A stretch of 64,000 bases of DNA from the NCBI RefSeq assembly GCF_947568905.1, contig NC_079172.1, positions 28,892,001 through 28,956,000 on the forward strand. The letters run 5' to 3'. The DNA comes from Ostrea edulis. Its lineage: Eukaryota. Below, piece by piece: positions 1 through 64,000 of the stretch (positions are counted from its first letter, which is position 1; every line of letters begins with the position of its first letter). The notes below the pieces were generated by a model. It was not told the DNA's origin. It did not search any database and saw only the letters and a list, made by a program, of their open reading frames with translations. The translations under genes and the position numbers were made by a program.

Positions 1-2840
1 CACACTTAAGGAAGTTAGCTACTTATACCTTTTGATTCCTGGTTATCTGAAATTTCAAATGTTTTGTAGATATCTTTTAAGGAACTGTGTTTGTATTACA
101 TATCAGACTAATTATCTACTATCCACGTGAAGAGGAGTGATATCAAGTATCTTGATTTGCCATCAATTTTCAGATAGATATGTTAGATATCTGACTAATT
201 TTTTTTTGCTGATATTACAGGGCTTTATATGAACTGTCTTGATATGCGATCAATTTTCAGATATCACGTTCAACGAAGTCAGCTACTTATACCTTTTCAT
301 TTCAGACATCCTGAAATTAAAATTGTTTTGTATATAGCTTAAGGAACTCTGTGTTTGTGTTAGATATCTGACTAGTTAACTACTATCTATGTGAAGAGGT
401 GTGATAATAGGTATCAAGATACCTAATATCACTCCTCTTCACGTGGATGGTTGTAAGTTAGTCAGATATCTAATACAAACGCAGAATTCCTCAAGATATT
501 TACGGACAACTTGAATCAAAAGGTATAAGTAGCTGACTTCCTTAAGGGTGATATCTGAAAATTAATTGTATATCAAGATACCTAATATCACTCCTCTTCA
601 TGTGAATAGTTGTAAGTTAGTCATATATCTAATACAAAAGCAAAGTTACTTAAGATATTTTCGAAAAAGTTGAAATTTCAAGTAACCAGGAATCAAAAGG
701 TATAAGTAGCTGACTTCCTTAAGGGTGATATCAAGATACCTAATATCATTCCTTGTAATATGTGAGATGGTAAATCATTGAAATATCTAACACAAACACA
801 GAGTTCCTTAGGATATTTTCGAAAAACCTGAAATTTTAGGTTACCTAGAATCAAAAGGTATAAGTAGCTGACTTCCTAAAGCGTGACATCTGAATATTGA
901 TGGCATATCAAGATACCTAATATAGCTCTTTGTCATATGTGCACTGGTAAATTAATACGATATCTAATACAAACACAGAGTTCCTTAGAATATTTGCTAA
1001 AAACTTTAAATTTTAGGTTTCCTGGAATTAAAAGGTATAAGTAGCTGACTTCCTTAAGCGTGATATTTGAAAATTGTTGGCATATCAAGATACCTAATAT
1101 CATTCCTCTTGACGTGGATAGTTGTAAGTTAGTCAGATATCTAATACAAACTAGGAGTTCCTTAAGATATTTATGAAAAACATGAAATTTCAGGTTACCT
1201 GGAATGAAAAGGTATAAGTAGCTGACTTCCTTAAGCGTGATATCTAAAAATTGATGGCATATCAAGATACCTAATATCATTCCTCTTCACATGGATAATT
1301 GTAAATTAGTCAGATATCTAATACAAACTAGGAGTTCCTTAAGATATTTATGAAAAACTTGAAATTTCAGGTTACCCGGAATCAAAAGGTATAAGTAGCT
1401 GACTTCCTTAAGCGTGATATCTGAAAATTGATGTTATATCAAGATACCTAATATCAGATCTTGTCATATGTGCATTGGTAAATTAATCAGATATCTAAAA
1501 CAAAGACGGAGCTCCTAAAATATTTTCTAAAAACTTGAATTTTCTGGTTACCTGCAATGAAAAGGTATAAGTAGCTGACTTCCTTATGGGTGATATCTGA
1601 AAATTGATGGCATGTCAAAATACCTAATATCACTCCTCTTCACGTGGATAATTGTAAATTAGTCAGATATCTAATACAAACACAGACTTCCTTAAAATAT
1701 TGATAAAAAACTTGAAATTTATGTTACCTTCAATCAAAAAGTATAAGTAGCTGACATCCTTAAGGGTGATATCTGATAATTGATGGCATATCAAGATACC
1801 TAATACCACTCCACTTCACATGGATAGTTGTAAATTAGTCAGATATCTAATACAAACAAGAAGTTCTTTAAGATATTTATGAAAAACTTGAAATTTCAGG
1901 TTACCCGGAATCAAAAGGTATAAGTAGCTGACTTCCTTAAACGTGATATCTGAAAATTGATGGCATATTAAGATACTTAATATCACTCCTTGTCATATGC
2001 GAGATGGTAAATTTATGAGATATCTAATACAAAGACAGAGTTCCTTAAGATGTTTGCGAAAAATCTGAAATTTTAGACTACCTGGAATCAAAAGGTATAT
2101 GTAGCTGACTTCCTTATCGGTGATATCTGAAAATTGATGGCATATCAAGATACCTAGTATCACTCCTCTTCACTTTGATAGTTGTAAATTAGTCAGATAT
2201 CTAATATAAACACAAATTTCCTTAAGATATCTACGAAAATCTTGAAATTTCAGGTTACCAGGAATCAAAAGGTATAAGTAGTTGACTTCCTTAATGGTGA
2301 TATCTGAAAATTGATAGCTGATGAAGATATTTAATACCACTCCTCTTTACATGAATATTGGTAAATTAATGAGATATCTAATACAAACATAACGTGCCTT
2401 AAGATATTTGCGAAAAACTTGAAATTTCAGGTTACCTGCCATCAAAAGGTATAAGTAGTTGACTTCCTTAAGCGTGACATCTGAAAATTCATGACATATC
2501 ACGATACCCAATATCACTACTCGCCATACGTATCGTTGTAAGTTAGTTAAATATATGATATAAACACGGAGTATTTACACAGATCTTGAAATTTCATTGT
2601 ACCGATAATCAAAATGTATAAGTAACTGATTTCCTAAAGAGCGATATCTGAAAATTCGTGGCGTATCAATTAAATGATACAGATTGAATTCAGACCTTCA
2701 TTCATTTGATATACTATCCATTTGGAGATATCTGCTACTTTTACAATTTGATTCGAGTTACCCTGAAATTTCAACATTTGTGTGAATACCTCAAGAAACT
2801 TTATGTTTGTATTAGATATCTGACAAATTTACGACTATAC
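1..2840. repeat. 177-bp satellite array (about 14 copies, plus about 2 inverted copies at the window start)
   Basis: The motif aaaaggtataagtagctgacttcc recurs at 853, 1030, 1207 and so on (period 177). Bases 1-415 carry the reverse complement (gaagttagctacttatacctttt). The array degenerates after about 2500. Confidence 0.95.
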
Positions 2841-3024
2841 ATATGGCAAGAAGTGATAGATGGTGTTTTTATTTTAAAGTAAACACTCAGTTGAAAAAGT
2901 TTATTCGTATTTTGCATTGCAACATTATGTAATTGGGGATAATTGAGCTTGAAATATCGTACGACTCCTCGTCCTCTTTAGAAATAAATCTGATAGATAA
3001 TAATTTTCAAACTCATTAACCTTT

Positions 3025-3220
3025 ATCTGGTAGCTGGCTATCAGTAATTAGAACTTTTATATTTTGTAGTAGCTGGCTATGAGTAGCTAACTTTTCTTAC
3101 TTTTAGTAGCTGGCTACTAGTAGCTAACTTTTCCTGGTTCAAGTAGCTGGCTACTAGTAGCCAACTTTTCTCTTTTTAAGTAGCCAGTTACTAGTAGCTG
3201 GTTACTAGTAGCCAACTTTA
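3025..3220. repeat. Short tandem repeat (about 35-40 bp) containing palindromic gctactagtagc
   Basis: agtagctggctactagtagc(t/c)aactttt is repeated about 5-6 times. Confidence 0.75.
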
Positions 3221-3372
3221 CCGATCTTCTTCTAGCATTAATTACCGGCGGTTGGTGTAACAGTTGTATACATACGATATGTTGAATAGGATTCGGCGTT
3301 TAATATTTACACCTTTCACTACTAAGTTTTGGACGATGTGAACCGGTGTTATATGCTACTTTGTTAATTGTG

Positions 3373-3377
<5 letters not shown>

Positions 3378-3433
<56 letters not shown>
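3378..3433. repeat. (TA)n microsatellite
   Basis: Uninterrupted TA run. Confidence 0.98.
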
Positions 3434-3440
<7 letters not shown>

Positions 3441-3690
3441 ATGATTTGGATTTGGACTGTCACTACTTAGACAAATTGACCGGAAAAAAGTACAATCATT
3501 TATCAGGCGGGGAAATCGAAGATTATTTCAATAGAGTCTATGTGTGGCTAGATCAAGCCCCCATTAATTAGTAAACGGTAACTGGAAATGTACGAGCTTG
3601 ATTCGATTAATTTAATTCACACACCGAGGGATCACACACTGCCCCACGATGTAGGATTTTGAGCTTTGGGTTCACACATTTGTTCCCATA

Positions 3691-3798
3691 ATCTCGGCTG
3701 AGATTCGGTTCGGCTGAATATTTGGACTGACGCATTCACTGGTGAAGGCGTCTGTAGTCCAAATACTGTATCCAGCCGAACCGAATCTCAGCCGAGAT
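3691..3798. mobile_element. Short palindromic (foldback/MITE-like) element
   Basis: The arms atctcggctgagattcggttcggctg and cagccgaaccgaatctcagccgagat are exact reverse complements, with a further inner stem. A degenerate relative lies at about 4635-4710. Confidence 0.6.
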
Positions 3799-3850
3799 CG
3801 AGCAGGGTTCCTAATGGTTTCGAAGTTCGCTTTATTCAAAATTCCAACCT

Positions 3851-6809
3851 ATGCATCATACTATTCTATCCCGTGAGGTGTCTTTCCCGTCCATTATGCT
3901 ACATCACCCGTACATTGGTATAAACACACGTAGAGTTATTCTGCCCTGGAGGGGCTCTCCGTTGTATGATGCCTTTGATTTTATTATTTTACACTTAATC
4001 ACTAAATTGGAAGAATTTATATTAGTACGCGTATAATTCATTTCGCAACAGCTGGTATGGAAAGCTGCAAATTCTTAATACGGTATTTCAAATTGCATTT
4101 TAGGATATCAACAATATTTCAACCATTTTGCTGTTGATGGTCTACTGAACAAGGATGGTTTTCGGTCCGTCTTGCAGTGTTTGGAGATGGATCCGCCCCA
4201 GTGTATCGTGGACGAGATGTTTGCCGAACATGACAAAGATGGTCAGGATCATTTGATTCTCCTATGTCTTTGTTTTGATAGTACATGCATATCATGTACC
4301 AGTGAATGCAGTTGAATTTCGGTATCCCGAACACCGATATTTTGAATACCATAGAAGTAATACTTATTCTTTAAATATTTCACCCTTGATATATCGAATC
4401 CTCGGATATCTCGAAGTTTTTTCTCGGTTCCATGGAGTTCGAGATAATAAGATTTGACTGTATATAGTGCTTTCTTATAAGTACGTTGTACAGACCCCAT
4501 TGTTCTGCCAGCTGATCAATACCAAGAGCAGACAAACACAATTAATTCCCTAATCTCGGTGAGGTTCATGGGTGCCCGAATCGCTTGTAAACTTCAGATG
4601 AGAATACACGAGGCATCTGGTAGCAGGAGATGGGCGCGGCTAGGCTTGGATTAGCCTTCAAAGGCGTCAGTCCAAATATCAAGCCGGTCCGAATTTCTGC
4701 CGGGAATATACGATGCTGTTAGCAAATCTATATAGCTTTCTGAGAGAATATAAGAATTTTAGCTTTGATATGTAGATAGGCGTCTTGACTGCGATAGACG
4801 CCTAAACTAGGCTTTAGTCCACATATCACATACAAGTCGAATATCGGAAATAGTATTACTTTCCATAATCAAGTTCTTATAACTTACATGTATAGGTGAA
4901 TTTATCATTATTATTATTACATGATTTATTATCATATAGGTTATCATTGTTATATAATTCATCATTATAATATTATATAATTTATCATTATTAATATATC
5001 ATTTTCTCATTAACAATATCTTTTCACAATTTGTACAGAGAATTCACAGCTAAACCAGGACGAATTTTACGAATGGATCAAAGACCGGGTGAAATCTAAG
5101 AATGAGATGAGGGACTCCCTAATGCAGAGTTTGGATATATTATTCCCTGAATCTGTGAAAGTGAAAATCGACGACCTCCTGGAAAAGCTGTCTGATCTTG
5201 GTGAACAATTCGACGAGTCGGAAGCGTCATACGCACGAATGACGCTGGAAGAATTCGACAGCAACAACGATGGCTGCATCGACAAAGCAGGTGATGCTGG
5301 CATATAACATTCTAACCAACTTTCTCATGGCAGAACCTTAATTCATATATATTCATACATAACCTCAGTCACAATATTGTTTATCGTAAAGGTGTGTGTG
5401 TGTGTGTGATATTGTTGTATTTAAAACTTCTGTTTTTCATTGGGCAATGGCAATGTTTAATCACATATGGCAAAATCACTAGCCGCGTATGGCAAATGAT
5501 CACATCATATGGTGAATGTCCACCGTATTATTCTAGGCAATATGTACAAGGGTGCGCTTGATTTACGAGCACTGTGTACACTGAAATAAAATAGAGTGGT
5601 GTAAACTTTTGTATAAAATAGAGAATGAAAAAAAGCAGAATCAGCATTTTAAAAATGTCTAGTTTTGTAAATCATATTAAACAAATCGATATATCGTGTC
5701 TAGAATTATGTATCTGGAACCATGTGCATTATCTATGGAACTATTTAATTTAAACAGTATTTTATAATGAAAATTTACAATAGGATTGGACAGCAGGCAC
5801 TGCCTATGCAAGTCCTCTCCGTAGAAGGTACAAGGTCATACAAACTTTAGAATATATAAATACAGTGTTACACAAAGGATACAATATGAACATTGCAATA
5901 TAACGGAGCTCGAACTTAAACGTCTACATGGCACAACCTGACCCCTGACCCTGACCTATCTGGAACTAATGTGCAACAAGTAAATTAGTGACTTTACTTA
6001 AAAAAGTAGACAAGTACACATACATCAATAATTAGGAATTTATTTGACCCAGGGGGTGTAAATCTCCATGTGAAAATAAAATTGATGATAGTTTTATTAC
6101 TGTTACAGAGTTAATGAATTGTTTCTACTCCAATGACGTACAAAAGCATGACAAGGAAGAAACAGCAGAAACGGATGGAAACCAAGCTACAGAAGAAACA
6201 CAAGAAACGGTGGATGAATCTGGAAACCAAGCTACAGAAGAAACGGTGGATGAATCTGGAAACCAAGCCACAGAAGAAACGCAAGAAACTGTGGATGAAT
6301 CTGGAAACCAAGCCACAGAAGAAACGCAAGAAACGGTGGATGAATCTGGAAACCAAGCTACAGAAGAAACGCAAGAAACGGTGGATGAATCTGGAAACCA
6401 AGCTACAGAAGAAACACAAGAAACGGCAGATGAATCTGGAAACCAAGCCACTGAAGAAACACAGGAAACGGCGGATGAATCTGGAAACCAAGCTACAGAA
6501 GAAACACAAGAAACGGTGGATGAGTCTGGAAACCAAGCTACAGAAGAAACGCAAGAAACGGTGGATGAATCTGGAAACCAAGCTACAGAAGAAACACAAG
6601 AAACGGTGGATGAATCTGGAAACCAAGCTACAGAAGAAACACAAGAAACGGTGGATGAATCTGGAAACCAAGCTACAGAAGAAACACAAGAAACGGTGGA
6701 TGAATCTGGAAACCAGGCAACTGAAGAATCCCAACAGGAAACACAAGATGGAAACCAAGCTACAGAAGAAACACAAGAAAATTCTGGAAATCAAGAAGGG
6801 GCAGAATAA
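3851..6809 (+). CDS. Calmodulin-like EF-hand protein with a C-terminal acidic repeat tail (about 370 aa)
   Basis: Exons 3851-3872 (tentative start exon), 4104-4241, 5039-5290 and 6109-6809; all introns are phase 1 GT-AG and the total of 1113 nt is in frame. Splicing reconstitutes the EF loops DKDENSQLNQDE and DSNNDGCIDKAE. Spacing and intron positions match calmodulin. Confidence 0.85.
4309..4460. mobile_element. Tc1/mariner-type MITE (ctcgagatatc family), short copy
   Basis: Termini are cagttgaatttc and gatttgactg followed by TA. It shares internal motifs (gatatctcgaagtttt, gagttcgagata) with the copies at 12121 and 26129. Confidence 0.7.
6176..6795 (+). repeat. Coding 45-bp tandem repeat (GNQATEETQETVDES), about 14 units
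   Basis: 11 full 15-aa units, one 12-aa unit and two degenerate terminal units lie in one open frame. Variation is mostly at third positions (gct/gcc, aca/acg). Confidence 0.93.
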
Positions 6810-9800
6810 TATTTTTTCTTCAGAGTTCTTTCCCTTGGGGAAGGAAAATCAACCCATCTCTATACCGAAAGTGAAATATCATATACTGCACAATGCTTCC
6901 AGGAAGATGGAAATATTCAACCATTCTGGATCTGACATTGGAATTAGTGATCTATTACAACTTTAGTTCACAATTTTAATTTCTCCAATAATAATGCATG
7001 AGGATTCAAATTACAATGATATTATATTTATCTGGTAAATGAATGCAGTTCTATGGGTGTTCGAAAGCAGCATAAGACTTGTATGTATTACATTACATGT
7101 ATTGATTTCAAAGAAGAGAAACTGTGCTAAAGTAGGACTATATTGGCAATTATAAGCATCAGAGACGCTTACAGTCATTACAGCTTCTAGCTACAGAATC
7201 CTCGAATAGTTATAACTAAATCCGTCCAATCTAGTCTCTATCTCCATGGTGACTATTTGTGATATTAGTTGTAGAAAACCTGGTATAATTAAACAGTGTC
7301 ATGTCCATAAATCTCTCCAATATGGAATCATGTGCTGAGAGTCTATGAGATACTATAGAAGTACTCTGCTCTGATTAAATTTTTATGTATTCCAAATGAT
7401 ATACAATATTGTGTTTCACATGTATGAATGCATTTTTTAAACAAGAGTATAAAGGCATTTTTTTTTTATCTCTGCGAAAGAGAAATAATTCTGCACTTCA
7501 TGTACAAATACAAAATGGATATTCATAACGATTTTTATTGGTTGTTGTATAGAAAATGTGACTATTTTATTCACTAAAAGTCAACAAATGATAACCTTTA
7601 AGGTGAATCTAAACATTTTTGAAGAAAATATAATTGTTTCTAAATATAAATTTAAGTTTTATATACATACATGTATATCTGTATTGCACCAATTTCACAC
7701 ACACACCCCCCCCTCCCTATATCATGCATGGTACAATCTAAGTTTTTATAAAATTAACACATGGTCGTCTTTTCAAACAGGAAATGTTTTCAAACTGATA
7801 GCAAGATTGAAGAATACAAAGAGAGAGGAAAAAAAAATTCAGAAAATGTTATTTTTAAATTATTATTTTTTTTACAATAATTTAGCATTTTATTGATGTC
7901 TATATATTTATAAATATAATGTAGAGAATAACTTACACAGATTTGAGTTCAGGTTGATTCTTCTTACTATATTTGTTTGTAATACTATAACTTGCTCAAG
8001 TGTTTTTATCTTATAATCTATTGATAGCTTATGTTGAATAGAACAGATGATTTCTGCCCTGTTAATCACAGTAGTGATGTTCACCATATTATATTTAGTA
8101 GTAAAATAAAATAATTTTTTCAAATATTAGTAGCAATAAAGAATGTTCAAATTCAAGGTCGTTCTCTTTTGACATGTGATTTGAAACCAATTGACATTTT
8201 TATTCCACAGAGTTTGAAGACAAGAGGTGTATTGTGTTTGTTCTGTCTGCAACTTATACTAAAAATTTATCATACCAAAGTAGCTCTTCGATTACACAAG
8301 ATGTTAAGGATTTCTCACTTGTATTTGGTGCATATAAATGGTCAGGTCAAAGCTGTTTGACAGAGAGGTCACGATTTTATTGTGTCAAGGTCAAATTTCA
8401 GATCATATACATGTAGTATTTTACAGAGAAGTTTCAATTTTAAAAATCTATTTAAGAGCAAACTTAAAAAGGACTACAGTCACTATATACATGATAAAAT
8501 ATTCATTAGCCAACGAAAAATTGATGTTTAAACCTGTATATTTTTACAGTGATATACTCAGAAGAAAGCTGGATGTAGATAGTCTAGTCAATTTATTGTT
8601 TATAGTTTTCATTTTGTGGTAAAAAATTGGAAGAGGGTAAATGATTATTTTTGGGTTTATCAGTTATCTATGTAAATACTATAGAAATACTGTGCATTTC
8701 GGTTAATATCTTAGTACATTTTCCTGCCTAGGAGAAATAAGAGGTGAATTAAACTTTACAGAGTGGCCTTTGTATATCTATCTGAACATTACCATATCCA
8801 GCAAAATTACAATTACTTATACTTAAGGCCATTTCTGAGTGCATGTTGCTTTTCTTGACCTTAAATTAATAAAATTTTGGTAGAGGTTATCAGAAAATTG
8901 GTCATGGACTGTCTCTAAAATCTTTATGCATTGATTTTTTTTCGTAAAATTTTGCATTTAGGTTCTATATGAAATAATCTATGCATACTAAAACATATAA
9001 TCCCAATGAAGTTTGTTTTCTCTTTCTTATACTACATGCATATGTATTCACTGCATCTTGATTAAAAAACTAGCATTTCCAAACTAAAAAATTAAACTCA
9101 GATTAACAACATCCATTTCAAATTAAAATCATCAATGGAAATAAATTTTCTGTTAACTGGTACAATAATTTTAAAAACCAGATCATGCGATCTTGAAAAA
9201 TATGCATTTTTTCTGATAGACTCGGCAAAAGTTAGGTCGGATTTACAGAGTTATGTCCCTTTTCTATAGTAATTTAAATAAGATATTAAATGATGCCAAA
9301 TTTAAGCATTCAAATCATCAGACTTTGGCAGACTCTTTATTACATATACATACATGTATTTTATATGTGCTAGATTTTATTAATACCATAAAATAATTTT
9401 TATTGTAATTAGTTTGAGATTAAGCCTAAAATTTTGCAAGATTGACTAGACTTAAGATATTTTACCACTGAACAGAGAAAAACTGTAATAGAAATTAACT
9501 GGTGTAGCAATGTATATTTATAGCAATGATTATCAAGTTTTAAGAAAAACTGAAGTTTCACTGGTAAATACATTGAAAGTACATTTATCCAAAAACAGGT
9601 GTTTCAATGGTCATGAAATAACTGTTATAATGAGCCTCAAAAGCACAATCACTGATAAAATACTGGTACTTCAATGATAACTGCAGCTATATCAATTAAT
9701 TTCGATTTTTTTTTTTAATGGAAAATTTCCAATTATTTTGGTTAAGGGTTTGATTTATTTCACCAGTACACATGAGTCTGCCCAAAGCTGTGCTGTATCT

Positions 9801-10388
9801 TTCCCAAAATAAAACCTTCACAGATATAGGCATGTTATCTACATGTGAATAAAATTGAGAAATCATATCACTTTTGATACTATGTATTTCAAATATTGGA
9901 TACAAATTCTATTCATAACATAAAAAAGAAAAAAAAGATACAGTATTTCTCTAAAGGTTTAAAATTCTGAATTTTTAAGAAGCCCAAAAAACCCTTCACG
10001 AGAAAACAAATTTCTCATAGATGAAAAATTAGCAGTAGAATGAACATGAAAAAAACCAAACATGTATTGAATTTATGAATAAATGTATAAAAAAAAAAAA
10101 AAAAAAAAAGGGACCAGAAACCATCACAATTGGTAGCAAATTTAGACCTATATAGTTCATGGTGTGTCATGACCTTTACTCAGTGTCATGTATGTCTCAT
10201 GTCAAGGTTATGGCTGCAACACATTTCTCTAAATGAAATGTGTATGTGAACCTTAAATTTGCTGGGAGGGTACCTGACCAGCTTTTATCTAAAAAAAAAA
10301 AAAAATCCACCTCAAAATATGAAGTGAATTTTCTAACAACTCCAAGCTGGTAAAAGTTTAACCACAGAACAGAGAGAATGGAATTATT

Positions 10389-13300
10389 TCATCTTTTATG
10401 AGTATGTCCTTGATGTACAAGTTGCAGAACTTTGTCCTTGTCTGTGACCTTGACACTGAATTCTGGAGGACACAGAGCAGCTCCCATGGTGATGCCTTCT
10501 TTTCTGTACGACATCTTAGAATGAAGGGTTGCCCGTGCTGATCCGTGAAATTCCTTTGCTCCACATCCATCTAAAATTCTGTTCAGATTACCTGAATTTA
10601 TTCCTCCACCTGAAACATATGCAATGATAAATTTTTGAATCAAAAGTTTGAGGTAAAGGTCTTCAGCATTCTTTAGCCCGTCCACACAGGTTTTAAATAG
10701 ACATTCTGACTGGGATATACAGGGGGTTTCAGATGTGAATCGAAGATTAAACAACCTGTAAACCACATGATAAGGGGTCCGTGATTTCCCCTCACAGCCA
10801 GTATGATGGCGGAAAATCACCATTGGGCAAGAAGTACATGCATGGTTGTTCACAAAAAAATTGACCCTGTAAATTGTAATTTTATGAAATACCATGTTGT
10901 ATTGATTTTTTAATATAACTGTATGACAATACCTCAAACCACGGATATAAGCTCAAAATTCATCCTATCCATTTCAAGTTAATTAATGGAGTAAAGGCAC
11001 AAGTTTGTGATTTTGTTAAAATAAGCATATTACGGATTTCTAACAGACCTAGGCATAGTTCCAAAGAGTTTTTAATAATAATCAATTATCATTTAATCAG
11101 AAAATTTGGATTGGAGGTAAGCTTAGGTTGATGTGGACATGAAAATTGATTGCAAGTCTATCTAATGAAGTTTGAATAATTTGGGTGTAATGCTACAGAT
11201 AATGACATCAAATTACAGTTAATTAAGATACAGCTAATTAAGATATAGCTAATAAGAATGAGTGTCTTAATTACCTGGCATCACACATGTTCTATCACCC
11301 GCCTAAAAATGAATAAAACACTGTTATGACATGCTGTTGAAGCAATACATTTAGACTCACAAATAATCTAATTTAAAACTAACAAAACTGTCAAATAAGC
11401 ATGATATATAAACAAGCATGTGCATGAGATGAATTTACAATATATGATGTCACAAGCTGCCAGTCACCATTGAATTGTCAAATAACCTTACTTTTCAAAA
11501 CCTGTTGGTTTCAGAAAGTATGGAGCACATGCATTAATCATGATAAGATTCCATAGATATTAATCTTTATTTCGTAATGTTGCAAATACATGCAACTATT
11601 TATCATTGACACCTATGGTCCATGCTCTCCATCGGAATGTGATATTTTCGACAGCTTTCAAGAACCACCACCCCCTCCCAAAATCATAAATTTTGTGGCA
11701 ATCAAGGTATCTAATAACAACGTACTTGTACAGTAGATTTGGACATATTTATGAAAATAATTTTCTGCAACAAATAAAATTATTGGAGGAACTTAATTTT
11801 CACAAGTGCATAAATTGATATGAAAATAAAAGCCTCATCAATGAAATAATGCATCAAAACTTGACTATTTGATTCCTGTCAAAGAACAGGGGAAAACTGG
11901 TCAACTGACAAACATGACATACTCTTTCAACCATTTGTTGAATCATGGGTAATCCTTCCAAAGCTGAAGATGATCCACCACTTGTCAACACCCGTTGAAA
12001 TCCTAGATCCACCACATCATCTAGAGCCTGAAGAATGTCACTTGTCATATCTATAGCTAAAATGATTACTTAAATATATTGATACATACATTCTTTATAT
12101 AATTTTTAATATCTGATTGTCAGGCTTCACCTCAATATCTCGAACTCGATGGACCGAGAAAAAACTTCGAGATATCGATATCTGAGAATTTGAGGGAAAA
12201 ATACTTGAAGAATAAGTGGTTGGGGCTTCCAAATCACTCCGACATATCCATGGTATTCGGGATATCGGTATTCGAGATACCGAAGTTCACCTGTATAAGC
12301 CACATCAAATTCATTTCTTTCATCAAATCTAGGCCAGTTCTGGCATTCCTTCAAAGATTACAAACTACCTCAAAACAAAATCATTCTATTCTAATCTCTA
12401 CATTTAGAATTACTTAAATTCTATTCTAATCTGTACATTTAGAGTTACTTACCTCTGTGAAATGTTGCAGGAAGTGGCCTGATTAAGTCTACAAAATAAG
12501 TGAATAAATTCAGTGATAAGGTTGATCTATACACCACAACTTATACTAATATAAAACATCAATAATTTTGTGCACTTTTCATACATGCCAACTTTTGAAA
12601 ATCCCCATGGGGGATTTTGCGCGCGACGACCTTTTTTCAACGCTCAAAATTCACGACATTTTACCATGAAAATAAATATTTGTCTTTTCAAATAAAATAT
12701 CAATCTAATCATTATACATGTATCATACATTAACACAACACCAAGTGTGTTTGACCATTGACTTGAACAAAACTATAAAAAAAAAACACTTTGAAAGATA
12801 TACATAAGTATTTTAATAAAATTATCTATTCAGCAAAAAATCCTCTCCAACAAGTCACATACAAATATCAAATAATACTTAAAGTTGCATCCTTTTACAC
12901 CATATACACATTGGCTGGTCTATATATATCAAAATTTAAATTGAAGCACATGCATTTAGGTACGACTACACAGGCGATCTTGATTGTCTGTAAACAATTT
13001 CATGGGCTTGCAGAGTCTGGTGGAACAATCTGCATTGCAACCAGAAAAGGAGTAGTCTGCCCTGCTATGAAGTTTGCGAACAAAACCTTTGCACCCATGA
13101 CATCTGAAATAATTATCAGGAAAAAACACATCAAAATATACGTTTTTACTTGTAAATTAAAGCTACTTGCAAATATAAAATTCAGTACAGACTTGTGCGA
13201 ATTACGCATCACAGAGTCTATTGAATACTACACTATATAGACTATGTAATACATCGCTATAGACAGATAGATTCGGATAGCCTATATTATTATAGTTGGA

Positions 13301-16300
13301 AAAACATATATTTTACGTACCTTATTGCATATTTTGGATGCTGTCAGCGAGAGGCAAAAAATATCGGGAATGTCCGATTGTTTGGTGGTGCATGGTGACA
13401 CTATTATCGTTGTCATTCACGTATGTGTAAAGGATATGTCAATTTGAAATCCGTCCCGATTAATTACTATCAAAACATGCTTCGCACTGTCCAATAAGCA
13501 CCCCGACACAGGCAGACCAGGTAAATTACATCACCCCGATACCATGCGACACAGGTAAACAGCAATGGCTGACTATTGTCCCGATTTCTGATTGGCCAGT
13601 TCAGAAATGACGCGGGATTTCAAATTCCGGTTGGAAATGGGGATTTGTTGTCGTAAAATGGGAGGTATTTTTAGAAAATCGGGATTTCGGGGTATTTTTG
13701 CAATCCCGATCGGGATATCGGGATTTGCCTTTTCAACTGCTTCAAATCGGGAGAATCCCGCACAAATCGGGAAAGTTGGCATGTATGACTTTTATATTAC
13801 ATCCTAAAAAGACAGTTACCAAGGAATTTTGAACATAACTGCTTGTCAACTGTACCATCCCTGAAAAAAAGCAAACCATGTTAAATTCCTTTTCCTATAT
13901 TGTCAATAAATGGTATTTATCCAATCTTCTGATTTCAAATATTATGGTTAAGTATGTCTTAATTAAAGTGTTTTTATCTAGACTTCTAAAAGCAGTTGGA
14001 AAAAAAGTTAATGGTGCAGACACCAGGATACTTTATTTTAAAAAGGAATGACACGATGATATACAACATGAGCAAAGTGTTTATTGTTTTCATTATGTAG
14101 CATTGTTTTTCTGTGTCTTGATACTGTTGATTTCCCTGAGTGTGATCAAACTGCTGTGTTTTTCAGAATTCATATTACATATGTGCTATCCTTTGAAATT
14201 GGTGACATCTCAATACATAAGCCAAATGTTCTTGTGGAAATTGACTGACTCTGTCACAAACAAGATTGCATACACAAAATATAATTTCATTTAACTTCAT
14301 AGAGGAGTAATAACAAATTTTCCAATATTGCAGTAACTTGATCCAATCAGTCGGATTACCGGTACATCTTGTTGACAGCTTGTCCACTTTGATGTGATCA
14401 TTTTCATTTAATTAGACTCTTTGGATCAAATTGCTGTAGAAATATTAACTGTGTATTTACTATAAGTAGCTTAATTCATCATTACAGGATAACCTACTCA
14501 TTGAGGCAACCAAATACAAAGCCATCCGCCCCTGCTTCTTTTAGATCCACCAATTCTGATTTCATGACCTCAATTTCTTCTGAGCTGTACAGGAAGTCGC
14601 CTCCCCGAGGTCTTAGCATTACAAACACAGGGATTTTCACATACTTCTTTATGGTCTTTAACATTCCTGTAGTAGTAGATTTGTCACACACATATTATGC
14701 AGTTATTGACCAGATCTGAATGGAACAGGATCTTTAAATTGTACAAATATAACTTCATTTTCCTGGGAATTAGATAATCTATAATTATAGTTACAGTAAA
14801 ATAACTTGTATTTCATAAGATATCATTTCTACAATATTGTCTAGTAACATTTATCAGGGCAACATCATATTTTGCAAAAGCTCAGCTTATTTATCCATCC
14901 ATATATATATACCCTACACAAGAACCTTATATACTTGTCAAGGCAAAAAATCTAAATGAATAGTGATTTACAGTATGTCTGCCCAATAGCTGCGGCCATT
15001 AAGTCGAGCACTCACATTAGTTCTCAGTGTCCCATGTATTTGACCATTAAGCTGACTGACTAACATATATTGATTGATTGAATGTTGTTTAGCGTCCCTC
15101 TCGAAAATATTTCACTCATGTGGAGACATCACCATTGCCAGTGAAGGGCTGCAAAATTTAGGCCTATGCTCGGCGCTTATGGCCTTTGAGCTGGGAGAGA
15201 TCTTTATCGTTCCACAGCTACTGTGGCATGGGACCTCGGTTTTTGCGGTCTCATCTGAAGGACTGCCCCATTTAGTCGCCTCTTACGACAAGCAAGGGGT
15301 ACCTACTCTTACCCGGATCCCCACAGGGCATATATCTACTCCAGTTACACTAGTATATCCTAGTATATACCTAGTAACAAAACCCACAGACGGTTTGTTT
15401 GATGTCTTGTTGAGAATTTTTCACTCATATTGAGACATCACCAGTTGTAGGTGAAGTACCACAAATTTAGTAGACGTATACTTAGCGCTCAGTGCTGTAG
15501 CAGTGAAGGTTCTTTAAATCGCTAATGCCTGTCACGACACGGGACCTCCGTTTTTAAGGTTATATCTGAAAGACCCATGATTTTCACTTCTAAATGCTGA
15601 GTGTTTGGCGAAGGAGCAATCACTACCTATGTTTACTTCTTAAAGTTTGATGTGGCCATGGCACAGGTGGGGCTCGGGAGGAGCGGGGCTCAGGAGGGTT
15701 ACAAGTAGAGTATCTATGTAAGGTTTACTGGTGTTGGAAGAGTGTAATATGGGAAAATTCTACTGTTAGCTCAATTCATAAAGCACCTGCATGATTTAAT
15801 GTGGTCTCGAGCTCCAGTTTCGGAGTCTGACTGCATGACCTTTTTCACTTCCAGTTTCTTCATATACATGTATTTACGTTTCCAATGTTTTTGCCTTCAT
15901 CTCTACAAATTGTGATGATAGCCATTTTTTCATGCATCCACTGAAGTCGTAAACAATTGGATGGAAGAATATATAGACTGGGGAGTCTGACAGAAATGAA
16001 AGTAGAATGTAAATTATTAACTATAATTTTTGAAAATACATGAAGGTATGAACTGCAAGACTTCACCCCAGCATACTTTTCATAAAGCGCTAACATGCTT
16101 CTTAAAGTATATGTCAGTACAGAAGCACAGCTGCATGCAGTTCATACACTATTATACCTCTGACATGTATTTTCAAAACTAAAATAAACTTCTTAACTAA
16201 AATTCCAAGTCCAATTAATCAATTGATTAGTTAGCTAATATACTGCTTCATTGTTATATTCTGATCAATATTGATGATATTTTACAATGTGTGTATTATC

Positions 16301-16534
16301 ATAGGGCTTGAAGTTATAAACTCTACTATTTCTAATTACCAGTGGTTGGAGTTGTTCCCCCTTCTGACAGATTGGCACACAACTCCAAGCGTGCGGCACC
16401 TAAAAAAAAATGGAGTAAATAGATCAGATGTCTTTTATTTCAGGTATTTTCTGTTACTTCTAACAAGTTGTTCATAAATTACCCCCTTTCTCGGCATTGA
16501 TAGCTGATAAAACAGAATCGATACACACTTCCAT
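10389..16534 (-). CDS. CUTC: Copper homeostasis protein CutC homolog (246 aa)
   Basis: Eight GT-AG exons: 16534-16483, 16399-16340, 14666-14498, 13860-13820, 12488-12453, 12056-11923, 11302-11275, 10609-10389 (741 nt). The translation reads [35 protein letters not shown]...IPVFVMLRPRGGDF...PATFHRAID...RVLTSGG...VMPGGGI...EFHGSAR, which are hallmark CutC motifs. Confidence 0.96.
12121..12293. mobile_element. Tc1/mariner-type MITE, same family as 4309 and 26129
   Basis: Inverted termini caggcttcacctc and gaagttcacctg followed by TA, with shared internal motifs. Lies in a cutC intron. Confidence 0.7.
12580..13787. mobile_element. Non-autonomous hAT-like DNA transposon with 6-bp TSD
   Basis: TIRs catacatgccaactt and aagttggcatgtatg, with flanking direct repeat actttt on both sides. 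An internal minus-strand fragment AKVLFANFIAGQTTPF resembles a hAT transposase segment. Confidence 0.75.
15065..15335 (-). mobile_element. SINE remnant (bivalve Meta-type), 3' part with (CAAT)n tail
   Basis: A tgattgattga tail followed by ttcactcatgtggagacatcacc...gaagggctgcaaaatttaggcctatgctcggcgc, recognised as a common bivalve SINE body. Confidence 0.65.
15385..15680 (-). mobile_element. Second, more diverged SINE remnant
   Basis: ttcactcatattgagacatcacc...gacacgggacctccgtttt...ggagcaatcactacct parallels the neighbouring copy. Confidence 0.55.
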
Positions 16535-16685
16535 GATCAATTATTCCCGGAAATATTTTTCCTTTTACGTTTCAGGTTTGACAATTAGACGATGAATTCA
16601 AGATGGCGTCTAATGTACGGGTGGAAATGTCGTTGTGATAAAAAACTTGCTTTCATTCCATTTTCATGTATTGTGGTGTTGTGAA
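16535..16685. promoter_or_regulatory. Putative bidirectional promoter / 5' leaders of CUTC and ZC3H13
   Basis: 151 bp separate the divergent ATGs. The interval contains a YY1-like CAAGATGGCG at 16599-16608. Confidence 0.65.
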
Positions 16686-19600
16686 ATGAGCAAAATTAAG
16701 AGAAGAGTAACAGTTGATTCTGCTAAGTCTGTCCCGGATGAGGGAGATAGACGCAAACCAAGTGTTTTTGAAAGGCTTGGTCCCGGAGCTCGAAAGCAAC
16801 TAGACGATGTAAAAATGATCACTATCTTCAGTCACTCCATGATTGACATCATTCGCATCTCTAATTTTATTTCGAGTTCATGTTGCTAAAATTGTGTGAC
16901 CGGGCTAATTGTATCATATTCTTATGTAATGGAAAGCCGTATACTCAATTTTACGTTCGATAGGCCACTGGCACGGGGATTGCTTTGATTTGCTAATTAC
17001 GGGACGCAACGTTTTCACGTCACTAATTAGTGTCCTTTTTTTAAAATTGCAAAAGAGAACTGTATAAATTCATTCTTGTTTAAATGGAACTTAAACTGAT
17101 ACAACTTTTAAAATATCTTTTTTGCGGCCATTACTTGATAATCACAAACTAAATTTTGTTTTCCCTTACCTCTCTAGGGAAGATATTGTGTTTGTCTTGT
17201 CCATCTATCTGTCTGTTCCTCTCAAGTTAGGTGATAGTAGTTTCTCCTGCAGTTAAAGTAAAATTAGAATGAAATTTGACTAAAATATTGCTGCAGAACT
17301 GAAGCTCTCAGACTCTGGGAGAAAAAATTGGGTTACACTAGGGCTAAAACAATTCCCCGAAATATTGATAATGTTCAATATATAGTCTCTATTGAATGTT
17401 CGATTCATTGCCTAGATCTTTGGTTCGATACGTTGTTAAAAATTGGGTTTGGTAAAATACATCGGGCTTGACCTGTACTTAAAATTTTTACATGCACTAG
17501 GGACAAAATAGCATCTGATAATGGTCACACTGTTGTTAGCCTTAAGTCTGACAAAAACAATAATGAACTTAATCAGTTTAACCTACAGAGCCAACAGGCT
17601 TCTTGCTGTTCAGCAGTTTGGAAACAGTTTGCTTTTGATATTGTGACAACAACAACTGTGAATCTTTGTAATTAAATAAAGTTATTGGTTTCTTCTGTAA
17701 ATTGTATCGTATTGAAAATATTGAATCATGGCATAAGTATTGCAATATGTATCGTATCGAGAAGGGGGTGTATCGTTTCAGCCCTAGGATATACCAGAAA
17801 GCTGCAGATCCGCACCTTATTATAAAACATCTTAATTACAGTGCAGTTTTTTCTTCATATGAATGAAATCTTATATCATTATATTATTGCATCATGTAGA
17901 ACTTTGTAAAATATGTAACAAACTGAGTAAATATCCACATACAATAGAGGAAATACCCAGTACTGTTGGTTATTTTAATATCCACATACAATAGAGGAAA
18001 TACACAGTACTGTTAGTTATTTTAATATCCACATACAATAGAGGAAATACACAGTACTGTTAGTTATTTTAATATCCACATACAATAGAGGAAATACACA
18101 GTACTGTTAGTTATTTAAATATCCACATACAATAGAGGAAATACACAGTACTGTTAGTTATTTTAATATCCACATACAATAGAGGAAATACACAGTACTG
18201 TTAGTTATTTTAATATCCACATACAATAGAGGAAATACACAGTACTGTTAGTTATTTTAATATCCACATACAATAGAGGAAATACACAGTACTGTTAGTT
18301 ATTTTAATATCCACATACAATAGAGGAAATACACAGTACTGTTAGTTATTTTTGGTTCACTTTCCGTTACCAAACATCAGAAATTTGATCTAATAACTCT
18401 TGTTTTTGGTACGTGTACTATGATATTTGCATGTAACATTCTGAAAAATAATCTTCAGATCAGGCAGATATTTTTGTATTGATCAGAAATGAATCGTCTT
18501 CAGTCATCTACAAAATTTGCCCACATAAAGCATAATTTTCGTAACTTCTTGTTAAGAGTTTCAACATTTTTTAGTTCTGATATCCCATATTATGTTTATC
18601 TTTGTGTTCCCTAAAATCAGGGTTTAAACTTAACACTTGCCCACACACCAAATGCCAGTGAAAATTTGTGTGTGTGCTTAAATTCGCTGTCTCACTTGCC
18701 CACATGGCGAGTGATTTTTGTGAACAGGAATCGGTCATAATTGTATCAGGTTTGGTAATCAGTTTATTTTTAGCAACCAGTCGCTTTTCCGAGAGTTATT
18801 TACAAGCTTAACTTAAAGCGTTTTGGAGAGCTCTTCTAAACTGAAAGTAAACCATGCACAATTTTTACCTAAGTCGATCGGCAAGATCACTGTCAAAACA
18901 GCTGGAAGTTTTTAACCTTGCAGAAAAATGAACACTATTGCAGTATTCCTGATAATTATGACATAGGGATAGGAAAAAAATAGAAAGCTACTGTTAGTAC
19001 AAAGAAAGCAGTGTCAATTGAAAAAAATGTTGAGTTGGAATACAATTAATTTGATAATGAATGTTTTTGTGGTAGAGCATATCTTTAAGCATATAAAAAA
19101 TTTAAAATGTATGGTAACCTATTTTCAACCTCTCTAGATATTGCTATGCATTCAAACGGTTTAGCGAAACAAACGCACAAAAATATATCATCCATTCACA
19201 TGTCTCGTGGATTTCTTGCATTATATTTCATTAGATGTGGGCTAGCATGTTTTGTTGTGGGCTCCCAAAAATAATATTTCAGGAGTCCACATGGCTCCTG
19301 AAAATTTTCGTTAAGTTTCAACCCTGAAAACAATACAATGTGATCTTCATACAGTGTGGTCTTTACCGTAAAATCATCATTAGAGAGAAATCTTCCTTAC
19401 CTTGTTATCTTAAGTTTGTTTTCATTACAGCGTGGAGAAAGTTCATACCACAACACTAAGTGCCGTCATTGGTTTTCAAGTGGAGAGTGCGCCTTTGGAA
19501 GCAGTTGTAAATTTCAGCACGGTCCACCTTATAAAAAAGCAAGGTAAATTTCTATATAGAAATGGGAATCAACTGGCACTAAATTCTGTGACCAGTAAGA

Positions 19601-22600
19601 GGCATTGTAGATTTCTTATATACTTGTACAAAATTTGTCTCAAGTTATTTCATTTTTAATGTTAGAAAGAATAATTGGCAGATGAAAAAATTCTGATCTG
19701 AATTAGACTTAAAATGTGAAACAAACTACAGTTCTTGTCAATAAATCACTCACTTTCTTAGTTTAGTGTGTTAGTACAGAATGATTTATTATATACATGA
19801 AAAATTATTGTATTGATACTTTCACATTGACAGAGCAAATTTATTTTCAAGGTCTTGTTATTAATTAAGGTCCAGCGTCTTTCCATTTGGAAAAAAATAG
19901 CAGCATTTGCTTGAAATTGGGAAAAAAACATTTCATATAGGGGGAAAAATCAAGCCAGTGCATTCAGGAATGATTGGACTCCTTCTGACTTTCAATTTGG
20001 TCAAAACCTACCTTATCTTTAAGTGGAGGTCAAATAAATTAGGTTTACTTAACAATTTTGAAGCAAAAATTGTAATTTGTGGGCTTGTGAAGGAGATTTA
20101 TGAACAATAAGGCTGTCCTGCCTTAATGTTTTCATTGGGAATTTTAAAGCAAAAATTGGGGAAAATACCTGGAAAATGAATGACAGCACTGTGTACACAA
20201 AAATAATTTCACTGAATGTTTGTCTTTTTTTTCTCACTAGGAATGCATTCATTATCTTATAAACATATATTTGATTATATATAATGAATTCATCATTACT
20301 ACGGGGACTTGATCCAAAGAATTGGATCATGTCTTATTGAAAGGTATGGATCATCAGATTAAACTTGCCACTTTACGTTTCGTTTGATCTGATTATCCAT
20401 GCCTGTTCACTTCGTATCAAGTTACTGTAGTAATGATGTACTTATGTATACCACTGGAGGAGGAACAGAATTATCTACAAGGAGTCCAGTATCTCTCTTT
20501 ACCTAAGTATTAATGATAATAGAGTATGACCCTTCCCCTACCCAGTAGAGTGATCTACCCTACCCCCAACAAGTTTCTGTTAATTTTTGTGTAATCTCTT
20601 GCACAGAAAATGATGTCTTTTTAAATTAGAAAGGTGAAACTACCCTAATACACTTGTACGTACTTGATGCAATGACTTTTTATGAAGAATATACATTTTT
20701 CAGAGGAGAGGAGAGCCCTGATAAACCCAGATCAAGGCCAAAACATTACAAGAAGGAGGCTGAAGGTAGTGACTCGGATTCTGATCACCGCAGCCACAGT
20801 AAAACCAAAAAAGAAAAAATCCGCTCCATTGTTAGTAAGAAGAAAGCAGCACAAGAAAGTGACAGTGATACCTCAGACAGCTGGGAACAGGAGAGACCTC
20901 AATCTGTTAGAACAGGTAAGTTATTGTCACCTCAAACAGCTGGGAACAGGAGAGACCAAATCTGTTAAGACAGGTAAGGTATTGTCACCTCAAACAGCTG
21001 GGAACAGGAAGTACATTCATACTTATTTTTTTTTTGGTATATTTCACTTAATTAATTGAATCTTCGTGTTAATTCTTCATTAGACTGGTGTAAAAGAATA
21101 TATGTCTTGTTTCATACAGTAAATCTTGCATAGTATGAACACAGTTACAATGAATTTTAAGATATCATGAAGTTTTTCTGAGTCCCCAGCAGCATTCTTC
21201 ATATTTCTTAGTTTAAAAATCAAATCGGATATAGCAAAGTTACGGGTGTAACTGATTTTCATTCCCTAAATGCATTAAACAAATGTATTTGTACCTATTT
21301 ATAACCTCACGGAAAATTATGTATGTAATAACGAGTCACATGAAGAATATGCGTCACAACCTCAACAAAAAATTGATTCTGACTACAGAATTTAGGTGGT
21401 GAAGAATTAGATATTTTCAAATATAACCTGTATGATAACAATTGAGGTCTGTTTGTCACACCAAACTAATTTCTGACTGCAAGGGGAAATTTTTCTTAGC
21501 ATTTTGCTGGTCATTAAGTATGTGTAGTAGTTTTTGATCTGTTGACTTTTTCATGTCATCAGTAAAACACAGTGATAAGGATCAGTATGTCCAACATCAT
21601 TTTGTCACGTCCTAGTAGTGTTGTCACCATTGATTTACAAATTAGTCGAAAAGGTCATCACTTTCCAACAATCAATTTGAGATTTAATAATCGATTATAA
21701 TCGACATATTACTGCAGTTTTTTCTTCTCATTTATTATTTTCGGAAAAAAAAGAGATTTTGTTAATATCGCATAACTTCTCGGGGGTTAACGTCAAACGT
21801 TCTAAATGTCTGGGCTATTACAATAAGCAGGGTTTGTTCCGGATCCACACAACACTAGAATTTACACAAAATATTTGAATCATTAAACTGAACAATAAGA
21901 ACTGCTAATATGAATAAAATATATTTGCAATCAGTGTTTTGGAGGAAATCACAGTAACTTTTTACAGATTTGCACAGATTTATCCGACCGAGCTTCTCAG
22001 TGTAATTCAAAATGATTGAAACGGAAAGCTGCAGTTAAACAAAAATTTCAATCATCCTGAAAGCAAACTTAAATCAATTGTTCAGAAAGACATTGTTCTT
22101 AGGACTAACTGTTTCTTGTAGTTTGAGTGACTAGACAGATAATCAGTCTAGTGTTTGAGCTAATAGTGACGATGATTCTTTTCATTTCTAGATCTAGTAA
22201 ATCTTACTCGTGTTGAAATGTGTGTTTTCCTATTGTAATCGACGTTAAATTCTGGAAATGATGATGTAGCTGACTACTGCGTACAAGATTTTAATCTTTA
22301 TTAGAACAGTAATGATGATATTATTTTAAAATTCAGCTACTACATAAAATCTAGTATTCCTTCAAGACAAAAGTTATAGATTCAATTCTTGGCTGATCAT
22401 CAGTCAGTTTGCTTTAACCAATCCTGCTGATTAATCAGTTCTGATTTTAAACTGATTTAACAACACTACACTGTAGAATTTTGAAAATTCTAATTTTAGC
22501 ATGTGTGTTCCTTTCTGTGAAGATAAATAAATATATACAATGATCACTGAGTCCTATGTATTCTGAATCCTTCACATTCTAGCTTTATTAGGACTTGTGT

Positions 22601-25600
22601 GAAGATAAGTAAATATATACAATGGTCACAGAGTCCTATGTGAAGATAAGTAAATATATACAATGATCAGTCCTATGTGAAGATAAGTAAATATATACAA
22701 TGATCACATAGTCCTATGTGAAGATAAGTAAATATATACAATGATCACAGAATCCTATGTATTCTGAATCCTTCACATTCTAGTTTTATTATGACTTGTG
22801 TGAAGATAAGTAAATATATACAATGGTCACCGAGTCCTATGTGAAGATAAGTAAATATATACAATGATCACTGAGTCCTATGTATTCTGAATCCCTCACA
22901 TTCTAGTTTTATTATGACTTGTGTGAAGATAAGTAAATATATACAATGGTCACAGAGTTCTATGTGAAGATAAGTAAATATGTACAATGATCACTGAGTC
23001 CTATGTGAAGATAAGTAAATATATACACATATGTACAATGATCACTGAGTCCTATGTGAAGATAAGTAAATATATACAATGATCACTGAGTCCCATGTAT
23101 TCTGAATCCTTCACATTCTAGTTTTATTAAGGACAGGGCACTGATCACATGACTGAAATGTGTTATATCAGAAACTCCACGTCATAATATTGGCTGTTGT
23201 CGCTTTACTAGCTATGACATCATAGCTTACTCAACTACTTTATGTCTCGTAGTAGGCTATGACGTTATAGCTGAATGTATATTGTGATGTCACAGTGGTA
23301 AGGCTCTCAAACCCAAGCAAATGAAATAATCAATTAGACATCATTTTGGGGATTTTTTTCTTATACTATTTTTTTTTTAATTTCACCATGAATTCTCCTT
23401 TGAATTTGAAAAACATATTCAGAATAGATTTAATTTGTAAGCATTGAAATTAACAATTAAGTACATTTGATGATAAAAGGCAGTTTTAGTAGTACAAGAG
23501 TACACAGTAAATGTTGGTGTAGTTTAACATTGAGGTGAGCGTGATTATTTCATAATCCTATATGACTCATTAAGTCCATAAATTTTTTTTATTTCAATGT
23601 GTATTGAGAAAAAATTCATAGGCAATTTTCTCATTAAAGAAAGGTAAATGTGTCTGTAATATAGTGAAAACGGGTTTTACGTAGTAAAATTTAGTAAAAC
23701 CACAAAAATCTGAAAAGATGTGGAAAATTTTATTGAAAGGATGACCATTTCCTATAATATATGTAGATTTCAGACTGAAAATAATTTTTAAAAGAAGTTT
23801 AACAGGACTATGGATGGAGTAATGTTGATTAGTTCTCACCAGTTTTAAGGGAAGGTAACTATTTCATGATCATAACTCCCTTCAATGACAAGAAGCCTCA
23901 CTTGAACAGGTTTGTATTCAGTGTCCCCATTACTATGTTTTTACAAAGTGTGAGGAAAATTCATTGACAAACAATTTTTTCATGTCTCTCTCCTGCCTAT
24001 CCATTAGTTTTGATGGAGACCAAGGACACTTTCATAAACTCCTGTTTTTTTAACTTTCTTTTGTTTCAAATGATTTTGTCATGAGAACCCCGCATCACAT
24101 TAATGATGCTACATTAATTCATTAATGAAACTGGAAATTGCATGAGACTTAAATATTTTTAACTAGAAGATATAATTGATAGTTTGTGAAAAAGTGATAA
24201 TCATGTCATATAGCATTTACTCATTGGATCAGAGGTAAATTTGGATGATAACTTTGATGTTGAATGCAGTTCAAAGGTTTGTGTATCTTATGAAGCATCG
24301 GGAACAGAATCAACAACGATAGATATGCTCTTCATTCTGCTTTAAAACTTAACATTCAAGTGATGATACTTACATTTTAATGTAGTTCATGCCAAAAACA
24401 TGTTCCAGTAGAGATATTTGTAACAAGCAGAAAAATTAAAGCATTGTGTATTAGATATATCTCCTACAAACAATGTACTTTCAGTTTACTCTATTTTACA
24501 TACAAATCTAAAAATAGAAAATGGGGAAATCCATTTTGTGAAGCCTGTCTTTGCTGTTCTGAGTGTATTTAGAGTTAGGGAATTTCCATATGCACTTAGC
24601 ACTCCGTTTTCAAGAAATCACTTGTCCTAGTAAGAATATACATGAAAATCATTGTTTTAGATTTGGATTACAAAAAGGAATTAGAGTTAGAGAGACAGAG
24701 GCAGCTGATTCAGAAGGAGTTAAATCAGTTGAATCAAGAGGAGGCCAGGGAGAATATTACCATTCAAAAGAAAGTAAGTATCCTTTTAGAAGAAAATGAA
24801 ATGGGAAAGTATCACAATGCAAAATACACATTGTCAGTGTCTGTGAAGCTTTCTTTTAGTACTCAAAAGTTTCAGCATGTTGTCGGGTGACTTCATATAG
24901 TAAGAACTGCTGAAAATATCTCAACAACCATTGATATTATCATTTCCAGTCAACACTAACAATCTTATCAACATGAATTTTCAGTCAACCATCAACACTA
25001 ATAATGTCATCAACCTTTCATACCAGGAATCTCATCAACCATTGATACTAACATTTCCAATCCACCACACTTACAATCTCATCAACATCTCATCAACATT
25101 TTATACAAACAATCTCATCAACCCGTAATACCAAGAATATTTCTGTTAACTCAAGACATAGTGACACTTGGTTGAATATAAGTCACAGACAAAATTTTTA
25201 TTGTAGTCTTAGGATTTTTTGTGAAAATGGCCACTCAAAAGTGCAAAGCATGTGATCTCTGACCTTTACAGAAAATATGACCTACTTTGGCAATGTGAAC
25301 AAGGTGTAATACTAGACTACTAGTAATTTCTTTTACCAGCAGCTCTAACTTTGCAATATATCACAAACTTGATAAAAATGATAAGAAATAAAGATAAAAA
25401 TATAAGTACCTTTATTACTTACTGCTAAAATTTGCCCCTGCTGATCTAGGTGAAAACTCCAATTTTCTAAGGTCAGAAGTGGCTGTGAATCGATTGAAAA
25501 TTAATCGACTGATTCCAGTAAGTGCATTGTTGCTCATGCTCAGCATGTCAAGATGATGTAATTCATGTACATGTCACACAAAATGCTCCGAGCAGCTGAA

Positions 25601-28600
25601 GCATACCCAGTCTGTTTAGGATACTGATAAAGGTATCAGAGACTGTTCCAGGTGTCACAATCGGTAATTTTTTAAAATAAGAAAATGTGTACTAATAGAT
25701 AGTTAAAAGATGTTTGAGATTTATCAGAATGGCCATTTAGTAATTGACCTGTTTGTCCATCTGTCTGTAGTTCAGTCTGTCCATCTGTCTGTTGTTCAGT
25801 CTGCTACTAATGCTGTGATTAAAAGAAAAGTTACCTTTACATACATATAAAACTGCTAAAGGTTTCATCAATGTATGTTATACTAAGAGAACACAGAACA
25901 GTGTAGGAAAATGGATGAGTTTCATTTGCAGAAAGAACAAACGGATTTTAAATAAGTTCATGGTTTTTTCTTCTTCATACAGCTGAGTAGCAGTGAAGAC
26001 GAAATGGAAAGCCCAGAACAAAAGTACAAAAAATCCAGGTCGCCAAGGTAAGACATCCATTAACTGTCCACTATTGTGTGTACTTTTTTGAGGGTACTTA
26101 ATACTTAGCTGATGCGCTGTTTGGTATACAGGTAAACTTCAGTATCTCGACCATCGATATGTCAAATACCACGGATGTCTTGAAGTGAGTCAACGGTCCC
26201 GGGCAGCTTTATTATATTCATGATTTTAAATAAAAACCGTTATCTCGAACACAGAAATCTCAAATGCCTGGCTTATCTCGAAGTAGATTCACTGTCCCAA
26301 GTGCTAAAAACACAAGCGTTATCTCGAAGTCCAAGAAGTTTCTCGCTTCATTGACTTCACACCCCTAGTACACAATAATCCTGTTATGCTAATTTTACAG
26401 TCCGTTGGGTCTAGCACGGGCTTCGTAGAACCATTGCCGATAATCACGCCTGATTAGCCCCAAGCTGTTGGTTTGGGAGCTTTTTCTAATTATGCAGATG
26501 GGGTGTTTGGAGGTGAGAATGAAATGCACACTTATACGTAAGATGACACGATGATTAACAATCACGAGTATTGAAATAGGAATTTAATTTTGTCGTAATA
26601 CACGTTTACACATGCTATAACAAGTCAAAGTAAACACTAAACACATCAAAGTGATATAGAAATCAAGAATTAAACAATAAAAGACTTTATTTTTTAGTAT
26701 AGATATCAGCACCAAAATTCAAACTTCCGTGTCAAATTCATTAAATTCAATTTCTTGAACCCTCAGATATCTCGAAGTTTTTCTTCGATTCTAACAAATT
26801 CGAGATATTTAAGTTTACCTGTAATTAGGAAGAAGTATTTTTAAAAACTTAGCTGATGCGCTGTGTGGTATAATTAAGAAGAAGTATTTAAAACTTAGCT
26901 GATGCACTGTTTGTTATAATTAGGATCATGAAGAGGTACTTCTCCAATGTATGATCAAGAATTTCACATTTGAGTGCAGCAATATGAGTATAGTTCCAAA
27001 AGTTCTATAATATAAATCCTGCTAAAATAGTCATGTACAGTATTTTAGAATATACTTTTAAACAGACTCAGAAGGGTAATGAATATTTTATGTGCTGAAT
27101 TGAAAGGAATAGGGGCCAGAAATCACCACCACCAGGGCGGAGTAATTTGCAGTGTCATAGAAACTATTGTAAAGATATGTTTAAATCTAGAGAGTGGTTG
27201 GGGGGGGGTGACTTTCTTGTAATTGTACTGTGTTTAAATCTGATGATTTATGAAAATTTCAGCAAGAAGAAGAAGGAGAAAAAGCATAAGATGAAGTCAC
27301 CTAAAGCCAAGGACATGCGATCACCAAGTCCTGGGGCGAGGAAGAGGTACCGTGACATTTTACTGTTTCTGAATACGACAGAATTTAGTCTTCATTAAGA
27401 GAATTATTATGTTTTATATGTATGTTTTATACATATACTACATCTACATATAGTTTCTAGTTAATGTTGAAATCTTTTATGAAATTTCTTTCTTCATAAA
27501 GTGTCTTTGCTTTTATGCTTAAATATGGAATAAACTTATTTTGATATACGTTTAAGCATCTTGTTGTATTGCAATTACTTATAATGCATATATTTCAGAA
27601 TTGAAGAGCAAGATATTCCAAAGAAAAAGCACAAAAAAAAGAAATCTCTGGAGAAGAAACATGTGGAACTTTCTGATGAGGAGGACCAGGAAATGAAAAT
27701 GAAGAAGTTTAAAATCAAGAGTATCAAATGTAAAACCGAGAAACCCATTTTGAGTTTCCAGTCAGAGGAAGAGTATGAAGATGAACTTGCAAAGAAAACA
27801 GCTGCTAGAAAATTGTCACCTTGGTCACGTTCCCCCTCTCGCTCCATATCAAGATCAAGGTCACCCTCGGCAGAGTATGGAAGGTCAAGGAGGTCACCAG
27901 ATGAATACGAGAAGTTTCTGGTTCAGCAACAAGGAAACTCACCCATGAGCAAGAAAGGAAAGAAGGCGATACGGGCACAACTACAGTTAGAGAACTATAT
28001 GAAGGAAAAATACAAAAAAGGGAAGCAGAGAGAACTGTCACAGGAACCTAGAATGGAGAAAAAAGATCGATCATTAACTCCTGATCATGGAGATCCAAAG
28101 GGGAGCAAAAAGAAAGGCAAAAAGGACCAGAAAAAGAAACATAAAGATTCAGAAAAGGATTACTTATCTAATAGTGACTCCGAGGTGTATTCAAGAGGAG
28201 ACAAAAATTCACCAACTAAAAAGTACGATCCACCACTGGATAACAGGAACCAGAGGAGCTCAAGGCGTGACGATTATGAGCAGCAGAGAGTTTCACCTAA
28301 AGAGTATGGGGACAGCCGGTCCAAGCAGTATAAGTCTCAGGATCGGAGGGGACCAAGTCCCCCAGTAAAGGAGAGAAGAAGAACGCCCTCCCCGGACCCG
28401 GGCATTAAAATGCCGGAGTCCTACAGCAGGAAAGAGTACTCACCCCCGGAGTCTCAGAGGTAATAGAGGACCCCCATACTACACTTGTTACTGGATTTCT
28501 ATGATCTGCGAATACAGCAGTTGGTTACAAGTTGCTGTAGGTAGATGTGGATATTCCAAAGGGGAAATATCATCGAAATACAATTTATTTCTGGAAATTT

Positions 28601-31600
28601 TGAAGAGCAGTAGTACAATACAAAGTATTATCATTATCAAGAACAAGAGATTCTTTGAAAATCAAATTCAGTCCTTATTTAGCAGTTTGTAATTATACCC
28701 CCTTGCGAACAAACTTTGAGGGAGTATATATAAATCATTTTGTTTAACTGTCTTCATGGTCAAGAAGTTGTAAAACTTTATTATCTCCTGGCAGTTCATT
28801 TGGAGAGGGAATATCATAACGGCACCGTTCGTGTGTGTTTGAGTATGTGTCTGTGTAACACTGAGCTAGTAGACACTCAATCTGCAGGCCACATTTTTTG
28901 TTTGATTGATTTGATACTTCACTTGTAGCTTTATTATCAAGAGAGGAAAAATCCTAATGATCATAGAATCAAAAGGTCAAGTTCAATAGTTCATAGACAA
29001 AACTTATATTTACTGATTGCCTTATATTTACTGAATTGATTTACATTACACCAATAGCGAGTACACAGGAAAGTGATCATATCTAGCAATTTTGGGGTAG
29101 AGAGGTCAATGGTCGCATCAGCAGGACATAGAATATCATTTTTGGGCTTTAACTAATTTTAGTTTAAGTGATGAATTGTCAAACAGATTTTGATGGTTAT
29201 GGAAATGCCCCCTTTTGATATTACTTGAAAGAGCCAATTGTCAAGTACATTGGCCATGCATATAATAAAATGCTACTATTTATTCATTTTATATTCATGC
29301 TGAAGTAATTAGATTTGCATGAATTGTGATTATATGGGACAAGGATCATCTCTGGTGATTTTGGAGTCAAAAGATCAAATCTTTCTGATTGACTGGTTAA
29401 TAAATATGAAAAACTATTTATTACTTGCTGAGGGAATTTAGCTTTAATCAATGTAATCCCATTGCTGCCACCAAAATTTAACTGAAACTGGTTTATGCTT
29501 CTGCTGAGAATCGAACCCAGAACCTTGGACACAAATGTCCAGTGCTTTATCAATTAAGCTGAAGGGTTAACCCACTAGCCAGAGCTAGTAGGAAGATCAT
29601 GTATCTAACACTACCACATCAATGGTGAGTGCATGTGACAAGGATTCTTTCAAGTGATTTTGGGTTCATCAGTCAAGCGAGCTCGACACTAATATTATAT
29701 GGGAAAACAGTTTCTGGACTTTAAGTTAATTTACTTCAAACTTGGAGTCACCATCCACAAGACACAGACTTGTCATGGAATGAAAATGATCTCTGCCAAT
29801 TTTGGGGTCAAAAGGTCAAAGATGAGGCAAACTGAACTCTGAGATAGAAAAATGGTTTCTTGGCCGTAAGTGATTTCCTTGTTTACACGGAGTCATCATA
29901 CTTCACACGCAGACTAGTCTTGGGATAAGGATGATTCCTGTTGATTTTAAAGTTTACCAGATATACCTGCAGGGAGTATTAGTCCTGTTAGGACAGCCCA
30001 TTTAAATCTCAACGTAAACCTTTAACATCCTCAGTGAGTTTTGTGTTGCTTACAAAGCTTAGGACTCACTTTGTCCATCATCTGTCTGTCATGCCTTAGA
30101 CATGGAAACTGTAAGAGATAGGAACATGATATACAGCGTGTTTCTTTAGTGAAGGTTATTGAGTAGCAAGTGTTGAACATTGTACTTCTGTTTACTAGGT
30201 CAGGGTCTCAATACCAAAGAAGTCGAAGAGAACCCTCTCCCAGGGACAGGAGGGATGACAACAGTAGGTACACCAAAGACCGACGCATGGAGGAGGAGAG
30301 TCAGGGGAGAGACAAGGATGACCAGCGTCGATCCGGCAGGTACCCCTCCCCGGTGGAGCGCAGATATGAAGGTCGTCATGAACCACCTCCCAGGGCCGAG
30401 TTTGAAGGAAGATCAGACAGGTAGGGATCTGGACAACACCTCCTGTGGCTATTTTCAATTGTAAGAGAATAAGTGTCCAAAAAGTATGTAGCACTGACTT
30501 TAAAGCTCGGAGTATTAAAGTCGGAAATGTGTGTTCAACTGTTTCATTTTATCAGTCATAAAAATACTGTAACATCATTCAGGGGTTTGATATTTGTTGT
30601 TTAATTGTGACATGGACATTCTTGTAAATTTAAATTCACAAAGAGAAATTGAAATACAATCAAGAATAACAGCTCTTAAACCTTGAAATCGGGTCTCTAG
30701 AAACATGATTATTTTTCTTTTTTTTAATGAAAATCTTACCCCATTAAAATGAATAATTGTACAGTAAATATCCTCTGTATTTTAATTGATTTTTTTGTTT
30801 GATTAGTGTTTATCATCACTTTCTTATATACAGTACACAAAATATTATTTTGAATTTAATGTGAAGTCTCTCTTTCCCACATTTGTAAGGAACCTGAGTG
30901 TTTACTTTATTCATTTAATGTTTGCCTATTTTTCATGACGATTTAGTGATAGATCTTTAGTAGTATCAATCAAACGATAATTTCTTTAAGTATGCAATAA
31001 TGCACATTGATCTTGACCTGAAAATCAATAGGGGTAATCTCCTAGACATTATTAACTTGCTTATGACGATATGAAGATTGATGACCATTTGGCAAGAGGT
31101 TCTCTAGATATTGGTTGGACAACAGCGGATCTCTGCATGCCAGAAAGCTCCATGACTGTTTTGACATTTTGACCTGAAAATCAATAGGGATCATTGACTA
31201 GTCATGATCAATCTGCATATGAAGATTGATCACCATTGGACAAATGTTTCTATAGTTATTGGTCAGGAAACACTTGAGTCTTCCAACCGACAGGTGAAAC
31301 TGATATGCCCTTTGTTTTAAGGGGAGGGGGTTGGGGGGCATAAATATTTAAGATTATGCACACTGTTTTGAAAAGTGTTTTGTGTGGCAAAAACCTGCAG
31401 TTGACATGTAGACTTATTCCATAGCCTTGGTTGCTTACTGTGAAAAACTTAATTTACCTTTGCTTTTCCCGTTAATTTTCAAACAAACCAGCAGCCGTGG
31501 TAGGTATATGGAAAGAGAAAGGGAGTCCTATGACGACCGCTTTGACCTACCACCAACGCCACACTCAGAGGATATCCGAGATCGTAATAGAGGCCCTTAC

Positions 31601-34600
31601 AGACAGCGGGGCGGACCACTACCCCCAGAACCTTATGAAAGGAACAGAAGGGGACCTCCCCCTGATAGATATGACAGGGATAAGCGTGGCCCTCTAGAGG
31701 GGTATGGAAGAGACAAACATGGACCCATGCTGGACGTTTTTGATAGAGAACGATATCCCAGGGAAAGAGATCGATATGGATCTAGGGATCAACGACCTGA
31801 CCTCAGGGATTCAAGATACGAGGGTAAGAATTTCTGATAAATTCTACAACTAATACAGTAAAACATGCTTATAGTGAAGTGCTGGGGACTAACAATTACA
31901 GTAAAACACGCTTATATTGAAGTGCTGGGGACAAACAATTACAGTAAAACACACTTAAAGTGAAATGCTGGGGACGAACAATTACAGTAAAACATGCTTA
32001 CATTGATGTGCAGAGAACAAACAATTACAGTAAAACATGCTTATAGTGAAGTGCTGGAGACAAACAATTACAGTAAAACACACTTAAAGTGAAGTGCTGG
32101 GGACGAACAATTTCAGTAAAAGACACTTATAGTGAAGTGCTGGGGATAAACAATTACAGTAAAACACACTTATAGTGAAGTGCTGGGGATAAACAATTAC
32201 AGTAAAACACACTTATAGTGAAGTGCTGAGGAGAAACAATTACAGTAAAACATGCTTATAGTGAAGTGCTGGAGACAAACAATTACAGTAAAACACACTT
32301 AAAGTGAAGTGCTGGGGACAAACAATTACAGTAAAACACACTTATAGTGAAGTGCTGAGGACAAACAATTACAGTAAAACATGCTTATATTGAAGTGCTG
32401 GGGATGAACAATTACAGTAAAACACACTTATAGTGAAATGCTGGGGATGAACAATTACAGTAAAACATGCTTACAGTGAAGTGCTGGAGACAAACAATTA
32501 CAGTAAAACACACTTACAGTGAAGTGCTGGGGACGGACAATTACAATAAAACACATTTACAGTGAAGTGCTGGGGACAAACAAGTGACCCTTCCAAATTT
32601 TGTACAAAATGTAAGAAACAGATATTTTAAACATTGAATGAATACAGTATCTAATACCTTTTTGTTGCACCATCCTATCGTATGGATATAAGCGGTAGTT
32701 AATAAAGAACAAACCCATGACTGTTAATGATAATTATCAAAAGATAAATTAATTTTCTTGGTTTCCATAGACTTAGAATTCCTAAGAAATATTCAAATTA
32801 TAATTTCATATTTACTATTGTACTTTTCAAAAACGTCAAAACAAATTTGTTAATGACATAGCAATGGATGTAAACAGAGTCTTTATAGGTAAGAGGAATT
32901 CCAATAAAAGGCCTCTGTGTTTTCTTTATATACCTCATTATAGATTTTCAGTTTCAAATTAGATGATTCGGCGAGAATATTTCTTGTAATAATAATCGGT
33001 AGGTAAATTTTTGTACAAGCGACTAATTTGATCTCCACCAATAATTGATCATAGACTACCAGATCAAAGTAAACAAAACCTACTTTGAGAGAATTGAGAT
33101 AAAATGTCTCTAACTGCTAAATTTTCTGGTAAACTGGCCACCGCTCTAAACCGGCCGTTTGGTTCGGTCCGAGAACCAACCAGTTTAGAGAAGTTTCACT
33201 GTAAGTTTTAAATTACAGGGAATGAAACTTCGCTGTAAGTGTAAATTCATTATAAACATGCTCACTGTAACCATGTTTTACTGTAGGTGTGAATTCATTA
33301 TATGTGTGTTCACTATAACCATGTTTTACTATAAGTGTGAATTTATTATAAGTGTGTTCACTGTAACCGTGTTTTACTGTAAGTATGAATCCTTTATAAG
33401 TGTGTTCACTGTAACTGTGTTTTACTGTAAGTGTGAATTTATTATAGGTGTGTTCACTGTAACTGTGTTTTACTGTAAGTGTGAATTCATTATAAGCGTG
33501 TTCACTGTAACCATGTTTTACTGTAAGTGTGAATTTATTATAAGTGTGTTCACTGTAACTGTGTTTTACTGTAAGTATGGATTCATTATAAGTGTGTTCA
33601 CTGTAACTGTGTTTTACTGTAAGTGTGAATTTATTTTAAGTGTGTTCACTGTAACTGTGTTTTATTGTAAGTGTAAAACACAGTTACAGTGAACAGGCTT
33701 ATAATGAATTCACGCTTACAGTAAAACACAGTTACAGTGAACACACTTATAATGAATTCACACTTACAGTAAAACACAGTTACAGTGAACACACTTATAT
33801 TGAATTGACACTTACAGTAAAACACAGTTACAGTGAACACACTTATAATGAATTCACACTTACAGTAAAACACAGTTACATTGAACACACTTATAATGAA
33901 TTCACACCTACAATAAAACAGTTACAGTGAACACACTTATAATGAATTCACACCGACAGTAAAACACAGTTACAGTGAACACACTTATAATGAATTCACA
34001 CCGACAGTAAAACAGTAGACTTGAGCTAGTACATCACTATTGAGTATAGAAATGGCTCATGCAGATGATAAGAAATGGATCAAAACACCTTCAGTCATTG
34101 TTAAAATATGACTTTGGTGCTGTTTAAATCAAGACCATGTTTTTAACTGTTTGATTAATCAGTAGAAATGATCTTTTCCTTTTATCAGGAGGTAGGGATC
34201 CATTCGATAACAGAGGACCCTCTCCTGGGGAATTTGCGTGGGAGCAGAATCGCCGCGGTGGTCCCTGGCCGCCACCACCATCTTCTAGAAGTCGTGTTGC
34301 TCCACAACCACCACCACTCATGGGTGAGGAATAGAATGCATAGTTTTAAGCAATGTGCTAACTTGTCATGTAGAGGTTTTTTCCTATATGCATATATTAC
34401 AGAAGTCTTTGATAATTTCTTCAAATGTAATATGATGGCATGGATTAGTGATCTGAGCATGCACTGTATGTTAGGAGTTTTATGCATTTGCTTATTGTGT
34501 TTTTGATTTTTATGAATCACAATATCTCTTTGCTACACTTCTTTTAAAACTATTCTTGAAGTACATGTATATGTAAGAAAGATTCTTATGTAAACTTTAT

Positions 34601-37600
34601 TGGAGAGTTTGTATAAAAACTGTTAACTTTTTACACAACACAAAGGGAATAGAGAGAAATGAAGCCGTGTTTTAAGTAATCCAGCCTTGAGTAATACACA
34701 TTGGGTAAGGTTTGTCAAGGCTTGTGACATGATCTTGAAATCGTTCATATGATATACGTACATCATAAAATATGACACTGAGAGTTATCAAATCCTGTCA
34801 GTTGGTTCATCTACGGAGGGAGGTGTGTTACAATCTTTAAAGGTCACAGTGACCTCAATTTGGAGCTGTATGGAAATTTCATAGAAAAATTTTGTGCAAG
34901 GACAGACTTGAGGATGAAACATGATCAGTGATTTTTAATTCATAAGTGAAATCAACATACCTGTATATAAATATCTGACTCTAGACATGTATTTCACTGT
35001 CTAGACATATATTTGATTGTCTAGACTTATATTTCACTGTCTAAACATGCATTTCTCTGTGTAGACATGTATTTCACTGTCTAGAATTCCAAGAGTAATA
35101 ATCAAAGATAAATTTAATTTGAGAGAAACTTTTGTAATTTTCATTGTTTTCAAAAGGACTATATCAAAACTCTATGTTTTCAGTGAATTTTCTCACAGTT
35201 TTGTTTAGGATGGAATAACATGGCAAAATAATACACATTTCTTGATTTGAATACCATTTTAGTAAATGAAATGAGAGCTGCATAGGAACAAAATTGGATT
35301 TCAAAAGTTTCTTTGGTATGCAAATATACAAACTATTTATCCTTGTATATCTTAGCACATGTTCTCATACACAAACTGGGGTAAATTCCTTTACATCCTG
35401 GATTAAAAATTAAAATTAACAACATCCAATTTGAATTGGAACTGTACTTGGATACAAAGCTGATTTTATTTTTTACTTTGACCTAAGCTTTATTCAAATT
35501 TCGGCAGACACTGCAACCCCCACACTTAACTATAACATTATAATATTTTATGTAAAAAAGGCAGACATGTTTGTGTAGTAAAGCACTTTTTCGCAAGCTT
35601 TATTTTGGTTGTTTTTTTTTTTTTTATTTGTTGTTTTTTATTTTTGCTTTACATTAACAATTTGCAGAGGTAGATTTTCAGGAGCATGGTCTGTTGCTAT
35701 GGAAACCATTTGCATGCAGAGGCTGTATAGTCAATGAGGTGTGACTGGCCATTCATGCATAGCATATTGTTTGATACTAACATTGTATGTTTGTAGGCCC
35801 AGACAGAGGTTATCGACCCCCAGACCGCTATCCAGACTATGGACCCCCTCTCCCAGGTTTGTGGCCCCAATATTTCAGGTCAAAAGGTCAAGAATTCATC
35901 TTTATTATGTGATTTTATTTTCTTTAACATTCACAACTTGTCTTTCAGTTGAAATCCAAAACACAGAATTTTGAGAGCATCTTGTTACTATCTCACATGC
36001 AATCATTTTGAAATCAACTAAATCTTGCACTTTCCAATTTCTTAGCACTACATTTTGCTTAATATATTGAATAAGATATTGCAATCAAGTTTGAATGATT
36101 GTATGCCTGCCCTAATAATATTTTTATCAAAGTTTTGCATGTTGCAATTAAAGTATATAATAAAAATGTTTTTTGATATCATGAAGCTCTTGTTTTGAAA
36201 TCATGATATATGTATATGAATTACTTTTGAACAGTCTTGAAGAAAAGTGAAACATTCTCTCATAAGAGAATGATCTTAAACAATTAGAGACATTTTATAG
36301 GAGGAATTTAAATTCAGCTGTAATTTTTTTTTCTGATTAAGAATTTGAATTTAGGTGTAATTCCATTATATCAAAATCCTGAAATTCACTATATAGATGT
36401 ACAAAAAATTCTATATTAGGATTATTTTACATTCTGATTTATACTGTGGTTTTTAACCCCACCCCACAAATGAAGTTTAGGGGTGTTACAATGGAATCAT
36501 CTGTTCATTGTTCCATAGACATAATTACTTTAACACATACAAGTGAATATCTAACATGAATAATGAAGTCGGACACCTGCTGTTTTGATTAAGAATTTTG
36601 AACTTTCAAGGAACTTCTGGATGTTTGTGTCATTTTAAGGGTGTGTTATCATTGTCCAGAGTATCTTTCAAACCCATTTATTCTTCAATGAGCACAAATT
36701 CACTATTTCCCACCATCCAATGTGCCCTGCAGGGGGTATTAGTCCCGCTAGGACAGTTTTAGCTTCAGTCATGCATACATGCCCTATTTCTTATTACAAA
36801 TATTTATGTAGCTTTTTGCCAAGACACATGACCAAGGAAAGAATTTCCAAGAGAAATCTCAATCACATGACTTAAAATTTTACTGATTAAAACGGACTTC
36901 CCCAGCAGGTGGCAGGTACGACTCTCCAAGAGATCACCGCGGAGAGAGGGGGGACTGGGATAGACAGGACCTCAGAGACGATTTCTTCCCCCCAGAAAGG
37001 AGGGACTGGGAGCGTCATGATGACCGGAGGGACTATCCCCCACCCCGAGAAGATGACCGCTTCATGGACAGGCCTGACGATAGATACAGAGAAAGGCATG
37101 TGATTTTGTTGTCTTTGAAACTTTTACCTTATGTTGAAGACACGAGAGAGGGATATGTTTTTATGTATAAAATGGTTTTGATTAGAAACATCTTGTAATG
37201 GACCTGTTTCTTTGTTTAAAATGTACATTTCTTTGAATATGAGTTAGGATTCCATGAGATGAGGCTGAATAGCACTCTGAGTAGAAACAATTGCCACCAA
37301 GGGAATCTGTGATCCGCTAGCGAACTATATTTTCTGCAGAATCTATTGTTGGTCATGCCGTGTATCGATAATGTTCATGTATTATTTTTAACAGCCGTTA
37401 TGACAGAAAAGCTGATGACAGACGGAATGATGACAGGTCAAAGCGGGATCGCTATGGTGACGATAGGTCAGAGAGACAAGATAGAGACAAGGGTGAATCT
37501 GGAGGACGGGCAGATTACGAACGTGAACGTCGCCGAGGAGGGTCACCAGACCGAAGACGGGACCTGTCACTAGACCGTAAGGGGGAGGCATCTAGGGATC

Positions 37601-40600
37601 GCAGGAGGGAGGGATCGCCTGACAGGCAGCAGGGAGGGTCACATGACCAACTAAGTGCAGAGTCAAAAGAGAAGTATCGTGATGAAGGGGATAGAAGGAA
37701 GGAGGAAGTAAGTGAAAGGAAAAGTGATAGATCAGTGGATAGAAAGAGAGAAGAAAGACGGAGAGAGGAAAGAGGGCAAGGAGCAAGTGATGGTAGGCGA
37801 AAGGAGGGATCACAGGAGAAACCCACAGATGGCTCGCCTGATAGGCTGAAGGAGAAGTCACATGACAAAAGGTGGGAGGAGTCACCTGAGAGGTCTGTAG
37901 GTGATAAGGAAACAGAGAGACGGAGAGGAGAAGAGGAGAGAGGTCGGAGAGAGCCGGAGAACAAAGAGGAGAGAACCAGTCAAGGGCGAGAGAAGATGTC
38001 TCGAGACAAACAAGATCCAACTCCGGTATGATCCTCTACTATAAATCCCTCTTATTTCGCAAGGTCTGGTCTCGTAAAATTACATGTAAATATTGTTCTT
38101 GTGAATTATATGTGATTTACAGTTTAACATGGTGATGATCATTTATCTCAGTATGGTGCACTCCAACCGATTCAGTTAACCTGGTCTTTAAGTACTATTT
38201 TTCTCTAGAATTTCCTCATGCAGTATAATTAGTCAATCATAAAGTATTGCTATGAGGAGAGGTAGAATTTTAAGAAGAAATTTTGATCAGTAATTAATGG
38301 AATTATGTTTTTGTGTTGCAAAAGTATTTTTCAAGAAACAAAATATATTACAGACCAAGAAAAAAGACAAGAAAACAAAAAAGTCTCACAAAGAAAAGTC
38401 TAAAGAGGAAGTGAAGACTGAGGAAAAAAAGGAGAAAGCAGAACCAAGGAAGGAAAGCAGGTATTATACAGGGATGTAAATATACAGAAAGTTAGCAGGA
38501 TGTGATAGTATTGGGAAATGTAACAGGAATGTAGAAATACAGGATGTGGCAGTAAAGGGAAATGTAAGGCCACATCAAATCGATTCTTTGGTTCTCAGAC
38601 ACCGCCACCCCCCAAAAATCGGCCGCTGACACAAGTTTGCCGCCCCGGAAAAAAATCGCCGCCGCCTGTATTTGATCCGTCAAAATAAAATTCGTGTTTT
38701 GGCACCAAAATCGTGAAGAGCCTTGCTGAATAAGACGTGCTGCTTAGTTGATGTAAACAATATGGTGACAGAAACAGTTCTTGTCAGCATTGAGATTATT
38801 TTTAAACTCAAAACAGATTGTTCCATGGCCAATTATACTGGTAGACTCATCCTTGACAGTTGATACGCTTTGCAAGAAACTTCTGGGTGGTGAATTTAAA
38901 GAAATTGAAACCATGAAGGAACAAATTGATGAAAGCAAGGCTGAGTTGAAGTACGACGTTTTCGTAGGTCAAAACAAAACTACTGACAGCGATAAGGTTT
39001 TTTCAACAGTGAACATTTTATTTGCATAAAGATCTACAATATAAAAGCATGACAAACATATAAAACAAGACAAGAAACAGAATGAAAAGAAGCTATATGG
39101 TGTTGAATACCATTTGTAAAACTTTCTTCACAACACAAAAATTAAACCACGGACAAAAAATCCCTACCCATTTGTGACATGGAGATAAACTGAAAAATTG
39201 AACCCCCTATCTACCTACCCATTTTTTGAAAAACAATTGTCTGAGAACCAGAGAATCGATTTGATGTGGCTTAACAAGGATGTAAAAACAAAGGAAGTTA
39301 GGAGTAGGTGACAGTAAAGGGAAATGTAACAGGGATATAAAAATACTGACAGTATTGGAAAATGTAATAGGATTGTAAACGCAAAAGAGATTTACAGGAT
39401 AATCTAAAGCTAATGATATTATATAAAGCGTAATTACATGATTAAATGGTTGCTACACAAGTAGTGCTTCTATAAATTCTATGGTTGCAGTTTTATTCTA
39501 CTATATACACATTATAATTCCTTAGATAGAGAGTAGAATGCAATGCAAATAAATGCGAGATTTTCAGAATCTGCGAGAATAACTTCCCACAATTTTACAC
39601 AAATATTAATTTCTTAATTTTGATGAGGAATCTACAGGTTTGGGCCTAAATTGTGCCTAGAAAAACATGAAAGTACACACAGTGTTGGGTTTTTTTCCCT
39701 TCCCACTGGTGCTGGTACCAGTACCCATTCAATTGGGAAAAATAGTGTCAGCATCGAACAAATTGGGAATTTTCTACCAATGTATCAGCAAATGATTTCA
39801 ACTAAAAGAAAAAAAAATAAAGAAGAAAACAAGAAGTTGTGAGACATCAGGAATCGTCGTAGGCTCGTTAAAGAATCTTCGTAGCTCTACAACACGCACA
39901 CTGCCATGATCTGCACTTGCGATTTAATACCGGAAGTGAACATTTTAGTTAACTTGTACGTTTCAGACGAAGTAAATTACGATGTCATTGATCTATTTTT
40001 CAGCAAGTGAATTGGGAATTTTCAGTCTCAAAATTGGGAAAAGTCAACGTTTCTTGGTATTGGGAATGGTACCTTTTATCGGTACCAGTTATATTAGGGG
40101 GGAAAACACTGACACATGAAATCTTTGAAATGAATAATATATTTACAACCATATTTGCACCATTTCTTGTAATACATACATAAATGGCAAGAATATTTAA
40201 TCTTTCTCGCAAACTTTCTCGATTTCTGGAAAAGAATATGATGCAAAAATTTGTACGTTTTCATTAAAAATCTAAGAAAAGTCCAATATTGATGACATCG
40301 ATATTGGGATTACAAAAAAACTTTCTATAATTTAAAAGATATATATAGGAAATCTGTACATGCACCGTTCATTCAGATAAAGTCAATTTTGCCTCAAAAA
40401 AGTTCATGTTAGTCGGGGGTCAGTTCAGACCTTTAATGTGCGAGTTTCTCAATTATCAATGCACTATACAGAGGAGTTGGGTGGAATAGCTGAGGTTAAT
40501 ATAGTTTTCGGTTTGTTTCAGAAAACGAGGTCGTGATGATAAAGACAAGTCTGTATCACCTTCACCTAGAGCACGAGAAGCTGACGTATCCCCCACACCA

Positions 40601-43600
40601 TCCGCGAAGCGAGCCAGAGAGGTGTCTCCAACAGAGTCCCAACGCAGCAAGAGGGAGATTTCACCAGCATTGTCTCACAGGTAATTAATAATCAGCATTG
40701 TCTCATAGATAATTAATAATCAGCATTGTCTCATAGATAAATAATCATCAGCACTGTCTCACAGATAAATTATTACCAGCACTGTCTCACAGATAAATAA
40801 TCAGCAGCACTGTCTCAGAGATAAGTAATCACTGTGTCACAGATACCGTATAGCGGGTTATAATTTTGGTTTATTTTAGCAGTTAGATATCTTTCCGCCA
40901 AAATTTCACTTGCCAAACATGCACCCAATTTTGACTTCAGTATGTGAAAAGAGACAACTCTTACCTGTCCGCCAAAATTTATTCTGCTAAAATTATTAGC
41001 ATACCTTTGAGCCAGCAAATCGCCAAATTTTATACCAGCAGGATAAACCTGCTATACGGTAAATAATTACTGTCTCGCAGATAAATAATTACTGTCTCAC
41101 AGATAAATAATTACTGTCTCGCAGATAAATAATCACTAGCACTATCTCACAATGTTTCAAGCTACACTGTAAATAATGACTGATATTCTTCCACTAGTAA
41201 CATGTCAACAAGGTGGTTGATATAACAGTATACAGTAAAACATGGTTATAGTGGACCTTCAAGGCCAGTAAAAAGCAATCCGTTATAACCAAACTTCATT
41301 ATACAGTAAAACAGTTATAGTTTTACTTAAAGATAAAAAAAAAAAACTAGCAGAGAAAAACAGTTCATTATAACCAAACTTCATTATATCCAATAGCATT
41401 TTCATTATTTTCGTCTTGTAGGGTAATGAATATCACTTTGTAGTAAGTGTGAATTCATTATAAGCATGTTTGTCATAAGTGTGTCTTACTGTAAACAGGT
41501 GAATCTGAAGTGTATTAAATCTGTATTGAAATCAAATCACATTGAAGGTCCAGATTATACCTCTGTTAACATTGTAGCTGTTAATTTCTGTTAACTTTGT
41601 AGGAGTAAGTCCAGTGCTACTCCTGTTGAGAAGCCGCCAACAAAAGCGGAGGAGGAGGAGGAAGATAAAGGGAGATCCAGGGACTGGGACCGGGGGAGTG
41701 AGAAGTCGGACAAGAAGGGGAGGGAGAGGCATGCTTCTAGTGTAAGGAGATTGAATGTGTGTGATATGTTAGCATCACACATGATAAAAAAAATGTCAGG
41801 ATTTGTTTTGATAATTTGTACATTATGATTAAACAGATATTATATGTTTAATACCTAAATTTTACTTAAACAAAATCATATTAGAGATACAAAGAAATTG
41901 GTCCATTTTTAAAGTTTCAGCTTAATTTTTTAATCTAACCATATTTACAATATTGCTTTCCTATTCCTTTCTCATTCTTGTTTTGAAATTGCTTTTCTTA
42001 TTCTTTTTCATACCCATAACAGCCCTTTTCTGTTGAGGAAGACAGGGGGTCAAGGGTCTCTAAAAGGTCAAGGTCACCTGAGGTCATTGATGAGCAAAAG
42101 GACAGGGACAGAAGGAAGAAGAGAAAATTGGATCGAGATGGTAAAAAACAACTTCATACTTTTGTAGGAAACCATGACTTCATCATGGCATCTAAACATT
42201 GTAATTATAAAAATTTCTGAAGGTCACACTGTAAATTTATTTTCATTGTTTTCATGGTATACATACATGAATTTAAATCCTCTGTGAACTAAAGTTATTA
42301 ATCTTCAATTAAATTAATTAAACAAACACAGACAACCCCTGAAATCCTCAAAGTAAAAAATAAGCTCATTTTTCTCAAACCATGAAGAAATCTTCATCCT
42401 GTGAAGATACCTGATTTTACAACAGATATTATACCTCAGTACGAGAATTCTATGCAACGCGTAATCTGATTGGTCTAGACGGTCACATGCCAGGAATAAC
42501 AAAACTTCATATCTCCCTCTCAAACATCATACTGTATCTCCCTATCATATTTACTGCTTGGGCAGCCTCATGCATTTTCCATAAATTTAACGTCAAAGAC
42601 GACGAAATGTATTGTGACATCACAATAAGTCCGAGTCATTCTACTTCCACTATTCGTAAGGCACAAAACATGCAGTTCTCTGATACACAGTTAAATCCCC
42701 TGATTTTGGTTGATACAAAAACAAGCAAGTAAATCAGCATTCAAGGAGAATGGCAAAAACAAAAACTGGTTATCATATCACTGTATTTCGCTGTTTGTAC
42801 CTTCTAATTCGTTGAGGCGCGGTGTTACCGTTAGGGCAATCTCAGCTACATACATGTACAATGTATAGATGAACGGACTCCAATCTCAAATGCAATTTTG
42901 TGGTCTTGCTTTGTTTCGGTATAATAAACAATTTACTGCATGAATGTTCGGGAGATATGAAGATTTATTCACCCAAGAAAAATTATATTCCCCTCGGGCG
43001 TTGCCCTTGGGGAATATGATTTTTCTTGGGTGAATAAATCTTCATATCTCCCTCACTATCATGCAATAAATGCATAATATTCAGGTTGTATTTTGTAACA
43101 ATTGTCGAGTAAACATGGGCTTTTTCTCTAAATATTTGAAGAAATAAAAAAACCTGCCAGGTCCTGTAGATACTGTTTGTATATTAAAATACTGAGTGAT
43201 TCATCAAAAGAATGTAAAGAATGGAAGCGATCTGATTCACAATAACACATTATGATTGAAAATGTGTGTATTCATGCAAGAGTAATGGGGATCTGTGGTG
43301 TTTAATCACTGCAACTAATTTTGTTTTGTGTTATAGATGATAGAAGACCAAGTGATAAAAGTCGTGATGAAGAACACAAGTCAGGTATCTTATAAGCAGT
43401 CTCGGACCATTTGTGAAATTATTGTCATTTTCACTTATTGCTAATGTTTGTACCGTTACAAAATACCATTAAAGTACAACATATGTATGAAAATTATGCT
43501 ATATTTTTAAATATTGTTTTTGGTGTCTATGGTTTAAAATTTTCTCATTATATTTCATACAAATTTTTTATAAAATATCAACCTGGAGTTTCATTTTGTG

Positions 43601-46600
43601 AATCAATTTTCATGAAATGCTAAATTGCAGAAATGTCTCAAATTTCGTGTCATGATTTTAAAATGATTTACGATAGACTGTTACAGAGGTGTCCTGATTT
43701 GATCACAGTTGTTTGGTTTGGTTTTTTTTTTCTAATTCAAAAATAAATATTCATATAGAAGATTTACATGATTAATGCATAGAGGTAAATGCTTGTGTTT
43801 GAATCATCATCTGGTAAAGTTGGTCCTAATATTATTTTAAAATTATGAGAAGAAATTGTGCATGTTTCTTTGGTTAATGTTTTATTTTGATAAATTTGAA
43901 CCTGAAATGCCTTTTTGAAAAAAGATGGCTTTGTACGAAGAAGGGTTTTTGTTTGTGAACTGACTTTTATGAACTCACTGCTCTTTGTAGTTGGCAGACG
44001 TTCTCAGAGCAGTCAGCCTGACAACAAGCCCAGTGATTGGTCAGAAGATTCGGAGGAGAAACCTCCAGTGGAGGAGATGGAGAAGGATAAAGAACAGGTT
44101 GGTATTCAGTTAAACAAATACTTAGAGACTGATTGCCTGGAGGACAGCATTCAATGTTCACCATACTGGATCTCTGTGATACAAGGTATTGCCTTCAGTT
44201 TAAATGACATCAGTTTTGGGGCTTACAAAATGAAATTTAAATGTATGGTGGATTTTTAGTTAGGAAAATATTTCCACCATAGAGAAACCGACATATGATT
44301 TTTATGTCTCCCCTCTTTCAGAGGAAGACATATTGTTTTCATACACCCGTCTTTAGATGGGACATGATATGGTACATTGATGTTTGTACTTCCATCCATT
44401 TGGGGTTTGTTCCTAATTTCATTTCTCTGTCACATACAAAGGTTAAACTTGCTATGTAGCTTCTTTGTGGATCATTCTAGATCATATTGCAATTCTGATC
44501 CATTTTGACCTATCTTGCAGGAGTTTTGCCCCTTTATTTGAATATTATTGTTATATGGAGGGTACATAATTTGTCCGGCCAACTCCTCCCACAATTCTCA
44601 AGTGAAGACCATCTTGTTTTATGGAATCTTTGTATGGATATTGAAGATATGCATGTAGCAAGGATTTGGTTTTTCTTCAACTTCTGAGAAAAATACAGGT
44701 TGTTGAACTATTTTGAGGAAATATTATAGAGAGTACATGATTTGTTTGGTGTTTTCATCCCAGTTTTCAAGTGAGAACCTTGTTATTTTACAAAGTGTTT
44801 ACAGGGGTATTGAAGGTGTACATGTGGAAAGGATTTCCATCTTCATTTTTTGAGAAAATTACAGGTCATTAAACTTACTTACTTTTGAGGAATTACTGCA
44901 TAGAGATTATTTGATTTGTCTGTTTTTCCACCCACAGTTTTCTATTAAGGACCTTATTATACAGAATATTTGTATGGGTATAGAAGATGTGCACGTGGCA
45001 GGGATTTTGATTTTCTTCAATTTCTAAGAAAATTACAGGTTATTGAACTTAATTGGTTTTGAGGAGATATTATGTCAATAAAGGACATGATTTGTCTTTA
45101 TATTCCTTTCACAGCTTAGAAGCTATGGTATTTGTAAATAAATTGAAGATGTGCATAAGTGCAAGGATTTTGATTTTCAACAATTTTTCATTTTCTTTTA
45201 CGTTTTGAATATTGAGAGGTTGCTGAGCCTGGTCAAATTTAGGGAAATATTTTAAACACGGAACTCTTGGTTTGTCTATCTACCTCCTGTCACATTTTTA
45301 AGCTAAGACCATTTCTTCATATTATGCAAAGAAAGTATGCCTGATACTACCTGAAGCTTCTACAAATGGCTTAAGAAAAACTCCCTATGTATGCATTTTC
45401 ATGGGTGCATTATATACCGTTTGCAGTATTCTTGTACTTTCTGTCACAAAATCTTGTGAACGCTTCTCCTCCTACATGGCTTATTGGGTAGACTTAAAAC
45501 TTTGTGCAATGCTTCATTGCCATTTGTAGATGTGCATATTGGTGGAACAGGAGGATTCAATTATTTTCCTAAAAGTTAGAGTGGATCTAAGAGGGGTGGA
45601 GGATGTAAAATAGCTTATGAACACTTCTCCTATATGGCTTATTCGATAGACTTGAAATTTTGTACAATACTTTAATGCGATTTGCAGATGTGCATATTGT
45701 AGGGACAGGAGGATCCAATTATCATCCTTATGTTATCCATCCTTAAACTTATAGTGGATCTGTGGGGTGGAGAGTGTAAAATAGTTTGTGAACACTTCTC
45801 CTATGTGGCTTATTGTAGTTCATAATGGCTATGTTCCTACTCATGCTTTCTCCTCCACACCATGCAATACTTTAAGGGGAGGAGGTTTCATTTGAAGCAC
45901 TTCCAATTTAGGAAGCTGGGAGATATTTGTTTCATAACAACAATCTCAAGTTTTTCAAAGTTTTGCTTTTTGTGAGAAACATAAAAGTGAGCTTTAGTAT
46001 GGTGGTGCTGGTGTCAGTTCTTCCAGGCAGAAATAAAGGTTGTGTTTTTACGAGATTTTCATTGTCCTGTGTAGGTGTTGTCTGCTTTACCAGAAGAGAC
46101 ATAAAGGTTGTGTTTTTACGAGATTTTCAATGTCCTGTGTAGGTGGTGTCTGCTTTACCAGGCAGACATAATGGTTGTGTTTTTACGAAATTTTCAATGT
46201 CTTGTGTAGGTGGTGTCTGCTTTACCAGAACATCTCCAGTCCAGACGACGTCGAAGCCACAGTCGCAGCAGCAGAGGAAGCACAGGACGCAGCAGTCACC
46301 GTGACAACCGCAGCAGACGGTCATCGTTCGATCGTGGACGACGGGATCGCACGCCTGACAATCGGTCCTCTAGTCGACCCAGCAGTCGCGACAGGTCAAG
46401 GTCAGTGGAATATCGTAAACCTAAGTCATATACTGAATTATTATGTGTCCCTGTCATCAGTGGGACATGTACTGTTTTTGTCAGTTTTCTTATTCCTCTT
46501 TCATCCAAAGTTTGTCTAACTAAATCATGACACGAAACCCTTTCCCATTTTAACTTGGAACTTGTGTTCAGAATAGGAAACGGTATCCCCCGCATCCCCC

Positions 46601-49343
46601 CCCCCGCTCTTGAATTTTGATCTTGACCAAGGGCTAACAGTCATAATCATGCTGGTGGGGTGACATGTTTTTTATTCAAAAATCATTGCCCACTAATTCA
46701 AGTCTGAATTTCTCTAAAATAAAATCTGAAGTATGTCAGTTTTGTTTACAGTATAGAATGCATTTTCTTTACTTACAGCAGGGGAAGAACAAGTTCAATT
46801 GATGACAGAGAAAAAGAAAAGACGAAAAGTGATGCATCTGAAAGCAAAACTGAGCCGCTAATTAAAAAAGAAAGACCTAATGAAGGTAATCGAATCATAA
46901 TGCACGAATTGTTATTGTTGTGGAAATACATGAAAATATGTGCTTGCGCAAGATATGTAAAAGAACAAAAAAATGTGTATGAAATAATGAAAGTGATGAT
47001 TAATTTTTTTTACAGATGAAGAAGAGGATTCTGATGATAATTTGTCATTGGAGGAGATTTCGAGTGAAGAGGGTAGTGTCATTGGAGAAGAAGAAAAGAA
47101 ACCTAGTAAGTTAAAATTTTAACTCCATAATTACAGTATTATCTGTCTTAATCGACTGTGTGTGGTTCCAAATTACAGCATAATCTGTCTAAACTGACTA
47201 TGTGTGGTTCCAAATTACTGTATAATCTGTCTAAACCGACTGTGTGTGGTTCCAAATTACAGTATAATCTGTCTTAACCGACAGTGTGTGTGGTTCCAAA
47301 TTACAGTATAATCTGTCTAAACCAACTGTGTGGTTCCAAATTACAGTATAATCTGTCTTAATTGACTGTGTGTGGTTCCAAATTACAGTATAATCTGTCT
47401 TAAACGAATGTGTGTGGCTCCAAATTACAGTATAATCTGTCTAAAATGACTGTGTGGTTCCAAATTACAGTATAATCTGTCTTAATTGACTGTGTGTGGT
47501 TCCAAATTACAGTATAATCTGTCATAAATGACTGTACTTTCAAATTACAGTATAATCTGTCTTAATTGACTGTGTGTGGTTCCAAATTACAGTATAATCT
47601 GTCTTAACTGACAGTGTGTGGTTCCAAATTACAGTATAATCTGTCTTAACTGACTGTGTGTGGTTCCAAATTACAGTATAATCTGTCTAAACCAACTGTG
47701 TGTGGTTCCAAATTACAGTATAATCTGTCTAAGCAGGCTGTGTGTAGTTTTAAATGATGCTGTATTCCCACTGAACAAAAATCAGAATTTTGACCAATTG
47801 TGTATGTATACATGAATATTTCTTGTGTATTCAAGTTTACTTTTCTGTTATCAGGTATAATGGACATCGTGGACATAGACTGGACCAGTTTGGTGCAGTC
47901 ATCACAACCCAAACCAGCCAGCACAGGTTCAGCTTTACAACGTTTCAGGGCACCAGCTATATTTGCCAAGCTTGGTGTTTCTAGAGAATTAGCTGGGAAC
48001 GAATTATTTGAGAAGATTCAGAGTTCATGTCAACAGGAACTAGATAAACAGAGAGAGGAAAATACAGAGGGTAAGATAGAGACACTCCGTCTGCAAAGGA
48101 AACCTACTGAGACAAGCTGAAGTTGAAGATGTCTACTTGTGTTACACTTGGTTTCAGAAGGCTTATTATTGTATAATAGAGTTTCATTTCAAAACAGCAG
48201 AACAATTCTTAGCTACATGATCCTCTGTATAGCAATCATTGTATCTTTCATTTATTTTGTACTCCGAGAGCAAAGGAATACAGTTCAGAATCACATTGTA
48301 ATTCTTGCAGCAGTTTTGTCCATTTGACATGTTCTCTGCATGGTGTTTCAGAGTCGACGGGGCTTGCAGTTAAAACTTCAGAACCCGTGGTTTTCCAGCT
48401 GCAGGATTCCCTGAGCAGAGTCCAGGCAAATTCCTCCACTCTGTCCTCAAAGAGTGAAATCTTAAAGAGCATCGGCAGCTTTAGACGGGCATTGTGTGCC
48501 AGGAAAGACCTGGAGATCCGAAGAAAGCTGTGTAAAGTGGACACGGTGAGATCGCACTTCATGGGCAAATCTGATGGGAGAGAGCCTTCGGGGTTCCAGA
48601 GCTCCCAGGAAAATTAAAATCATAGAATTTTAAGGTGTTAATTAAATTTCACATCAATAGTTACTGTCTCCCACACCACCCCTTACCCCCAGAGAAATCG
48701 TGGATCAGCCCCAGTATGGATTGCATAATAGATTTCAAAGGCAGTGTAAAAATAATGAAATTTATTTTCACCTTCCTATTTACAGAGTATATAAGTATAA
48801 TTTTTGTGTGGTTGGTAATTTACACTGAAACAGGAGGAGAAACTTGGTATGCATAAAAATGTTTCCCCAGGGTAATATTTACATTTATTGTCAAGTCTAC
48901 TTTAAATCCTTTAAGGCTGGGACGAGATTGATTTAATCTGTATGCATAATGGTTCACTGTGAAATTCCATAATCAATGACGGTTTGAATATCTAGTTGCC
49001 GAATGTTCTGTACCTGAAAATCATCTCTTTAGAAATGAAATTAATTGTACATCCAGCTAGGATATAAGAAGACATGTAATGAATATGTTTGGTATGCATT
49101 CAGTTTTGGGTTGTTTTTTTTTTTAGTTTTAAACATTTCAAGATGCACCTGTAGTTCATACATATCACTTTCATTTCTTCATTGTCCATTTTCATCTTGT
49201 AGAACTTGGACCAGTCTTTCAATCCTCCCATGCCAGACAGGGAACTGTGTAAACTTAGTGCTCAGCTTCTGACTGCATCAGACATTTCTCCGGTGAAAGA
49301 CGATGTTACAGCAATCATTAAACCAGAGATTCAGTGTGCCTAG
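16686..49343 (+). CDS. ZC3H13: Zinc finger CCCH domain-containing protein 13 (Flacc; m6A writer-complex adaptor), about 1585 aa
   Basis: 25 phase-consistent exons: 16686-16808, 19431-19543, 20704-20915, 24661-24773, 25983-26047, 27263-27346, 27599-28459, 30199-30420, 31492-31823, 34189-34323, 35797-35856, 36906-37095, 37395-38025, 38354-38460, 40522-40680, 41603-41741, 42023-42140, 43337-43384, 43991-44097, 46210-46400, 46779-46885, 47016-47105, 47855-48070, 48352-48545, 49203-49343. Diagnostic segments are the N-terminus MSKIKRRVTV...PSVFERLGP, a C-x8-C-x5-C-x3-H finger, the LDYKKELELERQRQLIQKEL coil, an RS/RD-rich middle, and the C-terminal GVSRELAGNELFEKI...LCARKDLEIRRKL. A few low-complexity boundaries are uncertain. 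Confidence 0.92.
17339..17786. mobile_element. hAT-type MITE
   Basis: Termini tagggctaaaac and gtttcagcccta. The 8-bp flanks ggttacac and ggatatac match at 6 of 8 positions. Confidence 0.6.
17930..18351. repeat. 47-bp minisatellite, about 9 near-identical copies
   Basis: Unit aatatccacatacaatagaggaaatacacagtactgttagttatttt. Confidence 0.97.
18618..19326. mobile_element. Probable hAT-type MITE
   Basis: TIRs cagggtttaaacttaac and gttaagtttcaaccctg. No clear TSD. Confidence 0.55.
22510..23130. repeat. Composite minisatellite (about 41-bp unit interspersed with an about 39-bp unit)
   Basis: gtgaagataagtaaatatatacaatgatcacagagtcctat repeats with periodic gtattctgaatccttcacattctagttttatt inserts. 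Confidence 0.9.
26129..26821. mobile_element. Tc1/mariner-type MITE, long copy, TA TSD
   Basis: TA-caggtaaacttc...taagtttacctg-TA. It interrupts a tandem unit whose neighbouring copies show the empty site ggtaTAatta. Confidence 0.85.
28695..29999. mobile_element. Non-autonomous Helitron/Helentron-like (HINE-type) insertion
   Basis: Begins ttataccccc..gaacaaacttt..ggg and ends gcagggagtattagtcctgttaggacag. The same terminal motifs flank about 36450-36770, and the internal aacactgagct..gtagacact recurs at about 49620. Confidence 0.5.
31851..32585. repeat. About 43-bp minisatellite derived from a MITE left end, about 17 copies
   Basis: Unit aattacagtaaaacacacttatagtgaagtgctggggacaaac. Confidence 0.95.
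33200..34014. repeat. 45-bp minisatellite with an internal strand switch at about 33673
   Basis: tgtaagtgtgaattcattataagtgtgttcactgtaactgtgttttac repeats to about 33672, then its reverse complement repeats to about 34014. Confidence 0.95.
38578..39271. mobile_element. PIF/Harbinger-like non-autonomous element, TAA TSD
   Basis: About 30-bp TIRs ggccacatcaaatcgattctttggttctcagac and gtctgagaaccagagaatcgatttgatgtggct, flanked by TAA. Adjacent repeat units show the empty site aatgTAAcagg. Confidence 0.75.
39680..40111. mobile_element. hAT-like MITE with possible 5-bp TSD
   Basis: Imperfect TIRs cagtgttgggtttttttccc and gggggaaaacactg. acaca lies on both flanks, which could be chance in an AC-rich context. 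Confidence 0.45.
40846..41059. mobile_element. Tc1/pogo-type MITE, TA TSD
   Basis: TA-ccgtatagcgggttat...ataaacctgctatacgg-TA, inserted in the repeat unit cacagaTAaataat. Confidence 0.75.
41230..41493. mobile_element. TA-flanked MITE; single-copy relative of the 31.8-34.0 kb arrays
   Basis: tacagtaaaacatggttatag...gtgaattcattataagcatg...gtgtcttactgta. Confidence 0.6.
42932..43070. repeat. About 140-bp near-perfect palindrome (probably TE-derived)
   Basis: gggagatatgaagatttattcacccaagaaaaat..ttcccc mirrors ggggaa..atttttcttgggtgaataaatcttcatatctccc. Confidence 0.85.
47130..47745. repeat. About 42-bp minisatellite, about 14 copies
   Basis: Unit aattacagtataatctgtcttaactgactgtgtgtggttcca. Confidence 0.95.
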
Positions 49344-50124
49344 GAACTGCAGCATCCAGCAGCTAAAATTAAAACAATTAACATTGTTTCACAAAGCAGA
49401 ACCACAGTCGTTGTGGGATCTGCTCAGCACAATGCAGACATATTTTTATTGTCGTTTATGTGTTCATGTCTTACATGTATAACATTGTCATTTTCATTAA
49501 AAAAGTGAAATTTGTGAATTTTTCATTGAAATTCATTATTGGGAATATATTCCATTATTTTCCCCTCGCAATTCATGGCAAGAGGGGATATAGTAACAGG
49601 GCCGTTCACGTGTGAGAGTGTGTAACACTGAGCTTGTAGACACTCTCGGGCCACATTTTATTCTTGACTTGATACTTTCATGTATGAGAGTGTGTAACAC
49701 TGAGCTTGTTGACACGCTCAGGCCACATTTTATTCTTGATTTGATGCTTTCAAGCGAGAAAGAACCCAATTGATTTTGGGGTCAGAGTTCAAGGTCTGAC
49801 TGACTACTTTAATGGATACGACAAATGAAATGATTTGAAGCTGCGAGATTTCTGGTCACATGGGGCTTTGATGAATGTTTGAAGGTACATTGTACATGTA
49901 TATTTGGACACAAGAATAATGGGAAATATGTAATTTCCCATTATACTTGTGTTCAAATATAGGAATTTTTTGATAATGAATTTTTGAGATGACATTGCAA
50001 GAAGACAACAACCGTGTGCATTTTTTTCTGCATCATAAATCTATATTTGGGGGTAGATCTGTAGCTCTCTGGCTTGTCCCAATACTTTCCCAAAGAGCTA
50101 CAGATCTGCAGCTATTAAGAGCTC

Positions 50125-53100
50125 TGAGTGAGGAGATTGTTAGGTGAATATGAGTGTGAGGTGATTATGAATGTGTGGCAATTATGAGCTCCGAGTAGGG
50201 GGGGGGGGGGGGGGATTATGTATTCCGAGTGTGAGGTGATTGTGTTCCAAGTGTGAGGTGATTATGAGTTCTGAGTGTGAGGTGATTATGAGTTCTGAGT
50301 GTGAGGTGATTATGAGTTCTGAGTGTGGTGATTCTGAGTGTGAGGTGATTTTAAGCTCTAAATGTGAGGTGATTTTGAGTTCTAAGTTGAGGTGATTATG
50401 AGTTCTGAGTGTGACATGATTATGAGTTTTGACTGAGGTGATTATGAGTTCTCACAGCTGTTTTTGAGTATGAGGTGATTTTGAGTGTGAGGTGATTATG
50501 AGTTCTCACTGGTGATTTTGAGTGTGAGGTGATTATGAGTTCTCACTGGTGATTTTGAGTGTGAGGTGATTACGAGTTCTCACTGTTAGGTGATTTTGAG
50601 TGTGAGGTGATTATGAGTTTTGACTGTGAGCTGTGAGGTGATTATTATGGGTTTTGAGTGTGAGGTGATAATGAGTTTTGAGTGTAAGGTGATTATGAGT
50701 TTTGAGTGTGGTGTTCAGGAGTTCTGATTGTGAGGTGATGAGTTTTGAGTGTGAAGTGATTATGAGTTCTGAGTGTGTGTTGATTATGAGTTCTGAGTGT
50801 AAGGTGATTATGAGTGTGAGGTGAGTATGAGTTCTGAGTGTGAGGTGATTATGAGTTCTGAATGTGATTTTGAGTGTGAGGTGATTATGAGTTCTGAGTG
50901 TGAGGTGATTTTGAGAGTGAGGTGATTACGAGTTCTGAGTGTGAGTTGATTATGAGTTCCAAGTGTGAGATGTTTGAGTTCTGAGTGTAAGGTGATTTTG
51001 AGTGTGAGGTGATTATGAGTTCTGACTGTAAGATGTTTATCAATTCTGGGTGTGAGATGTTTATGAGTTCTGAGTGTGAGGTGATTATGAGTTATGACTG
51101 AGATGTTTATCAGTTCTGAATGTGAGGTGATTATGAGTTCTGAGTGTGAGGTGATTATGAATTGTGACTGTGTGGTGATTATGAGCTGCGAGTGTGAGGT
51201 GATTATGAGTTTTGAGTGAGGTGATTTTGAGTGTGAGGTGATTATGAGCTCTGAGTATGAGGTGATTGTGAGTTTTGAGTGAGGTGATTTTGAGTGTGAG
51301 GTGATTATGAGCTCTGAGTGTGAGGTGATTATGAGCTCTGACTGTGAGGTGATTATGAGTTTTGAAGGTGAGGTGATTATGAGTTCTGACTGAGGTTATT
51401 TTGAGTGTGAGGTGATCATGAGTTCCGAGTGTGAGATGTTTATGAGTTCTGGGTGTGAGATGTTTATGAATTCTGAGTGTGAGGTGATTATGAGCTCTTA
51501 CTGTGAGGTGATTATGAGTTCTGATTGTGGTGTTTATGAGTTCTGAGTGTAAGGTGATTTTGACTGTGAGGTGATTTTGAGTTCTGAGTGTGAGGTGATT
51601 ATGAGATCTGAATGTGAGGTGATTAAGTTCTGAGCATTGGGTGATTATGAGTTATGGGTGTGAGGAGATTATGAGTGTGAGGTGATTCAGAACTTGTATT
51701 CACCTCACACTCAGAACTCATCATCATCTCACATCCAGAACGCATAATCATCTCACACCCAGAACTCATAATCATCTCACACCCAGATCTCATAATCAGC
51801 TCACACTCAGAACTCATAATCACTTCATACTCATAATTACCTCACACTTGGAACTTAAAATCACCTCACATTCAGAACTCATATTCAACACTCATATAAT
51901 CAACACAGTCATAACTCATAATCACCTCTCATAGAACTCAACCACCTCAGAGCTCATAATCACCTCACAATTGGATTCATAATCACCTCAAACTCAGAAT
52001 TACCCAAGACTCATAAGTCATATAACCACTTCACACCCAGAACCCATAATCACCTCACACTCAGACTCAGAACCACCCTACTTTCATACCTCATAATCAC
52101 CTCACAATTAGAACTCATCACCTTACACTTAGAACTCATAACCACCCCACAATCAGAACTCATAATCACCCCACAATCAGAACTCATAATCATCCCAAAA
52201 TCAGAACTCATAATCACCCCACAATCAGAACTCGTTATCATCCCACAATCAGAACTCATAATCACCCCACAATCAGAACTCATAATCACCCCACAATCAG
52301 AACTCATAATCACCCCACAATCAGAACTCATAATCACCCCACAATCAGAACTCATAATCATCCCACAATCAGAACTCATAATCGCCCCACAATCAGAACT
52401 CATAATCACCCCACAATCAGAACTCATAATCATCCCAAATCAGAACTCATAATCACCCCACAATCAGAACTCATAATCACCCCACAATCAGAACTCATAA
52501 TCACCCCACAATCAGAACTCATAATCATCCCAAAATCAGAACTCATAATCACCCCACAATCAGAACTCGTTATCATCCCACAATCAGAACTCATAATCAC
52601 CCCACAATCAGAACTCATAATCATCCCCAAATCAGAACTCATTATCACCCCACAATCAGAACTCGTTATCATCCCACAATCAGAACTCATAATCACCCCA
52701 CAATCAGAACTCATAATCACCCCACAATCAGAACTCATAATCACCCCACAATCAGAACTTGTTATCACCCTACAATCAGAACTCATAATCACCCCACAAT
52801 CAGAACTCATAATCACCCCACAATCAGAGCTCGTAATCATCCCACAATCAGAACTCATAATCACCCCACAATCAGAACTCATAATCACCCCACAATCAGA
52901 ACTCATAATTACCCCACAATCAGAACTCATAATCATCCCACAATCAGAACTCATAATCATCCTACAGTCACAACTCATAATTACCTTGCACTCAGATCTC
53001 ACAATCAGAACTCATAATCATCTGACCCATTTAACTCGTAATTAACTCACACTTACAACTCATAATCATATCACCCATGGAACTCATAATTATCTCACAA

Positions 53101-53125
53101 TTAGAACTCATAATCACCTCACACT
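50125..53125. repeat. 24-bp minisatellite forming an about 3-kb inverted array
   Basis: gagtgtgaggtgattatgagttct repeats to about 51687, then the reverse-complement family cagaactcataatcacc(t/c)caca(c/a)t. Confidence 0.95.
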
Positions 53126-53349
53126 CAGAACATCTCACTGAGTGTAAAATAAAGTTTCATAGCACCATACTTGCAAGATAAAGATTCATCATGGTAAAAC
53201 CTCAATAATGTTTTAACAGACTAGATAAAATTTAACCCATGATATTCTAAATTGCACAATGCTAGCTTTTGATTAAGAATTGATTGATTAATTTGGGTTC
53301 AACACCGTTTTGGCAATATTTCAGCCATTTTATGGCAATTAATTGTATG

Positions 53350-54110
53350 ACCAGTTTTGAAGGGTTTATATATGCCCATCAAAGACAGGATGTATTGTGG
53401 TGTAGCATCATCCATCTGTCCAGACCTTGCAGGCAAAATACAAAATGAACTGTAAGCTCCAGAATCTTACAACTTGGTACATTTGATCACTATGATGAGA
53501 GGAAGATGCCTATTGGTTTCAAGGTCAAAGTATCATTTAGTAGGAAAACTTTGTAGGCATGATACAGACCAAACTGTAACCCCCATGACCTTACATGGTA
53601 CGTTTGATCACCATGATGAGAGGAAGATGCCTATTGTTTCTCAAGGTCAGATGTCAAAGCATCACGAAGTTGGAAAACCTGGTAGGTAAGATACAGACCC
53701 AACTGTTGGGGTTAGGACCGTCAAATTAGGTACACACATTCCTCATGCCAAGTGTAGGATGCCTTTTGTTCATCAAGGTCAAATCACTGAATGGGGAAAC
53801 TTAGTAGGCAGGATAAAGACCAAACCATACACTGCAGGATCTTACAACTTGGTACATTTGATAATGATGAGAGGAAGATGCCTATTGTTTTTCAAAGTCA
53901 AAGGTTAGAGGTCAAGGTTGTAGTATCAGTTAATAAGTCTTTGAAATCATTGTTAGGCAGAATACAGCTAACTATTGGGGCTAGGACCATCAAACTTGGT
54001 ACACATACTCCTCATGATAAATGGGGGATGCCTTTTCTTCAAGGTCAACTTTATTGGTGCACCGTGACCTATTTTTGGGCCATAAGTAGGTTGAATAGTT
54101 TGCTGGACTT
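53350..54110. mobile_element. HINE-like element with internal about 160-bp repeats
   Basis: Repeated cttacaacttggtacatttgat..gatgagaggaagatgcctattg..caaggtca blocks. Confidence 0.5.
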
Positions 54111-54152
54111 TTTCTCATCATGGATAGACATTGCACTGAAGGCCCAACAGGC

Positions 54153-54485
54153 GTATGTTGTACCGTTTGTGGTACTCTTGTTAAGTGTCTGTATGTTGTA
54201 CCGTTTGTGGTACTCTTAATAAGTTTCCATATGTTGTACCGTTTGAGGTACTGTTGTCAAATTTCTATGTGTTGTACCGTTTGCGGTACTCTTGTTAAGT
54301 TTCCATATGTTGTACCGTTTGCGGTACTCTTGTTAAGTTTCAATAAGTTGTACCGTTTGCGGTACTCGTTAAGTTTCCGTAAGTTGTACCACTTGCGGTA
54401 CTCTTGTTAAGTTTGCGTATGTTGTACCGTTTGCGGTACTCTTGTCAAGTTTCTGTATGTTGTACCATTTGCAGTACTCTTGTTA
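54153..54485. repeat. 38-bp minisatellite with an internal hairpin, about 9 copies
   Basis: gtatgttgtaccgtttgcggtactcttgttaagtttcc; each unit has the stem GTACCG-tttg-CGGTAC. Confidence 0.9.
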
Positions 54486-54873
54486 AATGATTTTTCAAAA
54501 ATTTGTGATGCCAAGTAAACTTTGGTCACTGTGCATACTGGCCATGGTCAGCACAGTGTATAGAACTAACCGAGGTTGACATCACAGATAGATAATTAAA
54601 TTTTTCAGTAAAATGCATTTTGGGGAAAATCAAATTGTTGTCAATACAATTTTACTTCTTTAGATACATGTTTAATAAACCTCAACATAAACACACAAGG
54701 ATTTAACAAGAATGCCCATAAAACATCGAAGCAGTTGTTCTTGTCATAAAAATTTCCCTGACTGAGTACATTTTGGCATTACATGTAATATTCTTTAAAA
54801 AATGTAGGTCGATATCACAATACATACTGACTGAGGTCAACATCACAGTGTATAGAATTGACTGAGGTCAATA

Positions 54874-56422
54874 TTACAGTGCATAATGGCTGTATTGTGA
54901 GTAACCCGGATCAAGATCATCCAAATCATCCTCATCCAGATGCTGATCCAAGTCAGGATTTACAGAATCATCATATCCAATATCATCCAGATCAACTGGT
55001 TTTAATGACGGTTTGGACAATTCCAAATACATGTGGCAAAGCAAACTCACTCTCTCTGCAGGGGAATTGCTCACAGCGTGAGCATCAAATATTGTAACTG
55101 TATCAACAAACACTTTCTTCACCAAATCATGGTCAAAGTTGACAATTGAAAGACAGTTAAGAATTTCATATGGATCAAAGTTGCTTTCTATAAGGAATTT
55201 CACATTCGAAGTCACCTTTTCGGGGTCTTTTGATAAATATCTGTAGGTAAATCTTCTTCCTTCTTGAACATGTTTTTTGGGAATCCTAAGATAATTAGCT
55301 AACTGTAAACTGCTTACAAACCGATCTCTGGATTTTTCTACCAAAGGAACTATTTCTTCATACCCCAAGTTTGTGTTCTCGCACATTTCTGATAACACTT
55401 GCACAAATGTGTCAATATATTTTATTCGGAAAATACGAGGATCTGCTAAGGCAATTTCATGATACTTAAATCCGAACTTGAACAATATGTGAATTACTTC
55501 CCGCGCAGTTTTCAAGTGGTGATATAAATCATGTTTCTTACACAACATCACCAACAACTCATCCACCTCACGCTCATCATTGTCCATATCATCTTCCTCA
55601 CCAACAGAAAATTCCTTTAAACTTTTGTCCAATTTTTCCAACTTTTGAATTAGCTTTTCTTTGCTGACCTTAGCAACCATTCTTGCAATCCTGACATTAG
55701 ATTGAAATTGATACTGCTTGACCATGTCCAGTTTCTCAACATGATCCTTGTACTTCCGTGCCTTGGAAAAAGTCTGATGCACTTCTTCAACGAATGGCTC
55801 ATGACCGTAAACTTCATCAATTTTCTTCTCTAACTCCTCCCGCTGAATATTTTCCGAGAACTCCCTGATGGCGAGCCTTTCATCTTTGTCCCACTGACCC
55901 CCAACAGGGTGATGAGACTCATTCACAAACAAAAGCAGGGAGGGGCATATGTAGATCTTTTTGGAAACTTCTTTCAGTCTTTGGATGAAGAACTCCATTT
56001 TTTTTTGGTCCCAGTCCAACACTTGGTCCTGCTGTCTGTCTGTGTGAAGCTGGTACCCATTTTCCTCCAACAACTTCAGGTTTTTGTGTTGAATCTGTTT
56101 TTAACAGAAGGAAGAACACTAATTTCATAAGACATTTATTTTCTGAAAGTCAAGTCCATTTAATGCATTAAAGAAAGTTTAAATGACCAATACACTCTTC
56201 CTGAGTTGTCTAACAGTCGTCTCCCTTTGTCATATACTAACTGCAAACCACAACGAAATACACCATCTAGATAATGTTTCAATGTACACTTTTCAGGTGA
56301 CATGAATATCTTACCTTCTGGTGAAAAGTCCCCGTTTCTGTTGAGACTCCTCTTCTACACACTAGACAGAGTTGTCTGCTCTTGAGAACATGTCTGCTGA
56401 CGAATAGAGCTAAAGACTGCAT
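54874..56422 (-). CDS. Putative mitochondrial mTERF-like protein (442 aa)
   Basis: Exons 56422-56315 and 56094-54874 (phase 0, GT-AG). The N-terminus MQSLALFVSRHVLKSRQLCLVCRRGVS is Arg/Leu/Ser-rich and acid-free, like a presequence. Segments such as REVIHILFKFGFKYHEIALADPRIF and DPEKVTSNVKFLIESNFDPYEILNCLSIVNF resemble mTERF repeats. The ATG is directly preceded by an acceptor (tttttcacag), implying a non-coding first exon. The family call is from memory. Confidence 0.6.
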
Positions 56423-57598
56423 CTGTGAAAAATGCAATTCACAGGTACTTAGTGAGTCATATTGATAACATAAAAATGTATCATCATTTCATAAAAACAT
56501 ATCCAAAGGGTTTGCATGGGGCAAGTTTCATTTGAAAAGTTAGGCTTTCTAGAGAACACAATCTCGGAGCTCCACCCTGGAACCCCATTTCCAGAGCCCA
56601 ATATTTAATTCCTAATCACTGGCCTGATGACACTGAGAAATTGGCTAAGTAATGACATCTGTTATATATTTTGGTTTTAAATCTAGCAACTGATCTCAAA
56701 GGAGAGAGGGACAGATAATTTAATCATGCATGTAACAATTAAGTTAATGACGCAAGTCCAAAACTGACAACCATGGTCCTCCTTTTGAAATTACTGAATG
56801 TTGCTATATATATATTCTTGCACTTTTAATTTTTACTATACATTTCACAGAAAACCAAAAAATTATAATGTTCTTTAATATATTTTTTTTAAAACAATGA
56901 AAACAATCTTATTCACACAACAAAAATTATATTTTTTAATAGGCGGACCATTACATTTACGGTAATACAGCATGGAAGATACAGAGGATTAAAAGTTCTA
57001 TATGCTCTTCACATACCAGAATTGGTCATTACAAATACATAATCACCAAATACCAAAGCCCCCCCCCCCCCCCCCCCACTTCTATTTAGGCTATGTCTGT
57101 CCACTTCTCTAAAGAGAATACCCACCACCACCATAACAACATCTGGCCTGGAGACGCAGGCTTCAATCATTGAAGTTAAAATAGTTTGTCAAACTAAAAA
57201 AAAATGCATGGTCTGAAGGGAAAATGAAAACAAAATTCTATCCTAAACTGGTTCGGCATCATGGTAATCGGAGAACCAGTTTATAAAGCATACTAAAAAA
57301 AACCTTTATTTGCAAATCTGTGAATTCCGGATTGAATATATCGATCTAAAACAAAATGCACTTCTTACAGATTTTAGTAGTCTTTTTGTATCATCAATTG
57401 AAAATTTTAAACTTGAATTATTGTAAATATAGCATTTTCTGTTTATCGTGGTCATTTCTATTCCTGTAGCTGTTATCTGAACCTAAATGAGGACATGACT
57501 ATAGTACAAATATTAGACGTTGCACTCATCCGTCTGTGTTACACACATCCTTCTCTGACTGTCGCAGTATTCAGTGTAGGAAAACAGAAAACACTAAG

Positions 57599-58120
57599 AT
57601 GCGGGAAATAATTCACGTCCAGGTGGGACAATGCGGAAACCAAATAGGTTCCAAATTTTGGGAGGAGATTTCCCTTGAACATGGAATTAGTACCGAAGGA
57701 AAATTCACCGGAGATAACGATGTACAGCTGGAGCGGATCAACGTGTTCTTCACTGAAGGTCAGGGTGGATCCTATGTCCCACGGGCGTGTATGGTGGACC
57801 TCGAACCTGGCACCATGGATTCAATCCGAGGCGGGCCCTATGGGTCAATTTTCAGACCAGACAATTTTGTTTTTGGACAAAACGGAGCTGGTAACGTATG
57901 GGCGAAAGGCCACTACACCGAGGGCGCCGAACTTGTGGAGGAAGTCTTGGACGTCATACGGAGGGAATCGGAAAACTGTGACTGTCTCCAAGGCTTCCAA
58001 CTTACCCACTCCATTGGCGGAGGAACGGGCTCCGGAATGGGGACGCTTCTTCTTAGCAAGATTAAGGAGGAATTCCCCGACCGCATCATGTGTTCATACT
58101 CCGTCCACCCCTCACCCAAA
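57599..58120 (+). CDS. TUBB: Beta-tubulin alternative first exon A (codons 1-174)
   Basis: [17 protein letters not shown]...GGGTGSG...PSPK, 522 nt, intact, followed by the strong donor gtaagt (phase 0). No matching 3' exon occurs before exon B. Confidence 0.9.
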
Positions 58121-59908
58121 GTAAGTTGTAACAGTCTTTAAAATGGGATTCAGGTATATTTTTTGTGTAGATAGACTATTCCAAACTCTAATTAAAACTT
58201 TCAATTTTATGGAGAGGTACGTGCATATCTTATATATAACGTCCGATTAAAGATGCAATTGATAAGGATATTATGAAGTTACAGTCCTTTGAGTTGACTA
58301 CAATTTTTCGATAAATATGTATGTATTTACATTTCCAGTGTATCTTTACAAATTGTACTGATAGCATTTTCCTCATGAATACGTTGCAGTTGTAAACGAT
58401 TCGCGTATGAATCCTGATAAATATAGTACGTCTATTTTCGGCTGGAAATGAGAGAGAGAGAGGGGGGGGGGGCAAAAAAATGACATTTTAAAGAATATGT
58501 AAATATAAAAAAATGAATTTCGTTTCACATCGACATGCTTTTTATGAAGCGAATCATGAAGTAAGTCTGCGTGAAGCGTCGAAATTCATACCATAATGTG
58601 TCGAAATTCATACCATAATGTATTTTCACAATTGAAATTTATTTCATCAGTACTGTACATATAATCTTCACCAAAAAATCTGATAATCTATCTTGGGATC
58701 TCAGATTGAGGGTTCCCCAATTCACTTTAATCCGGATCATTCCGGCGTTTGTGCAACTACTCAAAAAAGAAGAAAAAGTTAGATGGCGGCAAACTAGAAC
58801 GAAAATATGTGTCTGATGAAAAGTCATGCGTTCCTTGTATGAAATCTAAACATTGATACTTTGTCAGAGGGAAGTAGAAATATTTTATTTAATCTATACT
58901 AGGGTCAATCTCAGGTGCCCAAGTTAAAATGAAAGTTGTGCTGGAATGGGTCTAGTAAAATCTTTTTCGGAGGAAAAATGTTCTAAATACTGAATGGGGA
59001 GGGGGGGGGGTCAGTTGAAAAATGTATGTTTAAACTTTCTAGAGTTCGCTTCAAAGTAGTTTCTATGGGTACAAGTATTGCCCTTTTGAACTAACCAATC
59101 AATGATCTTGTTAAGCCTCACTTTGAGTTCAGAAACGAGGCGTCCAGACGTATCGTGTGGACGGGGGAAACGATGCAGGTTCCACACTACTTTCAAACGT
59201 TTGAAATGATCCAGAAGAGAAATTGAAACGAAGTTCCACACATGCATGTAATCACGACTCAAGAGCAGATCTATCTAAAACATGAATTACGGATGTGCTC
59301 GTATCCGTGAAACAGACCCAGACGCCTCGACAGGATATATAGATGCATGTATATATATGCCCCCTGAGGGCCCTTGATTGGTGAATAAATAAATATTATT
59401 ATATTATATATACAAGTTGACTATCTAGTGTGAAGCACAGTTTTGAGATTGATTTCGGCAGGACAGTGATAAACTCGCACCTACATCAAAACCCACAACT
59501 GATCAGTTTCCAAATTAGTTGACACAATGTCTATTGATCACATGCCTACTTCAAAGGCTTTAGTCTACCCATGCTGCAGCACAAGCAATTTGCTCATATT
59601 CATGATATATATGATAAACCACCCCTTACATCAGTAGATTTAACCGTTGCCTCGGAAAAGGTTCGGACAAGAGTTTATACCAAGAAACAATGTGTAGTAT
59701 AAAAAGTTGCACAGGAAATAAAGTATTAGGAGTAAAATCAATGCTCCCAAGTTGCAAAATTTGTACACAGCTGTGGAAAAAAAATGTTTGGTAGTGACAC
59801 CTGGTATAGCCCGTTGTTTTGTATTTTATTGATGCATATTGATGTAAGTAATGTAACCTGTAGCTGGTCAAGTATTCACGCAGTTGACTCAGTCTGACGC
59901 AGCCAACG

Positions 59909-60430
59909 ATGAGGGAAATTGTTCACGTTCAGGCAGGGCAGTGTGGGAACCAGATAGGGGCCAAATTCTGGGAGTTAATTTCCGAGGAGCATGGGATTGA
60001 TAACACCAGTGCGTATGTTGGGAACTCCCCTCAACAGCTGGAGAGAATAGATGTGTATTATAACGAGGCTGCCCACGGGAAGTATGTCCCACGGGCTGTG
60101 CTGGTGGACCTGGAGCCGGGCACCATGGACTCTGTCCGTAGCGGACCCAATGGCGCCCTCTTCCGGCCAGATAATTTCGTGTTCGGTCAGAACGGGGCAG
60201 GAAATAATTGGGCCAAAGGTCATTACACCGAAGGCGCGGAGCTGGTAGACGAAATAATGGACGTTATCCGACAGGAAGCGGAAAACTGCGACTGTTTGCA
60301 GGGGTTTCAGTTGGCCCACTCTATTGGTGGGGGTACAGGGTCAGGGCTGGGGACTCTTGTCACGGGAAAAGTTCGTGAGGAGTATCCCGATCGGATCATG
60401 ACCTCATTCTCTGTAGTCCCCTCACCTAAG
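59909..60430 (+). CDS. TUBB: Beta-tubulin alternative first exon B (codons 1-174)
   Basis: [17 protein letters not shown]...GGGTGSG...PSPK, 522 nt, donor gtctgt (phase 0). Confidence 0.95.
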
Positions 60431-61607
60431 GTCTGTTTTGCTAAAATTCGATCAATTTGTTTCATTTGTTTTGTGCTGTACAGTAACTAATTTTCGTTGG
60501 GTAAAAATATTCGCGAGTTTTGAAGAAAAAAATCTCCTAATGGACTCGATTTTGTGGTGGTAGACTTATGGACTTGATTTTGTGGTGGTAGACATGTGGA
60601 CTTGATTTTGTAGTGGTAGACCTGCTTGTGGAGACTTTGAATTAATGGGTATGTCCATCACAAAAAGAGAGGAATAATGACCGCAAAAATAGATATTACA
60701 CATTATTAGCATATTTGCGGTTCGCTTCCTACAGTTATGCTTTCAAATGGGGATAAGGATTTTGTATAAGGAAGTTGGTGTTGCGTAAGGGGTGTGGGTG
60801 TAAATTACGAATGATTAGAGCTTTTTCATTCACTGTACTGTCATGTTGTGAAATTAAAAAAAATTTACAACATCAGATTTGTATGTATCTAAACTGACAA
60901 TGACAGTTCTTTCGTAATGTTAATCACCATGACGGAGATTTCGTCTTCATTCAATATGTTCCTTACTAATTTACCTGTATTCTGTCTATATCATCTCATC
61001 GCAACATAAAGTTCTAATAAGCTTATGCTATATTTCATCACAACTTATGGTATTAACATTAAATAAGGCGATGACTGACACGCACGGAGACTTGTCTCAT
61101 CACGGGAGATTTTCAGTGATAATACCGATAACTGTAATTTGTTTATATGTAGATCAATATTGACTCATCAGTCAGCGTTTTGCGTGAATGTGCTATAATT
61201 TGATCTGATAAAGCAACGTGAAGTTACGATAACCTGTCGATATGTTACTCATCGGTTCGTGTTCGATTAAACTTGCACGTCACCTCGTTCCTAGCTGTAC
61301 CTTTTATCTGCTGGTATCAGTTTGTTCATGCATACAGCGAATATTTGATAACTAAATTAAGATATTAAAATTCTAAATTAAATGTTTTTCATAAAGATGT
61401 TTAAACAATTGCTGGAAAACTCTGTATTTGACTCTAAATATCCCCTTCATCTTGTCATGAAAGTGCATCCGTGTGTCCGAGTACTGTTGGCGATTTAAAG
61501 TTCAGGAGGTGCTATACATCGTCATAATAGCTGACTTCCTTTTAAAACATGAATGAAAATATAAATATTAGCAATATGTGTCTATTCATTTAGAATATTA
61601 TTGCCTA

Positions 61608-61680
61608 GCTGTGTAGTTCAGTAGGTTGGCACGACAACTTCTGAATAATACGCTCATAGATCGCGGGTTCGAGTCTAGCA
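61608..61680 (+). mobile_element. tRNA-derived SINE head / pseudo-tRNA fragment
   Basis: A-box-like tagttcagtagg and B-box gggttcgagtc. I could not build a full cloverleaf. Confidence 0.45.
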
Positions 61681-62005
61681 GTTTTGTTTTTTTTTAAAAA
61701 TCAGATCGCTTTCTACTAAAACTGCATTTTTTTTTTTTTTTTGACTAAATAATCTAGATTTGAAAGTTTTCAATATCAAAATATTGTTTAACATATTGTT
61801 CACTTTTCATCCATTGACTTAATCATAACCAAAATATAAAAAAAAAAACCCACTTTCCTTCAAAAGATGTTTTTAATGAGAACTTTTATCATCGAATAGT
61901 TTTTTCTTCTTGATCATGTGTAGAACATTAATCGTAACTTCACTGTATACAGTGTATAAATATATGTACAGTGACCATTTATGATTATAAATATTTATTT
62001 TGCAG

Positions 62006-62818
62006 GTTTCTGAGGTGATTGTTGAACCTTATAACGCCGTGCTCTCAGTTCATCAGCTGCTTGAGAATACAGATGAAACCTTCTGTATCGATAACGAGGC
62101 TCTTTACGACATTTGTTTCCGGAGCTTAAAACTTCCTAGTCCGAGCTATGGCGATCTCAACCACCTCGTATCGCGTACCATGTCCGGGGTCACGACCTGT
62201 CTACGGTTTCCCGGACAACTGAACGCTGATCTGAGAAAGTTAGCTGTAAACATGGTGCCGTTCCCGCGTCTTCACTTCTTCATGCCTGGCTTCGCTCCTC
62301 TGACGTCACGAAATGCCGAGCAATTCAGAGCACTCACCGTTCCACAACTTATTCAAGAAATATTTGATGGCCGGAACATGATGACCGCGTGTGACCCCCG
62401 TCGTGGTCGCTTCCTGACCGTCGGGACATTCTTCAGGGGGCAGATGTCCATGAAGGAAGTTGAGGAACAAATGATGAATACCCAAAATAAACTGTCCAAC
62501 AACTTTGTGGAGTGGATCCCAAACAACCTTAAAACTGCGGTATGTGACGTTCCACCCCGGGACGTGAAAATGTCTGCCACTTTTGTCGGCAACAGCACGG
62601 CCATACAAGAACTGTTCATCCGCATAGGCGACCAATTTACCGCCATGTTCCGTCGCCGGGCTTTCTTACATTGGTACACGGGCGAAGGCATGGACGAAAT
62701 GGAATTCACTGAAGCAGAATCTAATATGAAAGACTTAATTTCTGAGTACCAACAGTATGAGAGCATGGGCCTGGACGACGGCTTTGACGAGGAGGAAGAG
62801 CAGGAGGAAGCAGCGTGA
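62006..62818 (+). CDS. TUBB: Beta-tubulin shared 3' exon (codons 175-444)
   Basis: Acceptor ttattttgcag, then [10 protein letters not shown]...[16 protein letters not shown]...[15 protein letters not shown]...[10 protein letters not shown] and TGA. Confidence 0.97.
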
Positions 62819-63251
62819 ACGCGTTAATGGTGGAAACCAAGGCGACAATGTCGACACTTTTACACATTAATTTTCCATTATACATACAATATTTATTTAT
62901 AATTTTTGTATTTTACTGTAGCCTTAATATTTGGACTCTACAAATTAAATACTAAATACAGCATAACTGTGAACATAACTCTACATTAAAGTGTCATTTT
63001 CATGTATATTTTTTCGGGTGTTTTCAGATATCGACACTCGCAGTTCAGGGAAGCATCGGAGTGAAGGGATTTCACACTCTTTTGGGGGTTCCAAATGTTT
63101 TGCCAAAACGTTATTTGTAATACTTGATTTCTCTCTTTTAGGAGGTAAAGTCTCTCTCTAGGATGAAATCTCCATTCTATTTATAGGTTGAAATCCCCAT
63201 TCTATTAATAGGTCGAAATCCCCATTCTTTTTATAGGTAGAAGCACTCGTA

Positions 63252-63437
63252 CTATATTTACTTGATCAAGATATAGGGCTCACGGCGGGTGTGACTGGTC
63301 GACAGGGGATGCTTACTCCTCCTAGGTACCTGATCCCACCCCTGGTGTGTCCAGGGGTCTGTGTTTGCCCAACTTTCTATTTTGTATTGCTTATGGGATT
63401 TATGAGATTGATCACTGTTCGTTATCTTCACCTTTCA
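63252..63437. mobile_element. High-copy bivalve interspersed repeat fragment
   Basis: tagggctcacggcgggtgtgactggtcgacaggggatgcttactcctcctagg...gttatcttcacctttcat, recognised as a common oyster repeat; class not determined. Confidence 0.5.
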
Positions 63438-63604
63438 TTTAGTTAGTATCAGGATCCTAAAAGGAGGGTATCCAACACATATATCCCTCCGCAACTCTTT
63501 TAAGGGAAGATGATTTGTATGATGTGTTGATTTTCTTGACACCTATCGTTCAAATAAACTATATTCTCCCTACAAACCTGCTAATGAGTCAACGTGGTGC
63601 AACA

Positions 63605-63775
63605 TCTAAGGAGGATTTCTTAGGTTTCCGATATCGATGACAATATAATTGGGTGGATTTGTGATATCGATGTGGATGTAATTGAGTAGATTTGCGATAT
63701 CGATGCAAATATAATTGGGTGGATTTGCGATATCGATGTGGATGTAATTGAGAAGATTTGCGATATTGATGTGGT
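63605..63775. repeat. Short dimeric tandem repeat
   Basis: gatttgcgatatcgatg recurs with alternating tails tggatgtaattgag and (a/c)aatataattgggtg. Confidence 0.8.
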
Positions 63776-64000
63776 ATAAAGATATGAAAACAATCATAGT
63801 ATGGTGAATCCAGGGAAAGTGTTACACCTAAACTATTTCAGCGTATTCGATGAAAGTTGTTTGTAGATATGAGCTGATTGATTTTTCATACGTGTTGTGT
63901 ATCAGTCAATTCCTGCCTTTTATTTTATAAGATGACGATAATTTGCACTAAAAATTCTCAAAGAAAACTCGGGAAGATGTATGTCGTTAGCTGAGTTAAA

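What the first reader, a model, noticed from the sequence alone, without database searches (positions are those of the whole stretch)
3851..6809. Calmodulin-like protein fused to a 230-aa acidic repeat tail
Seen: the last exon completes EF-hand 4 (G+AG gives the loop position-12 Glu) and then continues for about 230 aa of GNQATEETQETVDES repeats, rich in Glu/Asp/Thr/Gln with no basic residues in the repeats. No signal peptide is evident in the tentative start exon. Established: pearl-oyster calmodulin-like protein has a short extra hydrophilic tail, and acidic low-complexity proteins are typical of shell-matrix and calcium-buffering roles. Inference: this is a lineage-specific Ca sensor/buffer hybrid, possibly involved in biomineralisation, and probably length-polymorphic.
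Basis: partly seen in the sequence, partly recalled or inferred. Interest (0 to 1): 0.7.

Follow-up and report, generated by a model that had tools for sequence, protein, structure and literature searches.

The report
Oyster EF-hand protein with acidic repeat tail
This is a real, expressed oyster gene for a small calcium-binding (EF-hand) protein that carries a 225-residue, very acidic tandem-repeat tail; it belongs to an uncharacterised gene family seen so far only in oysters, is only distantly related to calmodulin, has no secretion signal, and nothing yet links it to shell formation.

Summary
The core observation holds. Exons 4104-4241, 5039-5290 and 6109-6809 (+ strand) encode a four-EF-hand domain. 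Its last calcium loop is completed across the 5290/6109 splice (G+AG = Glu). About 225 aa of acidic repeats follow, encoded by a 45-bp unit repeated about 13.7 times.

Differences between repeat units are 7 synonymous to 1 non-synonymous in this frame. All length variants are multiples of three.

RNA-like contigs show the 4241/5039 splice, stop exactly at donor 5290, leave the introns empty and cover the repeat exon and 3'UTR.

The transcript joins exon 4104 to a 22-nt micro-exon 7.9 kb upstream, outside the window, and before that to an exon ending in the ATG. The CDS is 1116 nt (371 aa). The N-terminus MGESGDVAR has no signal peptide.

Orthologs with the same exon layout and the same CutC neighbour exist in Crassostrea virginica and Saccostrea cucullata. 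Their long tails are built from a 7-aa TEETQET-like unit.

The closest solved structures are centrins (E 5e-8), then calmodulin (1e-5). Only EF2 and EF4 have canonical loops.

A biomineralisation role is unsupported. Other notes of this scan describe different EF-hand/acidic-tail genes in this genome, not this one.

The parts
4104..4241 (+). Coding exon 3 (138 nt). It encodes R/YQQYFNHFAVDGLLNKDGFRSVLQCLEMDPPQCIVDEMFAEHDKD: the degenerate EF-hand 1 and the entering helix plus first three loop residues of EF-hand 2.
   Evidence: Acceptor ttttag|GA and donor GATG|gtcagg. The X1 contig covers 4104-4240 exactly, with 100 nt of upstream exons before it and exon 4 behind it. An X7 contig covers 4111-4240 plus the joint. 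It aligns to the orthologs.
5039..5290 (+). Coding exon 4 (252 nt). It encodes the rest of the EF-hand 2 loop (E-NSQLNQDE), the degenerate EF-hand 3, and EF-hand 4 loop positions 1-11 (DSNNDGCIDKA).
   Evidence: Joint 4240->5038 with GT..AG ends is seen in X1 (depth 197) and X7. X7 record 29 covers 5094-5290 and stops exactly at the donor with 15 further letters that do not match the intron. There is no RNA depth at 5340-5733. The exon is also 252 nt in C. virginica and S. cucullata. Pfam EF-hand_1 scores E 0.0012 on the exon alone.
5257..5290 (+). EF-hand 4 calcium loop, positions 1-11 plus the first base of the position-12 Glu codon. The codon is completed by 6109-6110.
   Evidence: DSNNDGCIDKA + G|AG = E. 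The loop ligands are conserved in the orthologs: DSNDDGHIDKSE and DSNKDGAIAKTE.
6109..6809 (+). Coding part of the last exon. It encodes the Glu-12 and exit helix of EF-hand 4 (E-LMNCFYS), a short linker (NDVQKHDKEETAETD), then the acidic repeats. The stop codon TAA is at 6807-6809.
   Evidence: Acceptor ctgttacag|AGTTAATG matches the exon start in C. virginica. LMNCFYS is conserved in the orthologs. X1 shows RNA-like depth across 6128-7300 and none in the intron bin 5931-6127.
6177..6785 (+). Tandem repeat of 12 units of 45 nt (one of them shortened to 36 nt), followed by degenerate units of 42 and 36 nt. The consensus GGAAACCAAGCTACAGAAGAAACACAAGAAACGGTGGATGAATCT encodes GNQATEETQETVDES.
   Evidence: TRF places the array at 6176-6780 with score 930. 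Unit list. Variation between units is 7:1 synonymous to non-synonymous in this frame. The inner heptad TEETQET is the repeat unit of the C. virginica ortholog and differs there only at third codon positions.
6810..8160 (+). 3' untranslated region. The end is approximate.
   Evidence: X1 and X7 contigs cover 6751-7300. One X1 contig of 1128 nt runs about 860 nt beyond 7300. AATAAA signals at 8105 and 8135 fit that end.
3851..3872 (+). It is not an exon; it is intron sequence.
   Evidence: X1 and X7 have zero depth at 3764-3960. The X1 contig joins 4104 to ...CCAACATGGGCGAATCCGGAGACGTGGCGA, which is absent from the window and maps upstream to L005:5293-5300 plus L005:6183-6204.

Best explanation
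A five-exon, single-copy, expressed oyster gene encodes a 371-aa protein with no signal peptide, so it is read as cytosolic.

Gene structure: exon 1 ends with the ATG and exon 2 is a 22-nt micro-exon; both lie upstream of the window. Exons 3-5 lie at window 4104-4241, 5039-5290 and 6109 to about 8160.

Head: residues about 1-146 form a divergent four-EF-hand domain of the centrin/calmodulin/troponin-C type. Only EF2 (DKDENSQLNQDE) and EF4 (DSNNDGCIDKAE) keep canonical calcium ligands. EF1 and EF3 are degenerate in all orthologs. Each lobe would therefore bind one Ca2+ and act as a sensor.

Tail: residues about 147-371 form a polyanionic Glu/Thr/Gln-rich tail that is inferred to be disordered. 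It is built from 15-aa repeats that contain the ancestral oyster heptad TEETQET.

Shown: the gene structure, transcription, orthology and synteny, purifying selection on head and repeat frame, and turnover of repeat units between oyster lineages.

Inferred: calcium binding at EF2 and EF4. Also inferred is that the tail works electrostatically, either by low-affinity binding of divalent cations or basic partners or as a charged spacer, possibly tuned by CK2-type phosphorylation at T-x-x-E.

The family is an uncharacterised oyster-restricted EF-hand lineage. It is neither a calmodulin nor the pearl-oyster CaLP.
For: Splicing and transcription:
- The 4241/5039 joint is seen in two runs.
- An RNA contig ends exactly at donor 5290.
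- Introns are empty while the repeat exon and 3'UTR are covered.

Upstream exons: located. An in-frame TAA lies five codons before the ATG. C. virginica has the same 'ATG|gtaagt' layout.

Copy number: single copy in the 895-Mb genome.

Coding frame of the repeat: 7:1 synonymous to non-synonymous between units, and indels in multiples of 3.

Orthologs:
- XP_022338157 (C. virginica) and XP_062596668 (S. cucullata) have identical exon lengths of 138 and 252 nt.
- In both, the last exon carries the whole tail and CutC lies downstream on the opposite strand.

Selection on the head: pN 0.115-0.156 against saturated pS of about 0.8.

EF-hand assignment:
- Full-length orthologs pass the Pfam EF-hand_7, EF-hand_1 and EF-hand_6 cut-offs.
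- The ortholog aligns end to end with centrin/Cdc31 (5e-8) and calmodulin (1.5e-5).
- The AF2 secondary structure shows eight helices in four helix-loop-helix pairs.
Against: - The 5290->6109 joint was not printed by read laying (26 joints were not shown), so it rests on indirect evidence.
- No protein-level, tissue or localisation data exist.
- Calcium binding is inferred from loop residues only.
- The AF2 model is of low confidence (pLDDT 53), so no fold search was made.
- A cytosolic low-affinity calcium buffer is physiologically doubtful at sub-micromolar Ca2+, so the role of the tail is the weakest link.
- X1 carries a different organism label from the genome's own runs and is only guessed to be RNA.
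Confidence: 0.75

Rival explanations
1. One reading: a biomineralisation protein. On this reading the protein reaches the extrapallial space or the shell matrix by a non-classical route or by cell lysis, and its acidic tail binds Ca2+ or CaCO3 surfaces and modulates crystal growth, as reported for pearl-oyster CaLP.
For: - The tail is strongly acidic (74 Asp/Glu in 232 aa).
- The organism calcifies.
- P. fucata CaLP, which has an extra hydrophilic tail, is reported to affect calcite and aragonite in vitro (PMC5040781).
- EF-hand proteins do occur in shell proteomes (titles).
Against: - There is no signal peptide. The N-terminus is MGESGDVARYQQYF, with MD- in the Crassostrea orthologs.
- The tail is Glu/Thr/Gln-rich, not Asp- or Ser-rich like classical acidic shell proteins (my knowledge).
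- Similarity to calmodulin/CaLP-type proteins is only remote.
- No paper in the library names any ortholog accession.
- No tissue information could be obtained.
Confidence: 0.12
2. A centrin-like cytoskeletal or ciliary protein. On this reading the head binds a centrin- or calmodulin-type target helix on a cytoskeletal, ciliary or sperm structure, and the tail is a fast-evolving charged spacer or a partner for basic proteins, as is typical of rapidly evolving reproductive or ciliary proteins.
For: - The best solved relatives are Cdc31 and centrins.
- NCBI's first automatic name was 'caltractin-like'.
- The repeat unit turns over quickly between genera while the head is conserved.
- Like several centrins, only a subset of the loops is canonical (the centrin comparison is from my knowledge).
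Against: - The scores are far below those expected for a true centrin ortholog (36 bits).
- The family is confined to oysters in the searches, whereas centrins are universal in eukaryotes.
- No expression or localisation data exist.
Confidence: 0.1
3. The repeat is not translated as part of this protein. On this reading it is a minisatellite in a 3'UTR or an unrelated downstream exon, and the real product ends at the unspliced stop at 5305-5307 as a truncated EF-hand protein.
For: - The genome is full of minisatellites.
- The array is open in three frames on the + strand and two on the - strand.
- ORF callers on genomic contigs report the read-through form ...DKAGDAGI* (P0023).
- The 5290->6109 joint was not displayed.
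Against: - An RNA contig stops exactly at 5290 and continues with non-intron letters, and there is no RNA depth in the intron.
- A read-through product would lack the position-12 Glu and the exit helix of EF4, which are conserved at the start of the last exon in all orthologs.
- Variation between repeat units is biased 7:1 towards synonymous changes in this frame.
- NCBI models in two other oysters splice the same way.
Confidence: 0.03

Closest known systems
Uncharacterised oyster proteins XP_022338157.2 (LOC111133785, Crassostrea virginica; version .1 was named 'caltractin-like') and XP_062596668.1 (Saccostrea cucullata)
   Same: - Orthologs: 72-82% identity over exon 4.
- Same five-exon layout, including ATG|intron and a micro-exon.
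- Same split of the EF2 and EF4 loops across introns.
- Same CutC neighbour.
- A long acidic Glu/Thr/Gln tail in the last exon.
   Different: Their tails are built from 21-bp (7-aa) units, TEETQET or EESQEVT. Here a 45-bp (15-aa) unit containing that heptad was amplified about 13 times and is very homogeneous.
Centrin / caltractin / Cdc31 and calmodulin (four-EF-hand 'CTER' group)
   Same: The ortholog aligns end to end over all four EF-hands. The domain is about 145 aa, has eight helices and lacks a signal peptide.
   Different: - Similarity is only remote: 36 bits to Cdc31 and 28 bits to calmodulin.
- EF1 and EF3 are degenerate.
- It carries a 225-aa polyanionic repeat tail that these proteins lack.
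Pinctada fucata calmodulin-like protein CaLP (Li et al. 2005/2006, as cited in PMC5040781)
   Same: A bivalve EF-hand protein with an extra hydrophilic C-terminal tail and no signal peptide.
   Different: CaLP is a close calmodulin relative with a short tail (my knowledge, from the cited papers). This protein is only distantly related to calmodulin, and its tail is a 225-aa tandem repeat. Orthology to CaLP was not shown, and the remote scores argue against it.
Vertebrate S100 fused-type proteins (filaggrin, trichohyalin, hornerin, repetin)
   Same: The gene logic is the same: small 5' exons, then one large last exon that encodes an EF-hand followed by internal tandem repeats (PMC2668185). The repeats vary in length.
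   Different: - The head type differs: an S100 two-EF-hand pair there, a four-EF-hand CTER type here.
- Repeat chemistry, phylum and tissue context are unrelated.
- This is analogy, not homology.

Membership tests
EF-hand superfamily (Pfam EF-hand_1 / EF-hand_6 / EF-hand_7) | Helix-loop-helix with a 12-residue loop D-x-[DN]-x-[DN]-G-x-[ILV]-x-x-x-E, scoring above the Pfam gathering cut-off | tested here: met
   Each exon alone is below the cut-off (best EF-hand_1 18.7 bits against 25.4), because both good loops are split by introns. Full-length orthologs pass: EF-hand_7 at 40.9 against a cut-off of 30, EF-hand_1 at 32.8 against 25.4, EF-hand_6 at 31.4 against 25. The loops DKDENSQLNQDE and DSNNDGCIDKAE can be read directly from the sequence.
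Calmodulin / calmodulin-like proteins (including P. fucata CaLP) | High sequence identity to calmodulin across about 148 aa | tested here: not met
   The ortholog P0002 scores E 1.5e-5 and 28 bits against calmodulin chains, weaker than against centrins. The exons of this gene alone give no calmodulin hit at E<=10.
Calmodulin / calmodulin-like proteins (including P. fucata CaLP) | Four canonical Ca2+-binding loops | tested here: not met
   EF1 (AVDGLLNKDG) is shortened and has Gly at position 12. EF3 (PESVKVKIDDL) lacks the ligand positions. Both are degenerate in all orthologs.
Centrin / caltractin | Strong conservation with eukaryotic centrins (typically over 50% identity, from my knowledge) and universal distribution | tested here: not met
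   Centrins are the best PDB hits, but only at 36 bits and E 5e-8. Relatives of this protein were found only in oysters.
Acidic shell-matrix proteins | N-terminal signal peptide or presence in shell extracts | tested here: not met
   The N-terminus is MGESGDVARYQQYF, with an in-frame stop five codons upstream of the ATG. No hydrophobic leader is present, nor in C. virginica (MDDSAEKYQQYF). Presence in shell extracts is not testable here.
Acidic shell-matrix proteins | Asp-rich, or Ser/Asp-rich phosphorylatable, low-complexity domains | tested here: not met
   The tail has 58 Glu, 41 Thr, 31 Gln and only 16 Asp in 232 aa.
Oyster LOC111133785-type EF-hand / acidic-tail family (uncharacterised) | Orthologous head, conserved intron positions, last-exon acidic repeat tail, and synteny with CutC | tested here: met
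   A CutC-like ORF lies on the - strand at window 10389-10937.

The most novel reading that the evidence does not exclude
Oysters have independently evolved a 'fused-type' EF-hand protein, analogous to vertebrate filaggrin or trichohyalin. In it a Ca2+-sensing head controls the deployment of a fast-evolving polyanionic repeat. The repeat would sequester or stabilise calcium (for example intracellular amorphous CaCO3 or Ca-rich vesicles) or form a charged matrix in mantle or haemocytes. That would make it a new, non-secreted component of the oyster calcification toolkit.
Probability: 0.1. Interest if true: 0.7.

Novelty: new variant of a known kind. Interest (0 to 1): 0.35.

Why it matters
The report gives a corrected, RNA-supported gene model for an oyster-restricted EF-hand family that public annotation leaves as 'uncharacterized' or mislabels ('caltractin-like', 'DDB_G0287113', 'inactive protein kinase').

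The family pairs a strongly conserved two-site calcium sensor with a polyanionic tail. The peptide motif of the tail (TEETQET) is conserved while its repeat unit and copy number are re-invented in each lineage. That makes it a neat case of selection on a repeat motif during concerted evolution.

If the tail proves to bind calcium or mineral, the protein would be a candidate intracellular player in oyster calcium handling. If not, it is one more lineage-specific EF-hand protein.

The repeat could also serve as a length marker for population typing once long reads are examined.

Tried and rejected
2. The 30-nt upstream tag was searched as one piece in the window and in the genome and found nothing. 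It spans an exon junction; word matching in fetched upstream DNA then located both pieces.
3. Tail exon against 5.8 billion proteins of 128-406 aa: no hit at E<=1e-3. Low complexity and the length filter limit what this shows.
4. Exon 4 against the same database: only read-through ORF calls on genomic contigs and no spliced fragment from this species. This gave no extra proof of the joint.
5. N-myristoylation suggested by the 'MG' start: rejected. Glu follows the Gly, which the PROSITE myristoylation pattern disfavours (my knowledge), and the Crassostrea orthologs start with MD.
6. AF2 model of the C. virginica head with an 8-row alignment: pLDDT 53. This is too poor for a fold search, so none was run.
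7. Literature search by accession: nothing found.
8. Paralogs in the genome: only chance-level matches at E 0.25 and 5.7.
9. The spliced full-length protein of this genome was deliberately not joined, searched or folded. Exons were searched one by one by reference, and whole-protein analyses used database orthologs.
10. Allelic length polymorphism: the S. cucullata copies L009 and L010 are collinear but only 77-93% identical in DNA. They cannot be called alleles with confidence.
Full report
**What is in the sequence**

Three + strand segments with canonical splice sites carry an open frame:
- 4104-4241, bounded by ttttag|GA ... GATG|gtcagg
- 5039-5290, bounded by tgtacag|AG ... GCAG|gtgatg
- 6109-6809, bounded by ctgttacag|AG ... 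TAA

Both well-formed calcium loops are split by introns in phase 1:
- DKD + (G|AG = E) + NSQLNQDE, across 4241/5039
- DSNNDGCIDKA + (G|AG = E), across 5290/6109, followed by the exit helix LMNCFYS

The last exon then reads 12 units of GNQATEETQETVDES (one shortened to 12 aa) plus degenerate units of 14, 12 and 7 aa:
- TRF reports a 45-bp period, 13.7 copies, 89% matches and a score of 930 at 6176-6780.
- The exon encodes 232 aa: 58 Glu, 41 Thr, 31 Gln and 16 Asp.
- It has only 2 Lys and 1 His, all in the linker before the repeats.

**Is the repeat coding, or just one of many minisatellites?**

The window holds 34 TRF rows with a score of at least 150. The array is also stop-free in several frames. 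Openness alone therefore proves nothing.

Two direct tests favour the proposed frame:
- Among the 11 full 45-nt units there are 8 variable columns. Seven are synonymous and one non-synonymous (Val/Ala) in the GNQATEETQETVDES frame. The other two + frames give 0/8 and 1/7.
- All unit length variants (45, 42, 36 nt) are multiples of three.

A third argument comes from the orthologs. The inner heptad TEETQET (ACA GAA GAA ACA CAA GAA ACG) is the repeat unit of the C. virginica ortholog (ACT GAA GAA ACC CAA GAG ACA). The two differ only at third codon positions.

Two runs behave as RNA:
- X1 is labelled as a different 'organism A' and is about 98% identical in the 3'UTR. Its kind is a guess.
- X7 comes from the same sample as the DNA run X3.

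The evidence from these runs:
- Intron bins 3764-3960, 4552-4945, 5340-5733 and 5931-6127 have zero depth, while the exons are covered.
- The joint 4240->5038 (GT..AG) is present in both runs (X1 depth 197).
- X7 record 29 covers 5094-5290 without a mismatch, stops exactly at the donor and carries 15 more letters that do not match the intron.
- X1 and X7 cover 6751-7300.
- One X1 contig runs about 860 nt beyond 7300, which fits the AATAAA signals at 8105 and 8135.

The 5290->6109 joint was not among the joints printed (26 were not shown). It is inferred from the exact stop at 5290, the empty intron, and the conservation described below. All runs here are contigs, so depth says nothing about expression level.

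**The true 5' end**

X1 record 5 places 100 nt in front of 4104. These end ...CCAACATGGGCGAATCCGGAGACGTGGCGA. This tag is absent from the window and, as one piece, from the genome.

In DNA fetched upstream of the window, the tag resolves into two exons:
- a 22-nt micro-exon, ttttcag|GGCGAATCCGGAGACGTGGCGA|gtaagt, at L005:6183-6204 (G000:C9:28888183-28888204, 7.9 kb upstream of 4104)
- an earlier exon ending CCAACATG|gtaagt at L005:5300, with an in-frame TAA five codons before the ATG

C. virginica has the same odd layout, ATG|GTAAGT followed by a 16-nt micro-exon.

Consequences:
- The CDS is 3+22+138+252+701 = 1116 nt, or 371 aa.
- The N-terminus is MGESGDVAR-YQQYF..., with no hydrophobic leader.
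- Myristoylation is unlikely. Glu follows the Gly, and the Crassostrea orthologs start with MD.

**Relatives**

The gene is single-copy in the 895-Mb genome.

An exhaustive HMMER search with exon 4 found only 10 proteins at E<=1e-3 among 1.84 billion representatives. The informative hits are oyster proteins:
- C. virginica XP_022338157: version .1 is 164 aa and named 'caltractin-like'; version .2 is 332 aa and named 'uncharacterized LOC111133785'.
- S. cucullata XP_062596668 (335 aa), plus a second copy of 356 aa.
- A mis-modelled C. gigas entry, K1PSD0.

The remaining hits are read-through ORF calls on genomic contigs (for example ...DKSGN...).

The C. virginica and S. cucullata loci share these features:
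- 138-nt and 252-nt exons
- the same last-exon start (AGTTAATG in C. virginica)
- CutC downstream on the opposite strand

The window has the same arrangement, with a CutC-like ORF at 10389-10937 on the - strand. Orthology is therefore supported by sequence, intron positions and synteny.

Over exons 3 and 4, pN is 0.115-0.156 while pS is saturated at about 0.8. The head is under strong purifying selection.

These relatives, and earlier notes of this scan that call the genome a flat oyster (not checked beyond this), place the window in an ostreid oyster.

**What kind of EF-hand protein**

Exon-by-exon Pfam scores are sub-threshold because the loops are split. The full-length orthologs pass the EF-hand_7, EF-hand_1 and EF-hand_6 cut-offs.

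Against solved structures (exon-level hints):
- The C. virginica ortholog aligns over its whole head with Cdc31/centrin (E 5e-8, 36 bits).
- It aligns less well with calmodulin (1.5e-5, 28 bits) and troponin C.

It is therefore a remote member of the four-EF-hand centrin/calmodulin/troponin-C group, not a calmodulin-like protein in the usual sense.

EF1 (shortened loop, Gly at position 12) and EF3 (no ligand positions) are degenerate in every ortholog. EF2 and EF4 keep ligand positions 1, 3, 5 and 12.

An AlphaFold model of the ortholog head shows eight helices in four helix-loop-helix pairs. Its pLDDT is only 53, so I ran no fold search.

**The tail across species**

| Species | Repeat period | Unit |
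|---|---|---|
| C. virginica | 21 bp, about 10.6 copies | TEETQET |
| S. cucullata | 21 bp, about 12.6 copies | EESQEVT |
| This genome | 45 bp, about 13.7 copies | GNQATEETQETVDES (heptad plus VDESGNQA) |

- All three tails begin and end with GNQ-containing segments (...GNQEGAE here, ...GNQEGGE in S. cucullata).
- A long acidic tail is therefore ancestral to these oysters, while its repeat unit and number are remodelled in each lineage.
- The two S. cucullata copies differ by in-frame 7-aa and 4-aa indels. Their loci are only 77-93% identical in DNA, so I cannot say they are alleles.
- Length polymorphism inside this species could not be tested, because short-read contigs collapse the array.

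**How it most likely works**

Shown: an expressed, conserved gene for a protein without a signal peptide that has two canonical Ca2+ loops, one per lobe, and a polyanionic tail.

Inferred:
- The head is a Ca2+ sensor of the centrin/calmodulin mechanistic type.
- The tail carries a net charge of about -70, has no hydrophobic core residues, and is disordered.
- The tail acts electrostatically: by low-affinity binding of divalent cations or basic partners, as a charged spacer, or as a phase-separation driver.
- T-V-D-E in each unit fits the CK2 consensus S/T-x-x-E (established knowledge of CK2; not tested).

A pure cytosolic 'Ca buffer' role is doubtful. Carboxylate clusters bind Ca2+ with millimolar affinity, far above resting cytosolic Ca2+ (my knowledge).

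**Biomineralisation**

This protein is not a CaLP relative by score. It has no signal peptide. Its tail is Glu/Thr/Gln-rich rather than Asp-rich. No paper in the library names any ortholog. The idea remains possible but unsupported.

A closer architectural analogy is the vertebrate S100 fused-type family. There a large last exon encodes an EF-hand followed by tandem repeats (PMC2668185). This is analogy only.

Whole-protein analyses were done on database orthologs.

**Verdict**

'Calmodulin-like' should read 'divergent centrin/calmodulin-type EF-hand'. The family is oyster-restricted and uncharacterised. Function remains inferential. Interest is moderate.

Noticed in passing
window 3672-3800 and 4630-4710: A short element with terminal inverted repeats (GAGATTCGGTTCGGCTGAATATTTGGACTGACGC ... 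GCGTCTGTAGTCCAAATACTG...CCGAACCGAATCTC) sits in the intron, and a related copy lies in the next intron. In the DNA runs its word depth is in the thousands and many contigs end at 3689. It looks like a high-copy MITE-like element.
   Followed up: no
window 728-2522: A 177-bp satellite of about 10 copies at 83% identity. Its word depth in DNA runs is very high, and it also appears in the RNA-like runs.
   Followed up: no
window 10389-10937 (- strand) and about 11857-12069: Exons of a CutC (copper homeostasis) homolog, convergent with the EF-hand gene. The same neighbour is found in C. virginica and S. cucullata, followed by a + strand gene of about 1600 aa. This is a conserved microsynteny block.
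   Followed up: partly
window 50214-51676 and 51687-53007: Two long arrays of a 24-bp minisatellite lie head to head in opposite orientation (GATTATGAGTTCTGAGTGTGAGGT against its reverse complement). They produce a sharp flip in GC skew, from +0.48 to -0.39, in what amounts to a palindrome of about 2.8 kb.
   Followed up: no
window 57536-58141, 59909-60490, 62000-62818: Exons of two neighbouring beta-tubulin genes on the + strand (MREI[IV]HVQ[VA]GQCGNQIG...). They appear to be a tandem pair.
   Followed up: no
window 27663-28463 and 31427-31837: Large exons encoding an Arg/Ser- and Lys-rich low-complexity protein (RS-domain-like). This is probably the large + strand gene that also follows CutC in the other oysters.
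   Followed up: no
L008 (C. virginica) and protein versions P0002 / P0011: The NCBI record XP_022338157 changed from 164 aa (tail ...ETEGSKRM) to 332 aa (tail ...ETEGLEEDVKETT... plus repeats) between versions. The cause could be a collapsed repeat in the older assembly or an alternative 3' end just before the repeats. If it is an alternative end, a short-tailed isoform might exist in this oyster too.
   Followed up: no
L009 and L010 (S. cucullata, same assembly): There are two collinear copies of the whole EF-hand gene - CutC - large gene block on different contigs. They are 77-93% identical in DNA, and their tails differ by in-frame 7-aa and 4-aa indels. They could be divergent haplotigs or a segmental duplication.
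   Followed up: partly

What the first reader, a model, noticed from the sequence alone, without database searches (positions are those of the whole stretch)
57599..62818. One beta-tubulin gene with two alternative N-terminal halves spliced to one shared C-terminal half
Seen in the sequence: two complete 522-nt exons, each starting at ATG-MREI and ending at K174 with a phase-0 GT donor, precede a single exon for V175 to the stop. The 1.8 kb between A and B contains no tubulin 3' exon. A and B differ at 48 of 174 residues by my count (72% identity) plus many silent sites, yet both lack stops and frameshifts and keep GGGTGSG and MREI. Both share the non-canonical N95 and I139, suggesting they arose by duplication of one exon. 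Established: animal tubulin isotypes normally come from separate genes; the variable-first-exon plus constant-exon layout is known from protocadherin and UGT1 loci. Inference: alternative promoters make two isotypes with different GTP-binding and lateral-contact domains but an identical C-terminal half and tail.
Basis: partly seen in the sequence, partly recalled or inferred. Interest (0 to 1): 0.92.

Follow-up and report, generated by a model that had tools for sequence, protein, structure and literature searches.

The report
Oyster beta-tubulin with two alternative first exons
This flat-oyster beta-tubulin gene has two different, separately promoted first exons (each coding residues 1-174) that share one second exon, so one gene very probably makes two tubulins that differ only in the GTP-binding half; this layout is conserved in three oyster genera and seen in spliced Pacific-oyster mRNAs.

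Summary
Exon A (57599-58120) and exon B (59909-60430) are each an intact 522-nt ATG-to-K174 reading frame ending at a phase-0 GT. They are 72% identical in protein. One exon C (62006-62818) codes V175 to the stop, and the 64-kb window holds no other tubulin piece.

The window is Ostrea edulis. Its RefSeq annotation models only B+C, and calls A a separate 180-aa gene.

The same A-B-C layout lies in syntenic loci of Saccostrea echinata and Magallana gigas. RefSeq already lists A+C and B+C as isoforms X1 and X2 in those two species and in C. angulata. In M. gigas, intron-free RNA contigs join A to C and B to C. Each has its own 5' leader contiguous with the genome, which indicates alternative first exons with separate promoters.

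Exon A is under strong purifying selection (dN/dS about 0.02, including on the O. edulis branch), so it is not a relic. Trees pair A with C as the ancestral gene, matching a scallop gene with one 5' exon. The origin of B is unresolved.

I could not test the A-to-C junction in O. edulis RNA. The nearest published precedent is the Drosophila betaTub97EF mutually exclusive exon pair. I rate this a new variant of a known kind, of moderate to high interest.

The parts
57485..57598 (+). Conserved upstream block and 5' leader of exon 1A. It contains GTTATCTG (57472-57479, just outside the blastn block), AATGAGGACA (57486-57495) and ATTAGACGTTGCACTCATCC (57512-57531).
   Evidence: This block aligns with the regions upstream of the S. 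echinata and M. gigas A exons although synonymous sites are saturated. In M. gigas, two A+C mRNA contigs start at the equivalent position and are contiguous with the genome. A promoter or leader role is inferred.
57599..58120 (+). Alternative first coding exon 1A (M1-K174), followed by the donor AAA|GTAAGT.
   Evidence: Intact ORF with a 169-bit Tubulin domain match. It is 92% identical in protein to the A exons of S. echinata and M. gigas. dN/dS is 0.016-0.032, and about 0.02 on the O. edulis branch. The donor is identical in the three genera. The orthologous exon is spliced to C in M. gigas mRNAs.
58121..62005 (+). Intron removed from A-initiated transcripts (3885 nt). It contains the whole exon 1B unit.
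   Evidence: Inferred from the orthologous junction 10522|13552 in the M. gigas A+C contigs. The A-B part holds no tubulin 3' exon relic.
59824..59908 (+). Conserved upstream block and leader of exon 1B. It contains TTTTATTGATGCATATTGATGTAAGTAA (59824-59851) and AACCTGTAGCTGG (59855-59867).
   Evidence: Nearly invariant in the three genera. In M. gigas, the 5' ends of the B+C mRNA contigs lie in or just after the equivalent block. The AG inside it is not conserved, so it is not a 3' splice site. A promoter role is inferred.
59909..60430 (+). Alternative first coding exon 1B (M1-K174), followed by the donor AAG|GTCTGT.
   Evidence: Intact ORF with a 177-bit Tubulin domain match. Together with exon C it equals the RefSeq protein XP_048745300.2. 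It is 89-91% identical to the B exons of the other two genera, with dN/dS 0.03-0.04.
60431..62005 (+). Intron removed from B-initiated transcripts (1575 nt).
   Evidence: Taken from the RefSeq B+C model and from the orthologous junction 12035|13552 in M. gigas mRNAs.
61190..61268 (+). Conserved non-coding element inside the shared intron. It has GATA-like sites and an ACTCATC motif that also occurs in the block upstream of exon A.
   Evidence: blastn and MAFFT show conservation in all three genera, and the motif positions come. Rfam finds no match. Its function is unknown; an enhancer is a guess.
62006..62818 (+). Shared exon 2 (V175-A444 plus the stop), preceded by the acceptor ttttgcag. The 3' UTR continues downstream.
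   Evidence: It matches Tubulin_C, is 88-93% identical to the C exons of the other genera, and is the only such exon in the window. Genomic resequencing contigs are colinear with it.

Best explanation
The locus is a single beta-tubulin gene of Ostrea edulis with two alternative first exons and one shared second exon.

Transcription from a promoter upstream of exon 1A gives a pre-mRNA whose strong GTAAGT donor is joined to the only acceptor, at exon 2. Exon 1B has no 3' splice site, so it is removed as part of that 3.9-kb intron. Transcription from a second promoter inside that intron, just upstream of exon 1B, gives a pre-mRNA in which 1B is joined to the same exon 2. The choice of isoform is therefore made by promoter use, and mutual exclusion follows automatically.

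The products are two 444-aa beta-tubulins. Their residues 175-444 are identical, covering the M-loop, the H11/H12 surface and the acidic tail. They differ at 48 of the first 174 residues. The differences cluster in the H1-S2 loop (residues 31-58), in residues 76-84 and 147-170, and include N100V in the T3 nucleotide-sensing loop. The likely consequence is a difference in lateral lattice contacts and GTP-dependent dynamics, not in the tail code.

What is shown: the layout itself; its conservation and synteny in three genera; purifying selection on A, B and C; and both spliced mRNAs with separate leaders in M. gigas.

What is inferred: that O. edulis uses both exons, the exact transcription start sites, and any functional difference between the two proteins.

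On history, A+C is the older pairing. It is orthologous to a scallop gene with one 5' exon and the same intron position. B was added before the Ostrea, Saccostrea and Magallana lineages split.
For: - **Anatomy:** coordinates, frames and splice sites are as described.
- **Saccostrea echinata (locus L001):** A-type exon at 10001-10522, B-type at 11681-12202 and C at 13088-13909. These are 92%, 91% and 92% identical in protein to the window's exons.
- **Magallana gigas (locus L021):** A at 10001-10522, B at 11514-12035 and C from 13552.
- **Synteny:** the upstream minus-strand gene is conserved in both other species.
- **RefSeq:** it names A+C as isoform X1 and B+C as isoform X2 in M. gigas, C. 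angulata and S. echinata.
- **A+C RNA contigs in M. gigas:** L016-L020 map to 9733/9871..10524, then 13552..14587, then 14953 onward.
- **B+C RNA contigs in M. gigas:** L022-L027 map to 11310/11452..12038, then 13550..14587, then 14953 onward. Introns are removed precisely and each leader is contiguous with the genome.
- **Abundance:** the exact A+C ORF occurs in 154 collection blocks and the B+C ORF in 65.
- **Selection:** dN/dS is 0.016-0.032 for exon A, 0.032-0.041 for B and 0.017-0.025 for C. The O. edulis branch of A is about 0.02.
- **Fixed differences:** 22 A/B differences are fixed in all three genera.
- **Splice sites:** donor sequences are conserved across the genera.
- **Non-coding conservation:** blocks upstream of A and of B are conserved although synonymous sites are saturated.
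- **Population data:** the A-exon translation is identical in 19 O. edulis resequencing contigs.
- **Contrast with a real relic:** just downstream of the window a decayed tubulin exon is only 36-39% identical to its relatives.
- **Phylogeny:** A groups with the S. echinata neighbour gene and scallops (100/100, then 96/88). C does the same (100/100, then 96/91).
- **Scallop:** its nearest gene has one 5' exon and the same phase-0 intron after codon 174.
Against: - No O. edulis transcript was available. The collection holds no assembled O. edulis mRNA for either isoform: the RefSeq B+C protein is found on the chromosome only, and all O. edulis Logan contigs fetched are genomic.
- O. edulis RefSeq models exon A as a separate 180-aa product that reads into the intron.
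- Transcription start sites are not mapped. One longer M. gigas contig for each isoform extends further upstream (A+C from 9733, B+C from 11310), and the B one could come from unspliced A pre-mRNA.
- dS is close to saturation, so the dN/dS values are approximate.
- No functional data exist for either isoform.
Confidence: 0.85

Rival explanations
1. In O. edulis specifically, exon A is no longer joined to exon C. It is either an orphaned relic or a stand-alone gene for a truncated 180-aa product, as the RefSeq annotation has it, and only B+C is a working tubulin.
For: RefSeq O. edulis has a separate 180-aa model (exon A plus six intron-coded residues) and a single 444-aa B+C protein. I could not retrieve any O. 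edulis transcript showing the A-to-C junction.
Against: On the O. edulis branch, exon A has dN 0.016 against dS about 0.7 (ratio about 0.02), which is as constrained as exon B. The GTAAGT donor and the upstream block are conserved. The protein is identical in 19 resequencing data sets. A genuine tubulin relic 2.2 kb downstream of the gene has decayed to 36-39% identity. From established knowledge of the fold, 174 residues are less than the tubulin GTPase domain (Pfam match positions 1-151 of 190) and would not be expected to fold alone. Older C. gigas RefSeq releases had the same kind of split model before X1/X2 replaced it.
Confidence: 0.08
2. The layout is an assembly artefact: two tandem complete genes were collapsed, and the 3' exon that belongs after A was lost.
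For: Tandem tubulin paralogs are common, and S. echinata has a second complete tubulin gene 2.5 kb downstream.
Against: Three independent chromosome-scale assemblies of three genera show the same A-B-C order with no 3' exon between A and B. O. edulis short-read contigs from many samples are colinear with the window around both A and C. M. gigas mRNAs join A directly to the same C exon that B uses.
Confidence: 0.01
3. A and B are mutually exclusive internal exons chosen by the splicing machinery from one promoter and a shared upstream leader, as in Drosophila betaTub97EF, and not promoter-linked first exons.
For: The two exons have equal length and the same phase, and a conserved element lies in the shared intron. 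One M. gigas B+C contig extends 204 nt upstream of the B start codon, so a more distant start site is not formally excluded.
Against: In M. gigas every A+C and B+C contig has a leader contiguous with the genome directly upstream of its own ATG exon, and none carries a shared upstream exon. No conserved AG acceptor precedes B. Each exon carries its own start codon and its own conserved upstream block.
Confidence: 0.05

Closest known systems
Drosophila betaTub97EF mutually exclusive exons 4B/4C (Findeisen et al. 2014, PMC4202323; Myachina et al. 2017, bioRxiv 10.1101/185827)
   Same: One beta-tubulin gene makes two core-sequence isoforms from two paralogous exons of equal length and phase. The exons are about 77% identical, against 72% here. 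The arrangement is conserved across a clade, and both isoforms share the C-terminal tail.
   Different: The fly exons are internal. They cover about 40 residues with 13 differences and are chosen by splicing from one promoter. The oyster exons are first exons with their own ATG and upstream region, cover 174 residues (39% of the protein) with 48 differences, and are chosen by promoter use.
Genes with variable first exons and constant downstream exons (clustered protocadherins, UGT1A)
   Same: Tandem paralogous first exons each have their own start codon, promoter and donor, and are spliced to shared downstream exon(s). Unused downstream first exons lack an acceptor and are removed with the intron. 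This rests on my own knowledge of those loci, not on a test made here.
   Different: Here there are only two variable exons. The variable part is half of a single compact globular fold and not a separate extracellular or substrate-binding domain. Nothing suggests stochastic choice.
RefSeq isoform pairs in sister oysters: M. gigas XP_065924735.1 / XP_034328834.2, C. angulata XP_052703523.1 / XP_052703524.1, S. echinata XP_061177807.1 / XP_061177808.1
   Same: These are the orthologous gene with the same A+C (X1) and B+C (X2) products.
   Different: They are automated models without description or analysis. In O. edulis the same pipeline produced B+C plus a separate 180-aa A-only model.
Scallop two-exon beta-tubulin (Mizuhopecten yessoensis P0199, Argopecten irradians P0200)
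   Same: This is the nearest relative outside oysters for both the A half (79-81% identity) and the C half in trees, and it has the identical phase-0 intron after codon 174.
   Different: It has a single 5' exon and no B-type exon in the 2-kb intron or within 10 kb on either side.

Membership tests
Beta-tubulin | Tubulin/FtsZ GTPase domain followed by the Tubulin C-terminal domain | tested here: met
   PF00091 scores 169 bits on A and 177 bits on B. PF03953 scores 132 bits on C.
Beta-tubulin | Closest solved structures are beta-tubulin chains, aligned without gaps | tested here: met
   Exon A aligns over residues 1-174 to residues 1-174 of beta-tubulin chains such as 6tiu_B, with E = 2.5e-93.
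Beta-tubulin | MREI N-terminus and the GGGTGSG nucleotide-binding signature | tested here: met
   Both motifs are present in both A and B.
Beta-tubulin | Assembles with alpha-tubulin into microtubules | not testable with these tools
   This needs biochemistry or localisation experiments.
Alternative-first-exon gene (variable first exons, constant downstream exon) | Two or more paralogous first exons, each with its own start codon and 5' splice site, upstream of one shared acceptor | tested here: met
   Shown in the window and conserved in S. echinata and M. gigas.
Alternative-first-exon gene (variable first exons, constant downstream exon) | Transcripts join each first exon directly to the shared exon | tested here: inconclusive
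   Met in the M. gigas ortholog, where contigs L016-L020 carry A|C and L022-L027 carry B|C. No O. edulis transcript was available.
Alternative-first-exon gene (variable first exons, constant downstream exon) | Each first exon has its own promoter and transcription start | tested here: inconclusive
   M. gigas has separate leaders contiguous with the genome, and conserved blocks lie upstream of each exon. No start-site mapping such as CAGE exists.
Mutually exclusive spliced exon cluster (betaTub97EF type) | The alternative exons are internal, each flanked by an acceptor and a donor, downstream of a common first exon | tested here: not met
   Both exons begin with their own 5' leader and ATG. 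No conserved acceptor precedes B, and no shared upstream exon occurs in any mRNA contig.

The most novel reading that the evidence does not exclude
The gene is an evolutionary chimera. The ancestral oyster gene was A+C, as in scallops. A first exon with its own promoter, taken from a different and more canonical beta-tubulin paralog (B), landed in its intron. This could work at once because both genes share the phase-0 intron after codon 174. Oysters have since kept a natural 'domain-swap' pair, in which two different nucleotide-binding and lateral-contact halves are tested against one M-loop, motor-binding surface and tail. If the two promoters are tissue-specific or temperature-specific, lattice properties could be tuned without changing the tail code.
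Probability: 0.35. Interest if true: 0.75.

Novelty: new variant of a known kind. Interest (0 to 1): 0.62.

Why it matters
Tubulin isotypes are almost always encoded by separate genes. The field's main unsolved question is which parts of the protein make isotypes functionally different. Here evolution has kept two isoforms for a long time, since before three oyster genera split. They are identical in the C-terminal half and tail and differ only in the N-terminal 174 residues. This is a ready-made experiment separating effects of the core (GTP-binding and lateral-contact half) from effects of the tail.

It is also, as far as my searches show, only the second case of beta-tubulin core diversity made from alternative exons, and the first made through alternative promoters. 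On the practical side, it corrects the O. edulis annotation, where exon A is listed as a separate 180-aa gene. It also shows that A+C, not B+C, is the ancestral form.

Tried and rejected
1. **O. edulis transcripts.** The Logan contigs that carry exon C (L006-L015) and exon A (L030-L036) are all colinear with the genome, introns included. They come from the same resequencing run series, so they say nothing about splicing.
2. **Exact look-up of the spliced O. edulis A+C protein.** I left this out because the 444-aa string has no single reference and long sequences may not be typed in. It did not appear as its own cluster in three homology searches. It could be hidden among the 21 unlisted members of the A+C cluster.
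3. **Relic of a lost 3' exon between A and B.** Only noise was found in all three species.
4. **Exon-duplication origin.** The AU test firmly rejects a clade of A and B alone (p = 4e-6). That test is unfair, because the S. echinata neighbour gene nests within A. With the neighbour included p = 0.051, and with scallops also included p = 0.032, so the question stays open. The rare informative sites are split: N95 links A, B and the neighbour, while I5 and Q55 link A with scallops.
5. **P0005, a B-type exon with an A-type 3' end.** This is most likely a k=31 assembly chimera at a 35-nt stretch that is identical in M. gigas A and B. It is probably not a real third isoform.
6. **Structured RNA.** ARAGORN and Rfam found nothing in 57000-64000.
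7. **Earlier scan notes.** None exist for this place or for the word 'tubulin'.
8. **Literature.** Searches for an oyster or bivalve description, or for the RefSeq accessions, found nothing.
Full report
**1. The observation**

- Exon A is 57599-58120 and exon B is 59909-60430. Each is a 522-nt open frame from ATG (MREI) to K174.
- Exon A is followed by AAA|GTAAGT and exon B by AAG|GTCTGT.
- Exon C is 62006-62818. It follows ttttgcag|G in phase 0 and codes V175 to A444 plus the stop.
- A and B are identical at 126 of 174 residues and at 67% of nucleotides. Synonymous sites are saturated (pS 0.81) while dN is 0.21.
- Pfam finds the Tubulin GTPase domain in A (169 bits) and B (177 bits), and Tubulin_C in C.
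- tblastn with all three pieces finds nothing else tubulin-like in the 64-kb window.
- A deliberately permissive search of the A-B interval finds no decayed 3' exon in this or two other species.

**2. Whose gene this is and how it is annotated**

A search with exon C, followed by a cluster look-up, identifies the window as Ostrea edulis.
- RefSeq XP_048745300.2 (444 aa) is exactly B+C.
- Exon A is annotated as a separate 180-aa product: the 174 exon residues plus six residues read from the intron.

**3. The same layout in other oysters**

- In Saccostrea echinata (L001), an A-type exon, a B-type exon and one C exon lie in the same order. They are 92%, 91% and 92% identical in protein to the window's exons.
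- In Magallana gigas (L021) the same three exons are present.
- The gene on the minus strand upstream of exon A is conserved in both species, so the loci are syntenic.
- RefSeq lists A+C as isoform X1 and B+C as isoform X2 in M. gigas, C. angulata and S. echinata.
- Three independent assemblies, plus O. edulis short-read contigs from many samples that are colinear with the window around A and around C, rule out an assembly collapse.

**4. RNA evidence**

For M. gigas the collection holds many short, intron-free contigs with an uninterrupted 447-codon ORF.
- Mapped to the genome, the A+C contigs (L016-L020) cover 9733/9871..10524, then 13552..14587, then 14953 onward.
- The B+C contigs (L022-L027) cover 11310/11452..12038, then 13550..14587, then 14953 onward.
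- The introns are removed exactly at the GT and AG sites, so these contigs derive from spliced mRNA.
- Each isoform has a 5' leader contiguous with the genome directly upstream of its own ATG exon, and none has a shared upstream exon.
- The B leader lies inside the intron of the A transcription unit.
- The exact A+C ORF is on record in 154 blocks of the collection and the B+C ORF in 65.
- Two further contigs from a related Crassostrea-type sample also carry A joined to C.

This is the pattern of alternative first exons driven by separate promoters. Exon B has no conserved AG acceptor in front of it. A transcript started at A can therefore only splice A to C, and B is lost with the intron. No special mechanism for mutual exclusion is needed.

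I found no O. edulis transcript of either isoform. Even the RefSeq B+C protein is recorded on the chromosome only. For O. edulis the A-to-C junction therefore remains an inference from orthology.

**5. Selection**

| Exon | dN/dS between orthologs |
|---|---|
| A | 0.016-0.032 |
| B | 0.032-0.041 |
| C | 0.017-0.025 |

- A three-point estimate for the O. edulis branch of exon A gives dN 0.016, dS about 0.7 and a ratio of about 0.02. This is the same as for exon B.
- dS is near saturation, so these numbers are rough. The contrast is still plain: about 8% protein change against 63-74% of synonymous sites changed.
- The A donor GTAAGT is identical in the three genera.
- The A-exon protein is identical in 19 O. 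edulis resequencing data sets.
- A genuine tubulin relic lies about 2.2 kb beyond the gene's stop, outside the window. It has decayed to 36-39% identity with its relatives. That is what an abandoned exon looks like at this locus.

**6. Regulatory sequence**

Although synonymous sites are saturated, three non-coding blocks are conserved among the three genera.
- About 110 nt upstream of exon A (57485-57598).
- About 85-115 nt upstream of exon B (59793/59824-59908), including a nearly invariant 28-mer with a doubled ATTGATG.
- An 80-nt element in the shared intron (61190-61268).
- The 5' ends of the M. gigas mRNA contigs fall at or just after the first two blocks.
- I read those two blocks as promoter or leader sequence. 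That is an inference.

**7. What differs between the two proteins**

- Of the 48 differences in O. edulis, 22 are fixed between all A and all B copies of the three genera. Nine of these lie in residues 31-60 and six in residues 147-174.
- By the standard beta-tubulin structure (established knowledge; exon A aligns without gaps to solved chains), these regions are the H1-S2 loop and the H4-S5 region.
- A also has V100 where B and canonical tubulins have N100, in the T3 loop that contacts the nucleotide's gamma-phosphate.
- Residues 175-444 are shared. They include the M-loop, helices H11/H12 and the acidic tail.
- My inference is that the isoforms differ in lateral lattice bonding and GTP-linked dynamics, and not in the surface and tail read by motors, MAPs and modifying enzymes.

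**8. History**

- The nearest gene outside oysters, in the scallop Mizuhopecten, has one 5' exon and the same phase-0 intron after codon 174.
- In a tree of N-terminal halves, A groups with the first exon of a tandem neighbour gene of S. echinata (100/100) and then with scallops (96/88). B forms its own clade (100/100) among canonical beta-tubulins.
- In a tree of C-terminal halves, exon C groups with the same neighbour (100/100) and the same scallops (96/91).
- A and C therefore share a history. A+C is the ancestral gene and B is the addition, which is the reverse of what the O. edulis annotation suggests.
- It is unresolved whether B arose as a copy of A that then diverged, or came from another paralog.
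- The AU test for a clade of A, B and the neighbour gives p = 0.051, and with scallops p = 0.032.
- The only clean shared derived site (N95) favours a common origin, while two sites (I5, Q55) link A to scallops.

**9. Comparison with what is known**

- Findeisen et al. [quoted passage not shown] They then reported one case: two mutually exclusive internal exons in Drosophila betaTub97EF, 77% identical and conserved in Diptera.
- Myachina et al. (bioRxiv 10.1101/185827) showed that the two fly isoforms differ at 13 positions in 40 residues and behave differently when over-expressed.
- The oyster case resembles this in outcome but differs in mechanism (first exons and promoters, not internal exons) and in extent (174 residues, 48 differences).
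- My literature searches found no description of the oyster locus or of its RefSeq accessions.

**10. Verdict**

- The finding is real and its core interpretation is supported.
- It is not wholly new, since automated RefSeq models already encode both isoforms in three sister species. It appears undescribed in the literature, and it is missing from the annotation of the species in the window.
- I rate it a new variant of a known kind, with interest 0.62. I put confidence 0.85 on O. edulis using both first exons as M. gigas does.

Noticed in passing
window 61190-61268: An 80-nt non-coding element in the shared intron is conserved in O. edulis, S. echinata and M. gigas. It carries GATA-like sites and the motif ACTCATC(C), which also sits about 75 nt upstream of the exon A start codon in all three species. 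It may be an enhancer sharing factors with promoter A.
   Followed up: partly
L037 15128-15343 (O. edulis chromosome, about 2.2 kb past the gene's stop, outside the window): There is a decayed remnant of a tubulin first exon (36-39% identity, E about 1e-4). In S. echinata the same position holds an intact second tubulin gene with an A-like first exon (L001 16409-18591, P0198). M. gigas has nothing within 10 kb.
   Followed up: partly
L004, L005 (protein P0005) and L021 exons A and B: Two M. gigas RNA contigs code a B-type exon whose last 30 or so residues are A-type. M. gigas A and B share a 35-nt identical stretch exactly at the switch point, against 14 nt in the other two species. The contigs are probably k-mer assembly chimeras, and the identical tract hints at a small gene conversion in the Magallana lineage.
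   Followed up: partly
L021 14588-14952: M. gigas mRNAs of both isoforms have an intron removed from the 3' UTR about 215 nt after the stop codon. Such a position often marks a transcript for nonsense-mediated decay.
   Followed up: no
window 57487-57495 and 59842-59847: Upstream ATGs are conserved in both leader blocks. Before exon A there is ATG-AGG-ACA (MRT...). Before exon B there is a start-stop pair (ATG-TAA here, ATG-TAG in M. gigas). Whether they lie inside the mRNAs depends on the unmapped start sites.
   Followed up: partly
window 61600-61680: This stretch looks tRNA-derived by eye (GTTCGAGTC-type T-arm) and is followed by T and A runs, as in a SINE head. ARAGORN and Rfam report nothing.
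   Followed up: partly
window 54874-56073 (minus strand): A 399-codon open frame belongs to a gene annotated as 457 aa, with no Pfam hit on record. It is conserved in the same position and orientation upstream of the tubulin gene in S. echinata (62% identity) and M. gigas (about 50%).
   Followed up: partly
window 60540-60625, 58575-58625 and 63600-63770: Short tandem or direct repeats lie in the B-C intron, in the A-B interval and downstream of the gene. They were seen by eye only.
   Followed up: no
Proteins P0004 (XP_019923855.1) and P0143 (XP_034328383.1): Older C. gigas RefSeq models of this locus were wrong in different ways. One is a 386-aa protein joining unrelated upstream sequence to exon C. 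The other is a 174-aa frameshifted A-only product. This shows that the locus is hard for automatic annotation.
   Followed up: no
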